A stretch of 63,263 bases of DNA, the filler included, from Dugesia japonica (Eukaryota): assembly GCA_001938525.1 (NCBI GenBank). It is 6 parts of 6 records of this genome, joined end to end, with 100 filler letters (N's around TTAATTAATTAA, not from the genome) between each part and the next. Parts side by side here need not be neighbours in the genome. Positions count along the whole stretch, not along the records: positions 9,096 to 22,917 come from MQRL01540673.1; 5 more parts are not named here. One strand, 5' to 3'. The translations under genes and the position numbers were made by a program. This document shows positions 1 to 63,263 of the stretch, in pieces; positions within the stretch are counted from its first letter, which is position 1, and every line of letters begins with the position of its first letter. The notes below the pieces were generated by a model. The model was not told the origin of the DNA, did no database searches, and was given only the letters and a program-made list of their open reading frames with translations.

Positions 1-509
1 GTCCATTATGAGCTATTGGAACCTGGTCAAACAGTTGATTCTGTATTCTATTGTGATCAACTTGAAAGATTAAAGCAAGCGATGAAAAAAATCCGGCCAG
101 GTTTAGTTAACAGAAAAGGTGTCGTGTTCCATCACGACAACGCTCGACCACATACCTCTATAATGACTCGCAACAAATTGAAANNNNNNNNNNNNNNNNN
201 NNNNNNNNNNNNNNNNNNNNAGTCCAGACCTAGCACCGTCGGACTACCATTTGTTTTTGTCTCTGCAAAATTTTCTTAATGGAGTTACCATGGCCTCAAG
301 AGAGGACTGCGAAAGGTACCTGGTACAGTTCATCAACCAGAAATCTCAGAAATTCTACTGTGACGATATTATGATTTTACCAGATAAATGGCGAAAGGTG
401 ATCGAACCAAATGGAACATATTTAATTAAATAAAGTATATTTGTTATATGAAAACAAATTGTTTGTTTTTTACTTAAAAAACCGTGGAAACCTTTTAGAT
501 CACCTAATA
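1..509 (+). mobile_element. Mariner (DD34D) transposon, 3' part of transposase plus right TIR
   Basis: Translation shows HHDNARPH, then SPDLAPSDYHLF (agtccagacctagcaccgtcggactaccatttg at 221) and LPDKWRKVIE. A TIR-like end ggaaaccttttagatcacctaa is followed by TA. Confidence 0.92.
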
Positions 510-659
510 TTTCACAAGTAATTGGTTTTTAAATATTACTAACAAAACTTGATTTTTGAAGATCGCCGCCACCTTTACAAAGTTTCATGTGTCTGGCTTT
601 ATTTNNNNNNNNNNNNNNNNNNNNNNNNNNNNNNNNNNNNNNNNNNNNNNNNNNAACAA

Positions 660-774
660 AACTTGATTTTTGAAGATCGCCGCCACCTTTACAAAGTTTC
701 ATGTGTCTGGCTTTATTTTTTTTAAGAGGGTTCTATGACATTTTTCACATGTAAATTTTATTGACTTGGTCATT
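660..774 (-). pseudogene. Small C2HC zinc-finger ORF of the virus-like element
   Basis: Minus strand reads MTKSIKFTCEKCHRTLLKK/NKARHMKLCKGGG with one frameshift in an A-run. The ATG directly follows the capsid stop (TAAAATG). Confidence 0.5.
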
Positions 775-2004
775 TTATTTATTTAAAAATTCAACACCTC
801 TCACATTTTCAACCATTGCAATTTTATTATTTGCTAATTTNNNNNNNNNNNNNNNNNNNNNNNNNNNNNNNNNNNNNNNNNNNNNNNNNNNNNNNNNNNN
901 NNNNNNNNNNNNNNNNNNNNNNNNAACATTATTTATATTTAATCTATCATCTTGAGCTGTTACATCAAAACAGAAAATTGGATATAGTTCACCAAATTCT
1001 TGAAGAGATAATTGAGGTTCTATGAAAAAGTCTTGGCAACATTTTATATAATTTAAATAAGGATAAATCATTTCATTATTTGTCATATCAAATTTACATT
1101 CATTAATTGGATAGTAATTGTTATTTAACTGAATTTGCATAGTTTTTAAATAAAATGTTTTGGTTACATTTTTGCATCAACTTTTGTGGTTTTTGTTTTC
1201 TTTTGAATTAATAAATTATTATTATTTGAAAAAGAAATAACTTCATCTTTTATTACTATAAAAATATATCTTGGTTTATATGAAAGATTGCTAATTTTAT
1301 AAGATGAATAATTTCCAGAATCTAATGACATTTTACCTGTTATTCGATTTAGAAATCCAACTTTAATTGGTTTGTCTGTTGAGATTCTTTCTAAAAGCAT
1401 TAATTCCATTTTAGGTGTTAATCTACATTCTGGGATGTGTAATTCTAATGTTAGCAATTTTATTTTTGGTGTGCCTTCCCCTTTAAATAAAAGTTTATCT
1501 TCTAATTGTCGATTGCAACAAAATTCTATCATTGTATTAAAATTTTGTATGAATCCAAATAAAATTCTTAATGGAAAATACCCTTCAAATTTTTTACTTT
1601 TGTATAATTTTTTTCTTCGGTCTTCATCTAAAACCCATCCTGATAATGGTCCATATATTTGTCTATGAAATAAAATTTAAAATTGTTGATATTGTACCAG
1701 GATCGTTAAAAATTTCTACATCTGGTGCTCCAAGTCTTAATCTCATTGTTTTAAATAAAGACGGAAAAAAATTATTTTCCAAGACTGCAGTTTTATCGGC
1801 TTCATTTTCTGTTTCTATTTTAAAATATAACATTGCATTACAAATGTCTAATGGATTGGTGGATTGTAAAGATTGAAAAAATATATCTCCTCCACCCATC
1901 ATATTATTTATTGAACCGGATGTTGGTGAAAACTTTAAAATATCATGTTTTAATAATACATGAGTAAAAATAATATTATTATCGAGATTTATTTTGGCTT
2001 CCAT
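775..2004 (-). pseudogene. Double-jelly-roll major capsid protein (Polinton/adintovirus/PLV-like), interrupted by stop/frameshifts
   Basis: ORFs 1663-2004, 1164-1532 and 775-1140 join into a ~400 aa protein with LENNFFPSLF..MRLRLG..PGTISTILN, FEGYFPLRILFGF, LELHIP, KPRYIF, QLNNNYYP and LYPIFCFDVTAQ. This matches the motif order of invertebrate DJR capsids. Confidence 0.8.
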
Positions 2005-2199
2005 TTTCTATAGTAATTTTTTAAAGATCTTCTAATAATTTTACCATCTCGTCTGCTCCTCTCCATTTTCTTTTACATTTACCATCACCATCAACAATTA
2101 GCATCACTATTCCAATTCACCCTACTATTCCCATTACAATTCACCCTAATATTCCTATTACTATCCCCAACCTCGTTAATAATAATTTTTTTAATAAGG

Positions 2200-2393
2200 G
2201 GGTTTTTTTCAACTCTATCTTCTAATGAAATAAATCTTCCATTTTAATCTCTTTCCATTAAAGTTTTTGTTGTTCTTTTATTGTAAGGAATTTTTAATTT
2301 AATTAAATATGTTTTTATTGTTTTTTCATTTAATGAATGAAGTTTAAAAAAATCTTTTATTGAATTTTTTTTAAAATTATAATTTTTCATCAT
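2200..2393 (-). pseudogene. Small HTH-like protein, copy 1 (..YLxxLxIPYNK..R.xNGRF family)
   Basis: MMKNYNFKKNSIKDFFKLHSLNEKTIKTYLIKLKIPYNKRTTKTLMERD*NGRF. Homologous to 17887-18207 and 15052-15340. Confidence 0.6.
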
Positions 2394-2937
2394 TGTGTGT
2401 AAAATTGTGTCAGGAATTTTTTTATAATTTTTTAGCTGTTGCTCTAGTTATACTTGTACATGTTAGTGGGACTTTCACACGTTTAGATTTTTCTGTAATT
2501 TTTTCTTTCCTTTCTAAATTATTTTAAAAATTTATAATCTCCTTTTGTGAAAGGCGCTTTCTACCTTCTTTTAATGCAAATGAAAAACTCATGTCTTTAT
2601 ATTCCTTTATTATTTTTTGTTTTGTTTTAGAATTATTTATTAGATCTGCACACGCAACATCCATCTTTTGTGAAATAAAAATTGCTGCTAATGATTTAAA
2701 CGCATTTTTATCTTTTTCTATTATTTTGTTTTCATTTTCATCTACTTTTGTTTACATATTTCTTTTAAATAACCTAAATTTTCTTGTATTATATTTTTTG
2801 TTAATTTATTTTTTCTATATTCTTTAATTTTATCAAAATTATTTTCTTCAATTAAATTATTAATTATATCTAATAAAACATTTAAATCTATTTCTTTTTC
2901 TCGCATCATTTTCTAAACAAAAACATCAGAGAAGATC

Positions 2938-3192
2938 TCAAAGATCTTTTGCAGTTCTATATTTTATACATCTTCTTCGTAAATTAAAATTAAAGTCTTC
3001 ATATGTCATCTTTTCTGGTTTAAGATTTTTATTTAATTTTTTTAATCCTGCATTATGTTCATCTCGCTTTTTTTGTGCAATTTTCTTTAACTCACTATTT
3101 CTTTCAGCTAAAACTGTGGCTATCTCACCCTTACAATCTGCATCTAATAATGCCCCAAAAGAATTTGTCGCTGCTGGTTTAAATAATTTCAT
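2938..3192 (-). CDS. Hypothetical basic protein of the virus-like element
   Basis: 84 aa ORF co-oriented with the capsid. Its C-terminal TYEDFNFNLRRRCIKYRTAKD motif is shared with the ORF starting at ~3535. Confidence 0.45.
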   Translation of the reverse strand: MKLFKPAATNSFGALLDADCKGEIATVLAERNSELKKIAQKKRDEHNAGLKKLNKNLKPEKMTYEDFNFNLRRRCIKYRTAKDL

Positions 3193-3764
3193 TTCTTTTT
3201 CATTTATATATTGTTCTTCAATTTTTTATGTATTTCATCAAGACATGATAAATGTTTATTTACTATCTCCACCGTTATTTTATTTTTTTATAACTTTCAA
3301 TTTCATTTAAATATGCGGCTTCTGCACCTTTTAAATTATTAAATGTATTAAAAACTGCTTCTAGCCCAACCACATTTTTTTCATTGTCATTTTTTTAAGG
3401 AATAATTTTAATATTATTTTTCTAAAAATTCTGAAGTCTCTTTTGCCCCTCTCCATTTTCTAGTTCTTGGTTGTAATTGAAAACCAAACTCTTCATAAGT
3501 TAACTTTTTTACAACCTCTTTTTTTCGCGCTTCCATTTTCTAATAGAATAATTTAGTTATTAAATATTTTTGTTGTTGCGTAGAAACCCTGGTTTTAGTT
3601 TAGTTTTTTCCAATACACTAAAAATATGAAAACTAGTAACATGGGTTTTTAAAATTAATCTCACAAGCAGCTTCAGATTTTGCACATTTAGATTCAATGT
3701 CATGACGGAAAATGCGCGATTACATTTTTTACATTCCATTTTATAAATGAAAAATTTCTCATTT

Positions 3765-4015
3765 TTCTCATTTTTCATAAAAAATGAAATTTTTCATTTT
3801 TCATAGTTTATAAAAAATCCCACATTTTCATTTTTCAAAAAAAATTGGAAATCGGAAAATTTTCATTTTTCATAAAAAATCAAAAATCGGAAAATTTTCA
3901 TTTTTCATAAAAAATCGAAAATCGGAAAATTTTCATTTTTCATGGTTTATAAAAAATCACGCATTTTCATTTTTCATAAAAAATCGAAAATCGGAAAATT
4001 TTCATTTTTCATTTT
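3765..4015. repeat. Subterminal tandem repeat, ~35 bp unit aatcggaaaattttcatttttcataaaaaatc(a/g)aa
   Basis: Several adjacent near-identical copies just inside an AGTAG terminus at 4064. Confidence 0.85.
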
Positions 4016-4029
4016 TTTTACCTTTTTAC

Positions 4030-4064
4030 CTTAGGTCGCTTATCCCCGGTTATATCCATCTACT
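4030..4064 (-). mobile_element. Polinton-type terminus (5'-AGTAGATGG...)
   Basis: Minus strand starts AGTAGATGGATATAACCGGGG, next to the tandem repeats and the capsid gene cluster. Confidence 0.5.
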
Positions 4065-7000
4065 GTTAGGGCATGTCACCATTTCACAAGTTTTACCCAA
4101 TATCTCATCTTTACTTTTACCAAAGAAAGCTGATGAAAAGGAAAGTAAATAACGCATAATGAGAAGATTATCTCTTGAGTTTATATTTATAAATTGGAAG
4201 CTTATTTTTGAGGGATTTCAATAAAAGAATTCTAAATTTGTTATGATGAAGATCAACATATTTTGTTGACTGAAATATTGATTACATTATTAGAAGAGTT
4301 GAAAACGTTCATTGTTGATTTTAAGGAGTTTTTGAATTCATGAAATATTTAATAAAAAATAAAGATAAAGATTTAATTTGTTTGTTAAAAAATACAACTT
4401 TGAATTCCTTAAAAAACAAATCATTTTTTGACAATCTTAATTTTATCAACTTTATATTTATTAAATCTGTAAAAAGCAATGGCAATTGCCTAATAAATAA
4501 AATTACTTTATATTCAAATAAAATTCTTCATTATTATAGAGATAAAAACATTTTTCTTTGAATATAAAATAATTTCTTTTCATTAAAAAATTTTTATACT
4601 TTTTCAATTTAAAAAATTAATAATTATAATTATAGTCATCTTATATTCAGTATAATCTCTTTAATCTTTGTTTAAATAATTTAGACTGAATAAACTCATT
4701 TTTCCCCATTTTTTTCTGATGATGAAGGTTGATTCATCGAAATATATAACAATAAATATTTATATTTATTCTTTACATTTAAATCTATTTTTTTATATTT
4801 AATACTTTTATTTAATATTTTATTTAAATATTTATTTTAAAAGGTTTATTTATTTATTTTAAAAGCAGTTGACAAAGAGAAATACAATATAAGTTTTGTA
4901 AGTTTCTAGATAAACTAAATCAATCTTAGTGGAAATTGTTCTCAAAACAAAACATTAAATTTATAAATTATTTTTTATAAAATAAGTTGATATTTTTAAC
5001 TAATTTAATAAAAGCAACTCTATTTGTCGAGAAAAAATTTAATTGAAATATCAACTTTTACTACCTGCTTACTTTTAATTAAAAAAAATTCTATTAATAA
5101 ATGAAATTGACTTAAAATCTTTCTTTTATTTATTTGTAAAAATTATATTCCATTAATATTTAGTTAATAATTTCCCTAATTAATTAATTTACTCAATTTT
5201 TTTCATTTATATTTAAAAATATTTTTTTTGATTAACCTCCATTCAGATTATTAAAAATATTCATGATTTGTTGACAGAATAACAGCGGTGTTTTCAAAAA
5301 AAAAATTACGAAATTTATTTATAAATTCCAAATTAATTTTTTATAAATTCAGGAAATTAAAATAAATTGAATTGCCTGTATTGTTCTTTAAATTTTCAAA
5401 GGAAATTCAATGAAATTAGCTCTAATGCTTGTAATGAAAATCATCTGATAAATATATATTATTGAATGAGTTCATAAACATTTTTATAACAGTAAAATGT
5501 TGAAAGTGATTGCTAAACAATATTTTAAATAAATAATATTTTAAATAAACAATATTTTAAATAAACAATGTTTTACATAAACAATTTTTAAATTTTCAAA
5601 TATTAACAAACCAATATGAAAAATATTTTGTAGAAAGTATAAATTTTTATCATATTATTTATTTATTAAACATTGAGAAAATAAATTACGCTAAAATTTA
5701 CTTGTCAAAATGTAAAATTTGTAATGAATTAATTGTAGTGCTATTAATAGTTTGTCTTGATCGTCATAGTTATACAAACATTCGTAGATCTAAACTGAGA
5801 ATGCACCAGCATTCAATAAATAAAGCTCGAAAAATATCATAAAGAAAATAAATGTATAATAAATATAGTTTTAAAATTTTGTGTGTGGAGAGACGACGTC
5901 ATCTTTTTGTTTAAATGTATCAAAATTAGTGATTCATGTTTAAATGAAGGGATTTTATGATTTTTGTTTGAATTCAGTTGAATTAATGACTTTTTGTTAA
6001 TTGATGTTTACGATTTCTGGGTTAAACTAAAAACCTTAACCGTTTTTAAGGTTTTCATGAGTTTGCTTATTTTTGTTTAAGTTAACTAAAGGTTTTAATT
6101 TTTTAAAGTGAATTTTCCACGGGCAATATTAACAATAGATGCATCCAGGCAATATTAATACAATAAGCAATAACATACAAAAAGCAAATCAAAACACGAA
6201 ATTTATTGACGATAATAACAGTCATTTCATTATAGACTCATAGTCATTTCAATTTGGATCTTCATTGAATATCGAATCTTAATGAAAATTAATAATTTCA
6301 AATAACAAATAAATTTATTACCTTACATTGATTGGACTGAATCAGAGCCTTATTTATTACAAGTCAAAATTTAATATGTGTTGTCGGTTATAAAGAAGTC
6401 AAAATAGAGTTTCTAAAATATATGTTATATCAATATAACATCATCGGCTTCTATATATATTGTTTTAGAATCCATCAGTCTTGGAGATATCTAAGAAAAT
6501 ATATTATGGGACTAAAACAAATAAATCAACGTACCTGACATGCACTCATACAATCAAACATAATAAATTTATACGAGCGTTGAGAGATGATTGTGTAATC
6601 ATCTCACAATGTCCATATGGAATGGTAGAGTATTTATTTATCCATTCTATTTTATCGTCATTGTTACCTTTGTTGTTCTAAAACTATCCAATTGAAATCA
6701 TTATAATGTGTTCAATTTTTGTGTCATGAAATACAATTTTAGTGTAATGGATATTGAATATTAAATTTTGATTTTCTATTAATTTTTAATGTTTGGTTTA
6801 GAATCCAGTGTGATGGATTATAATGTTAACATTCTGACTATTAGATATTAAGTGCTGACTGTTAATTCTTATATTTCATTAAAATAAATTAATAGGTTCA
6901 ATCAAATTAAATTGTGGTTTTAAATATATTCAAATTTTCGATGATTGTCTTCTTCAGAAATATGATGACTTTTTGATGGATTTAATAGATAGTAGAACAT

Positions 7001-7923
7001 TGTTACAAAATTGTTTATATTTTATTAAAATTTTATTGGTTTATTTAAAATATAAATTTTGTTTTAAATTTAATCTCAAAATTTTTAATTAAATTGAAAT
7101 TTTTTAGATGTTAAATTATTAAAATACAACTAATAATTAAATATCTAAAGATTTTCCATTTAATTAATTATTTTGTCTATCCATTGTCTAAAGAACTTAT
7201 AATGAAAAATGCTTCGTTCAGGAAATAATACACAATTGTATAATTAATAATAAATTGTAATTATAATTAAAATAACAATAACTGTTAAAACATTTTTATA
7301 CTTTTAAACTCATTATATATTTCGGAAAATATTCATTCAAAACTTCTGAAAATACTCCCTAATTATAAAAATTATGAAAATACTCCCTAATTATGAAAAT
7401 ACTCCCAATTATTGTTACCAACGGAATCTAATTAGCCAATGTTACCAAATATAATATCAAAATCTTGTTTAAAGTTTTCTATTAAAATTTTCAATAATTA
7501 TTTTCTCGGTGAAGAATTATCACATAAGGTTGAATTTCCTATCAATATTATTAGAATTAAAGGTTTTTTATTTGTTGTATATGATTTGTTATATAAATAT
7601 AAAATATAAAAGTACTAAATAAAAAAGATAAAGGTACTAGGCATTGGATCACTTTAACTTTGGCCATAAATTTTCTCAGTCAAAACTAATTGTATGAACG
7701 AAACTAGTGTCATTAAACTCAAAATTAAAAACTATCTATATATTGTCTAAAGGACTTTTAGCTAAAACTGCTTGATTCTCAAAATAAATAAAAAGGATTG
7801 ATTATATCAGAAATTATAATTTTAATTTAAAATCATAAAAATCAGAATAAAAAACTGTTTAAATATTGCTTAATGAACTACTATCAAAAAACTATAAAAA
7901 TATTTTCACGTTTTTCTATCATT

Positions 7924-8240
7924 AGTAGGTAGATAGTAGCGCACTAGATCATCCCCCCTAGATAAAGAACTTTTATAACAAAGAAGATGAGTCATAAGTA
8001 TGACTAATCGGAGACTAGAACAAAGTCAATGACTCATCGGGATGACTCGTCGATGATTAAAAACAAAGGCGATGACTCATAATGATGACTCATCACTGAC
8101 TAGAACAAAGACAATGACTCATCGATCATGACTCATCGATTTTCTAGATCATGATTAATCGATTTTCTAGATCAATATGACTCATAGTTTTTTCTAGATC
8201 ACGACTCATCGTTTTTCTAGATCAGAGTGACTCATCGATT
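7924..8240 (+). mobile_element. Polinton-type terminus with subterminal TGACTCA array
   Basis: AGTAGGTAGATAGTAGCGCACTAGATC start, nearly identical to 31049. Contains 8 exact TGA(C/G)TCA plus about 4 variants. Confidence 0.65.
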
Positions 8241-9038
8241 TTTTAAAAAAAAATTTTTTAGCATTTTTTTTTCTTAAAAATTTTCAAAATTTTTTTTTAT
8301 TAATTAAACAAATAAAGAGAAACAAAAAAGTCTGTTTAAATAAACATTTATTAATAATATAATTACATTAATTTCTTTTAAACACAGATGTCAATATTGT
8401 CATAGCAGCATATTTAATTCTTCTTCGTGTCTCCAATTTATCTTTAATTTTCTTCGTGAATACTGATCGGACAATAAGTTCAACATAGTCATGTTTACTC
8501 ATTGGACCATTATCAAGCTCGGTTAGGATTTGAATTTNNNNNNNNNNNNNNNNNNNNNNNNNNNNNNNCAATTTCTTAATTTCTTTTTCCAAATAATTCA
8601 TGTTGAGAATAATTTTGAATTATAAAATAAAATTTATTTTACGAAAACTGCTGCTTTTATACTTGCTAAGATACATACATACACGTTATTTGCTAGTTTA
8701 TATTAGTTGTTACCTTTTTGTAACAAATGCTTTGTTTAACTTGCTGTGGTTTTGCATTAATGTTGCACTTAAATATATTAAACAAGGAATTACTAATCAA
8801 AATATATTAATAATCAAAGTAACACATTTTCAAACAATAAAATAAATATATACAAACTTTAATTGACAACATTTAGTATAAAAGCTAAAACATTTAAAAA
8901 ATTTTCATTATTTTCATATGTAATCGGTTGTTACTTTAACAAAAAATAATGTTATGTCTATTATAGTAGATTATGGAAAACCTACTGAATTTCATNNNNN
9001 NNNNNNNNNNNNNNNNNNNNNNNNNNNNNNNNNNNNNN

Positions 9039-9052
9039 NTTAATTAATTAAN
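9039..9052. other. Artificial contig linker TTAATTAATTAA inside an N-run (also at ~22962, ~35574, ~43953, ~54082)
   Basis: An identical all-frame-stop 12-mer is flanked by N runs five times. Confidence 0.95.
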
Positions 9053-10098
9053 NNNNNNNNNNNNNNNNNNNNNNNNNNNNNNNNNNNNNNNNNNNTTCCT
9101 TGAAAAATATAATCAAATAAATAACATGTTTGAAATGATTATAGAATTTACAAATAAAGTTTAAAACATGTACAGTTTCAGTTAGAAGAGTAAATGTATA
9201 TCCGAACTAATACAATAATCAAGCTTGTTATTATCAATAAACAACAGTCCACTGTATTAGATATAAACAATTTGTAACCGGTCAATCAACCTCACACCCC
9301 AATTTTTTACATGTAAACAGAATTCTTAGATTTTGTACCATCGGGTAAATTTCAATTTAATTTGTGATGCAACCAATAAAACTGAATTTACCGAAGTATT
9401 ACGATGAAAATNNNNNNNNNNNNNNNNNNNNNNNNAAAAAAAATAACATGAAATAATTTTCATCTAATTGAATTTAAAATTTAATTACAAAACACAAATA
9501 AAATTCAACTTGGATACTTTGCGCTTGACAACTAAGTTTACTATCTGAGGAAACTCATCGAAATCCTCCGCTCAGGACCTATGCTGGGTGTAGACAAACG
9601 CATGAAAACGATTGTAGAAATACTCATGAGAATAGAAAATATTTCATTCCCCATATGTCGAACTTAGAATTCGACGAAAACTCTTTGAAGGCCTTCTACG
9701 AGCGATTTGACTTTTAAAAACAGTCTTTAATCACAGTTATGTACTGTGAGAACTCTGCAAAATAGCGTTGAGGAATTTAATAGAATACTAATAAGAACTC
9801 AAAAGGGATTAATGTTTCAAAGGCACGATTCACACTTATGGATAAAGCGGAAATTATCAATAGAAATTTTTATTATGTGTGGCGAAAATTTAGAGATTGG
9901 CTAATAAAATTATTATTCTACAAATTAATATTCAAATGTAGGACAAGACTTTACAGAAATTTTAATCTCAATGAAGATTTCTTAATGAAATTTGGGAATA
10001 ATTAATGCAAAACTTTCAATTGTTACGTTGCTAGAATATATGTGCTTTGCATGGGGTGCAAACGAGACAGGTGCTAGGCGACATACATAATTTTATAG

Positions 10099-10391
10099 CA
10101 GTGGTTCTTAATCTGGGGTGCGAGAGAAATTTCAAAAATTAAAGAAATACGAACGAGACGACCGTGTTTTCTACAAACCATGGTACACACCAACATGTCA
10201 CACCCAATTCTACACTATCTACTGTCTCTCAGCACATCACCAGTTATATGGTGATATGTATTGTAAATTTATTCATTTGTTAATGCAATGATTTTTCTTG
10301 NAATAAANANTAAAACACATTTTTAAGCGGGGGCGGGAGCTTATTTCAGACTCAAGGGTGAGCTGACCACTAATAAGGTTAAGAACGACCG
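10099..10391. mobile_element. hAT (Buster/Charlie-type) MITE
   Basis: TIRs cagtggttcttaatct / aggttaagaacgaccg. Flanking 8-mers ttttatag / ttttataa form a 7/8 TSD. Confidence 0.75.
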
Positions 10392-10624
10392 TTTTATAAC
10401 TGCTATAACTTAATGGAATTATTTTATACACACAAAAACATACAAATAAACATCGTTCGACGCGAACCACATTTCTTGAATCAATAATCAAATGTTGAAA
10501 TTGATAACGAAGAGTGTTTTAGAACATTTTTTAATGACCATCGTTCATATCAGCAATTAAATAAATTGTATAAAAAATTCGCACAAGATTTTAATAAATT
10601 TGGAATAAATTGACCGAAAAAAGT

Positions 10625-11600
10625 CTAGACGATTAAACTACACTTGTCAATGAAATTATAACCATCTATATTTTCTCCAGGTTTGGTAATCAAAATGGTT
10701 TTATAATCCCTCCAGATATCCGGAGTGCAACCAGTTTCGTAGATCTTGGAGAATAGGAAGTAAAGAATACTAGCAAGTGGGTCTATTTTTTCAAGAACTT
10801 TGTAGTTGATTTTATCTTGTCCAGGAGCAGAGGAATTGGAGGTATCTTTGAGGACATCAAGGATTTGAGTCTCGGAAAGAATAGCAAATAACAACAACTA
10901 CGAATTCTCTATCTCCATCAAGACCCCCAAAGAGAATCTAAACGTATAGCAAACTAACTACAGGAAAACTTTGTGCCCAATGCGACAAAGAAATGCGACT
11001 GGCGGAACACTTTGCAAAGCTATTTAGCGTCCCGCCTGGCTGCCGAAGAACAATAGTGGATGAGAATGGATAACGGACATCCTTACCTGACACCGTTTGT
11101 GATGGGAATACGGTCAATAACGTTGTTGTTTATGATGATATTAGTGTAGTTTTAATGGTAGAGATTCTTAATTAAGTTAATGCCAAAATTATCCATATCG
11201 TGTTTAGAGAGGATTTCAGTGATGTAGTGGATTGAAACATTTCCAAAAGCATCCGAGATGTCGAGGACGCAAAAATGGAGGTTGGTTTCATAATTTTTTG
11301 CCTTTTCGATAAGAGACAAAGCGAGGTTATGCTCTGTACAGATTTCAGCGGGGCTACAGCATTTTTGCTTTCTGTGTAGGAGATTACTTGAACGAAGCCA
11401 TTCATGAAACTGGTTGCATAAGCCGACTGTGAAGATTTTGTAAGTAGTGCTTAAAAGTGCAATTGGTCTCCAGTTTTCAATAAAATTATAACCATCTATA
11501 TTCTTTCCAGGTTTGGGAACCAAAATGGTTTTATAAATCCTCCAGATATCCTGAGTGTAACCAGTTTCGAAGATCTCGGAGAATAGGAAGTAAAGAAAAC
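10625..11600 (-). mobile_element. Non-LTR retrotransposon RT fragments (RLE-type, R2/R4/NeSL-like), rearranged
   Basis: SAPGQDKI, NWRPIALLSTTYKIF, QK...CTEHN, LDISDAFGNV and GVR*GCPLS. The segment ~10645-10770 is duplicated at ~11475-11600. Confidence 0.85.
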
Positions 11601-12229
11601 CAAAAAATGGTGTAATTTTCTATATTGACAAAACTGTATGAAAAAAGACTTCTCAAAAGCTTGCTTACAGTTTTAATTTTAATTCACTATAAAACTTACG
11701 AAACAACAACTTAGTACTCGCTCTTATTGTTACATGGCATCAACTCGCAGTCTCTATTTACCCAAAGTGATTACTGAATGATAACACAAACATCCATTTT
11801 TCGATTTTTAAAAGAACGTTAATTGTTTTCACTAGGGCGGTTGCCTCGCTCTAACGCCGAGCCTGGGTGGAAAAGTAGTTCTACAGTACTATTACATACG
11901 TGAAATTAATTGCACATTAAATAATTTGGATTCATTAATCATATTTTATCGTACCTGATAAAAATCCACATATTTTTATATTAGTTTTTTTTAAAAAAAT
12001 TTTTCTAGTTAAAGCATAATTTAACAAAGACCGGTGAACTTTTTCGGACGAGTAGCGCAAATGTACTTTAAAATAATAGTGGAAGACTAATAATTGTGAG
12101 CGTGTGATAGATTAATGAAGGGGAACCTTTAAAATGATCCAGCAACAAGTTCAACTTATTTAACATTTCTCAATGTGAATTGGGAAAATTTTTGCAGTGT
12201 AGTTTGCAAGTGAATAACCCCATGGAAGT

Positions 12230-12620
12230 GGAAGGTATTGAAGACAACAGCCAAGAAATAGTTGTGGAAATAGACGAAAGTAAATTTTAGTGGCCGCCAG
12301 GACATTTGGTATTTAGTGGAACATGGTAGCGGCAAATCAGTGACAGATCAGCTGAGACTCTATTTACAATCGTACAGAAATTTATTCTACTAGACAGCTT
12401 CACATTAACCAATCAGATTGTAGGTGTGGCGGTTATCATAACTTTGTCAATATGATTAGTAAACCATTCCCAGAACTTCTTTGATACGAATGATTTGGAT
12501 ATCAATACAAGAAACGTTGACAACTTGTGTATGCGGAGTAAACGAAAACTACGGCAATTTGCAAGTGTGAAGGTCTATTTCCATCATCATACATGCTCGA
12601 ATTCATATGTTCGAGTTTCC
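12230..12620 (+). mobile_element. Merlin/IS1595-like transposase remnant
   Basis: VVEIDESKF (gttgtggaaatagacgaaagtaaattt at 12261), GHLVFSG and RSAETLFTIVQKFIL. Confidence 0.7.
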
Positions 12621-13574
12621 AAGCGCAACTGATGTAAATTGACCAGTCCCGACATGTCCAAGAAGATTTGTCATAGTTTGATCCATGGGCGTATAAATCA
12701 AACATGTTAATTACTTTTTAATTGTCGTTTATAAGCGTGTTGTAGAAAAATATGCCACAACTCATCAACCGTGTTATACGAGGTTTTGGTGTATATATAT
12801 TGAAAATTCGAGCTGACTTCAACTAACTAAATGCGTTGTTGTTATTTTACACACTTTATTATTATATCTTTCTTGGAAAAAGCAGGTAAACAGACTCGAT
12901 GCCGACAAGAGCTGTAGCTATTGTTACGTACAACCAAACAATGTCAAACTGCTCTTCGAAACCTGAATCTTTCTAATAGATCGTTGCAAATACAAACACT
13001 TGTAAGAGGAAAAGATTTCTATTTTTTTTAGGAATGCATTCGCAATCATTTCGTTCTTAGCTATCGAGAAGACGATTTTGGTTTTTTCGTTACTTTCGTG
13101 AACTGATAAGTGTTTATAAACTATTGAAAAGTTATATTTTTGTGACAAAATCTTCGTTTCGAGAAATTCTAAGTTTTTTGCATATTATCTAATTCGCAAA
13201 TTTGAAAATGTGAAGATGGCAGGGTCTATTGAGAACCGGCAATGTGGAGAGGCCTCGTAAGTAAAATAGCATAGGGCCTACCATTATCTAAATCCGAAAC
13301 TGATTGCACGACAAATTGAATAATAATTTGAACTTTATTGTGGCTGTCCTTTAATTATGTCAACAAAATTTGGAGTTGAAGAAGTTTGACAATTATTGAC
13401 ATAATTAATCAACAGTCCCTTATAAAGTTTAAGTAGAAATATCTAGATTAAATAAAGTTTATAAACATGTAACATAATATCAATTAATACTGAGATAATT
13501 AAAAATTTTTCTATCTAGCAAGGCAATCAATTTTCATGAAACTTTTAATTAATAATTTATAATATAAAACTTAC

Positions 13575-14264
13575 ACTTTTATGCAAATCCATGATATCCT
13601 CATCGATTATTTCGATAATTTCATCAAAATATTTTGTATAAAGAGCTAACTAAATAAATAACTGAATTTATAACTGAAGCACATTTTTATATACTTGAAC
13701 TAAATTATTATGAATTGGAGTTAGTTCCTTATTGTCTTTTTGAAATTTATTTAAACCAGCAATAATAGTTTGAATGCCTTTTAATGGCAATGGACATTGA
13801 GGTATTTTTTTGCAAATTTCTTGAATCATATTTAAAACTAATAATGAACAATAATTTTTTAACATTTTAAATCTCCTTACAAAATTTATAATATGTCCTG
13901 ATTTGATTTTTACAACATCCAGATATAAATTCATTAATTCTATCTAATAAATCATTGAATTCGGGTAATTCTGGTGAATACTGACCTATCTTGTGAAATC
14001 TATGCAAAAACATAATAAAGAATTTACTGATAAATTTATTACAGGACATTAGCATGGACTATGGAATAATCTTTAACATCTAAATCCTGTAAAAGAATAT
14101 CTAAATTTAATAAATGAGTACGAAATAACTCAGAAGTTTCATCAAGCAATGAAGCTATTTCTGAAACATCTAAATTTATTATTAGAAATTTCACAATTTT
14201 AAAATATTATAATCATACTCCCTCTTTGCTTAAAAGCATTGCACAGATTATTAATGGCAAGCAT
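13575..14264 (-). CDS. COPS3: COP9 signalosome subunit 3, 5' exons (14264-14219, 14169-14043, 13999-13881, 13837-13695, 13649-13575)
   Basis: Spliced translation LLNLDILLQDLDVKDYSIVHANVL..PLKGIQTIIAGLNKFQKDNKELTPIHNNLVQLALYTKYF..DEDIMDL matches the CSN3 N-terminus (LDVQEHSL; PLRGI..LTSIHADLCQLCL). GT-AG introns of 43-49 bp keep the frame. Confidence 0.85.
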
Positions 14265-14687
14265 ATTTTCAAAATATTTTTGAAAAAGATAATTAATAAT
14301 AAGATTAAACAAAAGTCCAATTTCTAATACTAAAATGAATAATAAAATATATTTTTCAAATAATAAATGTTCATTATCAATATAGAAAATAATTATTTTA
14401 AATATTTTCATTGTTAAAAAATTGATATAGTTTTGAAATAATTAATTTTGCAGTATAATAAAAAATTATCTTTAGAAATTTAAATTTAAAATTTCTAAAA
14501 ATTTCATTTTGCTATAAATTCAAAATGCTTTCCTGGCATTCATGTTAAAAAGTAATATAATTTCATTTTGTCTAATTATTAATAGTGGCCATATGATTAA
14601 GAGAATACATAGTGTACATGCTTGTTGTTACATTCTGTATTGTATTATTGACTAGGCAGGGTTAGTCAAAATGTGGTTTAGTTGGAT

Positions 14688-14862
14688 AGTAGTGTATACA
14701 TTGAGGAATTATGGTCCCCACCCTCCAGTAGGCCATAAGATAAAACAATCCCATCGAAAATAAGAGGGATGTCATGTAACTGTCAATTGAAAATTGTCCG
14801 GGATTGTCTGATTCTTTAACTTTGGGAGGTGAAGACCATAATTCCCCAATGTATACACTACT
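14688..14862. repeat. 175 bp foldback with AGTAGT termini
   Basis: agtagtgtatacattgaggaattatggtc ... gaccataattccccaatgtatacactact, with an inner IR acaatccc/gggattgt. Confidence 0.85.
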
Positions 14863-15051
14863 CAGAGCTTTATTGAAAACATCATGATTGGTTGATCGTT
14901 GATCGTTGATCTTTTATAAATAAAAATATGTTGGATTAATACTAAATATTTAATATTAGTTATAGATAAAAGGTTTTATTAGTTATTGGTTAATGCTTAG
15001 TAGTTATTGCTTATTGCGTAATGTTTTATTGCTGATATCCATATGGAAGTG

Positions 15052-15340
15052 TTATATATTGAAAGTATCTTTAACAATTGATAGAAAATCATCACTAGAC
15101 ATTTTAGTATAATTAATAAATTTATGTTTATGATTATGTTTATGTTTAGATTTATGTTGAATAGGTTCTTTCTTTTGAATAGGTTTAACTTCAATAGGAT
15201 CTTCAAATCGTTTTATTAAAGAGGAAAATGTTCCATCAACACTTCTATTTTTCTTGTTGTATGGAATATTATACATGTTTAAATATTTTCTTCTTGATTT
15301 TTCATTTAAATTGTATTTCTAGAAAAAACTAGATACATAT
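15052..15340 (-). pseudogene. Small HTH-like protein, copy 3 (5' end interrupted by a solo LTR)
   Basis: VSSFSRKYNLNEKSRRKYLNMYNIPYNKKNRSVDGTF..VKPIQKKEPI, homologous to 17887-18207. Confidence 0.55.
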
Positions 15341-15345
15341 TAATT

Positions 15346-17696
15346 TGTTGGGGTTCCATCTAAGTGGGTTAAAATTAATTTTTGTTTAGGATGGTCTGGT
15401 CTAGTAAAACCCTGCAAAGAATTTGATCTAGTATCACGAAAACTAGATTTTCGGAATAGAGCCGTTGACTCTCAACCCGTAGTTAGTGTACAGACTCGCA
15501 TTCCTTTGGTTTGGGTTCTGATTTCATTATACTCGCTTTAGGCGGTGAAGCGTGCTTCATCCTTATTGTAAATGATGACCACGACAGTATTTCGAATCAT
15601 ATCATTATATCTGGTGGTTATTACCCTCAGGAATATCATCTTAGCAAGCTATCAAAAAGGTATTACGAGAGTTATGTCTATTATTTTTATTAAGATTTAA
15701 TATCGAGGATTATGAAAAAGTGAGTTTATTATCATCATCCTAAGGTTCTGAATTCATAGTTAGAAATCATCAGTATTCATCATGGTAATTAGTTAAGCCT
15801 TACTAACATAAGTTAATATTGATCATTAATCATTATTGACTTACACCCCTACAAGGGTCAGTTATTCAATTATTGCTAAAAACAGGAACTACCCCTATGA
15901 AATAGTCAGAGTTTATTAGAGAAACTCATTATGATTATCAATGTTTATCAATNATTAAGGATCAATTTTATAATTCTTGTGGTCTAGCATTATTACCTAA
16001 TGAATTATTATTAGGAGAAACTACTTATTATTGTCATCATTAACTATTATTATCATACTTATCCCAATTACTATTTTTACGGTTTTAACAGTTTTTACAT
16101 TACTAATTAAGAATTGCTTATTCCTGTCTATCTTAAGAGAAAAGTAAATTTCATATTATAATTATAATTTATCATTAATAAATCATTATAAACGTAAACC
16201 ATTAATTGAACAATTACTATGATAAATGATTTATGGGAAATTTTAATTAATATCCTTAATCAATGGAAATTTATTTACCATTACGTAATGTTTGAATAAT
16301 TACCATTCTATTACAATTACCAAAAGAAATTCGATTACATAAAGTTTTTATTATTATTACTAAAATTCTTTTAAACATTAAATTGTAGAATACATAAATT
16401 ACTAAAGACTTAAGTAAGCCATCGATAGTCCGGATTAAGCACTTGATTGATTTGTAGTTGCTATCGCGATTTTATTGTATATATCCAACTAACGACTGAT
16501 GTTCTTTATTCTATGCATTCGTGTGCAACTATTCATCCACTGTGCACTTGTACGTAACTATTTTATTTTTGTGCATTCGTGCGTAACTATTTATCTTCTG
16601 ATTAATTCAATCGATCATTGATGCATCACTTCGGTCTGTCAATACTCACACACCTGTGAACTACTAGTCACCTTATGATTATTCTTAATATTTATCGCTA
16701 TTTGACATGCAAACTGTTCCCTTTCATTTTCCCACCTGTGCTGTTTTTACCAAGTCGGAAATCGTTGTTGAAAAATAAAAATTAGATAATTTCTTACCGC
16801 TTCAAAATCGATAATTCCAATTGTTAATATTTGGTAGAAATTTTATGATTATTGATGTCTAAAATTAAGCGGTATTTATACTAAATTTCAGCACGCCTTC
16901 TATCGTCTCATTGGCCAATGCACATGCTCTGATTTTAATTGTGTTTTCCTTGGACAAGATACTCAAATTCTGTCACCTGACTTCTTATTATTAGACAAAC
17001 CTTTGGAATTCCAAAATTAGTGGAATTTGATTGGTTAATTTTAAAATCCTTACAACTTCTTTCTTGATCTAGCCACGGTCTTCTGGTTTAAATTTTTGAA
17101 ATCTCTGATTTTTTTCTTAACTATAACTTTCTTTATTACTAATTTTTGTCTTAACTTTAAGCTTTTATTTTTCGATATTTCTGTATAAATTAAATTTCTT
17201 TTTTATAATAAATTATTTTAATTCATATAATTTATTTTATTAATAAAATAAATAATTTATTTTCTTTTCTTCTTAATTTACTAATTGGATTGTCGATCTT
17301 CATTTTTAAATTGAATATAAATTTTATTCCGCCGTTTTCTTTTAATAATTAATTCGTTAAATTATTTTTCTTTTTCTTCGATTATTATTTTCATTTGGTT
17401 TTCTTTATTTCACCTAATGAATTGATCGCTTGGTTATTGTTTGTAATTTCTTTGTTTTCTCTATCTGTTGATAGTTTTTTTCGTTTCTTTTCTTTTCATT
17501 TACTAAATTATTCCTTTTTTTCTAGCATTTTTTAGTTATGGCACAGGTTTTAATTTTCTTCTCATTTCTTCTCCAACTAATTTTTCCCGACCATTTATCA
17601 GCTAGATTCTTTCTTTCTCTTTTTCATGTACTTTTCTCAACTTCTGTCTTACTCATCGCCATTATTATTTCTTATGCTAGGTGTTTTACCCTAACA
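15346..17696 (-). mobile_element. Long solo-LTR-like element (~2.35 kb)
   Basis: Ends TGTTGGGG...CCCTAACA, flanks AATT/GATT. The minus strand has CCAAT and TATAAATA at ~16870-16920. Both ends and the promoter block are homologous to 59812-61427. Confidence 0.7.
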
Positions 17697-17886
17697 GATT
17701 GATAAAATCATAAGAAGATAAAATTTGATAACATTTAAAATCTGTGGTATTCATTTTGTTGCATTAATAATTTGACCTTGTTACCATACCTATAATTACC
17801 TTATTTTACAGTACAAATAAAATTTTCTATTTCTTTGAAAAAATCTTCATTTGCTGTGAAGGAATTATTTTCAGAAATAGGTAATG

Positions 17887-18207
17887 TTACATCTTTATGT
17901 TAATGTTTTTAGGTTTAGTTAGACGTTTAATTGGTTTCTCTTGAGTAGGTTTAACTTGAGTAGATCTTATTAAAAAAAATGTAAATCTTCCATTAAAAGT
18001 ACGTTTTTGTTTAATAGTTCTTGTTTGTTTATTATATGGAATATTAAGTAGATTTAAATATTTTGTTATTATTTTAACACATATTCCATGTTTTCTAGAA
18101 AAACTAATTAGAGAATTATTAATAAAATTATAACTCTTGAGAAGCTCATGAAACTCTTCTTCCTTTAAAAAATAAATTAAAAGACATTTAAATAATAAAT
18201 ATTTCAT
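17887..18207 (-). CDS. Small HTH-like protein, copy 2
   Basis: LLKSYNFINNSLISFSRKHGICVKIITKYLNLLNIPYNKQTRTIKQKRTFNGRF. Divergent from the capsid copy 2 cluster. Confidence 0.6.
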   Translation of the reverse strand: MKYLLFKCLLIYFLKEEEFHELLKSYNFINNSLISFSRKHGICVKIITKYLNLLNIPYNKQTRTIKQKRTFNGRFTFFLIRSTQVKPTQEKPIKRLTKPKNINIKM

Positions 18208-18934
18208 GTTCCGTGTTCCGTTTTCCGTATTCAGTTTACAGCTCAGTTTTTTTGTTCGGTTTTCAGTTCTGCGTATAGTTTACTATATACAATTCGGTTT
18301 TTAGATTACAGTTTCTTATATTTTGTCTAGAGAAAATGGCAAGAAAAGAATTAACATTAAACACGTTATACAATTCAATAAAAAGATTAGGGAAAACTTG
18401 AACAGTTTGGTATGAAAGAAATTCAAGGATTTACTAAATGTGAAATAACAGCTAATAAATACATTTCAATTTTAAATATTATGAGTGAACAAATGGTCAA
18501 GTATCAAAGTATTGTGAAATTGATTGTTATAAACGTATGTTTAGTTTTTTAAACAATGAAAATAAAAACAATGCTGTAATTATTAAAGAGTTATATGAAC
18601 AATTACAAAAAGAACGAGATGAACAATATAAACTAAGACAACATACAATTAAAACGAAAAAGAAAATATTGATGAAGTAATGTCCCTAAATATAACCTTT
18701 TATATACCAGATGATGAAGATGATTTATTAACAGAAAGTGAATATAAAAATATAGCTAATATTATATTGAAAAATAATAAATTACAAAACAGGAAGAACA
18801 ACCTTTTAAGATGTTCCCAAAAAATACGAAGATAAAGTAAAATGTATTAGCGCAGCAAAAAAAGATTATATAGAATTAAAAGTTAAATAAAGTAAATCTA
18901 CAATATAGGGCTCGTCATAATAATCCAATAGAAA

Positions 18935-19480
18935 ATGGAGTTAGAAGCGAATAGTAAATATCTTCACTTTCAAAAAAAAGATCTTTTGAAAATTAGTCCT
19001 ACTAGTGGTTCGATGGTAAATTTATATAAATCAAGTAAAATACAATTCCAATCATTATAATCTACTAATCCATTGGATATAGGAAAAAGTATGTTGTATA
19101 TCAAGAGTGAAATAAAATATACTACAAAACTAAATAAAGATGTAACCCTTGCAAATGATTGGTTTCCTAGTTGGTTTAGTAGCATGAGATTAAAACTTGT
19201 ATCTACAACAATTGAAAGTATAGAGAACCCTGGAACAGTTTCTACAATGTTGAATTTAATTTTACATCATGAATCTTCAAAAGCATTTACAAATGCATAT
19301 GGATAGATTCCTGATCATGATTTAGGAACAGTTGATGATAAAAACTTCAATAAAAGAAAGGAACTTTATTCACAAAGATATGAAGGTTATTATTCTCTTA
19401 GAAATTTGTTTGGTTTTTTACAGAATTATAATAAATTACTATTTAATCTTTTATTCAGTTGGATTTTAATATAAATAAAC
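18935..19480 (+). pseudogene. Double-jelly-roll major capsid protein copy 2, N-terminal half
   Basis: MELEANSKYLHFQKKDLLKISPTSGSM..FQSL*STNPLDIGKSMLY..LANDWFPSWFSSMRLKL..NPGTVSTMLN..YEGYYSLRNLFGF aligns with the 775-2004 capsid. Truncated by the Gypsy insertion. Confidence 0.8.
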
Positions 19481-19485
19481 GAGAT

Positions 19486-22400
19486 TGTAAGGATTCAAAA
19501 TTTAAAATTGCAATTTAAAGTTTGAAGAAAAAAATGTTAAAAAAGATTTCAATAAATTTTTAAAAATATTAAAAAACTTTGTTTAAATATTCAGCCTTTA
19601 AAAAACAGTTTTTTTAGATTTGAAGATTTGAAATTTCATAAATAAATCTTTTTTAAATTTAATGGACTTTTCAGAAACTTTATCAGTAATTAATATGGCG
19701 ACCAACGCTTCAATTGACTTCATTTGAGAAGCTCCACACCCTGGTATTTACCGGCATGTTGAAGATATTGAACAGTTTATTAATGGTTCCACCAAATACT
19801 TCGAATGTATTGGTGTAAAGAAAAAGGATAAAAACTTCTTGATGATTGGCTTAATTGATCGAGAATTAAGACAAAAATATAAATGCCAAGATGAATTATT
19901 AGATTTTGAGGACCGACAGAGAAAAACGTTCCACAAAAAGACTTCTCTCATACAAGACTTGGAGAAAGCTTTAAAATACAAGAGAACGGATGAACGCGTT
20001 TATGTGTACAAAAAATGATTTTAACACTGGTTGATAAAATCTTTTCTCACAAACTAGACAAAGAATAGATGACAAAAGAATTAATATTCAATAGATGCCA
20101 CGATAAAAGGATGCAAATAAAAATTAAAGAAAGCAAATTAGCCAACTCGGAAGAGATATTTGAAACAATGAAAACAAATGATGAACTAAAGTAGGAACTA
20201 AAAGAAACGGACAATATAAATACGGTAGAGAGTTACACCAATGCAGTAAAAGAAAGCATGATAAAAGAACGTTTCTCAATAGTTAACCGAACTCAAAATG
20301 AAACTAAAAAAGAAATTACATGTTGGTCATGTCTGAAGATAGGTCATATCAGCAGAGGTTGACCCGAAAAGAAAGGAATGTGTTACGCATGCGGATCAGA
20401 GAATCATATAAGAAGAAATTGTGACAAAATTAGATATTCAAGATGTGAAAAAATGGACATCATACAGAACAATGTTATACTAATTTGGAAAAAAGAGGTA
20501 AATAGACTAATGATAGAAGACTTCAGAATAACAAAGAAAGAAACGAATCAGCATTATACAGCCGAAGAGAGGGAACAAACAAAAAATAGGACGATAATAA
20601 CAGATTCCCGAAACAAAAAAGGATGACATCAACCAATATTGAATTCAGGGAAAGAGACGGCAATAGAGATACAAATGCAATGGTAGAAGAAGATAAGGAA
20701 TACATTATGAGGAGATAATATTTATTATTACGATGAAGAGACAAACAGATATAGAGAAGAGACCCCAAACAGACAAGCTCTATCTAAAATCAAGATGATT
20801 GGAGCAATGAAATTAAAAACAATTCAGATCGCGATATACTTATGTAAAGTAAAAGTAGTTTAATTAATAGTATAAAACATGAAAGTAAAGAGGAAAGAGT
20901 AGACAGAAAAGTTTATGCGTTTTTAAGAAAAATTACAGATATATGTATAATACAGATATCAAGACAATGTAAGAAACAAGAAATGATGATAACAGAATAA
21001 TGGTATTAGAAGAGAATAAACAAGTACAAACAAATTATGATAGAACGCAAGGTAGGCCCAGTTTAGAAGTTAGAATTCAAGGAAGATATATGGACTGCCT
21101 TTTTGACACAGGTGCAAAAATAAACGTGATGAATCTAAATATATTTAGAAGTCTTACAAATGTGGAGCTGATAGAAGCTGATGACGTGTTAAAATGTGCA
21201 AATAATAGCAGTATAAACCTTGTGGGCGAGATATATATAGAAGTGAAAATCGGAGACAGTAAAAAAATAGTTCATTTCACCGTAGTGGAAGAAATGAGTC
21301 CGAATCTTGTTGGAGGAATAGACATGCCATGCCAGTTTGGATACCGTTTAAAGAAAGAAACAAAGGATGGTGAAAATGAACAGTAGATCTGTAACATAGA
21401 CGCAAGGTTTGGTCGCAAAATTGAGGATTTTGAAAGAGAACAGAGAGCTTTAAGAATTTTGATGAAAAAACGAGACCAGAAACTAGAAAAAGGTAATAGA
21501 ACAACATCGAGGAGTATTCATGGCAGATAACTGGTATGTCGGATGCACAATAGAGGTAGAACACAAAATAGTGAAAAAGGATAACACAATAAATACGAAG
21601 CTTTGAAGACAACCAATGAATCAAGAAGAAAAAATGGATACGCCACAAAAAATTTAGCGGACGCTAATATTATAAAAAAATGTAATTCGCAGTGGAATAC
21701 ACCACTGAGTTGCGTCTGAAGAAAGAACGAAAGGATGTGAGACTTTGCTTGAACTTCAGGAAACTGAACGCAGTTACGGAACGACATACCTTACCTATGT
21801 TAAACAAGGAAGAAATGTTAAACAATTTGTATGGATCTAAATATTTCAGTACCATAGACTTGGGAAACACGTATTAACAGGTACAGTTAAAAAAAGAATC
21901 ACAAGAAAAAACAGCCTTTTCGACAAAAATGATAAACATTGCTTCACAAAAATGCCAGTCGGCATAGCAGCAGGTACATTTCAAGAGCTTATGACGAAAG
22001 GATTGAACGGTCTAGATAGAACAATGGTGTATATGGATGACATAATAGTATTCTCAGAACTACTAAAGAGCATTATTTAACTCTGGGTCAGGTATTAGAG
22101 CTGATTCAAAATGCAGGGCTGTGAGTGAATCCAAAAACATGTCACCTATTACGCAAAAAAGTAAAGGTTCTTGGTTACATAATAGATAAAGAAGTAATTC
22201 AAATAGATCCAATGAAAATCGTAGCAATCAAGAATTTTGAGAAACCCAAATGTGTAAAGAGCCTGAGAAGCTTCCTTAAAATATGCAATTATTACAGAAG
22301 ATTCATCAACAATTATTTAAAGAAATCAAGAAGCCTAGAAAAATTATGTGGAAGCAACAACATCAAGTTAATATGGTCAGAAGGATTTGAGAAAGATTTA

Positions 22401-22853
22401 GCAGAAATGAAACAAGCACTGAAAGAAGCACCTATTCTAGAATTCCTGGATATAAAGAAAACATTTACTTTAGATACTGACGCCAGCTTCGACGCAATAG
22501 GAGTGATCCTATCACAAAATGATGATGAAGGAAGAGAAAAAGCTATTGCATACTGTTCGCATGCAATGAAATCACATGAGAATGGTTACTGTATCACACG
22601 GAAGGAATTACTAGCAATCTACTACTTCTGCAATCACTTTATACATTATTTATATTGAAAAAAATTCATAATGAGGACAGATCACAAAAGCATAGTATTC
22701 ATGAAAAAGACGAAAAAACTGATAACACCTCAGTTTCAGACATGGATGAATTACCTTAGCAGCTTATACAAAAAAATCATATATCGACAAAGTAAGAAAC
22801 ACGCTGATGCAGATATGCTTTCAAGAATAAAATACGGAACGTGCACTCTGTGA
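19486..22853 (+). mobile_element. Ty3/Gypsy LTR retrotransposon (gag, protease, RT, RNase H), decayed
   Basis: PBS-like tggcgacc at ~19696, CCHC knuckles (CYACGSENHIRRNC), protease LFDTGA, RT CLNFRKLN / IDLG / YMDDI, RNase H LDTDAS, ELLAI, TDHK, ADMLSR. Confidence 0.93.
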
Positions 22854-23017
22854 GGTAAATTAAATAGACAGATTGATTCGGGGAATTTTTTTGTGGCAAA
22901 TCAATAAAAGAATAATANNNNNNNNNNNNNNNNNNNNNNNNNNNNNNNNNNNNNNNNNNNNTTAATTAATTAANNNNNNNNNNNNNNNNNNNNNNNNNNN
23001 NNNNNNNNNNNNNNNNN

Positions 23018-23480
23018 GCATTAGAAGCAGAGAATAAGCAATTACTACAGCGAAAAATTGAATTTCTAAAACAATATATTGCAGACTTATCGAGGCAGAT
23101 AGGCAACCCTAATACCATGCAGTGGGACGACGATGAGGATATCGCTGCATTCAATTTTGTGATAACGTCCCCGAACCAGTGGCTCGATCCAGGAGCATTG
23201 GATCTCTTTTAAATATGTTTACTTTTAATAAAAATTTTTTTTATCAGAGTTGCAATTTCTTTTATTTGGTGATAACAATAAGGGAAAAATAGTGAACCCG
23301 AAATAAAGGTTTATCGGCGTGTACCTTCCATTAAGAGCAAGGTCAACCGCCAAAAACTGAAAACCTACCACAGGGACGGTAGGGTAAATTCTTGAAAGGG
23401 TTCCCCTGAGGGCTGTTTTCCCCAGCCACCTTTTCGTGTCACCTAACTCAGGTGGGACCCCAACAACTATACAAAACTCT
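23018..23480 (+). pseudogene. Unknown two-ORF cassette, homologous to 29994-30460
   Basis: ALEAENKQLLQRKIEFLKQYIADLSRQIGNP..QWLDPGALDL matches KQLLQRKIDFLKQYISDLSRQLGNP..QWLDPGALDEL on the minus strand at 30290-30460. Confidence 0.6.
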
Positions 23481-26074
23481 CAAATTACCGGCACGAAAAT
23501 TTTTTTTAAATTAACCCAAGAAAAATGCTATAATACACTCTACTATCGAAGATAAATAAATTGTATTAGTAACGTATCGAAGTGAATGTGTATAATTAAA
23601 TGGAAATATATTTATAGACTATATTAACCAAATAAATTTTACGACAAACATTGTTAAAAACTACCATGTAGAGTTGTAAGTATGATGTCAAACTATTTAC
23701 ACGATTATATATACTAATGCTTCATTGCCAAATCTCCGATGAACTATGTTCACAGTGTAAAACGAAACACATATATACTAAAATGATTTAGATCAAACTT
23801 TGAATTTTAAGAAAAATATTAAAATTAGTTGGAACAAAGACTCAAATTTTAACGAAATTTAAAAGTATCTATTTAGCAAAATTATGAAATGCTCAAAAAT
23901 CTNNNNNNNCAGTTATCTGTATAAAAGTATATAAAACTTAAAAATTATTCATGAAATACTTGCTAAGGAAGACAATAATTAATTTTAGCAACAATAAATT
24001 GTACTGATGAATTAGTAATAATGATACACAACGATTTATGGAGGAAAAAAAAATTTTCATTATCTTAAGGATAACTTTTTTTGGCCATCAATGATGAAAC
24101 ACTGATTCCTAGATATAGCCATAATTTTCTAAGAGTTAATTTTATTTTGTATTAATAATTAAACTATAGAATTTTTAAAAATTCTGATAAGACTAATTAA
24201 CATTTTCAAACCATTGTTAACTACAAAAGGTTTGAAAAAATCATCGAATTTCAAGCATTTTTAGAAACATATTTTATTATTTCTTTTTTTTGTATTAGCC
24301 ATTTTCTATACAATTATCTTTTCTTTCAAATAAAATTAAAAGAAAATACACATATACAGAACCTGATTTTATTGCAACTATTATGCAATCTGATAAATGC
24401 GATTATTTGCAGTGGATTTTTTGGGTTCTGGCCCATTAATTGATAGTTTTAGAATTGACCAGGCTATTATCACTTTCANTATCTTTTATTACCTTTTTTA
24501 ATTAAATTTTTAGGTGTATTAATAATCTTTTTGAGTTATTTATATTTTCTGATTAACTGAATTAAATTTAAAATTAATTCCACTTATAACAATTTATTTT
24601 AGTTTGTCTTAAGCTACATCATTATTCCATAAAAATTCGATTTTTATAAGCACTTTTTCCATATTTATAAGCCCTGTTTTTCATTCTAATAATTTGTGTA
24701 AATAATAATAATAAGTGTAAAATTATAAAATATTTAAAAATAGATAACTGTTAAAATATTTTTAAGATATTTTTGTAAAAAAGATTTAAATTCATACATA
24801 TTTAATTCTTTATTAAAATTATATACTATGCCTGGAAGTGATTTATCTGAAGATGATAATCTAGAATTTGAACCAAATAATTGTGAGGAAAAGTTAAAGT
24901 TAAAGATGAAAATCAGTTGTTTAAATAATAATTTAAAATGATTTACAAATAGATAATTAGAAATCGAGTATTGAAATTAACATTAAGCTGAGTAGAAAAT
25001 AATTAGATTATTTATTCATTGGTTTGTGAATTGTGATCTGGACAGTTTTTATTCATTGAATTGCGAATTGTGAACTGGACTTTATTCATTTATTGAATTG
25101 TTGTCTGTAATTTAGTGTTATTGTAAATTTATTATTTTAAGTGTAACGTTGTAATTTTTAATTGTTATTATATTATTGAGCTTATTGTTAATCCTTTATA
25201 TATATAACTAATATCTTAATTGTAATATTTATAAAATTATCATTTAATAATAATTTATTTGTCAATAACCTTTTGAGTTTACTTTTTCCTCACAAGACGT
25301 TGAGTGATGCACTGACATCTCGCAATAATAACGGAAGATCGATTAAATTATGATTCCTGTACGAATTCATTTCTACTAGGAACTAACTAATTGAGTAAAT
25401 TGTTCATGGGATAAAATCACAAATATATGTGGTACCAATCCACTTCGAGCAGAATATATTTAGATAAAGACTGTCCATTTAAAGAAAGTGTCATTGCCAA
25501 ATACGATTGATTCAGTCATTTAATTAATGGAAAATGTGAATTGAGATTCTAAATTTAAATTTTAGAGTTACTGGATGTTCCAGGAAATGATGGCTGTTTT
25601 TGAATAAATAACAATTTTATTATTAATCGATTTTGAAAGGAATTCACCATGCAATTATTTCGTTTCAATATATTCTTGGAAAAAAAGAATTTTCAGTTGC
25701 AATTAATATAAACCCTGTTTTATTTTCGAAAAAACGCTATATAAATTAATTATAAATTAAGAAATAATAGTTAATTAATTTTAATTATGAATTTTAAAAA
25801 ATTTTGTTTGGGCATACTTGTTTAATTATTAACGCTAGAGGAAAACAGTGTCATTTATTGAACAAATAACATTGTTAAATACTCAGTAGATTTTACAAGA
25901 GAATTAGCAGTTACTTGATTTGGGTCAGCATCTTTCTTTCAAGAATTCTACATTGCAGTGGCAAGATCAGCACAGATCAATAAAAAATGGCTTAATGTGT
26001 CTTAATTGTGATATGCAATGAACCCTGAATTATTGTGGAGAATTAATATTGATGCTACTGCTCTCATTTATGCT

Positions 26075-26643
26075 AACTCATTACTCAAACGTAATTATGT
26101 AGAACACTGGAGGTTATTAAAAATATATATAAAATTAGGTACCAAATTTATACAGGATAATATTTTTAAAGAATACATAGATAGCAATACAAAATTAAGA
26201 TCTCAAAGCCAATCGAAATTGGACAAAAATTATTATAAGCTGTTGAACAACAGTCTTTATGTAAAGTCTGTTGAAAATTTGAAGAAACGTCCGAATCTCC
26301 GGCTCTGTAAATCAGCTGAAAAGATGATGGCCTACATCTCAAAGCCTGAATTCAATAAAACTATTAACATAGATACTAACCTATTAGCAGTGTTACTCAA
26401 TAAAGACATTGTTTGTCTGGATCGTCGAAGTTATATCGGTCAAAGAGTGAAAATACTTCTAAGAAAGCTAAGGGTATGACATTAAAAGGTACCGACATAA
26501 ACCACTAGTCGTATCTTGATCGTGATAATAATAATCTAAAGGTCCCAATTAACCAATTTAGAATTTGCAGTAAAGATCATCAACTATTTAGCATTAATGG
26601 TCTTAAAGTAGCTTTGATTAACACAGACGATAAGCGTGTATAG
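26075..26643 (+). pseudogene. Protein-primed family B DNA polymerase (Polinton/adintovirus pPolB), C-terminal fragment
   Basis: FKEYIDSNTKLR..YYKLLNNSLYVKSVENLKKR (the KLxNNxxYGK..EN motif B), ..SYIG, and C-terminal KVALINTDDKR at ~26605-26640. Confidence 0.85.
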
Positions 26644-27559
26644 GTAGCTAAAAATATTAAAGTCTACCATACAGACATCATAGTATTTCAAACCGTTTTG
26701 TATATTATTAAATGTTCAAAATGTAGTTTATTATTATTTGTAAAGATCCGAATGGAATTAGAAAAATTTATTTATATATAGAGAGATTAGATCATTTAAA
26801 GTAGTTTCCTGATATTATTTTTTCCTATTTATATTTGCTCATAAAGTATTTCCTATTTATATTTCGATTTTGAAAAAATTGAATTAAATAAAATTATTAT
26901 AAGTTAAAAATATTATTTTTCAAAAGCGATTGGCGCTTGTCCAGTGATCGCAATTTTCAATTGTACCATTTGACAAAAAATTTAGACAAAATTCTAAAAC
27001 AAAATAGACAGCCAATGTATCAGATGAGCACCATGCATTGTCAATAAAATTATAATAAAATAATCTGGAAAAAATGAAATAAAAACCTGCTACTGAATGA
27101 CACACAATCATAAAATTCATAAAGAAGAAAATAAACTGAAGTGGGGCCTCCGCCATAAGCGTCAAAAGTGACGATAAAATTCACTATAAAAAATAGTAAG
27201 ATCACCAAATCACTTTGAAAATTTTATTTTTAAGCTCTTAACTGATTAATTTGATAAATCGTTAAGCAACAAATTTTGGTAATTTGACCAAAACTATTTT
27301 GAAAAGAAAATTAATTTTATATTTTGTATTGTTAATATCGAGATCAGCGTTTCTTAATTTATTTTGCTCATGGAACTTTTTTAACATTTTAAAGGTTTTT
27401 TGGAACCCCAAATAATTATAAAAAAAATTAAAATCCGACAGAATAAATTTAAATATGATACCGTCTATTACCAACAATCAAAATTTTTGTTTTTTATCAA
27501 ATTATTTATTTAATTTTTAAAACTTCAAATTTGTATAATAATGAGAAATTACATAAATT

Positions 27560-29517
<1,958 letters not shown>

Positions 29518-29993
29518 GGTAAATTTAAATGTTAATAATTAATACGAATAATTAAATTTGAAGTCGTNNNNNNNNNNNNNNNNNNNNNNNNNNNNNNNNN
29601 NNNNNNNNNNNNNNNNNAAATTTAAATGTTAATAATTAATACGAATAATTAAATTTGAAGTCGTATTATTTGTAATTTACGCAAAACGTTGCTTAGCTAA
29701 TATTTTAATTAATTGAATAACTATTTATTAAGATATAATAAGCAGAAATATATATTTACAAATTTCTTATTAGAATATAACTAAATTATCTTCAAAGTCA
29801 AGTATAATTTGTAGATAATGAACAAAAAATTGCTTAAATAATATGGAAATCAATTTAATAGTTGATAAAAATTTGAAGTATTACAAATAAATATGTAATT
29901 ACATTTCTTTTTAAAATAAGCAGAGTTAAACACATTCCATTGAGAACACTTACTAACTTATGTTTATTTATTTAATTTTTAAAAATCAAATTA

Positions 29994-31497
29994 TTAAAGA
30001 ACTTTTTTAAATATACCAGTTGCCATAGTAGTGTTGGGGTTCCACCTGAATAGATGATAAAACGGAAAAACTGACCGAGGAAAACGGCCCTCAGGGGTTC
30101 CCTTTCGAGAATTTAAATCTAACGCCCCTATGTTAGATCTTCGACGCAGAGCGGTTGATCTTCGACCTTTACGGGAGGTGCTCACTCGTACATCTTTGTT
30201 TCGGGTTACTTATTTTCCCTCATTATTTTACCCAACAAACCGATCAACACATCAATAATAACTACATTATATTTCAAGAATTACAATTCATCCAGAGCAC
30301 CAGGGTCTAACCACTGGGCCGGATCGGTAACCAAAAAATCAAAAGACGCTTGGTCATAACTATTGTCCTATTGGATCCACGTTGGATTCCCCAGTTGACG
30401 CGATAGGTCAGATATATACTGTTTGAGGAAATCTATCTTTCGCTGAAGTAATTGTTTACACTGGTTTCTAGGTTTTTTGTTTGGACTGCAAGATAGTTCT
30501 GTTTCTTTATGATTAGATCTAGTTTTTTTATTAACTCGCTGTGCGAGATGTCTCAAAAGTTCACGTTCGGTCTGGCGCTTAAGGTGTCTCTCTACCAGTA
30601 ATCGACGCATTATTCTGTGACAACGTATTAGATTGTCGGGGAATGTAATTTGTGGCACTGAATTAGAAGGCATTAATTTCGGTATTTAGTTCAATATAGA
30701 TATGCTAGTAAATAAATGGGTGCCAAACGTAATAACAATTTAGCCAAAAAGACAATTTTATTAATGAAAAAGGAATTGATAGAATTCATGGGCGAGTCGT
30801 TTGGGTTCCTTTATCTACCATAAGAGGCGCGAGCGACATGATCCTTTTTAACTTCAAGATATCGTTGACCAGTTTATTTTCTCGGTCTTGGTAGGACCGG
30901 ATGACTTCAGTAAATGATTCTAGTTGATTCTTCCTCGCCCTCTGTCTTTAAGGCTAGACATTTCTTTTTGTAACGACGGACTTCGGCTTCGGCAGATGTA
31001 GAATCTGGTTCCCACCGCCGTTTCGAAATTTTATAAAGATCACATGTAAGTAGGTAGACAGTAGCGCACTAGATCACCCCCCAGACAAAGAACATGAGTC
31101 ATCGGCCGATAGAACAAAGACAATGACTCATCGCGATGAGTGATCGTTTTTCTAGATCAGTATAATAGATCTGTAATAACTTGAAATTAAAATCAAACTT
31201 AGCGATTTACTAAGTTATTAAATAGTACGTGAAAAGAAAAATTGCAAAACATTCAAGTAAGATGTGTAATTTATATTTAATTTAGATTAAAGATAAAACC
31301 AGTTACGGTAGTCAGTTATCTCCGTCTATATTAACGACACAATGCAAGGGAAATAATTCAGCGAAGCATTGAAGGTCCAGTTCATCCGGGGTAGGAATAT
31401 GATCTGGAAAGAGAAGATGTGCAACTAATTGATTCCGACGGATCCGCTTACGTTCCCGGCGAATGACACGGAAGGCGTTAGTTAAAATGGTGGACAT
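29994..31497 (-). other. Cluster of small, relatively GC-rich, co-oriented ORFs (virus-like accessory genes)
   Basis: ORFs 29994-30185, 30368-30673, a frameshifted 30786-31035 and 31312-31497. Intronless, basic/coiled-coil, with a second partial copy at 23018-23480. Confidence 0.45.
31049..31160 (+). mobile_element. Truncated Polinton-type terminus with TGACTCA sites
   Basis: AGTAGGTAGACAGTAGCGCACTAGATCACCCCC..catgagtcatc..gacaatgactcatc, same family as 7924. Confidence 0.65.
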
Positions 31498-31804
31498 TGA
31501 TCTGAATAAAATTAATTAATGATACCCACTGAATTCTCTTGTTTACGAAAATGTGGATGGTGTTGCAATAATTATTCGAGTTTAAAATTCATCGTTCAGT
31601 TTGTCACGCTCGTAATCCACAAATAATATTAGACTACTCAATTAACAATTAGTTTGTATAACAACAGGGAAATTATGATATTACAGGGTTCCCTATCATC
31701 GTTGCCCCCAAAACAATCTTAAATATTAAAAAGAAAACATCAATTATAGTTTATCGGAATATTGATGCCCTAGTATCTATCACCAAATTCCACCGGTTCG
31801 CTAT

Positions 31805-32160
31805 AATAATAGCATCAACTAATAACAACAACACTTAAAATAGTAAGAATAGTATTGTTAATAAGAATAATCATTATAACGACAATAATAATAATACCGG
31901 TGATAAGAATAATAAAATTAGCAATACATATAATAACGATAATCATGATATTAGTTCTAATGATAATACTATTAATATTAATACTAATAATAATAATAAT
32001 GATCATGTTAATAATAAGAATAATAATAATGATAAAAATAATGATAATAATAATGATAATGATAATAATAATACTAGTAATGACCATAATATTAATACAA
32101 AATTACTATCAGTAATAATAATCCTAGTGCCAAGAGCAATAATAACCACGATAATTGCGT
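31805..32160. repeat. Degenerate (AAT)n microsatellite
   Basis: Runs of ata/atg/aat triplets that produce spurious poly-Ile ORFs. Confidence 0.85.
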
Positions 32161-33399
32161 AATATGAAATGAATAGGGGATTGTTAATACCTAATAAACG
32201 TAATAGTTAATCATTCATAATGCTAATCATTGATATTGTCAAACTTAATGAATCATAGAGAGAGTAATAACGCATTGATATCTGTGATAATATTTATTCA
32301 TGGTGACAATTGGGACAGATAGAGAGCATACTCTCGAATAGATTACAAGAGCAATATTCGTCATTTATCACAATAGGAATAGCGCCAAGAACCTAATGAC
32401 TATAGTCAGCTGATCAGAATCCTTTATCGATCTAGTCCACCTCAATAATTATTATTTCACATTTATATCCAATCAACGAAAGGTTAAATAGTTCGACCCT
32501 TATATTTTTAATAACTAACAGAATGACGACATAGTTGATTTATAGAGCTTTGGTGGAGAACCATTTTCCACGCCATACCAATAGTCACGGTGGCTCGAGG
32601 ACTTAACACATCCATGAAGAATCAGGAACAGTTTTATTTTCGACTAGTAGTATGAGAAATTATCCAGTCAGGTTATTATGATAATTAACTCTTCTGAATT
32701 ACCACCGTTAGGTATGATTGCAGAAGAAATACTACAGTAGGAATAAATCTCGAAAGTCACCGGATCTGAATTCATCACACAAGTATTTGAGTCTTGGCTA
32801 ACCTAACCCATCAATAAGATAACTGGTTAACCGCAGATATGGTTTAGTGATACCGGACATGTTCTCTGTTATAACTGTCATAATTCGTCACCAGTCTAAC
32901 ATGAATCATCAATATTGCTGTCTGGTTGGCACACCTACTGATTCGTTGGATTAGGATATTAAGTCACTTTGTGTAACTCACTTGTAAAATCAAAACGATG
33001 TCTATTGGAGTTTAATTATCTCCAGTGTTGTTGTGGTGTTTTTAAGAGGATGGGCCTGTCATTAAAACGTCTGATCGGCAATTTTGGTGAGAAATAGAAA
33101 AGAATATCACAAAACATTCAGGAATCAGTTACTAATTGGGCAATTTACTAGATAAAATTCATTTATAATCTAAATTATTTTGTTGTAAATTAAATAAATA
33201 TAAAATTAACATAGATAAGTTCATTTATTTATAAAATATAATACATAAATAACAAATAAACATATCACTCACTATTTAAAATTTTGTATTTGAATAACTG
33301 CNNNNNNNNNNNNNNNNNNNNNNNNNNNNNNNNNNNNNNNNNNNNNNNNNNNNNNNNNNNNNNNNNNNNNNNNNNNNNNNNNNNNNNNNNNNNNNNNTA

Positions 33400-34292
33400 T
33401 TACTTTAATTTCTTTCGACCAAATAGCGTTGAGAATATTTGCAAAATTTCAGTATGTCGATTTGACGTAGTTAATTTCTTATAAGAATATATTTTTTTTC
33501 TTCAACTGAATTCACAACAATACTTGTATTAGTAATTAAAATTATCAATCACTGTGATAGTTAGGATGATTTCAACTTGTGTTTTTTGTCGTTAAATAAG
33601 GGTCCCTTTTATATGGTTTTCCGATGCAACCCGGCATCATTACTATTGGATTTCTATTTTTGATTTGAAATCCTTAATTCTCATTGGCGTTGATGCCAAT
33701 TTTTAGATTTTTTTGCAGAGTTTCAACACCCGCATTGGCCGTTATTTTTAGACCATCAGGTGAGATTTGATGCTTTGTTTTATTTTTATTTCTAGGACCC
33801 TCATTGGCCCAATTTTTGAAACTTTGTAACCACCCTCTCCATGGTGCTATACTTTTCTTCTTGCGAAAATCCAATGCTTCTCAATGTTTTCTTTTTAGAT
33901 GTTCTTACCCGAACTCTCTCTGGTTTTTCTGAGNNNNNNNNNNNNNNNNNNNNNNNNNNNNGACTAATTTTAATTTATTTTATTTCACAATTAATTAATT
34001 TTTCTTTGATAATTAATTGTTATATAAATATAATTTCCTTGATTTTTATTATTAGCCTCATGATTTCTTTTGATTATTATTGATGATGTGGTTTCACTTT
34101 ATTCACCCCTGTCCTTTGGATCCATTTTTACTTGTATGTTCCTCTTTTTCAATGGTTATTTGCATTATGTCCCAAATCTGATTTCGATTGCTTTACATTT
34201 CAAATACTTTTGATAATCACTCTACTGTCCTCCCTTACTGATTTGAAATTTGGATCAACATTTCGTCTCTAACTGGGTGTTTAACCCCAACA
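33400..34292 (-). mobile_element. Partial LTR of the TGTTGGGG family
   Basis: Minus strand starts TGTTGGGGTTAAACACC (compare 59812) and has several CCAAT boxes plus TATAAAAG at ~33610-33810. Confidence 0.55.
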
Positions 34293-36702
34293 GTAGAAAA
34301 AATAATTAATACTTACTATATAATACAATTAAATCTAGCATTGTTTTTCAAATACCGTGTATTTTAAGAAGAAATATTTGAAAATTCAAATTTGTAAACT
34401 TTATAAAAAAATTTCAACTTATAAACTAACTTATATTATCTATTTAGATTAAGGTAATATTATATTATTAATTAAATTTATTTTAATAATGTAAATATTT
34501 TAAATAATTTCTATAAAATTAGAAAATGTTTACAAAATTTTATGAATTATTAGTGTTCTTTGTAAATATTTAGGATTTATGACAAATTCCATGCGTATCT
34601 CTTTAGTTTAAATAGAGAGCTTAATTTCACTTTTAGCACCCTTTTTTCAAGTCTTATCAAAAGGTCTAAAACTTCTACAGTTGCAGACCATAAGATAAAA
34701 ATAATAACGTTGAATTGATAAATTTTGCAAATTATCTATTGGAATTTAATAAAAATTTTAAAAGTAAAATTTCTTAATCGATCAAAAAAATATACGATTG
34801 AATATGCCAACGCATAAATGAATGATGGTGTTCTATTTTTAGGGCCATCACCTTCAGATATTAAAAAATCATTTAAAAAAATGATCAATTATTAGTCAGA
34901 TGCAAAACTAATATAGTTTTCTAGTAAACTATTTTTGCACCAGAGTTACATTATTATTCTTGATTATGACGTTAAATATATTAATTTAAATTTGTATTTC
35001 ATAATTCATAATAAACATTTGTTATTTTGATAAAAATTTATTTATTTATTTAATAAAGCCAATTGAATCAAAATTTCGATTCAATAACTATTTTAAAATA
35101 AACCAACATAGAAGTAGACTATAACACGTAATGATAATGATGAAAAATAAAAGAATTTTGTAAAAAACTAAAATATTAGGGTATTCAAAGAAATTTGTCC
35201 AAATTAGATGTGTTGGGCTAGAACATATAATTTTAGTGCAAAAGAGCTAACCAAGTATCCCCAAATAATACGAAATTAATAGAGAACCAGCGGAAAACTA
35301 AGTGCTGGACCAGATATTTTGCCTGATAGTATCATTATTATTATGTAATTATTATTATTATAATTATTATACGAGTATTATTGATACGGAAGAAAAATGA
35401 AAATTGGGCGTGGATGACCCAAATTTGGAGATACAACTATGAAATTTGGATGTAAAATTAGGAAATAATAAGACAAATAATAAAAATAATATAAAATACT
35501 ATAATAAAATATTAAAGGGGCCTCTACGANNNNNNNNNNNNNNNNNNNNNNNNNNNNNNNNNNNNNNNNNNNNTTAATTAATTAANNNNNNNNNNNNNNN
35601 NNNNNNNNNNNNNNNNNNNNNNNNNNNNNATTGCCACTTTTTCTCAAGTTTTTCTATTTTTTTGCCCTTTATTCGCGGATTTGGCGCTCCCTCTCCAGAC
35701 CCTCGTATTCACCCAGGATTTTAGGGCCTGGGGGGTGGGTGTGCCAATCCCGCCTTTTAACTCTACTATGGTTGTATTTTACAATGTCAGTATGGTAAAC
35801 TCATACTTTTATCATACAATATATGTACTGAATGCTATTTTAAATTGAATGCTATAATTGTCAGAGCCATACGATAAGTTTTGACCGAGCAATTTATAAA
35901 ACAATTCAAAGTGTTCCAGTGTGCTAGTACCCTTATTCTAATACAATTGATACCAAATTTGAAACTAGAATAAAAATTGACCAAAATACTATAAAAATGT
36001 TGACATTTAAACTTCCTGAGCAAAAAATTGACCATTCCAATCCCAATTCGAAAATGTTTTTTACGTATTCGTAACTTGAAATCAAAATTCTACATTTCTA
36101 AAAAAAATCAAAACACCAGAATTAGAAAACAGTTTGGGAGAAGTGTTTCAGTGTGCTAGTATCTATCTACTATTTCTCAAAATTATATATTGATTTGGCA
36201 CTTATGAACCTTGTGAATGAATGATATAATATATTTCTCGAAAACAAATAATTTCATTGAATTAGTTAAAGTTCTGGATACTAATACACATACTATTGTT
36301 TTCACTGATTGTACTATTCTTCTTAATTACAATGGTTTTAATTTCTCCACCTCGCAACAGACTGTATGAGTTCATTTATTTGTGACAGCGTTCTTGTTTC
36401 CTTTAATTTCATTTTTTATTTTTATTAATTCTTATTTGCTGTTCTACATCAAAATTTAGTGTAGTTTTATGTAATGAATTTCTATTTTCATATTCAACTT
36501 TATTTTTGAAAAAGAAATATTTCTTCCGAAATTTTAATGTTTCAATGGTGTATAAGACTTCAAACATTAAATTATATATAGAAACACTATTTATATATGA
36601 AAGCTAAATGTTATCAGCGGTTAATTAAATATTTTCACAATATATTTGCCAATAAATTACACTTAAAAAGATACACTTTTAACTGTTAACTGTTCTGATG
36701 GT

Positions 36703-39700
36703 TCATTTAAGGAAATCTGATTTGAGTAAAGTTTCAGCATCTTGGCGTTTTATTGGATCTGCTTGAATCATCAAATCAAGAAATGCTTTCAAGTCATTTG
36801 AAATATGTGATGGATAATCCAATTTCTTCTCATCTCTAATTTTGAGTACAACTGTATACCTATTGTAGTCAGCCAAAGGCGGTTTACCTGTAAATTACCA
36901 TAAATAAATATACGTTTTTAAAGTAATAATTTTATTAAGAAATTTCAAGTGGGAAGAGTTAAAAATGTGTACAAATAAAAATGGTATACAATTTAACCAA
37001 ATATTTTTGTAAAAACTATCCGTCTTAATTGGAAAAATCTGTTAATCTAGAAATGCAACTTTACTAAAATAAATATTATATGATTGATATATTTACAAAA
37101 TAGAAAATAGTACATTTAATATAAAAGCTTTGATCAAAAGTTTTGTTTTTTTATTGATATTGGATAACGATTCGATATTTCAACCTCTGCTTCGTCACGA
37201 ATTAAGTTTTCTTTTAGGAAAAAAAGTCAATTCCTGACGAAGACAAGGTCGAAATATCGAACTGTTATCCAATATCAATATTAAAAACCAAAATTTTGAT
37301 AAAAGCTTTTATATTAAATGAATTCTATAAAACGATCAATGGTTATGTCCAATAATTAATCTCGTAATAATTGCAATTGTAAAATAGAAAATAGTTGTTT
37401 AAATATTATAAAATATGTATTTTTAAAATTTTGTTACAAACACTGTTAGAAGAATTAATCAATTGGTTAAGTGACAAAAAAAGTTTTTCAAAACCTTTTC
37501 AATTGATGTAAATATTTCTTTCTAATTTTAATCAACTTTTTACGCAAAGATGAACAAACGATTAGATTTAGCGTAACGTTCCAAACTGCTTTTTAAATCG
37601 TTAGAAGAAGAAACATATCTAGAAATTTAATAAATAATTTTAATTAAATTAAATTAATTAAACAACTAGTGGTTTAAGACAAAATTAACAAAAATATATC
37701 ATATCAAGTGAACTAATCCGTAGTTAATATGGTAACAAAATTAATTATTTTTTTATAATTACTATTATTGTGAGAATAATTGTTGGACTTAACCATTGAT
37801 CGCATTTGAGATTTCATTTAAATAAGATAAAGCTTTGATCAAAACAAAATTTATTTATAAAACAGTTCAAATTTTCGACAATAGCCTTCTTTAGGAACCT
37901 GTTGGCTTCTTGAGATATTCAATACAATAAATCTTTGTTACTAAATTCTTTAAATTTTATCATGTTACATTCCAATTTTACTTTTTCATTTCTTATCTTT
38001 CATAAAAAAACAATTAATCACGATTTTCACCATGAAGGCAGTTTTTTACGGTTAAAGTTCATGAGACATTCCTATGTTACTTTTTAATTTCTTATTCAAC
38101 CATGTATTTTGTTTTTCAATAAAATGAAAAGTGGGCTGATGCGCCATTATCTACCTACTCTCACGTTGTTCTTTTTTCAGCATGAAGGAAGCCTTTTTCG
38201 TTAATTGTTCTTTAGACAATGTATAGACACTTTTTAATTCTAAGGTCAATGATTTCATTTTCAAGTTAAAAAATTGAAACCTACGCGCCTAAAAATAAAA
38301 TTCTTAAAATTTTAGATTTCTAAAAACCAACCATTTTCGTTGAACACATTGAATATATGAAATGTAGAGAATTAAATTCTATATCTTTTATATATAGGTT
38401 ATGTTGCAGCATTTTTTAAAATAAATTTTTAGTTAGACAGTTTTCAAATCCTCAAAAAGAAATATGTATGCCACCAACACACAAACTGAGAATTTGAAGA
38501 GGACAGAAGTTCTTAGAATTAAATTTTGCATCTATATGTTAAAAATATAACTTTCTACGACCTTTATCTTATACGGCTATGGGTTGGTGAGGGGAGGGCT
38601 GATCTCCGAAACGAAGCACTTTTTGGTAGTAGTACTTTAGGTCATGTATAGGTATTTTATGATTTTAAGAAGAATAGAATCGGTTTCGAATAAAAAAAAT
38701 TAAAATTTACAAATTTTAAATGTAACGAATTTCTCACACCTTGACGTACCACAAACTTTTCAACATAATAATCAGGTTCGTCATGACATTACGATTCTAA
38801 CGATACAAATTTTGACTAAATTAAAACAACAAATGACTATTAAAAAATCATTAAAAATAATTGAAATAAAAAAAATAAAAGGTAAAAATAATTTTAAAAA
38901 TAAAGTCAAAAACATTCAGCTCAAAAATCTTCAGCCTAGAATTTTTTAACCCAGGACGTGGTGGGAAGTAGGAGGTGGGCTGATGCGCCACTATCTGTCT
39001 ACTTACATGTAGAGAGATTTAATCGCACATTAATTTAAAAATATAATATATCTAAATATCTAAAATATCTAAAAAACTTTACTCTTTAATAAAAAAATTT
39101 CTGAGTTAATTTAAAAATAAAAATTAAAATCCATAATTAAAATGAACCAATAAAATTTCAATTAAATCTAAAGAATTGAGTAACAATGATCTATTGCATT
39201 GAAAAGATATTTTATTGAACAGATACTTTGTACATGTTGATAGTAAGTCTTGGGTAAATGTTTTACCGAAACTCATTCATAGTTATAATCATTCTAGTCA
39301 TAAGGAACTAAATGGAACAAGACCAGTTGATGTAAGTACAAACAATAAAATAAAAAATATGATTATCGCTCAAACAGTTAAAAGCAAATAAAAAAACCAA
39401 AGTATAAAGTTGGTGATCATCTTAGAATCTCGCAAATATCAGTTTCACCATTTATCAAGAATTTCAATAGTAAGTGGAGTGATGAAGCGTTTCAAATAAC
39501 GAAAATAAACATGAAACGAAATTCGGTCATGTATGTTATTAAAGATTATGAAGATAATATCGTGCAAAGAAAATTCTATAAGCAAGAATTACAACTCATT
39601 CCACCAATAGAGATATATAGAATAGAAACAATAATCAAATCAAAAGAAACAGGAAAGAATAAACAATTATGTGTAAAGTGGCAAGATACGATAAAACAAA

Positions 39701-41917
39701 TTGAATATTAGCATCACAAATAGTCAATCAGGAAAATCATTCAGATGAAATCGAGTAATTTCTATACACTTTTACCGAGTAATAGCTGTCCTCTTATTCA
39801 CCCTGAGACTAATGCTAGTAAATTTATTGTTGAGTTTTATAGATAAAAGTTGGAAAGTTGCAATGATGGACTTTACCTTTCTATATTCTATATTTCCGGT
39901 ACATAGTAAGTCAAAATTGAATACATGACAGCAAAAAATATAATGAATGAAATAACTGTAACAATAAATAACAAGGAAAAATCAATTAGTGTTAATAAAA
40001 ATGATCATATTTATTATTTAATTTTAAAATTTAATTAAACCTGAACTTATTTTAATTAAAGAAGATAAACCTCAGATTAATGTAGTGTTCAACAATTACA
40101 ATATTTGAAAAAATTGAAAAAAATATTTTGTATTAAAAATAAAAAGTTTATATCAATATTTATAAATAACATGTAGAAAATAAATATATGTATATTTAAA
40201 AAATATAAATAACGAAATAATATTAATTAAATATAATAGTAATAATATTGATTAAATATAATATTAATAATATTGATTAAATTTATTAATTAATTGTCCT
40301 AATACGAATTTGAAATGTTTTTAAAAATTTTGTAGTTCAAATAAATTGTAAAAAACAAAATTATAAAAAATAAAATTTATTTAAAATAACATAAATTCTA
40401 TATAAATTTAAAAAAACACAAAATGAAAAATTTTTAAATAATTTTCACAAAACAATTTTAATAATTAAAAAAAAATTCTAAGTATAATATATCTACAATA
40501 TCTAAAAGACTTTTCTGTATTGATCAAAAAGATTTTTTAAAATTTTTTTCAGGTTATTTAAAAATAAAAAATTAAATTCCATAATTAAAAATAAAATAAA
40601 ATAAACCGATAAAATTAAAAGAATTTAGTAACAAAGATCTATTGTACTGAATATCTCAAGAAGCCAACATGTTCCTGAAGAAGACTATTGTCGAAAATTT
40701 TAACTTTTTTACAAATACCTTTTATTTTGATCGAAGCTTTTTCTTTATTTTAATGAAATAATAAATTGTTTCTCCAGCGAAATTAATAGCTTCTATAAAT
40801 AAATTAGATTTTGTTCTTTAGGTTTTGACTTTATTGCTTCAATATAATATTGTTTTAGATTATTTAGAAATTTTGGATCTTAGTTTATGCCTTCAATAAA
40901 CTCTTCCATTTTCTAATAATAAAAAGAAAATTATTAGGATCAATCCAAGTACTGGTAAAATGGTGCATAGCTGGTTGGGTTTACTACTTTATCTATAATG
41001 CAAAATTTTATATTAAAAATTTTATTTTGTATTAACATTTTTATTTCTGAGGGGAAAGAATTTGTTTCTGTTTGTTTCCTATTTTATTCTTATTTGTTTT
41101 CTGGTGAGGGAAGATTTGTTTTTGTTGAGGGATGAATTTTTAAATGATTTTTTTCGAGGCATTAAGCAAGCAAAATAGAAGGAAAGTAGTACTACCTTGG
41201 CTTCGATGCATCATTTTACTATTCGTCATGAATATCGTATATTTTATAATTTAATCAGACAATATGGCATCAGGGTTTTTATAAAATTTTCTTATCGATA
41301 TATGGGTTCTTTTAGGTAACAAAACAAATGTTAAATATATAGTAAAATATTTACTTACTATAGAAAGTAATACAATTTATTTAAAGAATGCTAAATTTTA
41401 TTAATTAGTCGTTGATAATTAAACTTATTATCATTGCCTTCATTGTGAAAAATAAAGACTTAATATTTCTATAGTCTAACAACAATAGCAATATGTTTAA
41501 TAATATGATTAATTAAGCCAACCTGAAGCCATTTCTAATACAGTTGCACCGACAGACCAAATATCTGCTAAATGATTATATCCTTCTTCACCAATAATAA
41601 CCTCAGGTGCCATATAATTAGGGGTACCACATTTTGTGTTTTTGAGATAATTTGATACTGTCCTGAGGAAACTGCTCAATCCTAAATCAGTTAGTTTAAT
41701 GACTCCTGTTTTCGCTAATAAGATGTTATCACCTATCGATAAATTTATATTAAACAAAATTAATTTTTAATAATTAACAACTTTTTATATCTCTATGAAT
41801 TATTTTAGAATTATGAAGAAATCTGACACCTTCCAAGATTTGTTTTGTGTATGATTTTATTGTTTCTTCTAAAAGAGGCTTGTTTCCATTTTCAGCGATT
41901 TTACCTCGAAGTGTTCC
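36703..41917 (-). CDS. STE/MAP3K-like Ser/Thr kinase, 3' exons (41917-41782, 41732-41523, 36887-36703)
   Basis: YTKQILEGVRFLH..IIHRDIKSDNILL..KLTDLG..CGTPNYMAPEV..ADIWSVGATVLEMASGKPP..DPIKRQDAETLLKSDFLK*, with in-phase GT-AG junctions. Confidence 0.9.
37111..37380. mobile_element. Penelope-like pLTR remnant as a ~208 bp palindrome with a hammerhead motif and a 14 bp TSD
   Basis: IR spanning 37113-37320. CTGACGA-agacaaggtc-GAAA-tatc at 37234. aaaatagaaaatag on both flanks. Confidence 0.65.
37228..37264 (+). ncRNA. Minimal type I hammerhead ribozyme motif
   Basis: Stem I caattc/gaactg (5 of 6 pairs), core CUGACGA, stem II gac/gtc, GAAA, AUC triplet. Confidence 0.55.
38131..38159 (-). mobile_element. 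Polinton-type terminus
   Basis: Minus strand reads AGTAGGTAGATAATGGCGCATCAGCCCAC. A related copy is at 38975-39003. Confidence 0.6.
39009..39711 (+). pseudogene. Polinton/Maverick rve integrase C-terminal half with chromodomain
   Basis: VERFNRTL, WVNVLPKLIHSYNHSSH..RPVDV, KYKVGDHLRIS, KWSDEAFQI, FYKQELQ, YRIETIIK..CVKW. Confidence 0.9.
39745..39905 (+). pseudogene. Polinton minor capsid (penton) N-terminus
   Basis: MKSSNFYTLLPSNSCPLIHPETNASKFIVE..WKVAMMDFTF resembles the FYxTLPSNS..N..F..WEVxLxE penton start. It lies directly after the integrase. Confidence 0.7.
40669..40703 (+). ncRNA. Minimal hammerhead-like motif (Penelope-type)
   Basis: gttc-CTGAAGA-agactattgtc-GAAA-attttaac. An inverted homolog is at ~37865-37925. 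Confidence 0.5.
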
Positions 41918-42511
41918 CTTAAATTAAATACAATTTAAATGTTTAACTTGAATAAATTTAAAATTTATATTAAATTTGATACAATTATTTACTGCTAAAA
42001 ATGGATTTTGGTTTTTAAAATTTATATTAAATTCATTTTAATTTTTTTATCCATAATTTTCTTATTTGCATCAATTTAATTATTTTTTTTATAATAAATC
42101 ATTTTATTTAAAATTTTTTTTATTTATAATAAATGATTTATTTTATTTTAAATATATTAATCGGTTGATGATTTTTTTCTAAGCTAAATAATGTTGAATT
42201 TAGTTAATTTTTGTTTTCCATATCATAAATAATTCATTTTCTTAAATTTCCCTAAAGCTAATTTTAAATTGATTTAGCATTTTCGAATTTTATTGTCGTT
42301 AAATGATATTAATTGGCACATATTTTTCCTTTCTAGTTATTTCATCTGTGTTTCTGTATTTTTCTTCTATTTTTGCTGCTCTAATTTCCGTTTATTAATA
42401 TATATTAGTAGGTAAACAGCAGATCATGACCATATCTATCCAGTTCCCAATAGATATCAAGTGTGGGCAAAAATTTTATATGTTTTCGTGATGGAAAAAT
42501 TTTATTATCCC

Positions 42512-42915
42512 AGTAAGTAGATCCTAGCGCACAGTAACACCCCAAGGTCAAGGTTAATTTTTTTCAAGGTGAGTGGTATAGTAAAATCGATTCTGATTGG
42601 TCGAAATTTTGAAGGTCAGCGGTACAGTATACTAAATATACTAGCATTCTCTCATGAACTTGTATCGTAAAATGATTCCTTCCCTATTAAAATCGCGATT
42701 AAAGGTAAAGTAGTGAGACAGGTCAGCACTGAACCAGTAACCTCCTCCACCTACCCAGGAAATATTTTTTGTCAATCTTTTTTTTCGAATTTTGATTTTT
42801 AATTTATTTTTTCGATTTTTATTTTCATTTTTATTCAAGGTCATCGAAATTTTTTTCTTCAACGTCAGAATTCTTTTTCAAGGTTATCAAAAACCTTTCT
42901 TTCAAGGTCATGAGT
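42512..42915 (+). mobile_element. Polinton-type terminus with subterminal (T)CAAGGTCA repeats
   Basis: AGTAAGTAGATCCTAGCGCAC start followed by about 7 AAGGTCA-like motifs. Confidence 0.5.
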
Positions 42916-45559
42916 AGCCCCATCAGATAGGGAATTTAAAAATAGGATAGGAATGTGTAATGAAGTTGTATCTTAAAATTATTCCTTCCACATTAAAAAC
43001 GCATTCAAAAAATTAATTATTTTGATCATGTAATAGATAAAGTAATTAATTTTGTATAGCTTTTCAAATTTCAGGTGAAGAACTCATAAAAAGTTATTAA
43101 ACAAAGAAATTTCAAAAAAATAATACATACAAAAAAATCAATTTTTTAGAAAGTAAACGTTTTAAGATACAAATTCATGGTACAATCGTATCTTACATTT
43201 TAATTTCCGATCAAATCATTAAATAAAATAAAAAGTAAATATTTCTTTGTTTAAGTTCTTTGTTATTTGGACTTTAAATTTTGACGAAAAAAAACATCTT
43301 TTTTGATACTATTCGTTTAGGTAATATAAAGGTGATTTTTAATTCTTTATCAAATTCTACAAGAAAAAGTTTTAAAAAATTAAAAATGGCGTCTGTATTC
43401 ATTTATTAAAACTACTTTGTTTATATACCAATTGTAGGTTAGTTTTTTTCATTTTATACGATCGTAAGTTTTAAAATAATTTTGCAATTTTATATTTTAT
43501 ACATTTTTAAATTATTTCTAATAAATTTAAAATTTAAATAGTTTTTTTTATTTCTATAGGATTTAAACTTCTTAACATATATTTGAAAAATTATTAGAAA
43601 TAAATTTTAGCAGAATAAAATATTTATAAGAGAACAATTTTTNNNNNNNNNNNNNNNNAAGATATTCAATATAATTGCTTGAATCTTTGTTTAAATAATA
43701 GACTAAATAATCTCATATTTTTCATTTTTGTCAGATGATGACGGTTGATACGTCGAAATATGTAACAATAAAATTTTATTTTAAATTACTTTTTTTGAAA
43801 AAATGTTTAATTGGTATCAGTCTTTGTAGATAAACAAGAAAAATATTTGTTTTAATATTTTGCTTAACAAACATTTCAGTCGAAATCTTTCGCTTCATTC
43901 TCTTTCAANNNNNNNNNNNNNNNNNNNNNNNNNNNNNNNNNNNNNNNNNNNNTTAATTAATTAANNNNNNNNNNNNNNNNNNNNNNNNNNNNNNNNNNNN
44001 NNNNNNNNCAAGATTGGTCACTTTAGGTAATTTTTGGGAGTTTTGGTGAATTATTTCCTCGGGATCGGTCAGTTTGGGATGATTTTTTACGAAAATTCTC
44101 GGAAAAAGTAGAATTTGTTTAAATTTTCAAGTTTTTTAAATTACTTTAAACTTTTGTGGTAAATCGGTGAAATTAAGTCATTTTTGTTTAAATTTTCAGA
44201 TTTTTAAAATTTTTAAATCAAATTTTTATAGAAATCCGGGAGAACATTCAAAATTTCGAAAATTTTTGTAAAAATATTTTGTCGAGATATTTATATCAAT
44301 CGATGGAGAATTCAATGGAGATTATTTTTCACAAATAAAAATTTTTCGAAAAAATTATTTCTCNNNNNNNNNNNNNNNNNNNNNNNNNNNNNNNNNNNNN
44401 NNNNNNNNNNNNNTTTTTCACAAATAAAAATTTTTCGAAAAAATTATTTCTCATCTTTACATAAAGTAACCATATCTATTAGATAAAAAATTCTTTGCTG
44501 ATTCCAGATATATAAACCTAAAATCGCCAAAGTTAATACCCGATGAAATAAATAAGGTTTTGTGGTAAAAAACCTTAAATTTTGAATTTTGGTTCTCAAT
44601 TTTCTCTGCGTACATAACTCGTATGGTTTTAAATTTGGTATTTTTTTACTCAGGAGGAAAAAGTGACTATGCAACATTAAAATATTGTCTCGGGAAAAAT
44701 GCTTCCTAACGAAGATATTTAGTTGTCATCTCGGATTTGGTAACTTTTTTGAAAATTGAAAAAGTATCTTTTACTGATTCCAAATATGTAAATATATACT
44801 CAACAAACCGTATAGATAATACGTTATATTGAAAAACATGTATTTCATTTTTTAGAGTCCGGGAGGGAATTATGAAATTTGGAAATGGTAACTCGAATTT
44901 GATAACATTCGATTTGACATTTGTTCTTTTTATTTTTATTGCACTAGTTGGTACATTTAAAACCATTATATGCTCATGTACAAATATTTTTCTCCAAATT
45001 AGAATATGATTTGATTCCTGGATAGTTAAAATATTTTATCAAATTAAAATATTAAAACCCAGTGGTTTATGTTTATTTGTTTATTTGTGTGGGATTCTCA
45101 GTTTTAAATTTTGTATCTCAAAACTAATGATACAGGTTAGTATTTATTCTATTGAAAATTTATTAAAGATTTAAACTTTTAATGAAAATAATTCAGAAAA
45201 TGACCAAGAAAAGTATACAGAAATTGTCAACTTCAATAATTATAAATTTAAAAATTTTAATGAAAATTGAAATTTTCAAATAAAATTAATATATTAAAAA
45301 GCAAAAAGTGTAGGTTTGTTATATAACAATATTATTTGTTATTATAAGATAAATGGTAGAAAATACTCATTCTAAAGACAAAGATGTTGATTTGGTGATT
45401 GGGTAAAGTTTTAATAACAAGGATAATAGGAATATTGATGATTGTGATAACCATAAGAAATGATTTTGCTATGGTTGCAAATATGTAGAAAACTAGAATT
45501 TAGTTAAATTTATTACGATAACCGAATCGCTATGTGCGGCTAGAAAGAACTTAAAAAAT

Positions 45560-45948
45560 CCTCTCAATAGATTGTTTATTTTTGTAAGTTATCTGGATTT
45601 CCATCTTTAAGCATTATCTTGATTGCAGCTTCGATTTTGATATATTATTTTTATTTTATAGGTACAGCTCCTGCAAATCTACTAAATACATCAATACACG
45701 TTAAAATATACTTGTAACCTTCATTAATTCTTGAATATGGGATCATTTTCATCAAACCCATTTGCCAAAAATCATCAATCCCATGTTTTATACGGTCTTT
45801 TTGGGAATCTTTTCAACATTGGCTTGTGTAGAATGTACGCTAATTGGTTCGCTAAACCCTCTTTTGATTCGCTTTTTGTTGCTTTCCATAGCTTTTCCAC
45901 TCCTTTAAACCCTACTGGATGTTTTGGGTCTGTCCATATTGTTTCCAT
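45560..45948 (-). pseudogene. Polinton/Maverick integrase N-terminal part
   Basis: METIWTDPKHPVGFKGVEKLWK..YILHKP..FPKRPY..GYKYILTCIDVFSRFAGAVPIK. Confidence 0.88.
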
Positions 45949-46009
45949 TACAACAGTTTGATATAAATTTCAGATAAACTCGTGACAATGACTCTAAATC
46001 ATCCATTGT

Positions 46010-46331
46010 TTATAATAAATTTGTTAATCCTAATGCTGCTAAAGCTATCGGTAATAATGAAGCAATGAATCCACCCTTTTGTTTATAGATTATTTTTCTC
46101 ATTAATTTCTTATTCTTTGTTTTAACAATTGCAAGCAATGGCTTTTTATGATGTTGTAAAATATTTTTTTTTATCTTGGTTGAGAAATACATTTCCTCAA
46201 AAAATATTAACAAAATTCTCTAATAAATCATCAATAAAAAACTTTAAAAAGGACTGTAACATTTTCATTGCAGACTCTTGTGGAGCTTTTAACAATAATT
46301 TTAAATAAAAAAGACTTTGTTGAAATACCAT
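46010..46331 (-). pseudogene. Small basic Polinton/adintovirus core-like protein with QKGG|F motif
   Basis: KKLMRKIIYKQKGGFIASLLPIALAALG, an adenain-type GG-F cleavage motif followed by a hydrophobic helix. Lies between the ATPase and the integrase. Confidence 0.65.
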
Positions 46332-46639
46332 AATATTTATTAATTAACAAATGATTAGATTGTTTATAGCTTGAACCACTTACCAATTGATTGAATCTTT
46401 ATATTTTCATTCTTCTTACTCCTTTTCTTCTTGTTTGCAATCTTTGGTTGTTTGGTGTTCGCAATATTTATTTGCTCTTTGTTTGTAAGCTATGATTGCT
46501 TCATTGATTGTCTTTCTATCGATTTCTTTATTTTTCTTTTTATCGACTTCTTAATCGCATTCTTTATTGACTTCATATCATTAGGAACAATATTATTTGT
46601 TATATTATCATAACATTTGTTATTTTTTATTGTTTATAG

Positions 46640-47238
46640 ACTGTAACACCGCTTGGATTGAAAATATCAGTTCGAACTCTAAGATCATCAGGATACCGCT
46701 GTGTAAAATCAAGAAAAATATAACCATGAGGCATCACTGTTGCATCTTTAAATGAATCCAATAGAAATTGCCGATTATTTGGCAAGCTAGAAAATCAACA
46801 ACAGTTTGATCTCTTGAATTTTTAAATATAAATAAATATTGAACATTTAAATTATGAGTTTTATGATCATAACCTTGATGGAATATATTTTGTTTAATAT
46901 ATATCACAGTAACACCAAAATGTCGTGATATTTTTGTGAATAAATTATTAAAATCCTTTTCCTTATTGACTTTTTTTATACAAATCATCAACAACAATCA
47001 CATAACCTGTTTTCAATCTCTTGCTCCAATTCTCATCAAATCCATTAATAATTGTCATTTTTATACTACAAAATACCGATTGAGTCAACTCATGTTACCC
47101 ATTCGCACCTATATGCCAATATATTTTATTGAATTTCAATTTGAATAAGTTTGATTTCAATAATTTACAAACAAAAAAATTTTTTCCACTAGCACTAGGT
47201 CCAACAATTTGATATACAACATCATTTCTTAATTCCAT
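46640..47238 (-). pseudogene. A32/FtsK-like DNA packaging ATPase (Polinton)
   Basis: Walker A IVGPSASGK, LFTKISRHFGVTVIYIKQNIF, LNVQYLFIFKNSRD, PHGYIFLDFTQ..DDLRVRTDIF. Confidence 0.9.
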
Positions 47239-48053
47239 TATAATTTATGCTTGTTTAAACGTATCAATTGAATTAAAATGCGTAATTTCCGTCAGCAACC
47301 CATTTTAGCAATGCTCGCAACAATGCAATTAATGAAAAATACTGATAATGTTATAGATAATATGTATTTTAGAAAATGAAATTCAACTTAATTAATACAT
47401 TTAGTTGATTTTAATTATAAACCTCTAATTGATGTAAAAAGTTCAACAGCTTTAATACCAGCACATATGCTATGAATAATATGCTTAAACAATTTATATT
47501 ATTTAGAACCTATTGATATATTAAATACTGTAAAACAACCAATTGATCGTGAACACGTGTTAAAAGAAAGTCAATTCGTATCGAAGCCAAGTGTTTAATT
47601 TTTTTCAAATTTTTTGAATAATTATTATATGTTTTTCATTTCAAATAAATTTTTTATTTTATTAATTTAACTCGTCATTTAATTTATACTGAATTATCGA
47701 CAGTAGATGCAGAAAATTTTTTGTATTTAAATTAATATGCAGTATGCTTATAAGATATATTATGTTGAGTGTTTTAGTAAAATTGAAAAAATGAAATTTT
47801 AAATTTGGCATTTTGAAACTCTTAATTCTATAACTAGAAATTACAGATTAACAAGTTAAATTTAACTTTTTATAACAAACTATGGATTAAAATTAAAAAA
47901 TAAAATAAAAATAATAATTTAAATTATTGATTTATTAGCAATATTTTGTATTAATCTTATTATTATGCTATATATTATTCATTTAATCCCTTTATCTTAC
48001 TCTTACACATAAACACGCACTTCGAATTTTCAATAGTAGATGCAGAAAACCTT

Positions 48054-48377
48054 GTGTTTGAATTAATATGCAATATGTATTTAACATATACCGATAACAA
48101 GCAAACTATTTTATTAACTGATTTATTATTATTATTTCTTGAATTAGCGAAGCAGATATTGAATGAAAGATTTCCAAAATTTCTTAAAGATTGTATGCGG
48201 CTGACCACAGAGGAATATTTTGATCATGTTTCGCGAACAACAGCAATAGACATAGATCGCATTATGGACGATTTCTACCTGGAACTTCAATTTGATTTCC
48301 CATGCAATGAAAACAAGACTCATTATGACATCTTAAAAGAAACTATTCTAAAGATAGAAGAAGACTTTAAAAACTAA
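48054..48377 (+). CDS. Hypothetical protein next to the Polinton block
   Basis: 107 aa open frame. YTDNKQTILLTDLLLLFLEL resembles YDEDQHILLTEILITLLEEL at ~4240-4300. Confidence 0.35.
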   Translation: MFELICNMYLTYTDNKQTILLTDLLLLFLELAKQILNERFPKFLKDCMRLTTEEYFDHVSRTTAIDIDRIMDDFYLELQFDFPCNENKTHYDILKETILKIEEDFKN

Positions 48378-49879
48378 GGTTTTATTAATAAATGTTTTCT
48401 TGGATAATTAGTTTCATTTATTTATTTTTATAATTAGCAAATTAATAAGGTTTTTATAAATAGTAAAATAATAAATGTTTCTTATTGTAAATAGTTTTTT
48501 ATTAAATATACTAATTATTGTAATAGGCAGGCAACACGATAATAACACAGCAACACATGCTTGGGAATTTTAGACAGCCCGGAACATATCAAAATTGCCT
48601 CATCTAATACATAAATATCAAGACTGTCCAAGCATACATCTATAAATTAGAATTCGTAGAGTACGAAAAATGGACAAGAGAATTGATGAGATCGAAAGAG
48701 ATGATCAAATGGAAATAGGCGAGTGTCCGGTCGTATATTTATATATAAAATACTAATTTATAATTAAAATTTATAACAAAAATGAATTTTATTATAATTC
48801 TTAATAAATTAATATGTAAATTGATATGATTAAGAGAACTTTATGAATTAAACGCTTCTAATTATCATAATAACCTCATCATGTAGCTTCATAATCAGTG
48901 TTAACTTGATTTATTTTAATCAATTAATCAAATTTTCAAACAAAAATTTCAGAGCACACCACTTGTTTACATATGGAAGATAAATCTTTTAGTTTACGTC
49001 ATAATATAAGCATGGAACAATTATTTTACCATAGTCTTATTTTTTATAAAAAAAATGTTCTTATTTGATAAATAAACTTGAAATCGTTATTCCAAAACTA
49101 ATAATAAAATTATGCTCAGTAAGTTAAAAGGTTGTGTAAAACAAGTTAATATTCAAATATCTTTGCAGAATAAATTTTCAAAATAAATATCTCATTTTTC
49201 ATTTTAGTTGAAGTATCAATATCTAAATATGAAATATCTAAAATCTTTATAATAGTCCTTTGTAATGTGTGTTACATTGTATTCTAAAAGAAACTTATTT
49301 CCTACTTTTTTTATTTCTTATTTTATTATTTTTATTATATCTAAATTCGGTCATGTTACCAATTGGATTTTTTTCCGGTAAACTTATTCCAGGTAACTGA
49401 TTATTTCAAAGACATGTTCGTGGTACACATTAATTTTGCTAAATGATACAAATGTTTAAAATCAATAAATAAATGAATGTTTAGTTGTTGTCGTTAATGC
49501 AGAGGTTAATAAAGTTCATAATTCTTTTGAAAACAATGAGTTTAGAAGAAATATTTAATTGGAAATTTATCTAAAATTGATTGGAAAACAAATATTTTAT
49601 TTTTAGACCTTGTCCTAGTTTGTTTTATAACTTCGGTAAACAGTTTTTATGTAAATTATCGGTTGATATCTAGACAAATAATTTTTTAAAAATTAATTTT
49701 ATTTTGACAAACGTAGTAAAGTAACTAAGAAATTTTATTTCAGAGATTCGCTCGTTTTTTAATTTTTATCCATAATATTTAAGTGATCATGCAAACATTT
49801 TTTTTATATTTATATTCATATTCATTTACTAATTTATTGATTTATCCATAGGAAATTTATTAAATTATTCAAATAAAAT

Positions 49880-50000
49880 GCTTTGAAGTATTCAAAGACG
49901 GAGATAATCAAAGTTTCTTAGGAATTAGTAATTATTACAGAAAATTCATAAAAATCTACGCAAGAAAATCAATAATCTTAGAGTAGTTATGTAGCGGACC
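49880..50000 (+). mobile_element. Gypsy RT/RNase H connection fragment
   Basis: SFLGISNYYRKFIKIYA. Confidence 0.6.
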
Positions 50001-52724
50001 AAGCAACCGTTTAATAAGGCATATTAAAATTTTCATTGTCATTATAAATTTCATGAATTATAATTTTCAATAAAAAACGTTTTATTTATTTATAAAAGTA
50101 ATCAATTGTGTTTAAAATTTCTAATAAATTTACAAATTTGTATTTGAAATTTTTTCTAATGTATTACCAACATTTTTTTACTATCTGCAAACAAAATTAG
50201 TTAAAGTAGGTAGATTATATATTTTAGTTTTGTAAAAGGTTGCCCACTCCTGGTATATATAATGATAAATAAACAACTTAAATATCATTTATAATTAATG
50301 CCTAAAAACAAAGATAACATTATTCTGCTGCCAGTTAACTTGGAGCAGAAGCTAAAATAATATTTGGAGCAAAGTAGTCTTAAAGAAATGATTCGATTAA
50401 AATAAAGCTAGTGTAGTAGTTAATATCTGGTGAGTAAAATTTGTTAGTTAACATTGGAACACAATAACTACATGATATCAGATATGATAAAGAGGTACCC
50501 AGACAGATCATTCTGTTTGCGAACATAGCTTTGTTGTAAGATTTTCGACAGTGTAAGAGTATATTTAATATCTTTATTACCATTTATAATTAATTTAACC
50601 GTATTTAATTTTACATTTCTATTTGAAATATTGCAACTCGTTCAATTCTTTACTGACTCGAATGTGAGATAATCCTCTAATTTGACCAATAGAAAACAAT
50701 CCGTTCAGTCACATTCGAATACGCTTGATCCTGATTAGAAATTTTTTATCTTCTTATTTCAAATTTGTTTCGTTGGAATTTCTATTCAATACAAATCGGA
50801 ATTTATGGAGAACTTTTTCATCGTCTAATAAAACAGTTCTCGTCGCTTTTAAAGAATTCTGCATACATAGATCCTTCTGTAGATTGACTTATTGAGCAGT
50901 TAATCATATTCTTTTCCACATTCGTTATGAAAGCAATAAATAATATTGCAACTCATTGAAATTTTCTTCCAAAAATAAATTTTCTTCCAAAAATAAATTT
51001 TCTTCCATTAATAAATTTTCTTCCATTAATAAACCCCACATTCGATGTTAATTTTATTTCCTTCATTAGAATTATCACTTCAATTGTTAATTAAAATATT
51101 TTTACGGTGATTTTTATTGAAAAACTGAACAGTTTCAACAATGAAAAGAATTTTTTTCACTAAAGAAATCGAAATAAAACACGGAATATTTATCTTATTG
51201 ATTTTGAAACTTTCAACTGGTTTTCTTTTATTTTATCGAAAAATCAAATTAGTAAATAGTAAAAATGATAAATTAAATAAATATTTTATAATAAAAATTA
51301 ACCTTATTTTATATTATACTTATTTTATATTAAATTATACTTGTTTGTATTTTATTATTATTTCCATTTATTTCCTCGGAAATACGTTTTGGCGATTTTC
51401 ATCCTTGTTATTCTTACTCAGCATAAAATATTTTCTGTATTGAATAGATGAGATGGGTTGATGATAAAATTTGAAATACTTTTTATTCTGATAGAAAAAT
51501 CGATGTGAAATATTGAAAAAACCAAAAATGACCCCCGTAAAATTCTTAACAGATTGGTATAAAAGTTTTAGAAATTTGAGCATTGAAATTATAATAGTTT
51601 TGATAAACTTGGACTGTCCACTCAAATGAAAAGTCCCATGAAAATTTGAATTATTATTTGTAACAAAAATTTTGTTTATTGAGAAAATTATTTTTTTGGT
51701 AAATATTCACTTTTTTAAAATTTTTATCAATATTGATCTCTCTGAATGATAAAATTAAATATTATTTTCAAAATAAAGAAAATAAACTAAGGCTGCTGAG
51801 ATCAAAATTAAATGTTTTTAAATATTTTTTTTATTAAGGTTAAAAATTTAATTTATTTCCCAAAATAATGTTCGAGAGTTGTTTTGATTGATTTATTTAA
51901 TCACAACTTTTGGAAGAAGATCAAATTAAAAATTGGGTAGAAGAAAATTAAAAAAAACATTTTTGATCTTAGTTAAATTTCTTCATTTTGAAAATATTTA
52001 ATTTTTTTTTTAAAAAATTAAATATTTAAACAATGGACTTTTCCACTGGATTTCCGTGAAAATTAATTAAAAAAATTATTAAGTTTAGTAAATGTAAGCC
52101 AAAAAGGATTAATTTCACTTTATTTGAACTAAAAAATTAATTTCCGATCGTCGATTACATAATAAATGAAGTAGTTATTTTCATATCGCCCATTCCACAA
52201 TGAAAAATTCCTCGATCCGTCACTGCTTATATGGATTTCAGGCGGTTTTTATGAAGATTTATTTACTCTTACAGGTTTAATATGGTATTTTATACTGTAA
52301 TTTTAACTTATATAGGCGTTTATATAGGATTTATAGAATCCAATAAACCTGTTAAACTCAACACATTTTAGACAATCTATAGGTTAAACTCGAGGTCCGG
52401 TCAATTCACTCTTCAAAACCGAAAGTTCAAACTACATACAGAAATGTCAGCCGTATAAATAGAATTAAATTCATACCTTCAGTCCGCAACATTCTATAGA
52501 ATCTACTTACCTGTGTGAAATCCTTTGGATCTCTCAATGGTTCAATTCGAACACTGATGTTCCTTCAAAACATCAAGAATAAAAATAATTAATAAAAATA
52601 AATAATATTAATAAAAATTATTCACTTTTTTAAAATTTAAACCATTGATAAAGATAACTTTGAAGAAGTTAAAATCGAAAACTTGGGAAAAAATATAAAT
52701 TTTAAAACATTTTTTGATCTAATT

Positions 52725-52865
52725 AATAAATAACAGAAAATTAATTAATTAATAACAGAAAATTAGTTAAATAATAACAGAAAATTAGTTAATTAATAAC
52801 AGAAAATTAGTTAATTAATAACAGAAAATTAATTAATAAATAACAAAAAATTAATTAATTAATAA
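52725..52865. repeat. Tandem repeat, ~22 bp unit aattaataacagaaaattagtt
   Basis: About 5 adjacent copies. Confidence 0.75.
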
Positions 52866-53974
52866 ATAATTAATAGAAAATCATCAGAAATAAAAGAAAT
52901 ATTAATCAACAAAATGTTAAGGAAATGAAAATTAAATAATAGTAATTGGAATTAAAAAGCAGAAGAAAATATTGAACAGAATCTATGGTAAAATGTTATA
53001 AAGAAAATAAAGATGTAATAAGTTGTTGAGATAACAAAAAATTGATTAAATATTAAAAAATATAATAATTGAAGATAATCTATAATTAGATGGCTCCATA
53101 GAAACTAAGTGCTCAGAAAATAAATCAAACCGTTTAAGTGATCGAAAAGAAGAATGTAAATAAAACAAGGAATATATCATTATTTATAATTTATATAAAT
53201 GTGTTGAAAGTACTCATATATTAAAATTAAATTGATGAGAGAAAAGGAAAGATTAAAATTATATTATATTAAAATGATATTATATTATAATTATATTAAA
53301 ATATTTTGATATTTTAAAGAGAAATTATAGGAAAGAAATATCAAAGAAATAACCATAACCATTATAAATAATAAATAAATAGATTATTAGTCAGGTTTAA
53401 GTACAAGAATTGTATTATTATTATAATTTTATAAAAAATATTAAAATGTAAAATTATTATTATTATCGATAAATAAAATTAAAATTATTATTATTCAATA
53501 AATATTATTATTTATAATGAACCCAGAAGAATAATAACAGGAAATCTATATGTAGAAGAAGGTCTGATGATTTTATGCAAGAATTCAGTATTGATATGTT
53601 AATATTTGCATTTTATTTTGTAGTTATTTCTTTTTCTAAAACTCTTACAAGTTTTAGAAAATTAAGAAAAATTTAAGAAAAATATTTATTTTAAGTCTCT
53701 CAGAATCAAGTATAAATAGTAACATTAATTCGACCAGTCAGAATCGAGCATACGTAGCTACTTTTAAATTTCGACCGGTCAAATCACAGGATAAGTAGCG
53801 TCTTTTGAAAACATTTTCAATCCTCGGGGTTTGGGGTGTTTACATGCGCTGGGATCTACCTTCTTAATTGATTTAAATATTAAAAAATATATCTCAATTA
53901 GATTATTATATGTTATTAGAACAAATAAAATATTAATATACAATTTAATCGCCTTCTTTTGGCTGATATTATTA

Positions 53975-54037
<63 letters not shown>
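53975..54037. repeat. (ATT)n microsatellite
   Basis: Perfect att run up to the contig end. Confidence 0.95.
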
Positions 54038-54726
54038 NNNNNNNNNNNNNNNNNNNNNNNNNNNNNNNNNNNNNNNNNNNNTTAATTAATTAANNNNNNN
54101 NNNNNNNNNNNNNNNNNNNNNNNNNNNNNNNNNNNNNAATTCACAAAAGATGGTATGCATTAAAAGGGGAAAATGAAAAGCGATCGGAAAAAAATGTGAA
54201 AACTCTTAGAAAGTTCTTAAGAATGGGGTATAAAAAAATAATTAATAATAATTTCATTCAATAAAAATGGATTAAAATAATTAATTTCATAGAATTAATT
54301 CTATTTACTCTATATTTATTTAAATCAGTTATCAGTTTTAATAGTGAAATAAAATATGTCTAAAAGTAATATTTCTGATTTTGAAAATACGTTATCATTT
54401 GAAGATTTACCTGTCATATACATTCAAACAAAAACAAATAAATGTCAAGGTCAAAAATTAAAAATATTGACCGTGGAACTTTGGATTCAGGAAATCCGAA
54501 ATTACGTATTTAATGATTTAATAACACCACAATTAATAGGAAAATTAGTATAATTTAAAGGTAAAAGAATCAGAGCTGAAACGAAGTTGGTTTCATCAAA
54601 CTAATTAAAATTATAATAAATTATAATGATAAATTAAAATAAATTGAAAAATGATAAATAAATAAATAATAGTATAACTACAGAAAATAAAAATGTATTA
54701 TTAATTAACTCAATATATTAATTAAG

Positions 54727-57700
54727 GGAATTGTATTTTTGGATGAAGTGGATAAAATCACCAGTAAATCAGGATTTTATCATGCTATTCGTGATGTTGG
54801 AGGGGAAGGTGTTCAACAGGCTATGTTAAAATTATTAGAAGGCTCAGTCGTAACTATCCCCGATATGAAAGGTTCAAAAAGACTCAGATCAGAAACTGTT
54901 TCAATAGATACATCAAATATTTTATTTATTGCTTCTGGTGCATTTACTGGTTTGGAAAAAATCATCAAACACCGAAAATATAAAAGAGTAAGTTGAATTA
55001 ATAATTTNNNNNNNNNNNNNNNNNNNNNNNNNNNNNNNNNNNNNNNNNNNNNNNNNNNNNNNNNNNNNNNNNNNNNNNNNNNNNNNNNNNNNNNNNNATA
55101 CTATGAATTACAAATATATTTGCAATTTCATCCGGTCTTTTTACTTGCAAAAAGTTTGTTAACTATTTTTCTGACTCTCAACTCGAAATTGTGATATTTC
55201 TCATTTGGTCTTTGTTTGATCTTCAATCATTATATCTTCCATTTCCACACTTAATTTCTTCGCGTCTTGTCTTATTAACATATAAAATACGAATGAAAGC
55301 TCCATTTAAAAACCATTGAACAAGTTCATTTTTAAAAAATAAACGTTCTGGAGTATTAAAGAAAAACAAAACAAAGTTTTATATTTCTACTTATTATTAG
55401 TGAAAATTTCTTAATTCTAATTTCAATAATTAATTTAGACAACAGGATTTGAGGTACATTCAAAAGAAAATGACATGGGTTTATTGGAAGCATCGAAAGA
55501 AAATCGAGATCTCGATGGATTCTCCAAGAAATCTACACAAGCTGATTCAATTAATTTTAATTCAGAAGACGATCCTGCTGAGGAAAATAAAATAAAAGAT
55601 AATTTATTAAAAGAGGTAGAAGTCAGAGATTTAATTAGCTATGGATTGATACCTGAATTTGTGGGTCGATTTCCAATTATAACAGCGCTACACAATCTTG
55701 ATGAAGAAATGTTAGTTACAATTCTGACTCAACCAAAAAATGCACTGATAACTCAATTCAAGTTATTGTTTAATCTTGACAAAGTAATTATTTAAAGAAA
55801 ATTTAAAATCTAAATGAAAAAAATCATTGCCAAATTATAACTGTTAGATTTTGGGCATACAGACCAATCAGAATCAAAATCATACATGTTATCTAACATT
55901 TATTAGTATATAAACTATCTTATTTTATAATTAGAATATTCGTACCTCAACNNNNNNNNNNNNNNNNNNNNNNNNNNNNNNNNNNNNNNNNNNNNNNNNN
56001 NNNNNNNNNNNNNNNNNNNNNNNNNNNNNNNNNNNNNNNNNNNNNNNNNNNNNNNNNNNNNNNNNNNNNNNNNNNNNNNNNNNNNNNNNNNNNNNNNNNN
56101 NNNNNNNNNNNNNNNNNNNNNGGTCTATTTAAGAAGGAACAATAAAATCATTTATGTTATAAAACAAACGACCCTTGTAACTAAATACAACAATTCCAGC
56201 TATTCTCAAGTTTTTTGATGTCTTCTAAAAAATATGTTGACTGTAATCCTCCAAAATATGCTTCCGTTTCCTGTTTTACTTCGACATTTGAATTTCNTGT
56301 TTTTCTTCGTTAAATGTGGTCGGCTTCTATTAATTTCATTCTTCAAATGATTAAACAACACGGCATAATGAGGTTCTGTTATAGTTAGTCTTTCTCAAGA
56401 TAGTTTTTAAGAAATATACTTTTAGCATCCCAGAAAATGGTAGCCATAACCTTGTCAGACATTTTTTGTAGCTTTGGTGCACTTTCTCCACGTGAAATTC
56501 ACTTCTTCAATAGTTGAGTTGATTCTGGAGTGTAATAATAGATCCATGTTTCATCGACTCTAAAATTCGTTCGAATATCTTTGAAACAGTGCCAAATTTC
56601 TCTCCGAACCATTGACACATTATCGCTTTTGATCAATGGTTAATGAATACGAAAGCCATTTTGCAACAAGCTTTTTCCCTTGTAATCTTTCATGCATTAT
56701 CTTTTAAAACGTTTAAAATCTCAGCAATCTATCTTATCTTCACTTTTCGATCTTCCTTTATCATTTTGTGTACTAACCCGGTATTTTCGACAGTTGTTGC
56801 TTCAATTGAACGATCACTACGACATTCATGATCAGTGTATGTGCGTTGTCGGATTTCTTTCAAATGAATGACCACGTTTGAATTCCGAAAACCAACTTTT
56901 AATGGTGAAATACTATGGAGCTGATTCCTCATAATGCTGCTTCTCCAGACTTGCTTTGGTTTCTGCAGCGTTTTTCCTATTCATAAAATAATGCTCGATT
57001 GCTATCCAAAATTAATATTTTTCAGTTTTCAAAAATGCAACTACTGAAAATAATTAAATTCATTGTATAACACAAAATAATTTACCGATTTCCTTAAAAT
57101 ATTATTTTCCGTGATTTAGAAGATTGTACTTTAAAATAAGAATATCAATTTTTATTAAGTCTGTTATTAATGGCCGGAAACTTTTCAGGCAACCTAGTAT
57201 TTTAAAACTCATTTATGCTTCATATTTTACAATAAAAATAGAAACTTAAAAGCACTCTTTAAAATTTTCTTTACAATAACCACTTGACTGTCTTATTGTT
57301 GAATTTGTTCGAATTTTTGTTTGCGATTTCATTTATATGACTATTTCAAAATTCAAATATCTTGATAAATATAAACAAGGAAATATTAGTTAAGTAAATA
57401 TTCATTGCACATTAAACAAATTCGATAGTACGATCAAGCAAATAAATATTTAATTTATATAATTTGTAAATCTTAAATCTCGAATACTAGACTATCATCT
57501 TTAAAGTAACATTGATTTATATTTACGAGTAAATTTATTCAAAATAACCGCAGACATCAATCAATGTCATATTCAATTAAAAACAATCAATGACTTAGAG
57601 GAAATGTTTTTGAAGAGATTCAAGTTTTTTTAAAAATGTAAAAGATTTAATAAAAAGATTATCTACAAATAAAAATTTTATTTAGGAAAAAATGATAGAA

Positions 57701-59696
57701 AAGATGCTAGTATACTGTTCAGTTAACAAAAAGTTGAAGAAGAAGTGACTTTGCGAAAACGACAGAATATAGAAGGAATTGAAGAAACAATGAGTTTAGT
57801 ATACCAAGAAGAGAAAAACAGAGATTAAGTTTATGCAGTTAGAAGTTACGCGAGAGTTACAAATCGAAATTATCAGAAACCTATTAATCATACAGTAAAG
57901 AGACATGTGGATCAAAGAAAGGAAAACAAAATATAGAATGTTGGTTATGTCAAAAGATCGGTCATAATAAAGCAAATTGTCCCACAAAAAAGTGGTAGAG
58001 TGCTGGTGTTGTCATAAAACAGGACATATAAATCGAGATTGTCCAAATAAAAAAACAGTAAAATGTTTTGGTTGTGGATAGACGGGCCATATTAGAAGGT
58101 TATGTCAACGATGTGGAAAAAAGCTCTAACCTTCATGATGACGACGAAGAAACCAATTACGTCATAATTCCAGGCATAGATTAATTATCCGAGTAGTTTA
58201 GATATGGTTTTATAATATAGAAAAAGAATTCAACATAGTAATGCAGATATGTTATCTAGACCAAGATGTGAAGTATGTGTACAGTGCAAAATGTCACATA
58301 AATATGCCAAACAAGGGAAGATTAAAACAAGAGTACTAGACACAATCGAAAAAGAAAAATGGATCAATCAAAGATTTCTGAAGAAAATTATATAATCAAG
58401 AAAATTAAAATTCCGGATGACAAAATTCATGAAACAATAGAAGAAATACACAAATTATTATTTCATGCGGAAGTTTAGAAGATGTACGAATATATGAGAG
58501 ACAAATATTAATACCTTGCGAAGTAGTTGTGAAGCCGAATACAGAAGATAGTTCGTAATGCGAGAAACAAGTTGACGGAAAAAATATATTCTAGGAATAG
58601 TTGTTAAAAATTTAAAACCTTTAAACATGTTTAGACACAATAACTAAATTGCAAGTACATAATTATAAACTACTAAATAAACGTTGTTTAAATGTTTTAA
58701 AACCTAATTTTAAAAATGATTTAAAAATATCTATCAAAGCCCATTTAGGAAAATCTATCAAAATCAATTTAAATGATATATAATTATTGTTATAAAATTG
58801 AAATGGTTAATTATTATGGTCCGTTTTTTGCTCCGAATTGTCCTACGACAAATTTTCCGGATACCAATGGGTAGTCTTTTACCCGCGGATAAGAGGTTTA
58901 CAACTCATACGATAGACTTTAATGAATTGTATTTTGAATATTAATTATGTTTGTATTTTTTTAATGATCTTTTTAATTTGATCAATAGTGTCTGAAATTA
59001 TGGGACACTCTATTAAAATGCTTTTACTACAAATATAGATTATCACGGTTTATTTTAATATGCCTTCAACTATTAACAAGTTTTACTACAAATTATCACA
59101 CAAGGAATGCAAACACCATATTAATCAATGGTGTGATACGATTTGTGCAATATACACAAATAAGAGAATGTTAGCCAATAAACTTATCACCAACCGACAA
59201 ACTTCAATTTCATTATTTTTATATTGATGATTTTTTATCTTAATAGACGATGGGCAAATAGATTTAATGGAAACGATTTAAATTGTAAGCATAAGTTTGG
59301 TTTTTAGTAATTTTTAAACATACTCTCGATTTTTAAGCCAAGTTTTGTGCAAAATAGAACTATTGTCAGCACATTCTCTATAATTTAATAAGCGAGTTTT
59401 AGAATTTATAATCGTACATTTATATTTGATGGCTACAATAAAATGTTTAAATATAATGAAAAAACCTATTTCGATGTTGGAATTATTTAGAAATTTTATA
59501 ACGCCAATATTTAAGATGATTTTATAATTCTAATTTAAAATTCTTTATTACGCATAAAAGTAATTACATCTGAACTTTTTTACTATTTTTTCTAATTTCA
59601 CAGTGTGAACTGACAATAACAAATGACGCCCTGAAAGCAATAGCACACAAAGCACTTTTAAGAAGAACTGGAGCAAGAGGTTTGCGATCAATATTG
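54727..59696 (+). CDS. CLPX: Mitochondrial ClpX ATPase, internal exons (54727-54987, 55439-55783, 59604-59696)
   Basis: [69 protein letters not shown]. All junctions are phase 0 GT-AG. Confidence 0.95.
56130..57199 (-). mobile_element. Mariner transposon, decayed, in a ClpX intron
   Basis: [21 protein letters not shown]-terminal HTH region. TIR ta-ctaggttgcctgaaaagtttccggcc. Confidence 0.85.
57560..58560 (+). mobile_element. Internally deleted Gypsy element (gag knuckles plus integrase N-terminus) in a ClpX intron
   Basis: [44 protein letters not shown]. Confidence 0.8.
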
Positions 59697-59811
59697 GTAA
59701 TTTTACTTTTTATATTTAATAATTGTTAATAAAAATATTTAAGTTTTGTTTTACGACTAAATATAAATTTTGAGAAAGTAATAATAATAATAAGAATAAT
59801 AAGAATAATAA

Positions 59812-61427
59812 TGTTGGGGTGAAACACCTGAAAATAGAAAATAAGCCAGCAATAAGTAAACTTGAACTTCAACAGAATGTCACAAGAAAGAAAACGAAGA
59901 ATACAGACAAAAGAAGGAATCAGACCAGTTACCGAAAGGAATAATTAAAGAAAAAAAANNNNNNNNNNNNNNNNNNNNNNNNNNNNNNNNNNNNNNNNNN
60001 NNNNNNNNNNNNNNNNNNNNNNNNNNNNNNNNNNNNNNNNNNNNNNNNNNNNNNNNNAAGAAAGGACAATTAATAACGGAAGAAAGTAATTCATTAACTG
60101 AAAGTAAAAAAGTCAAAGGAAATGAATAATCAACTTACAGAAAATAAATTAAATGAATTAATTAGTAGAAGAAAACAGCGAAATTAAATTAAATGTAGAT
60201 CAGAGAAACAAAGAAACGGACATATAATTAATAATTAAGAAGAAAATAAAATAAATAATTTATTTATGTGAATAAAATAAATCATATGAATTAAAATGAT
60301 TTATTTTTAAAAGAAAATTAAATATTTTATGAAAATATGGCAAAAACGACGACTTCCCATGGTGAGAAAATTAGCAATTAAAACAATTCTGGTCAAGAAA
60401 AAATCGGGGAGTTCGAAAATGCAAGTTAGAAAATCGTAACAAGATCCAGAAAAAAGTTATAAGGGTCTGAAGATTGATCAATGGAACTCCAGTAATTTGG
60501 AAATCCAAAGTTCTAACCAATAAGAAGAAATCAAGTGACAAAACCAAAATAATCGACCAATTAAAACGCCAAAAATGATTATTAACCAATAGAAAGAATA
60601 GCGGCGCAGCAGAAAACGGTATAAATATCGAGGCGATTTTCATCTAAATCATCTAATTTACCATGTGTAGCAAATTCAAGCTAATTTACCGAATTTATAA
60701 AATCCAGCGAATTTGTCAAGTTTACCAAACCAGTACAATCTACCAACTTACTGAAATCCAGATTTCATCGGGAAAAGCTTAAAAGTAAAGAATTGATCCA
60801 AAGGTGAATTTAACGGTAATTTCTTGTTGTTAATTTCGCGCAACGATTTTCGACTCGTAAATGGAAGATTATGGATGACCTTTGGAATCACTAATGGATA
60901 TCGCCGACGATCCATTACAATTATTGTGCTTGCTCCGGATTGGGATTCAGGTCATGTTAGTTATATCAATGGTCATATTTATTAAATTTATGTATAACAA
61001 GTAAACTTTGACGTATTTAATATCGTTTTCGAGTTCAGTCCTTTTGTCTTCCTCATTTAATGCAGTCTAAAATCCTACATTGATGGTTTTTAAGTTAAAA
61101 TGAGATAGAAAAGATTTAGGTATAAATGAGTAAAATTAATATTAATTTAAGGTCAAATCAATTAAGTAAACCTAATAATAGATAAGCTGAAAAGCACTAA
61201 GTTGAGATTGGATATTGAATCATTAAGACTCAATTTCGAGCAAGAATCATAAATAACGAACCCGAACCAAAGGAGTTCGAGTCTGTACTCGAATTTCGAG
61301 TCAACGGCTCCATTCCGAAGATCTGGAATTTTAGGGACACCAGATTAAATTTTTCGCGGGGTTTTACTAGGCCGATCACCCTAGATTTAAATATAAAAAA
61401 TCGACCCACGTAGATAAAACCCCAACA
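59812..61427 (+). mobile_element. Long solo-LTR-like element (~1.6 kb)
   Basis: TGTTGGGG...CCCCAACA. CCAAT boxes at ~60517/60557/60587 and TATAAATA at ~60620. Homologous to 15346-17696 and inserted in an AAT/AAC repeat. Confidence 0.7.
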
Positions 61428-62465
61428 ACAACAACAATAATAAAAATAATAAATAACTGAGGAACATATAAATTTAAGATTTAAATTAATATTTTTAAAT
61501 CCAACAGAAATTAGAATAATTATATAAAATTAGATAATTCATTTTTAGGTTCCATACAATTTAATCAATTTGTGTCATTAATTGTAAAAATGTCCTTTTA
61601 TGATTGTTTTGTATTTCATTTATTTAATTACATTGTCTAATTGTAATTGAATAAATATAATGGCTTTGGATATTGGAATTATTAATTTGATTATTTTAAT
61701 CCTAAAATAATATTATCAAATATAGTTTTATTTGTTTTCATATTATTTTAAGGATTCAATTAAATTACGTTTAGATAGTTTAGTGACTTGATTATTTTTA
61801 TTTCTAAATTCATATTGAACTTAGTTACTCTATTTCATTTTCATATTTAATCATTTAGTCGTTTACATTAATTAGGCTACCTAATATAGTTAGTTGACTT
61901 AATTATTGATGCCATTTATAAATTTAACGATCAGATTACGTAGTCCAAACCAGTTACGAAAACCCGTTGTTTTATTTCAACACGAATTATTATTACTAGT
62001 GTTCCAGTGCTAGAGTTTTCGTTTAATCAGCTTAGCACTGATTTTTTAAAGGTTATATAACCCATAATTAAGAAATTTTCTCTTAATATTCGTTTTCATC
62101 TAGATAATTCCATTACTGTTGGTATTATTTTCAACTAATGATGCCAGCCAGTTATCGTATCAATTAAAAATCTCACACTAGGTTCACTTTTGCATTCAGA
62201 AATTTTAATATTCCTGGGGACAAATCTAATACTAGTGCGTATACTGAGAATGGTGTTGATCTTCGATATTGAATCATACAAATCCTTTGAGTTTCCATCA
62301 CTACTCCTTCAGATTATTTGTACAGTTCTCTTTCGCTTCTTGCAGAGATTAGAATGCTGTGCAATCTCTTGTGCAGGCTTTTAAAATGCCGTCTGCCATA
62401 ATGCAAGAGTAAGAGATGTTGCTAGCAATGACCTTGTTCATGCTAACACTAGATATCTTAAGCTT

Positions 62466-62510
62466 AGTAAATAGATGGTGGCGGATCAACTAACTTCACC
62501 TTGAACCACT
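62466..62510 (+). mobile_element. Possible Polinton-type terminus
   Basis: AGTAAATAGATGGTGGCG resembles the AGTA(G/A)GTAGA..GCG termini elsewhere in the window. Confidence 0.35.
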
Positions 62511-63263
62511 ATTTATGAACTCAGCTCCCCTCCCCCCGAGTGAATTGAGAAATTTTTCTCCAAGTGAGCTGAGAAATTTTTTTAAAAATACAAAAGTGAT
62601 CTGTAAAATGAAATTATCTGTAAAAATCAAAACTTTCCTCGGGCTGGTCGAATTCGGTTCAATTTGTGTGACTTTTAGGTGGATTCGGTCAAATTTTTGT
62701 TAGGAATCATCAAATATGGCTCATTTTGGACAATATTTAGGTAAATTCAGTTGATAATTTACTCGGTGAGGTTGAAAATGGTTAATTTTGGTAAGGAGTT
62801 TCCTTGGGTTTGTCGGTTTGGGTAATTTTGGAACAATCTCGGTTGAACTTTTACTCGGCGAGGTTGGTTTTACCTGAATTTGGATTTGTCTTTACTCGAT
62901 GAAGTCAAATCAGGTATATTTTGACTGATTTTAGATGGTTTTAGTTGATAATCATCAATACTTATCTGGCCTTATTATTACAAAAACAGGCATGATCTAA
63001 AACTAAACGTTTCTACTCATTTGCATATGCCCACTAACACGTGTGCGAAGATTACGTTTTGATTTATGATTTTTGTTTAATTTAAAATTTAGAATAACTG
63101 CAACAATTTGGTTAGAAATAATTTGTAATTGTAAAAACAGTTGTATAAAGAACGATGTATCATCCCTCATATTTTTTAACCTTTATATTTGATCTTTATA
63201 ACTCGAACGTCATAGACAAATTTAAATAAATAGACAGGAAATTGTTTTACAATTGCAATTATT

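Follow-up and report, generated by a model that had tools for sequence, protein, structure and literature searches.

A broken Maverick-like arm with a predicted double-jelly-roll capsid gene in the genome of Dugesia japonica

Mavericks and the closest described systems

Mavericks are widespread in invertebrate genomes, where their copies are mostly fossils. The described systems nearest to the element reported here are the group 2 Mavericks, or Alpha adintoviruses (Polintoviricetes; PMC8502044; bioRxiv 10.64898/2026.06.19.733378). The element itself resembles this group in its predicted double-jelly-roll (DJR) capsid, its AG-starting terminus and its intronless, packed genes. Its relatives extend the resemblance to a PF03175-type pPolB, rve, an A32 ATPase, pX-, protease- and penton-like genes and a parvovirus-type PLA2. 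In published Alpha adintoviruses, PLA2 forms a unit with a pX-like domain (PLA2X); in one relative (L002), in contrast, PLA2 is found between a zinc finger and an integrase, and pX is separate. Also unlike Alpha adintoviruses, the six accessory ORFs of the element match nothing tested.

The vertebrate Mavericks (PMC8097293) share with the element a 6-bp AG-starting terminal motif, an accessory region between terminus and core, and copies that are mostly degraded. They differ in their (AGT)2 or (AG)3 end, as against AGTAGA here, and in gene order. Invertebrate Polintons in Repbase (such as Polinton-1_SM, Polinton-2_SM and Polinton-1_HM) contain MCP, penton, ATPase and protease genes (PMC4028283, supplement 1) and come from large AT-rich invertebrate genomes, as the window seems to do; they are likened to the element by description only, and the element may already be a Repbase entry. 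The capsids of mavirus, Sputnik, PBCV-1 and iridovirus have the same predicted fold at about 10% identity, which is a kinship of fold only.

The element examined here ends at position 4064 of a window of 63,263 nucleotides (the whole stretch of DNA that was analysed, filler included), and its features are collected in Table 1. Very probably it is a single arm of an integrated element that is broken and present in many copies, likely a Maverick of the group 2/Alpha-adintovirus-like type. The arm is made up of a terminus with repeats, an accessory block, a predicted-DJR capsid gene and a finger with which an integrase gene, truncated close to a mariner transposon, likely begins. The initial annotation had taken the stretch for one arm of an endogenous dsDNA virus, a view supported by the Polinton-type end and the predicted DJR capsid.

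Table 1. Features of the element and of the sequence at its inner end (window positions).
Feature	Position	Strand	Remarks
Mariner transposon, 3' part	1..510	+	Pfam Transposase_1, E 2e-7; Maverick sequence stops here
Exact duplicate (64-mer, 100%) of 655-718	541-604		Across N gap
Zinc finger + GGDLQ linker	658..773	-	Two frames; truncated; integrase N-terminus likely
Major capsid protein pseudogene	775..2004	-	410 codons, three frames, N gap 841-924
Interrupted three-helix gene, likely helix-turn-helix	2091..2447	-	ORF 2447-2244; homologs at 18207-17890 and 15336-15055
75-aa open frame	2524..2751	-	No family match
55-aa ORF	2742..2909	-	Weak likeness to accessory gene of Maverick contig L004
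ORF3	2938..3225 stop to stop; 3192-2938 from Met	-	95 / 84 aa; TYEDF...KYRTAK motif; no homolog found
ORF2	3414..3536	-	40 aa; TYEEF...KWRGAK motif; no family match
CxxC ORF	3560..3739	-	59 aa; no family match
Subterminal tandem array	3777-4012		Period 35 bp, 6.9 copies, 77% matches, score 262
Element terminus	4056..4064	-	Sequence AGTAGATGG + depth step; Maverick-type end motif

Terminus and boundary of the element

Read from 4064 on the minus strand, the element begins with AGTAGATGG, which is the sole copy of this 9-mer within the window. Its first six bases, AGTAGA, fall between the published (AGT)2 and (AG)3 types and are an exact match to neither of these common motifs, nor to any of the three vertebrate types in PMC8097293. 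The summed contig depth over 3930-4069 and 4070-4209 was 355 against 42, 258 against 26 and 123 against 31 in the three public DNA runs, a 4-10-fold fall just outside the end with the step at about 4070 each time. Since the drop at this point recurs in all three runs, the repeated element has its end there, and AGTAGA at 4064 is a genuine element boundary. The AGTAG end and the 35-bp subterminal repeats of the initial annotation were thus both borne out, the former by sequence and depth and the latter by the tandem array.

One end only is present in the window, in which neither the opposite (inverted) end nor a 6-bp target-site duplication was detected. Likewise, none of the pPolB, ATPase, penton, protease, PLA2 and rve domains was found inside the element within the window. 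A pPolB fragment at 26.0-26.5 kb and integrase fragments at 39.2-39.6 and 45.7 kb were considered as the element's remainder and rejected, because they are on the wrong side of the terminus.

Capsid gene and its relatives

The capsid of about 400 aa that had been claimed was located, but it is split over three frames, the reading frame shifting once near 1670 and again somewhere from 1200 to 1149. When the first capsid piece was used as a query, one longer protein was recovered among 76 candidates, the intact 431-aa P0001. The capsid pieces are 60%, 44% and 42% identical to it over residues 11-430 (E 2e-93). P0001 matches the Pfam family PF21738 (DJR-like_dom) above the curated cut-off (E 2e-25), and its model, folded with 26 relatives, has a pLDDT of 87.5. 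The top solved structures matched by Foldseek were the capsids of mavirus, iridovirus, PBCV-1 and Sputnik (E about 1e-15, TM 0.55-0.64, about 10% identity), and a second comparison gave a concordant result. The PDB gave no match to the capsid by sequence, even by profile. The fold was computed on the intact relative and transferred to the broken window copy by homology, and on this basis the window capsid gene is predicted to encode a double jelly roll; the check by structure prediction and Foldseek that had been called for returned DJR capsids as the top matches of P0001.

The capsid family comprises 28 close proteins, and 679 cluster representatives at E 0.001. All 28 close relatives come from metagenome or read assemblies, and among the 36 cluster members listed only three have names, each 'hypothetical protein'. 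A tree of 39 rows was built from N-terminal pieces. Its rows were the first piece from the window, 34 selected proteins and four locus capsids, near-duplicates and most distant matches being omitted. In it, the window capsid groups with P0001-5, 7 and 20 at 90/93 and with L001 at 83/85, neither grouping being strongly supported. The closest relatives of the window capsid in the tree are without known gene context. Scans of IMG/VR confirmed none of three stretches for P0001 and none of 173 for alignment A1, and returned no locus; a scan of prokaryote genomes confirmed one of 40, a 2.5-kb contig. In addition, as regards the reference adintovirus hexons, none of six short motifs was found in the part of the PMC8502044 supplement searched.

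Zinc finger and the start of an integrase gene

The initial annotation had placed a C2HC finger directly at the capsid stop. The finger was found there, its ATG (773) one base past the stop codon (777-775), and it is split over two frames. The last residues of the second finger piece are GGDLQK, which in two relatives, L001 and L002, links the finger to PLA2. Against the integrase N-termini of L001 and L002 this piece beats all 2000 shuffles in each comparison, while the first piece alone is not significant against either integrase (180 and 55 of 2000 shuffles). Among 26 loci, the linker stands behind a CxxC only in L001 and L002. Given this match to the two integrase N-termini, the terminal finger likely marks where a ZnF-PLA2-rve integrase gene begins, rather than being an accessory gene; the link between the window element and the integrase spans about 24 residues, the catalytic domain being absent from the window's element. 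Inward of the finger follow an N gap, the duplicated 64-mer, which is probably an assembly artefact, and the mariner transposon about 30 bases further. The remainder of the element would lie beyond the window's edge.

Gene context in metagenome relatives

A metagenome scan with the capsid gave 25 loci from 315 candidate stretches. ORFs were examined in the 10 loci longer than 1.9 kb, and Pfam was run on 15 ORFs of three loci (L001, L002 and L004). On L004, whose capsid is 52% identical to P0001, a 1403-aa pPolB (PF03175, E 1e-10) accompanies a weak adenain-like Peptidase_C5 match (E 0.046); L014 also bears pPolB. On L002, a Pox_A32 ATPase (E 4e-10) and a pX-like Adeno_PX gene (E 9e-4) occur together with a 441-aa ORF in which a U1-type zinc finger (zf-U1), a parvovirus-type PLA2 (E 3e-12) and rve (E 6e-13) follow one another. 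The same ZnF-PLA2-rve series is found on L001, where a single frame, interrupted by one in-frame stop, holds it downstream of the capsid and on the same strand. The integrase adjoins the capsid in two relatives. The order and strand of capsid and integrase on L001 are those of the capsid and the likely integrase start in the window. The penton-like genes of L002 and L004, which have no Pfam match, were recognised by visual comparison with PMC4028283 (supplement 3). With the L002 integrase as the query, one of six IMG/VR stretches was confirmed and no locus was returned.

The gene set of the relatives fits the Maverick core as defined in PMC11161782, PMC8502044 and bioRxiv 10.64898/2026.06.19.733378. 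The full core set is present on no single relative contig. The ZnF-PLA2-integrase fusion is an odd trait: one relative has it whole, a second has it with an interruption, and for the window element it is presumed from the finger and linker. In published elements PLA2 is joined to pX (PLA2X in Alpha adintoviruses) or is a separate gene, and the fusion was not found in the literature searched, which was partial and included PMC3671162, PMC5803895, 10.1101/2024.03.25.586562 and 10.1101/2023.08.22.554363.

Accessory genes

All of the intronless minus-strand ORFs of the initial annotation (the CxxC ORF, two motif proteins and the HTH-like protein) were recovered, and its view that the accessory genes do not resemble the standard Maverick set agrees with the searches: the small ORFs match nothing tested in Pfam, in PHROG or in homolog searches. 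The six accessory ORFs have no Pfam match at the curated cut-off, and PHROG at E 0.05 had no match for these six or for any of seven fragments from the element. The best Pfam match among them, Rotavirus_VP1 (E 7e-4), was sub-threshold and was rejected. For ORF3, proteins in the range of 51-165 aa yielded no homolog and the atlas no match, and the likeness of the 55-aa ORF to the L004 accessory gene is weak (E 0.001 pairwise, E 0.17 against all loci). In Mavericks the core is normally flanked by accessory regions with a variety of ORFs (PMC8097293), and small ORFs without a match are therefore, on their own, no sign of a separate lineage. Most ORFs of the element are fragments.

ORF2 and ORF3 have a C-terminal motif in common (23 aa, 52% identity, E 7e-8), equalled in none of 2000 shuffles, and their C-termini are paralogous. 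Of the TYExF..K[WY]RxAK pattern previously described for this pair, the shared motif stood, but its spacer did not, being nine residues and not two. A third 'KWRG' peptide (2104-2021) is like ORF2 (0 of 2000 shuffles) and unlike ORF3 (1155 of 2000) and was rejected as a further member; it may reflect the DNA motif AGAAAATGG and not a protein. The window contains nine copies of this 9-mer, where base composition alone would predict about 0.7. Four copies are in the element and two in a second Maverick segment, or six of the nine in the window, and four of these six sit on clear gene starts.

The HTH-like gene has two homologs in the window, at 18207-17890 (tblastn E 1e-9) and at 15336-15055 (E 7e-5). 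The former was modelled as three helices with a pLDDT of 86-89 over residues 21-60. Foldseek gave no match for it at E 0.001, and its best matches, which serve as leads only, are helix-turn-helix domains at background scores (best Z 5.3 in VIA, 0.82-0.85 in the atlas). The gene product is likely, if unproven, to be a DNA-binding regulator.

Copies, depth and decay

The assemblies of the host's DNA runs amount to 678-933 million letters. On 430-4600, part of the mariner transposon included, 4463 contigs of run X1 were placed; 441 of these are at least 99% identical, 1020 at 95-99%, 1823 at 90-95% and 1179 below 90%. Summed depth in this run, which does not equal copy number, was about 7,000-26,000 along the capsid gene. 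Along most of the accessory arm it was about 200-900, and in the flanks about 40-70. Within the arm, depth peaks at the start of the CxxC ORF and at the core of the HTH-like gene. The 5' part of the CxxC ORF is common to far more copies than its neighbours, the bin 3650-3789 having a depth of about 2100 as against 270-480 alongside. This pattern points to numerous, diverged copies of the capsid, alongside a smaller subfamily that bears the accessory arm. The window itself holds a second capsid fragment, 47% identical, at 18935-19470; an HTH-like homolog is no more than 1 kb away.

Breaks interrupt the capsid, HTH-like and zinc-finger genes; the window copy is a genomic fossil, incapable of making capsid protein. 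About a quarter of one poly-A run gave 43 reads, none at 99% identity, of which 86% continue into unlike sequence. In one invertebrate study (PMC8532177), Polintons were regularly targeted by piRNAs.

Alternative explanations

The initial annotation had suggested that this was possibly a Polinton-like virus (PLV) lineage as yet undescribed, which would stand apart from the Mavericks and have a gene set of its own. Such a lineage would suit the accessory ORFs, none of the six having a curated Pfam match or a PHROG match at E 0.05 and ORF3 being without a homolog, and it would suit an orphan capsid family in which 28 of 28 close relatives come from metagenome or read assemblies and the 36 cluster members listed yield three names, all 'hypothetical protein'. 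The suggestion was not supported, because contigs with related capsids bear pPolB (PF03175), rve, A32 ATPase and pX-like genes, and the element's last gene, likely beginning with the finger, matches that integrase; PLVs mostly lack pPolB and rve and have capsids that are barely Maverick-like (bioRxiv 10.64898/2026.06.19.733378 and PMC11161782). The PLV reading is largely refuted already by the relatives' core genes and the finger-integrase match, and its probability is very low.

Unlikely, but less so, is a Maverick-derived non-autonomous or variant family that retained capsid and integrase, lost pPolB by deletion or by its exchange for a helicase, and relied on autonomous elements to spread. 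The window holds no linked pPolB, the depth in X1 is uneven (about 7,000-26,000 over the capsid against 200-900 over the arm), and pPolB is often replaced in group 2 Mavericks (bioRxiv 10.64898/2026.06.19.733378). Against this, L004 and L014 have pPolB, and the element runs into a mariner transposon and the window's edge, so that the absence of pPolB is uninformative. A chimeric stretch, in which assembly joins or nested fragments had brought an AGTAG end and small ORFs foreign to the capsid gene next to it, is the least probable of the three. N gaps and the duplicated 64-mer at the inner end would fit such an origin, as would the lack of any DNA-run contig spanning the whole stretch and the strong differences in depth between its parts. 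However, 925-4064 is free of gaps, with genes tightly packed on a single strand; near the second copy of the capsid, at 18.9 kb, an HTH-like homolog is likewise found within 1 kb; and the AGAAAATGG copies, four in the element and two in the second segment, are six of the nine in the window.

Proposed life cycle and significance

One further broken Maverick arm is ordinary. What the likely group 2 Maverick arm described here provides is a genomic anchor for orphan metagenome capsids, from a capsid clade that has no named members in the records examined, yet is abundant in the host. Judging from the relatives and from established Maverick biology, an active family would copy its linear DNA from the termini by the protein-primed polymerase (pPolB), and the A32 ATPase would package this DNA into capsids built from jelly-roll proteins, both major and minor. 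The rve integrase, in this clade fused behind a zinc finger and a parvovirus-type PLA2, would then integrate the DNA, and the fused PLA2 may act in membrane penetration, as proposed for PLA2X (PMC8502044).

It is a tentative proposal, and a somewhat doubtful one, that the element belongs to a Maverick clade that lacks annotation, that has to date been met with in metagenome and read assemblies alone, and in which a zinc finger and a parvovirus-type PLA2 are fused in front of the integrase. In such a clade, the membrane-penetration enzyme and the integrase would form one virion protein, entry would be coupled to integration, and the small genes would be regulatory genes of its own. If general, the ZnF-PLA2-integrase fusion would suggest how a Maverick particle could deliver its integrase, and it bears on the question whether Mavericks form infectious virions.

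The genome surrounding the element is AT-rich and transposon-laden, and contains apparent exons of kinase and AAA genes.

Maverick fragments and a possible miniature element

A second, divergent Maverick fragment lies in the window, in which the 5' half of a capsid gene, preceded by short broken ORFs, shares 47% amino acid and 59% DNA identity with the capsid of the first Maverick element. Its HTH-like gene is oriented divergently from the capsid piece, and the fragment ends at the start of a decayed Ty3/Gypsy retrotransposon. A third copy of the HTH-like gene adjoins a 175-bp element whose inverted ends of approximately 31 bp read AGTAGT...ACTACT, which is the canonical Maverick end motif. 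This element is possibly a miniature non-autonomous Maverick; no 6-bp target-site duplication was seen at it.

The isolated fragment of pPolB (the protein-primed DNA polymerase B) displays 31–35% identity to the pPolBs of L004 and L014, two metagenome contigs with related capsids. Integrase (rve) fragments of the Maverick type were found without link to the first element. The one near 39 kb is enclosed by a 138-bp inverted repeat, the arms of which are 90% complementary and 2.6 kb apart.

Features of the window and of the capsid-related metagenome contigs L001 and L002
Feature	Position	Strand	Match or state
Non-LTR reverse transcriptase fragment	10300-11620	-	RVT_1, E 5e-7
175-bp element	14688-14862
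HTH-like gene, third copy	15336-15055	-
HTH-like gene, second Maverick fragment	18207-17890	-
Second Maverick fragment, capsid part	18336-19470	+
Ty3/Gypsy retrotransposon	19500-22900	+	zinc knuckle, protease, RNase H
pPolB fragment	26012-26476	+	PF03175, E 1e-7
Inverted repeat	37824-37961 / 40608-40745
rve integrase fragments	39203-39708; 45654-45782	+; -
Probable host exons (protein kinase, ClpX-like AAA ATPase)	41512-41766 and 36706-36894; 54709-55792	-; +
Zinc finger-PLA2-rve integrase fusion	L001 1562-2353	+	one in-frame stop
Endonuclease VII / HNH-like gene	L002 4586-5188	+	PHROG E 2e-14
Zinc finger-PLA2-rve integrase fusion	L002 5191-6513	-	intact

Genes in related contigs

Both L001 and L002 encode an integrase fused to a zinc finger and a parvovirus-type phospholipase A2 (PLA2). 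The gene order in L002 is capsid, Endonuclease VII / HNH-like gene and integrase.

Follow-up and report, generated by a model that had tools for sequence, protein, structure and literature searches.

The window, by which we mean the whole stretch of DNA analyzed here, comprises 63,263 nucleotides of the Dugesia japonica genome (GenBank assembly GCA_001938525.1), has a G+C content of 26% and consists of six contig pieces joined at spacers at 8996, 22918, 35530, 43909 and 54038. Our analysis centered on 7924–8242, near the right edge of the first piece, and the features that bear on it are the following.

7924–7955, plus strand: terminal block beginning AGTAGGTAGATA, almost certainly the left end of an element whose interior lies to the right (depth step, loose read ends, shared ends)
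7988–8234, no strand assigned: eight exact TGA(C/G)TCA heptamers and four variants (motif count)
7977–8140, plus strand: 3.9 tandem units of about 42 bp, each with AACAAAG followed by two ATGA(C/G)TCAT-type cores 13–14 bp apart
8124–8242, plus strand: 4.9 tandem units of 23–26 bp, each with one ATGACTCAT-type core and TTTTCTAGATC
8243–8995, no strand assigned: element interior, high-copy save for a dip at an A/T run (8269–8325), cut by the contig end
8368–8601, minus strand: intronless 77-codon ORF pointing towards the array (homology, family HMM)
31049–31160, plus strand: short copy, the terminal block and three cores with no element interior behind (alignment to the 7924 end)
7924, 31049, 42512 and 62466 (plus strand) and 36171, 38159, 39003 and 53864 (minus strand): ends with a common block of about 32 bases and unrelated flanks (matrix search)
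42512–42912, plus strand: sibling end with the same kind of terminal block, then AAGGTCA/CAAGGT repeats, and no AP-1 sites
775–4064, minus strand: a different element with packed ORFs and broken capsid-like genes, its end at 4064 reading AGTAGATGGATA on the minus strand

We regard it as nearly certain that an element truly ends at 7924. Four of the 24 listed runs were compared with 7300–8995 at 80% likeness (17 runs of small share other than X16 were left out), and summed contig depth rises from about 1,700 at 7813–7869, which belongs to another repeat, to 66,000 in X1 and 87,000 in X2 at 7927–7983. Between these two bins the step is 40-fold in X1, 50-fold in X2 and 268-fold in X16; summed contig depth is not a copy number, and single-copy contigs have a depth of 5–10. 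RNA reads from other copies leave the alignment before 7923 (23 reads) and 7924 (41 reads) and enter varied flanks (agreement 0.48). The preliminary description of this DNA had called the stretch a terminus present in many copies, and both statements are borne out by the step and the varied flanks at 7923/7924, and by the 4697 (X1) and 4889 (X2) contigs that align on the 1.7 kb; as most of these thousands of contigs are less than 95% alike, the element family must be large and diverged. To the right, median summed depth in the interior is 17,900–24,100 in X1 and X2, against 5–10 in single-copy contigs, and the high depth runs on to the contig end at 8995, 1072 bases past the array start, where the linker follows at 8996. 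Because no contig among those listed bridges the array and the ORF over the dip at 8269–8325, the link between array and interior rests on the copy at 7924 and on similar peak depths; array and ORF are both found in X16, a run that bears a different species label. A 21-base pattern of the end had no match in viral and metagenome contigs. Outside the end, the flank at 7699–7923 is itself repeated. It resembles the sequence beside the 38159 end (38183–38271), with the register almost preserved, which suggests either a preference for certain targets or a composite repeat; contigs also pass directly from 7756 to 7921.

Behind the terminal block, exact TGA(C/G)TCA heptamers begin at 7988, 8030, 8073, 8086, 8115, 8129, 8178 and 8228 and variant cores at 8001, 8043, 8152 and 8202, so that all twelve are packed in 249 bp. 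Six of the eight exact sites have the form ATGACTCAT, one ATGAGTCAT and one GTGACTCAT. An earlier count of eight exact sites, mostly of the first form, and about four variants thus stands unchanged, as does the statement that they are interleaved with two further units: TAGAACAAAG is present twice in exact form (the shorter ACAAAG four times) and TTTTCTAGATC four times. Spacing between cores in the units of about 42 bp alternates between 13 and 29 bp. The AACAAAG of these units resembles Sox/TCF sites. The whole window holds 13 exact TGASTCA heptamers, of which eight are in this array and two at 31095 and 31124. The densest 250-bp cluster has eight sites, against no more than two in each of 60 Markov simulations, and none of 5000 local shuffles had more than two; both controls overstate the surprise because the stretch is a tandem array. 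The sites are copies of repeat units and therefore represent one or two founding motifs, not twelve independent ones.

Could such an array be the product of neutral tandem expansion, in which a short unit that happened to hold TGACTCA was multiplied and then copied with the element, having no function? All sites do derive from one or two units, and the number of units varies freely among copies, as follows from contig joints that skip 45–251 bases. For a founding unit between 13 and 66 nt long, the probability of containing the heptamer by chance is 0.2–0.8%, which speaks against the idea, but this figure is uncorrected for the many other motifs that could have been recognized. Further points against it are that the array is found under two species labels and, above all, that the core is common to both unit types and more strongly conserved than the sequence flanking it. 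When 15 units were compared, the majority base reached 73–100% over the 11 bases ATGASTCATCG and 33% at the positions on either side, and the center of the core was C or G in 14 of the 15. We think neutral expansion improbable. The most conserved part of the array is ATGA(C/G)TCAT, the preferred site of Jun/Fos/ATF3/BATF dimers, and its varying center base is the one that AP-1 tolerates. This core is probably a selected protein-binding site; as to its binder, we predict a host bZIP protein with about even confidence.

Variation among copies suggests decay in the copy at 7924. At all four variant sites most other copies are closer to the heptamer, and at three of the four they are then exact; the trend covers all four sites in X1 and X2 and is also present in X16 and in the RNA run, although the result is biased because contigs from any unit can align to any other. 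The exact sites were hit by none of the nine other differences among those listed, which is not significant (P = 0.14).

A shorter version of the array had also been noted at 31049–31160, and it aligns to the 7924 end from the first base (42 of 47 identical). Its cores comprise two exact sites (31095 and 31124) and one variant, and it lies in the third contig piece, with linker gaps between it and the long array in the first. A joint from 7957 to 8101 in X1 and X2 contigs gives a form similar to this short copy. The six bases to its left have no second occurrence in the 550 bases that follow the short copy. The short copy lies inside a G+C-richer repeat at 30025–33100, related to 23035–23470, and this surrounding repeat includes an AAT-rich tract at 31859–32097.

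The eight ends listed above were found with a matrix that six of them had been used to build, for which reason the set is partly circular; positions 27–32 lay outside the matrix and are shared as well. Six weaker matches (30315, 31785, 23178, 35939, 16599 and 16541), with no AGTA/AGAAG start or no distal block, were left out. AP-1 cores are found at 7924 and 31049 alone among the eight. The 42512 end instead has four AAGGTCA in 400 bp, against no more than two in each of 60 simulations (the pattern was chosen after it had been seen), together with several CAAGGT; we take the AAGGTCA repeats to resemble nuclear-receptor sites. Among the remaining ends, four lacked any enriched 7-mer and the one at 62466 had just a weak enrichment. 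Twenty-one RNA reads track the 7924 block to 7958 and then enter sequence of the 42512 family. We rejected a connection between the 53864 end and the ATPase/integrase-like pieces (45300–47250), since the two are separated by 6.6 kb of unrelated sequence that includes a gypsy fragment. The same seven outer bases, ACATGTA, are seen at two different ends (31042–31048 and 39004–39010), possibly a target preference, and a second stretch starting with AG lies at 42407, near the 42512 end.

These ends bear on another explanation of the array, namely that its repeats are sites for a protein of the element itself (an integrase, a terminal protein/polymerase or a transposase), the palindrome suiting a dimer and the likeness to AP-1 sites being coincidental. 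Subterminal repeats bind element proteins in many DNA transposons. The array does lie directly behind the end, its spacing is regular (13/29 and 23–26 bp), and other ends have arrays of their own, including an A/T-rich 35-bp array at 3777–4012 without an obvious host motif. Against this explanation, nearly identical terminal blocks are followed at different ends by different subterminal motifs or by none; moreover, two of these motifs look like those of unrelated classes of host factors, and the center base that varies is the one tolerated by AP-1. On balance we find an element protein an unlikely binder.

To what kind of element does the 7924 end belong? We read it as the left end of a DNA element that is abundant and diverged in the flatworm and is most likely a Polinton/Maverick, an assignment that we hold to be reasonably likely. 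The end begins AGTAGG, that is, with AG and with five of the six bases of (AGT)2, and vertebrate Mavericks end in (AGT)2 or (AG)3 with 6-bp duplications (PMC8097293, in the portion of the text available). Mavericks are abundant in Dugesia according to the accessible part of a preprint (bioRxiv 10.64898/2025.12.11.693146). The label "Polinton-type" given to the stretch in the preliminary description is plausible in view of the AG start and of the 4064 end, which is similar and delimits a capsid-like module, but the 1072 bases available hold no Polinton core gene. Specifically, 8243–8995, behind the 7924 end, has no polymerase, integrase, ATPase or capsid gene, and no inverted partner repeat for the 7924 end or the short copy was found in either contig piece, the first piece ending 1072 bases inside the element. 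A piece of pPolB (26012–26476, PF03175) and integrase-like pieces sit in other contig pieces, not with the 7924 end, and the capsid-like genes at 775–2007 are not attached to it because they lie outside a right-facing end.

The element that ends at 4064 has packed minus-strand ORFs and its own subterminal array, the 35-bp one at 3777–4012, which has no AP-1 sites. Over the first 12 bases its end agrees with that at 7924 in 10, and this match to an end that bounds capsid-like ORFs is the best local support for the Polinton reading. Matches of this quality are common by themselves (14 seen against 8.8 expected), and this one carries weight solely because 4064 lies where the array meets a histone H2A fragment. 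The capsid call at 775–2007 is weak: the genes score 0.96–0.97 to double-jelly-roll clusters in the atlas, under the recognition bar, the last piece matches PF21738 at E = 0.018, and the capsid-like piece had no match among longer proteins or in the PDB and gave a single-sequence model of pLDDT 34. Within 775–4150 the 4064 end abuts a stretch encoding the C-terminal portion of histone H2A (PF16211, E = 7e-8), and we conclude that it is the right end of a Polinton-like element that inserted into one copy of a histone gene. Another broken gene of capsid-like type (18932–19471) is 41–53% alike to 1167–2007, and two paralogous small ORFs lie at 15055–15318 and 17890–18279. Other Polinton-like debris was seen at 26012–26476, 39203–39708 and 45335–47250, in which we take the pieces without Pfam confirmation to be integrase-like, Walker A ATPase-like and a short basic/hydrophobic ORF.

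The one compact intronless ORF within the available interior, a feature not specific to Polintons, is that at 8368–8601, with an assembly gap at 8538–8568. It is 67% identical to P0001, and a protein search gave 15 matches at E ≤ 0.001, one of which, P0128, is an unrelated repeat protein and was dropped from the alignment. The family so defined, against whose HMM the ORF scores E = 4e-21, has members of 79–112 aa with a C-terminal stretch that is hydrophobic by hydropathy, the tail of our ORF being shorter than those of its homologs. Relatives come from ENA, JGI and Logan assemblies and are essentially unnamed, those at 30–55% being from environmental assemblies. Searches of Pfam, PHROG, the atlas and BFVD folds named no family (best fold E = 0.64), and 8600–8995 had no Pfam match in any frame. 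No genomic context was found for the family: four candidates from scans with single members, L001 and L002 (bacterial, antisense to another gene), L003 and L004, were rejected because none scores with the family HMM.

The alternative that the end belongs to another or unclassified DNA transposon is compatible with any role of the array, and we consider it rather unlikely. Besides the missing core gene, it could account for the density of ends, eight in 63 kb or about one per 8 kb, a high density for a Polinton and one that a transposon giving rise to MITEs would equally explain. In its favor, too, are the likeness, in an almost identical register, between 7814–7891 and the sequence beside the 38159 end, and the seven outer bases that the 31049 and 39003 ends have in common; given such common flanks, some ends may sit inside larger repeated units. 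It is opposed by the AG start, by the similar end on the capsid-like module, by the outer bases of the eight ends, which have no common TA or TTAA target, and by the small intronless membrane-type ORF, which, with its environmental relatives, suits a virus-like element. A tRNA-derived SINE, suggested by the A-box-like terminal block, was rejected: no B box was seen by eye, and Rfam gave no match in the whole window at the gathering score.

Resuming with a Polinton/Maverick as the likely owner of the end, how might the array work? We would propose that the first 32 bases or so serve as the element's own end signal, for integration and protein-primed replication, and are common among families, and that behind this signal each family may carry its own module of host transcription-factor sites. 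In the 7924 family, dimers of host bZIP proteins such as Jun/Fos/ATF3/BATF would then be recruited by the module, which would serve element genes as an enhancer, act as an auxiliary origin or do both, and the activity of the element would be expected to rise when injury or stress induces AP-1. This reading as a whole, in which a module specific to the family lies behind a conserved terminal block and recruits Jun/Fos-type dimers, is drawn partly by analogy and is tentative, somewhat short of an even prospect. The bZIP genes Atf, Batf and Creb are annotated in a planarian. The ORF adjacent to the array faces it rather than pointing away; because the terminal repeats of such an element are inverted, the copy of the array expected at its opposite, unseen end would be situated upstream of the minus-strand genes. 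In about a quarter of an RNA run (oligo-dT; condition and strandedness not known), 562 of 13.6 million reads matched 7300–8995, of which 92% continue into dissimilar sequence, and neither starts nor ends pile up at the array. These observations together count against a promoter at the 7924 end. First mates over the array were 2.8 times more often on the plus strand, which, if the library is of the usual stranded kind, means minus-strand RNA leaving through the end.

Known systems resemble this arrangement in part. Polinton/Maverick ends likewise have an AG start and a repeat region of a few hundred bases (46–1447 bp in vertebrates), with solo and partial ends scattered in the genome (PMC8097293, PMC11414722), and putative transcription-factor sites have been noted alongside the ends of C. 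elegans Polintons (PMC8097293, PMC11414722), as far as the available portions of these papers go. The 7924 end differs in its hexamer, AGTAGG instead of (AGT)2 or (AG)3, and pairing, duplication and core genes were not seen here; the literature found on Polinton/Maverick ends held no dense AP-1 array. In adenoviruses, which have a linear genome replicated by protein priming, the ITR has a conserved terminal core followed by NFI, Oct-1, Sp1 and ATF sites (PMC5717082, in the part available), and we would liken the two only in how they may work, since the ITR has a few different single sites with function shown, whereas here there are twelve tandem AP-1-type cores, integrated, at high copy and putative in function. 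Baculovirus hrs, like the array, consist of tandem units in which bZIP sites alternate with a palindrome, and they act as both enhancer and origin with a strength that tracks motif number; they differ in being internal to a circular genome, in having mostly CRE rather than TRE sites, in their need for viral IE1 and in their unrelated sequence (PMC13513840, available portion). Searches of the literature on Polinton ends, planarian TGACTCA and planarian ATAC/AP-1/transposons, which covered few subscription journals, gave no description of the array, and the terms AP-1, Maverick and Polinton are absent from the main text of two planarian chromatin papers (PMC11410931 and PMC9522251). Repbase may already have an entry for the element.

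Might the host, rather than the element, be the beneficiary, with copies taken over as wound-responsive AP-1 enhancers of regeneration genes? The AP-1 motif is what the array has in common with regeneration-responsive enhancers, and it marks those of fish and fly (PMC10232395, from the part of the text available), although these are host sequences with injury activity shown, and here we have a mobile-element end known from sequence. Copies are very many, solo ends exist (31049), and most ATAC peaks in one planarian study were uncharacterized or not conserved, all of which such a takeover could accommodate. Yet no host gene save the H2A fragment was recognized in the first contig piece, the single RNA run had no start site, and the copy at 7924 appears to be decaying; we consider host takeover very unlikely. 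A broader version, in which planarian Polinton-like elements carry interchangeable host-factor modules behind one end, each family tuned to a different signal, the AP-1 family being wound-switched and its ends supplying a share of the injury-responsive enhancers, is a long shot. The array bears on what triggers animal Polintons and on the source of planarian wound enhancers: if it is bound by AP-1, injury signaling would be linked to a virus-like element, and this in an animal whose reproduction and regeneration both depend on somatic stem cells; if it is not, it is an ordinary subterminal repeat.

Other sequences in the window include fragments of gypsy-type gag/protease/RT/RNase H, a LINE RT with internal duplication, mariner and hAT-like elements (20363–22850; 10628–11619; 1–430; 27646–29405). 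A pair of 180-bp inverted repeats (86%; 37811–37990 and 40583–40759) encloses about 2.6 kb, with a third copy at 6872–7025. Host exons of mitochondrial ClpX, a protein kinase and COP9 subunit 3 were also recognized (54709–55792; 41512–41766 and 36706–36894; 13671–13943), and for the ClpX exon at 54709–54993 the best named relatives are from flukes and tapeworms, at 66–75% identity, ahead of other animals.

What the first reader, a model, noticed from the sequence alone, without database searches (positions are those of the whole stretch)
14688..19485. Second, divergent copy of the same capsid-virus family with rearranged gene order
The capsid at 18935 shares SPTSGS, FQSL.STNPLDI, FPS.F..MRL and PGT.ST.LN with capsid 1 but is clearly divergent. 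The same HTH-like family is linked, here duplicated (15052, 17887) and transcribed away from the capsid rather than in tandem. The block is bounded by an AGTAGT foldback and has been hit by a solo LTR and a Gypsy element. Two divergent relatives on separate contigs imply a diverse, multi-copy endogenous virus family.
Basis: partly seen in the sequence, partly recalled or inferred. Interest (0 to 1): 0.75.

Follow-up and report, generated by a model that had tools for sequence, protein, structure and literature searches.

The report
Decayed Maverick virus-like transposon fragment
This is a dead, broken piece of a Maverick (Polinton), a common virus-like jumping element in animal genomes; its capsid gene is related to, but separate from, another capsid relic nearby, and only a small orphan gene and a folded-back end are unusual.

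Summary
18935-19474 is the first 179 codons of a double-jelly-roll major capsid gene. It has two internal stops and is cut by a Gypsy LTR at 19486. It is 46% identical to capsid 1, and the two group together in a tree (96/90). Synonymous divergence exceeds non-synonymous (0.59 vs 0.35), so they are separate lineages rather than copies. Their nearest relatives with flanking DNA carry pPolB, rve integrase, A32 ATPase and PLA2, so the family is Maverick/Polinton, a known kind. Gene order already varies among those relatives (2 of 4 long loci head-to-head). One correction: the solo LTR (15346-17696) sits inside small-ORF copy A, whose start lies at 17697-17754, so the two copies were adjacent. The small ORF has no homolog in any search; a helix-turn-helix fold is plausible but weakly supported. 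Contigs from three DNA runs show the capsid core and small ORF are multi-copy. One RNA run shows the block silent. The AGTAGT foldback is real, sits at the host/element boundary and is single-copy. It has no 6-bp target duplication. It is about an even bet that it is a terminal palindrome of this element.

The parts
13573..14260 (-). Host gene, COP9 signalosome subunit 3-like exons with short introns; the host flank of the block (limits approximate)
   Evidence: PF22788 E 3e-5, 24.1 bits, below the 27.2 cut-off; the CSN3 name is partly recalled likeness; strand-biased RNA depth 12-17 over 13482-14204
14688..14862 (.). 175-bp foldback, AGTAGT...ACTACT, 35-bp arms; candidate terminal palindrome of the element, or a separate miniature element
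   Evidence: depth 8-16 in three DNA runs against 18-21 for the host exon; one contig spans 14417-14904
15052..15345 (-). Small-ORF (HTH-like) copy A, 3' piece, two in-frame stops, cut off by the LTR
15346..17696 (.). Solo LTR, 2351 bp, TG...CA, 4-bp target duplication with one mismatch, inserted inside copy A
   Evidence: relatives at 60058-60543 and 61239-61428; summed depth about 390-50000 in its bins
17697..17754 (-). Small-ORF copy A, 5' piece, on the far side of the LTR
   Evidence: aligns to the start of copy B, score 38 against a shuffle maximum of 36 in 2000; a contig joint 15292->17703 skips the LTR
17887..18207 (-). Small-ORF (HTH-like) copy B, open frame of 106 codons
   Evidence: model with helices 16-25, 33-40, 44-53 at pLDDT about 85-87; no homolog found
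18336..18885 (+). Degraded, frameshifted coding-like stretch upstream of the capsid; unidentified
   Evidence: no credible Pfam hit; no match among 379 ORFs of 25 related loci; depth 34-57
18935..19474 (+). Major capsid protein 2 (double jelly roll, Maverick type), first 179 codons, stops at codons 42 and 124
19486..19695 (+). 5' LTR of the Gypsy element that truncates the capsid gene; primer-binding-like TGGCGACC at 19696
   Evidence: other copies read C at 19694, giving a CA end; LTR limits are inferred from these ends
19696..22917 (+). Degraded Gypsy gag-pol running to the contig end
   Evidence: zf-CCHC, aspartic protease, RVT_1, RT_RNaseH_2
730..2004 (-). Capsid 1 on another contig (comparison), broken by a frameshift near 1670, a stop and an N gap; 3' limit approximate
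   Evidence: (PF21738 E 0.03 on the last piece)
2183..2417 (-). Small-ORF copy upstream of capsid 1, same strand (comparison)

Best explanation
The block is a dead fragment of a Maverick/Polinton (polintovirus, adintovirus-type element) integrated just upstream of a host COP9-subunit-like gene in an AT-rich animal-type genome. In life such an element is copied by its protein-primed polymerase, inserted by its rve integrase and probably packaged by its capsid, minor capsid, ATPase and protease (established knowledge; none of these enzymes lies in the block). This copy carried a lineage-specific accessory gene for a ~100-aa three-helix, probably DNA-binding protein, present twice in tandem and pointing away from the capsid module. 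After integration it decayed: stops and frameshifts accumulated, an LTR element inserted into copy A and was reduced to a solo LTR, and a Gypsy element cut the capsid gene. Capsids 1 and 2 come from two related Maverick lineages that diverged while active and invaded separately. Shown: homologies, fold class of a relative, junctions, multi-copy depth, silence in one RNA run. Inferred: order of events, DNA-binding role, that the small ORF belongs to the element, and the nature of the foldback (about 0.5 terminal palindrome of this element, 0.35 unrelated TA-site miniature element, 0.15 separate mini-Maverick remnant).
For: 59 relatives of capsid 2 at E<=0.001; 22 of the 25 longer ones scanned hit PF21738 double jelly roll, 20 of 25 above the cut-off. 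The model of the top relative P0004 (pLDDT 88) matches PBCV-1 Vp54, Sputnik and mavirus capsids and an Adintovirus protein at rank 4. In a 48-row, 193-column tree both window capsids plus P0006 form a 96/90 clade inside a 99/93 clade with L001, L002, L003. Those loci encode pPolB (L001), rve integrase and PLA2 (L002, L003), A32 ATPase and a pX-like protein (L003). pS 0.59 vs pN 0.35 over 106 codons. Other Maverick-type pieces lie on three more contigs of the window: pPolB 26087-26440, integrase 39212-39594 and 45600-45782. A joint 17745->18346 in 3 of 3 DNA runs points to another locus with one small ORF head-to-head with the + strand stretch. RNA depth is 0-0.17 over 17579-19265 against 12-17 on the host exon. 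96% of vertebrate Maverick loci are degraded and (AGT)2//(ACT)2 is their commonest end motif (PMC8097293, passages).
Against: No polymerase, integrase, ATPase, protease or minor capsid is in the block or beside either capsid, so membership rests on the capsid clade. The small ORF was found in none of 25 capsid-bearing loci, though most are short (4 informative loci over 6 kb). Depth is uneven along the block (41, 181-250, 34-57, 237-345), which fits a patchwork as well as conserved cores, and the tool warns that it is no copy number. The two capsids are not exclusive sisters: P0006 falls between them, and the AU test only fails to reject a two-member clade (p 0.31). Copies A and B show pS = pN (0.29/0.29, 64 codons), so no sign of selection on the small ORF. 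The structure was predicted for a relative, not for the window's fragment. The RNA result is one oligo-dT run, about 25% read.
Confidence: 0.8

Rival explanations
1. Patchwork: the capsid fragment is Maverick-derived, but the small ORFs and the foldback belong to other mobile elements that collected in the same repeat-rich spot.
For: The small ORF is absent from 25 related loci. Depth differs about 5-fold between copy B and the next 700 bp. The foldback is single-copy and the only target duplication that fits it is TA. The region took two other insertions.
Against: The small ORF lies within 200-750 bp of a capsid in 2 of 2 capsid loci of the window and nowhere else in 63 kb apart from copy A. 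The joint 17745->18346 repeats the linkage to the + strand stretch in 3 of 3 runs. The small ORF has no ends or transposase of its own.
Confidence: 0.12
2. The fragment comes from a non-Maverick member of the polinton-like supergroup (no pPolB or no rve integrase) that may have used a terminal hairpin to prime replication.
For: No replication or integration gene in the block. Palindromes inside terminal repeats are reported in virophages and a PLV subtype, preferentially in elements with non-pPolB replication genes (10.64898/2026.07.28.741278, passages).
Against: The nearest capsids with context sit with pPolB, rve integrase and PLA2. The window's own pPolB and integrase pieces match those same loci.
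Confidence: 0.05
3. The host has co-opted small-ORF copy B as a gene, which would explain its open frame.
For: Copy B is open for 106 codons while its neighbours are broken.
Against: RNA depth 0-0.17 in the one run laid; pS = pN against copy A; a 106-codon open frame can survive by chance.
Confidence: 0.03

Closest known systems
Mavericks/Polintons (polintoviruses), major capsid protein PY (PMC4028283 passages; PMC8097293 passages)
   Same: Double-jelly-roll capsid of family PF21738; relatives carry pPolB, rve integrase and ATPase; (AGT)2/(ACT)2 end motif; degraded, multi-copy state.
   Different: Only a capsid fragment and accessory ORFs remain. The AGTAGT and ACTACT motifs are 175 bp apart rather than at the two ends of a 13-25 kb element. 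No 6-bp duplication flanks the foldback.
Adintoviruses with Mayetiola-class (Alpha) virion module (PMC8502044, sections 3.1 and 3.2 read)
   Same: The paper calls PLA2-like genes with a pX domain characteristic of this module; the nearest loci L002 and L003 encode PLA2, and L003 a pX-like protein.
   Different: No named adintovirus capsid was in my tree, so the class is inferred from neighbours' genes. In L003 PLA2 is fused to the integrase and pX is separate. The small HTH-like ORF was not matched to any described gene.
Halocafeteria seosinensis endogenous virophages and PLV subtype 4 with terminal palindromes (10.64898/2026.07.28.741278, passages)
   Same: A palindrome at the extreme end of an integrated DJR-capsid element.
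   Different: There: 52-nt palindromes next to verified target duplications in complete protist elements, mostly non-pPolB. Here: a 175-bp foldback with a ~105-bp loop at one end of a fragment, with the other end missing.
Planarian Mavericks/Polintons (10.64898/2025.12.11.693146 and PMC8532177, passages)
   Same: AT-rich animal genomes with Maverick expansion, Gypsy-dominated LTR content and piRNA silencing of Polintons.
   Different: The host of this window was not identified; the parallel is only an analogy from composition.

Membership tests
Maverick/Polinton | [quoted passage not shown] | tested here: met
   Relatives carry PF21738 (22 of 25); fold of the top relative matches Vp54 and virophage capsids; tree placement. 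The window fragment itself has no Pfam hit.
Maverick/Polinton | Protein-primed DNA polymerase B in the same element | tested here: inconclusive
   Not in the block, which is cut by the Gypsy and the contig end. Present in relatives L001 and L014 and as a piece on another contig, 26087-26440.
Maverick/Polinton | rve integrase in the same element | tested here: inconclusive
   Not in the block. Present in L002, L003, L015 and as pieces at 39212-39594 and 45600-45782.
Maverick/Polinton | Packaging ATPase, cysteine protease and minor capsid | tested here: inconclusive
   tblastn of 379 locus ORFs against the window found none of them. ATPase is in L003, L012, L014; the protease call for L001 is weak (E 0.046); the minor-capsid label for the conserved ~255-aa ORF is recalled, with no Pfam hit.
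Maverick/Polinton | 5'-(AGT)2//(ACT)2-3' end motif | tested here: met
   AGTAGT at 14688 and ACTACT ending at 14862; motif per PMC8097293. Whether it is this element's end is unproven.
Maverick/Polinton | Paired terminal inverted repeats around the whole element with a 6-bp target duplication | not testable with these tools
   The far end lies beyond the contig and no genome is held.
Stand-alone mini-Maverick (foldback only) | 6-bp target duplication around the 175-bp unit | tested here: not met
   Flanks are TTGGAT and CAGAGC; no 4-9 bp duplication at any of 10 end positions.
MITE (foldback only) | Short inverted ends with a target duplication | tested here: inconclusive
   Only a TA duplication fits, and the arms run 2 matching bases beyond it.
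MITE (foldback only) | High copy number | tested here: not met
   Depth 13.8, 16.1, 8.2 in three DNA runs at 80% likeness against 18-21 for a host exon. Copies sharing only the 35-bp arms could be missed.
Helix-turn-helix protein (small ORF) | Three-helix HTH fold or HTH profile match | tested here: inconclusive
   No Pfam HTH hit. Atlas HTH clusters score 0.81-0.83, a lead only. The model has three confident helices; best matches are DNA-binding domains at Z 5.2 (rmsd 3.2, 53 aligned) and 5.1 (rmsd 2.4, 50), below the level the tool treats as meaningful.
Solo LTR | TG...CA ends, 4-6 bp target duplication, repetitive, non-coding | tested here: met
Gypsy retrotransposon | LTR, primer-binding site, gag-protease-RT-RNase H order | tested here: met
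   integrase and 3' LTR lie beyond the contig end

The most novel reading that the evidence does not exclude
An animal Maverick lineage whose ends carry a self-complementary 175-bp palindrome (a hairpin-forming terminus, so far seen by me only in the report on protist virophages and one PLV subtype) and which encodes a lineage-specific HTH protein that binds these ends or the divergent promoter between it and the capsid module.
Probability: 0.1. Interest if true: 0.55.

Novelty: new member of a known kind. Interest (0 to 1): 0.22.

Why it matters
As it stands it adds one more decayed Maverick to a genome that is full of them: 5 of the 6 contigs in this window carry a piece. It shows at least two capsid lineages invaded this host. 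The capsid clade is known here only from unnamed environmental sequences, so an animal-type genome is a host hint for it. If the foldback proved to be a true terminal palindrome on pPolB-encoding animal Mavericks, it would bear on how these elements start replication and would give the orphan HTH-like family a testable role.

Tried and rejected
No whole genome is held, so genome-wide co-occurrence was not tested. The word-indexed search with capsid 2 against longer proteins found nothing among 405 candidates; the exhaustive search did. The capsid alignment found no relative in viral contigs (75 pattern hits, none confirmed). Small-ORF searches were blank: single protein, four-row alignment, viral contigs, Pfam, viral folds with no match at E<=0.001 (best: an entomopoxvirus protein, E 0.016). 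These blanks do not show absence. The 16-base foldback arm has 8 exact matches in viral contigs; by my rough estimate that is no more than chance, and I did not examine them as elements. No third copy lies in the window at 3 mismatches. Rfam found nothing in 14300-19750. No RNA holder was listed by the run index, which is no evidence on expression. Cluster look-ups of 20 relatives gave no informative names. Rejected for the foldback: CACTA, hAT and Harbinger identities, for lack of a fitting duplication (superfamily rules recalled). Rejected: 'copies A and B are two halves of one gene', since both contain the same core. Literature searches listed no paper on animal Mavericks with palindromic ends or with this small ORF; that library lacks most subscription papers and Repbase, and supplements were not read, so named planarian or other Polinton families may already include this one. 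Earlier findings by place and sequence: none.
Full report
Setting. The window is six contigs joined by spacers (N runs around 8996, 22918, 35530, 43909, 54038), mostly 20-30% GC. No genome is held. The finding lies on contig 2 (9096-22917) and capsid 1 on contig 1. Exons resembling COP9 signalosome subunit 3 (PF22788, E 3e-5, below cut-off) lie just left of the block and are transcribed. With the mariner and Gypsy debris this points to an AT-rich animal-type host (inference). The host was not identified.

Observation. Capsid 2 runs 179 codons with stops at codons 42 and 124. Its similarity to a full-length relative ends at 19468, 18 bases before the Gypsy 5' LTR at 19486. The three small ORFs are homologous (0 of 2000 shuffles in each pairing). 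The foldback is real.

What the capsid is. An exhaustive search gave 59 relatives at E<=0.001, 17 at 1e-10. I scanned 25 of the longer ones: 22 hit PF21738 and 20 pass its cut-off. A model of the best relative P0004 (26-row alignment, pLDDT 88) matches PBCV-1, Sputnik, mavirus and iridovirus capsids (E about 1e-13 to 1e-15), with an Adintovirus protein at rank 4 among viral models. A six-row alignment retrieved 25 metagenome loci from 406 pattern hits and none from viral contigs. Of 36 ORFs scanned from 7 of these loci, pPolB was found in L001, rve integrase in L002, L003 and L015, A32 ATPase in L003, L012 and L014, PLA2 in L002 and L003, and weak pX hits in L003 and L012. This is the Maverick/Polinton gene set (PMC4028283 passages; PMC6431247 passages). 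PLA2 with pX marks the Mayetiola-class module of adintoviruses (PMC8502044 sections 3.1-3.2).

Relation of the two capsids. I built a tree from the N-terminal region: 48 rows, 193 columns, LG+G4, capsid 1 represented only by its first unbroken piece; it includes 35 of the 59 search hits and 11 of the 25 loci. Both capsids and P0006 form a clade at 96/90, inside a 22-row clade at 99/93 with L001, L002 and L003. A two-member clade is not rejected (p 0.31) but not shown. They are 1.16 changes per site apart, about 60% identical in DNA, with pS 0.59 against pN 0.35 over 106 codons. They therefore diverged under selection as separate active lineages (inference). No named Polinton capsid was available for the tree.

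Gene order. In L001 and L003 the capsid is head-to-head with its upstream neighbour; in L012 and L014 the module runs in tandem. A different arrangement between two lineages is thus ordinary for this clade.

The small ORF. The solo LTR has matching TG...CA ends at 15346 and 17696 with AATT/GATT flanks. The 58 bases beyond it encode a piece that aligns with the start of copy B (the same piece is not significant against the contig-1 copy, 796 of 2000). One run has a contig joining 15292 to 17703 at depth 79 (1 of 3 DNA runs, 29 letters on the short side). So the LTR landed inside copy A, and A and B were neighbours. All three DNA runs have a contig joining 17745 to 18346 (depth 9-13, 35 letters on the short side, letters between unknown), which suggests another locus with a single small ORF head-to-head with the + strand stretch. 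No homolog was found outside the window. The model shows three confident helices whose best matches are DNA-binding domains at Z 5.2 and 5.1, and Atlas neighbours include HTH clusters at 0.81-0.83. HTH is a fair working label, not a result.

Copy number and expression. Contigs of three DNA runs and raw reads of one RNA run (4 of 24 listed) were laid at 80% likeness on 13000-20200. Summed depth was 18-21 on the host exon, 8-16 on the foldback, 41 on the end of copy A, 181-250 on copy B, 34-57 on 18302-19024 and 237-345 on 19025-19265. The tool warns this is no copy number and one DNA run may be the window's source, but conserved parts clearly have many relatives. RNA depth was 0-0.17 over 17579-19265 against 12-17 on the host exon. 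The other contigs of the window hold pPolB, integrase and pX-like pieces that match the same related loci, so 5 of 6 contigs carry Maverick-type debris.

The foldback. It begins AGTAGT and ends ACTACT, the commonest end motif of vertebrate Mavericks, which have 46-1447 bp terminal repeats and 6-bp duplications (PMC8097293 passages). It lies between the host gene and the last element ORF, 190 bp from the latter, and it is the only one of 18 listed foldback pairs in the window with that start. Against a free mini-element: no 6-bp duplication. Against an ordinary miniature transposon: single-copy depth, although a TA duplication fits. Against a family-wide terminal repeat: the same low depth. Palindromes inside terminal repeats are reported for protist virophages and one PLV subtype, with hairpin priming proposed and accidental annealing as the alternative (10.64898/2026.07.28.741278 passages). 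I put about 0.5 on a terminal palindrome of this element, 0.35 on an unrelated element and 0.15 on a mini-Maverick remnant. The far end is outside the contig, so this stays open.

Verdict. A degraded Maverick/Polinton fragment, hit by two retroelements, from a second lineage related to capsid 1. Degraded copies are the norm (96% in vertebrates), and Maverick expansion is reported in AT-rich flatworm genomes (10.64898/2025.12.11.693146 passages; an analogy only). New member of a known kind, interest 0.22. The residual interest is the orphan HTH-like family and the possible palindromic end (probability 0.1, interest 0.55 if true). Earlier findings returned concern other genomes and were not used.

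Noticed in passing
window 26087-26440 (+): Degraded protein-primed DNA polymerase B piece (PF03175 E 1e-7), 35% identical to the polymerase of L014: Maverick debris on a third contig.
   Followed up: partly
window 39212-39594 (+) and about 46150-45600 (-): Maverick-type integrase pieces: a C-terminal part on contig 4, and a pX-like motif followed by an integrase N-terminal part on contig 5.
   Followed up: partly
window about 3458, 2964 and 2068 (-): A short peptide module ending in a KWRGA-like motif recurs three times upstream of capsid 1; no match in the related loci.
   Followed up: partly
window 18208-18335: The gap between copy B and the + strand stretch is built of short TTCCG/TTCAG/TTCGG-type repeats; possible divergent promoter.
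   Followed up: no
window 30032 (+), 34292 (-), 61427 (-), about 23470 (-): Further ends of the same TGTTGGGG-type LTR family as the solo LTR.
   Followed up: partly
window 1-430, 3814-4149, 11155-11619, 27646-27924: Mariner transposase fragment, histone H2A C-terminal fragment, reverse transcriptase fragment and hAT dimerisation fragment.
   Followed up: no
window 37113-37320, 37314-37821, 42926-43212: Other long foldbacks, none beginning with AGTAGT.
   Followed up: no
L003:5191-6513 (-): A relative encodes a PLA2-like domain fused in one frame to the rve integrase; in L002 the two are adjacent ORFs.
   Followed up: no
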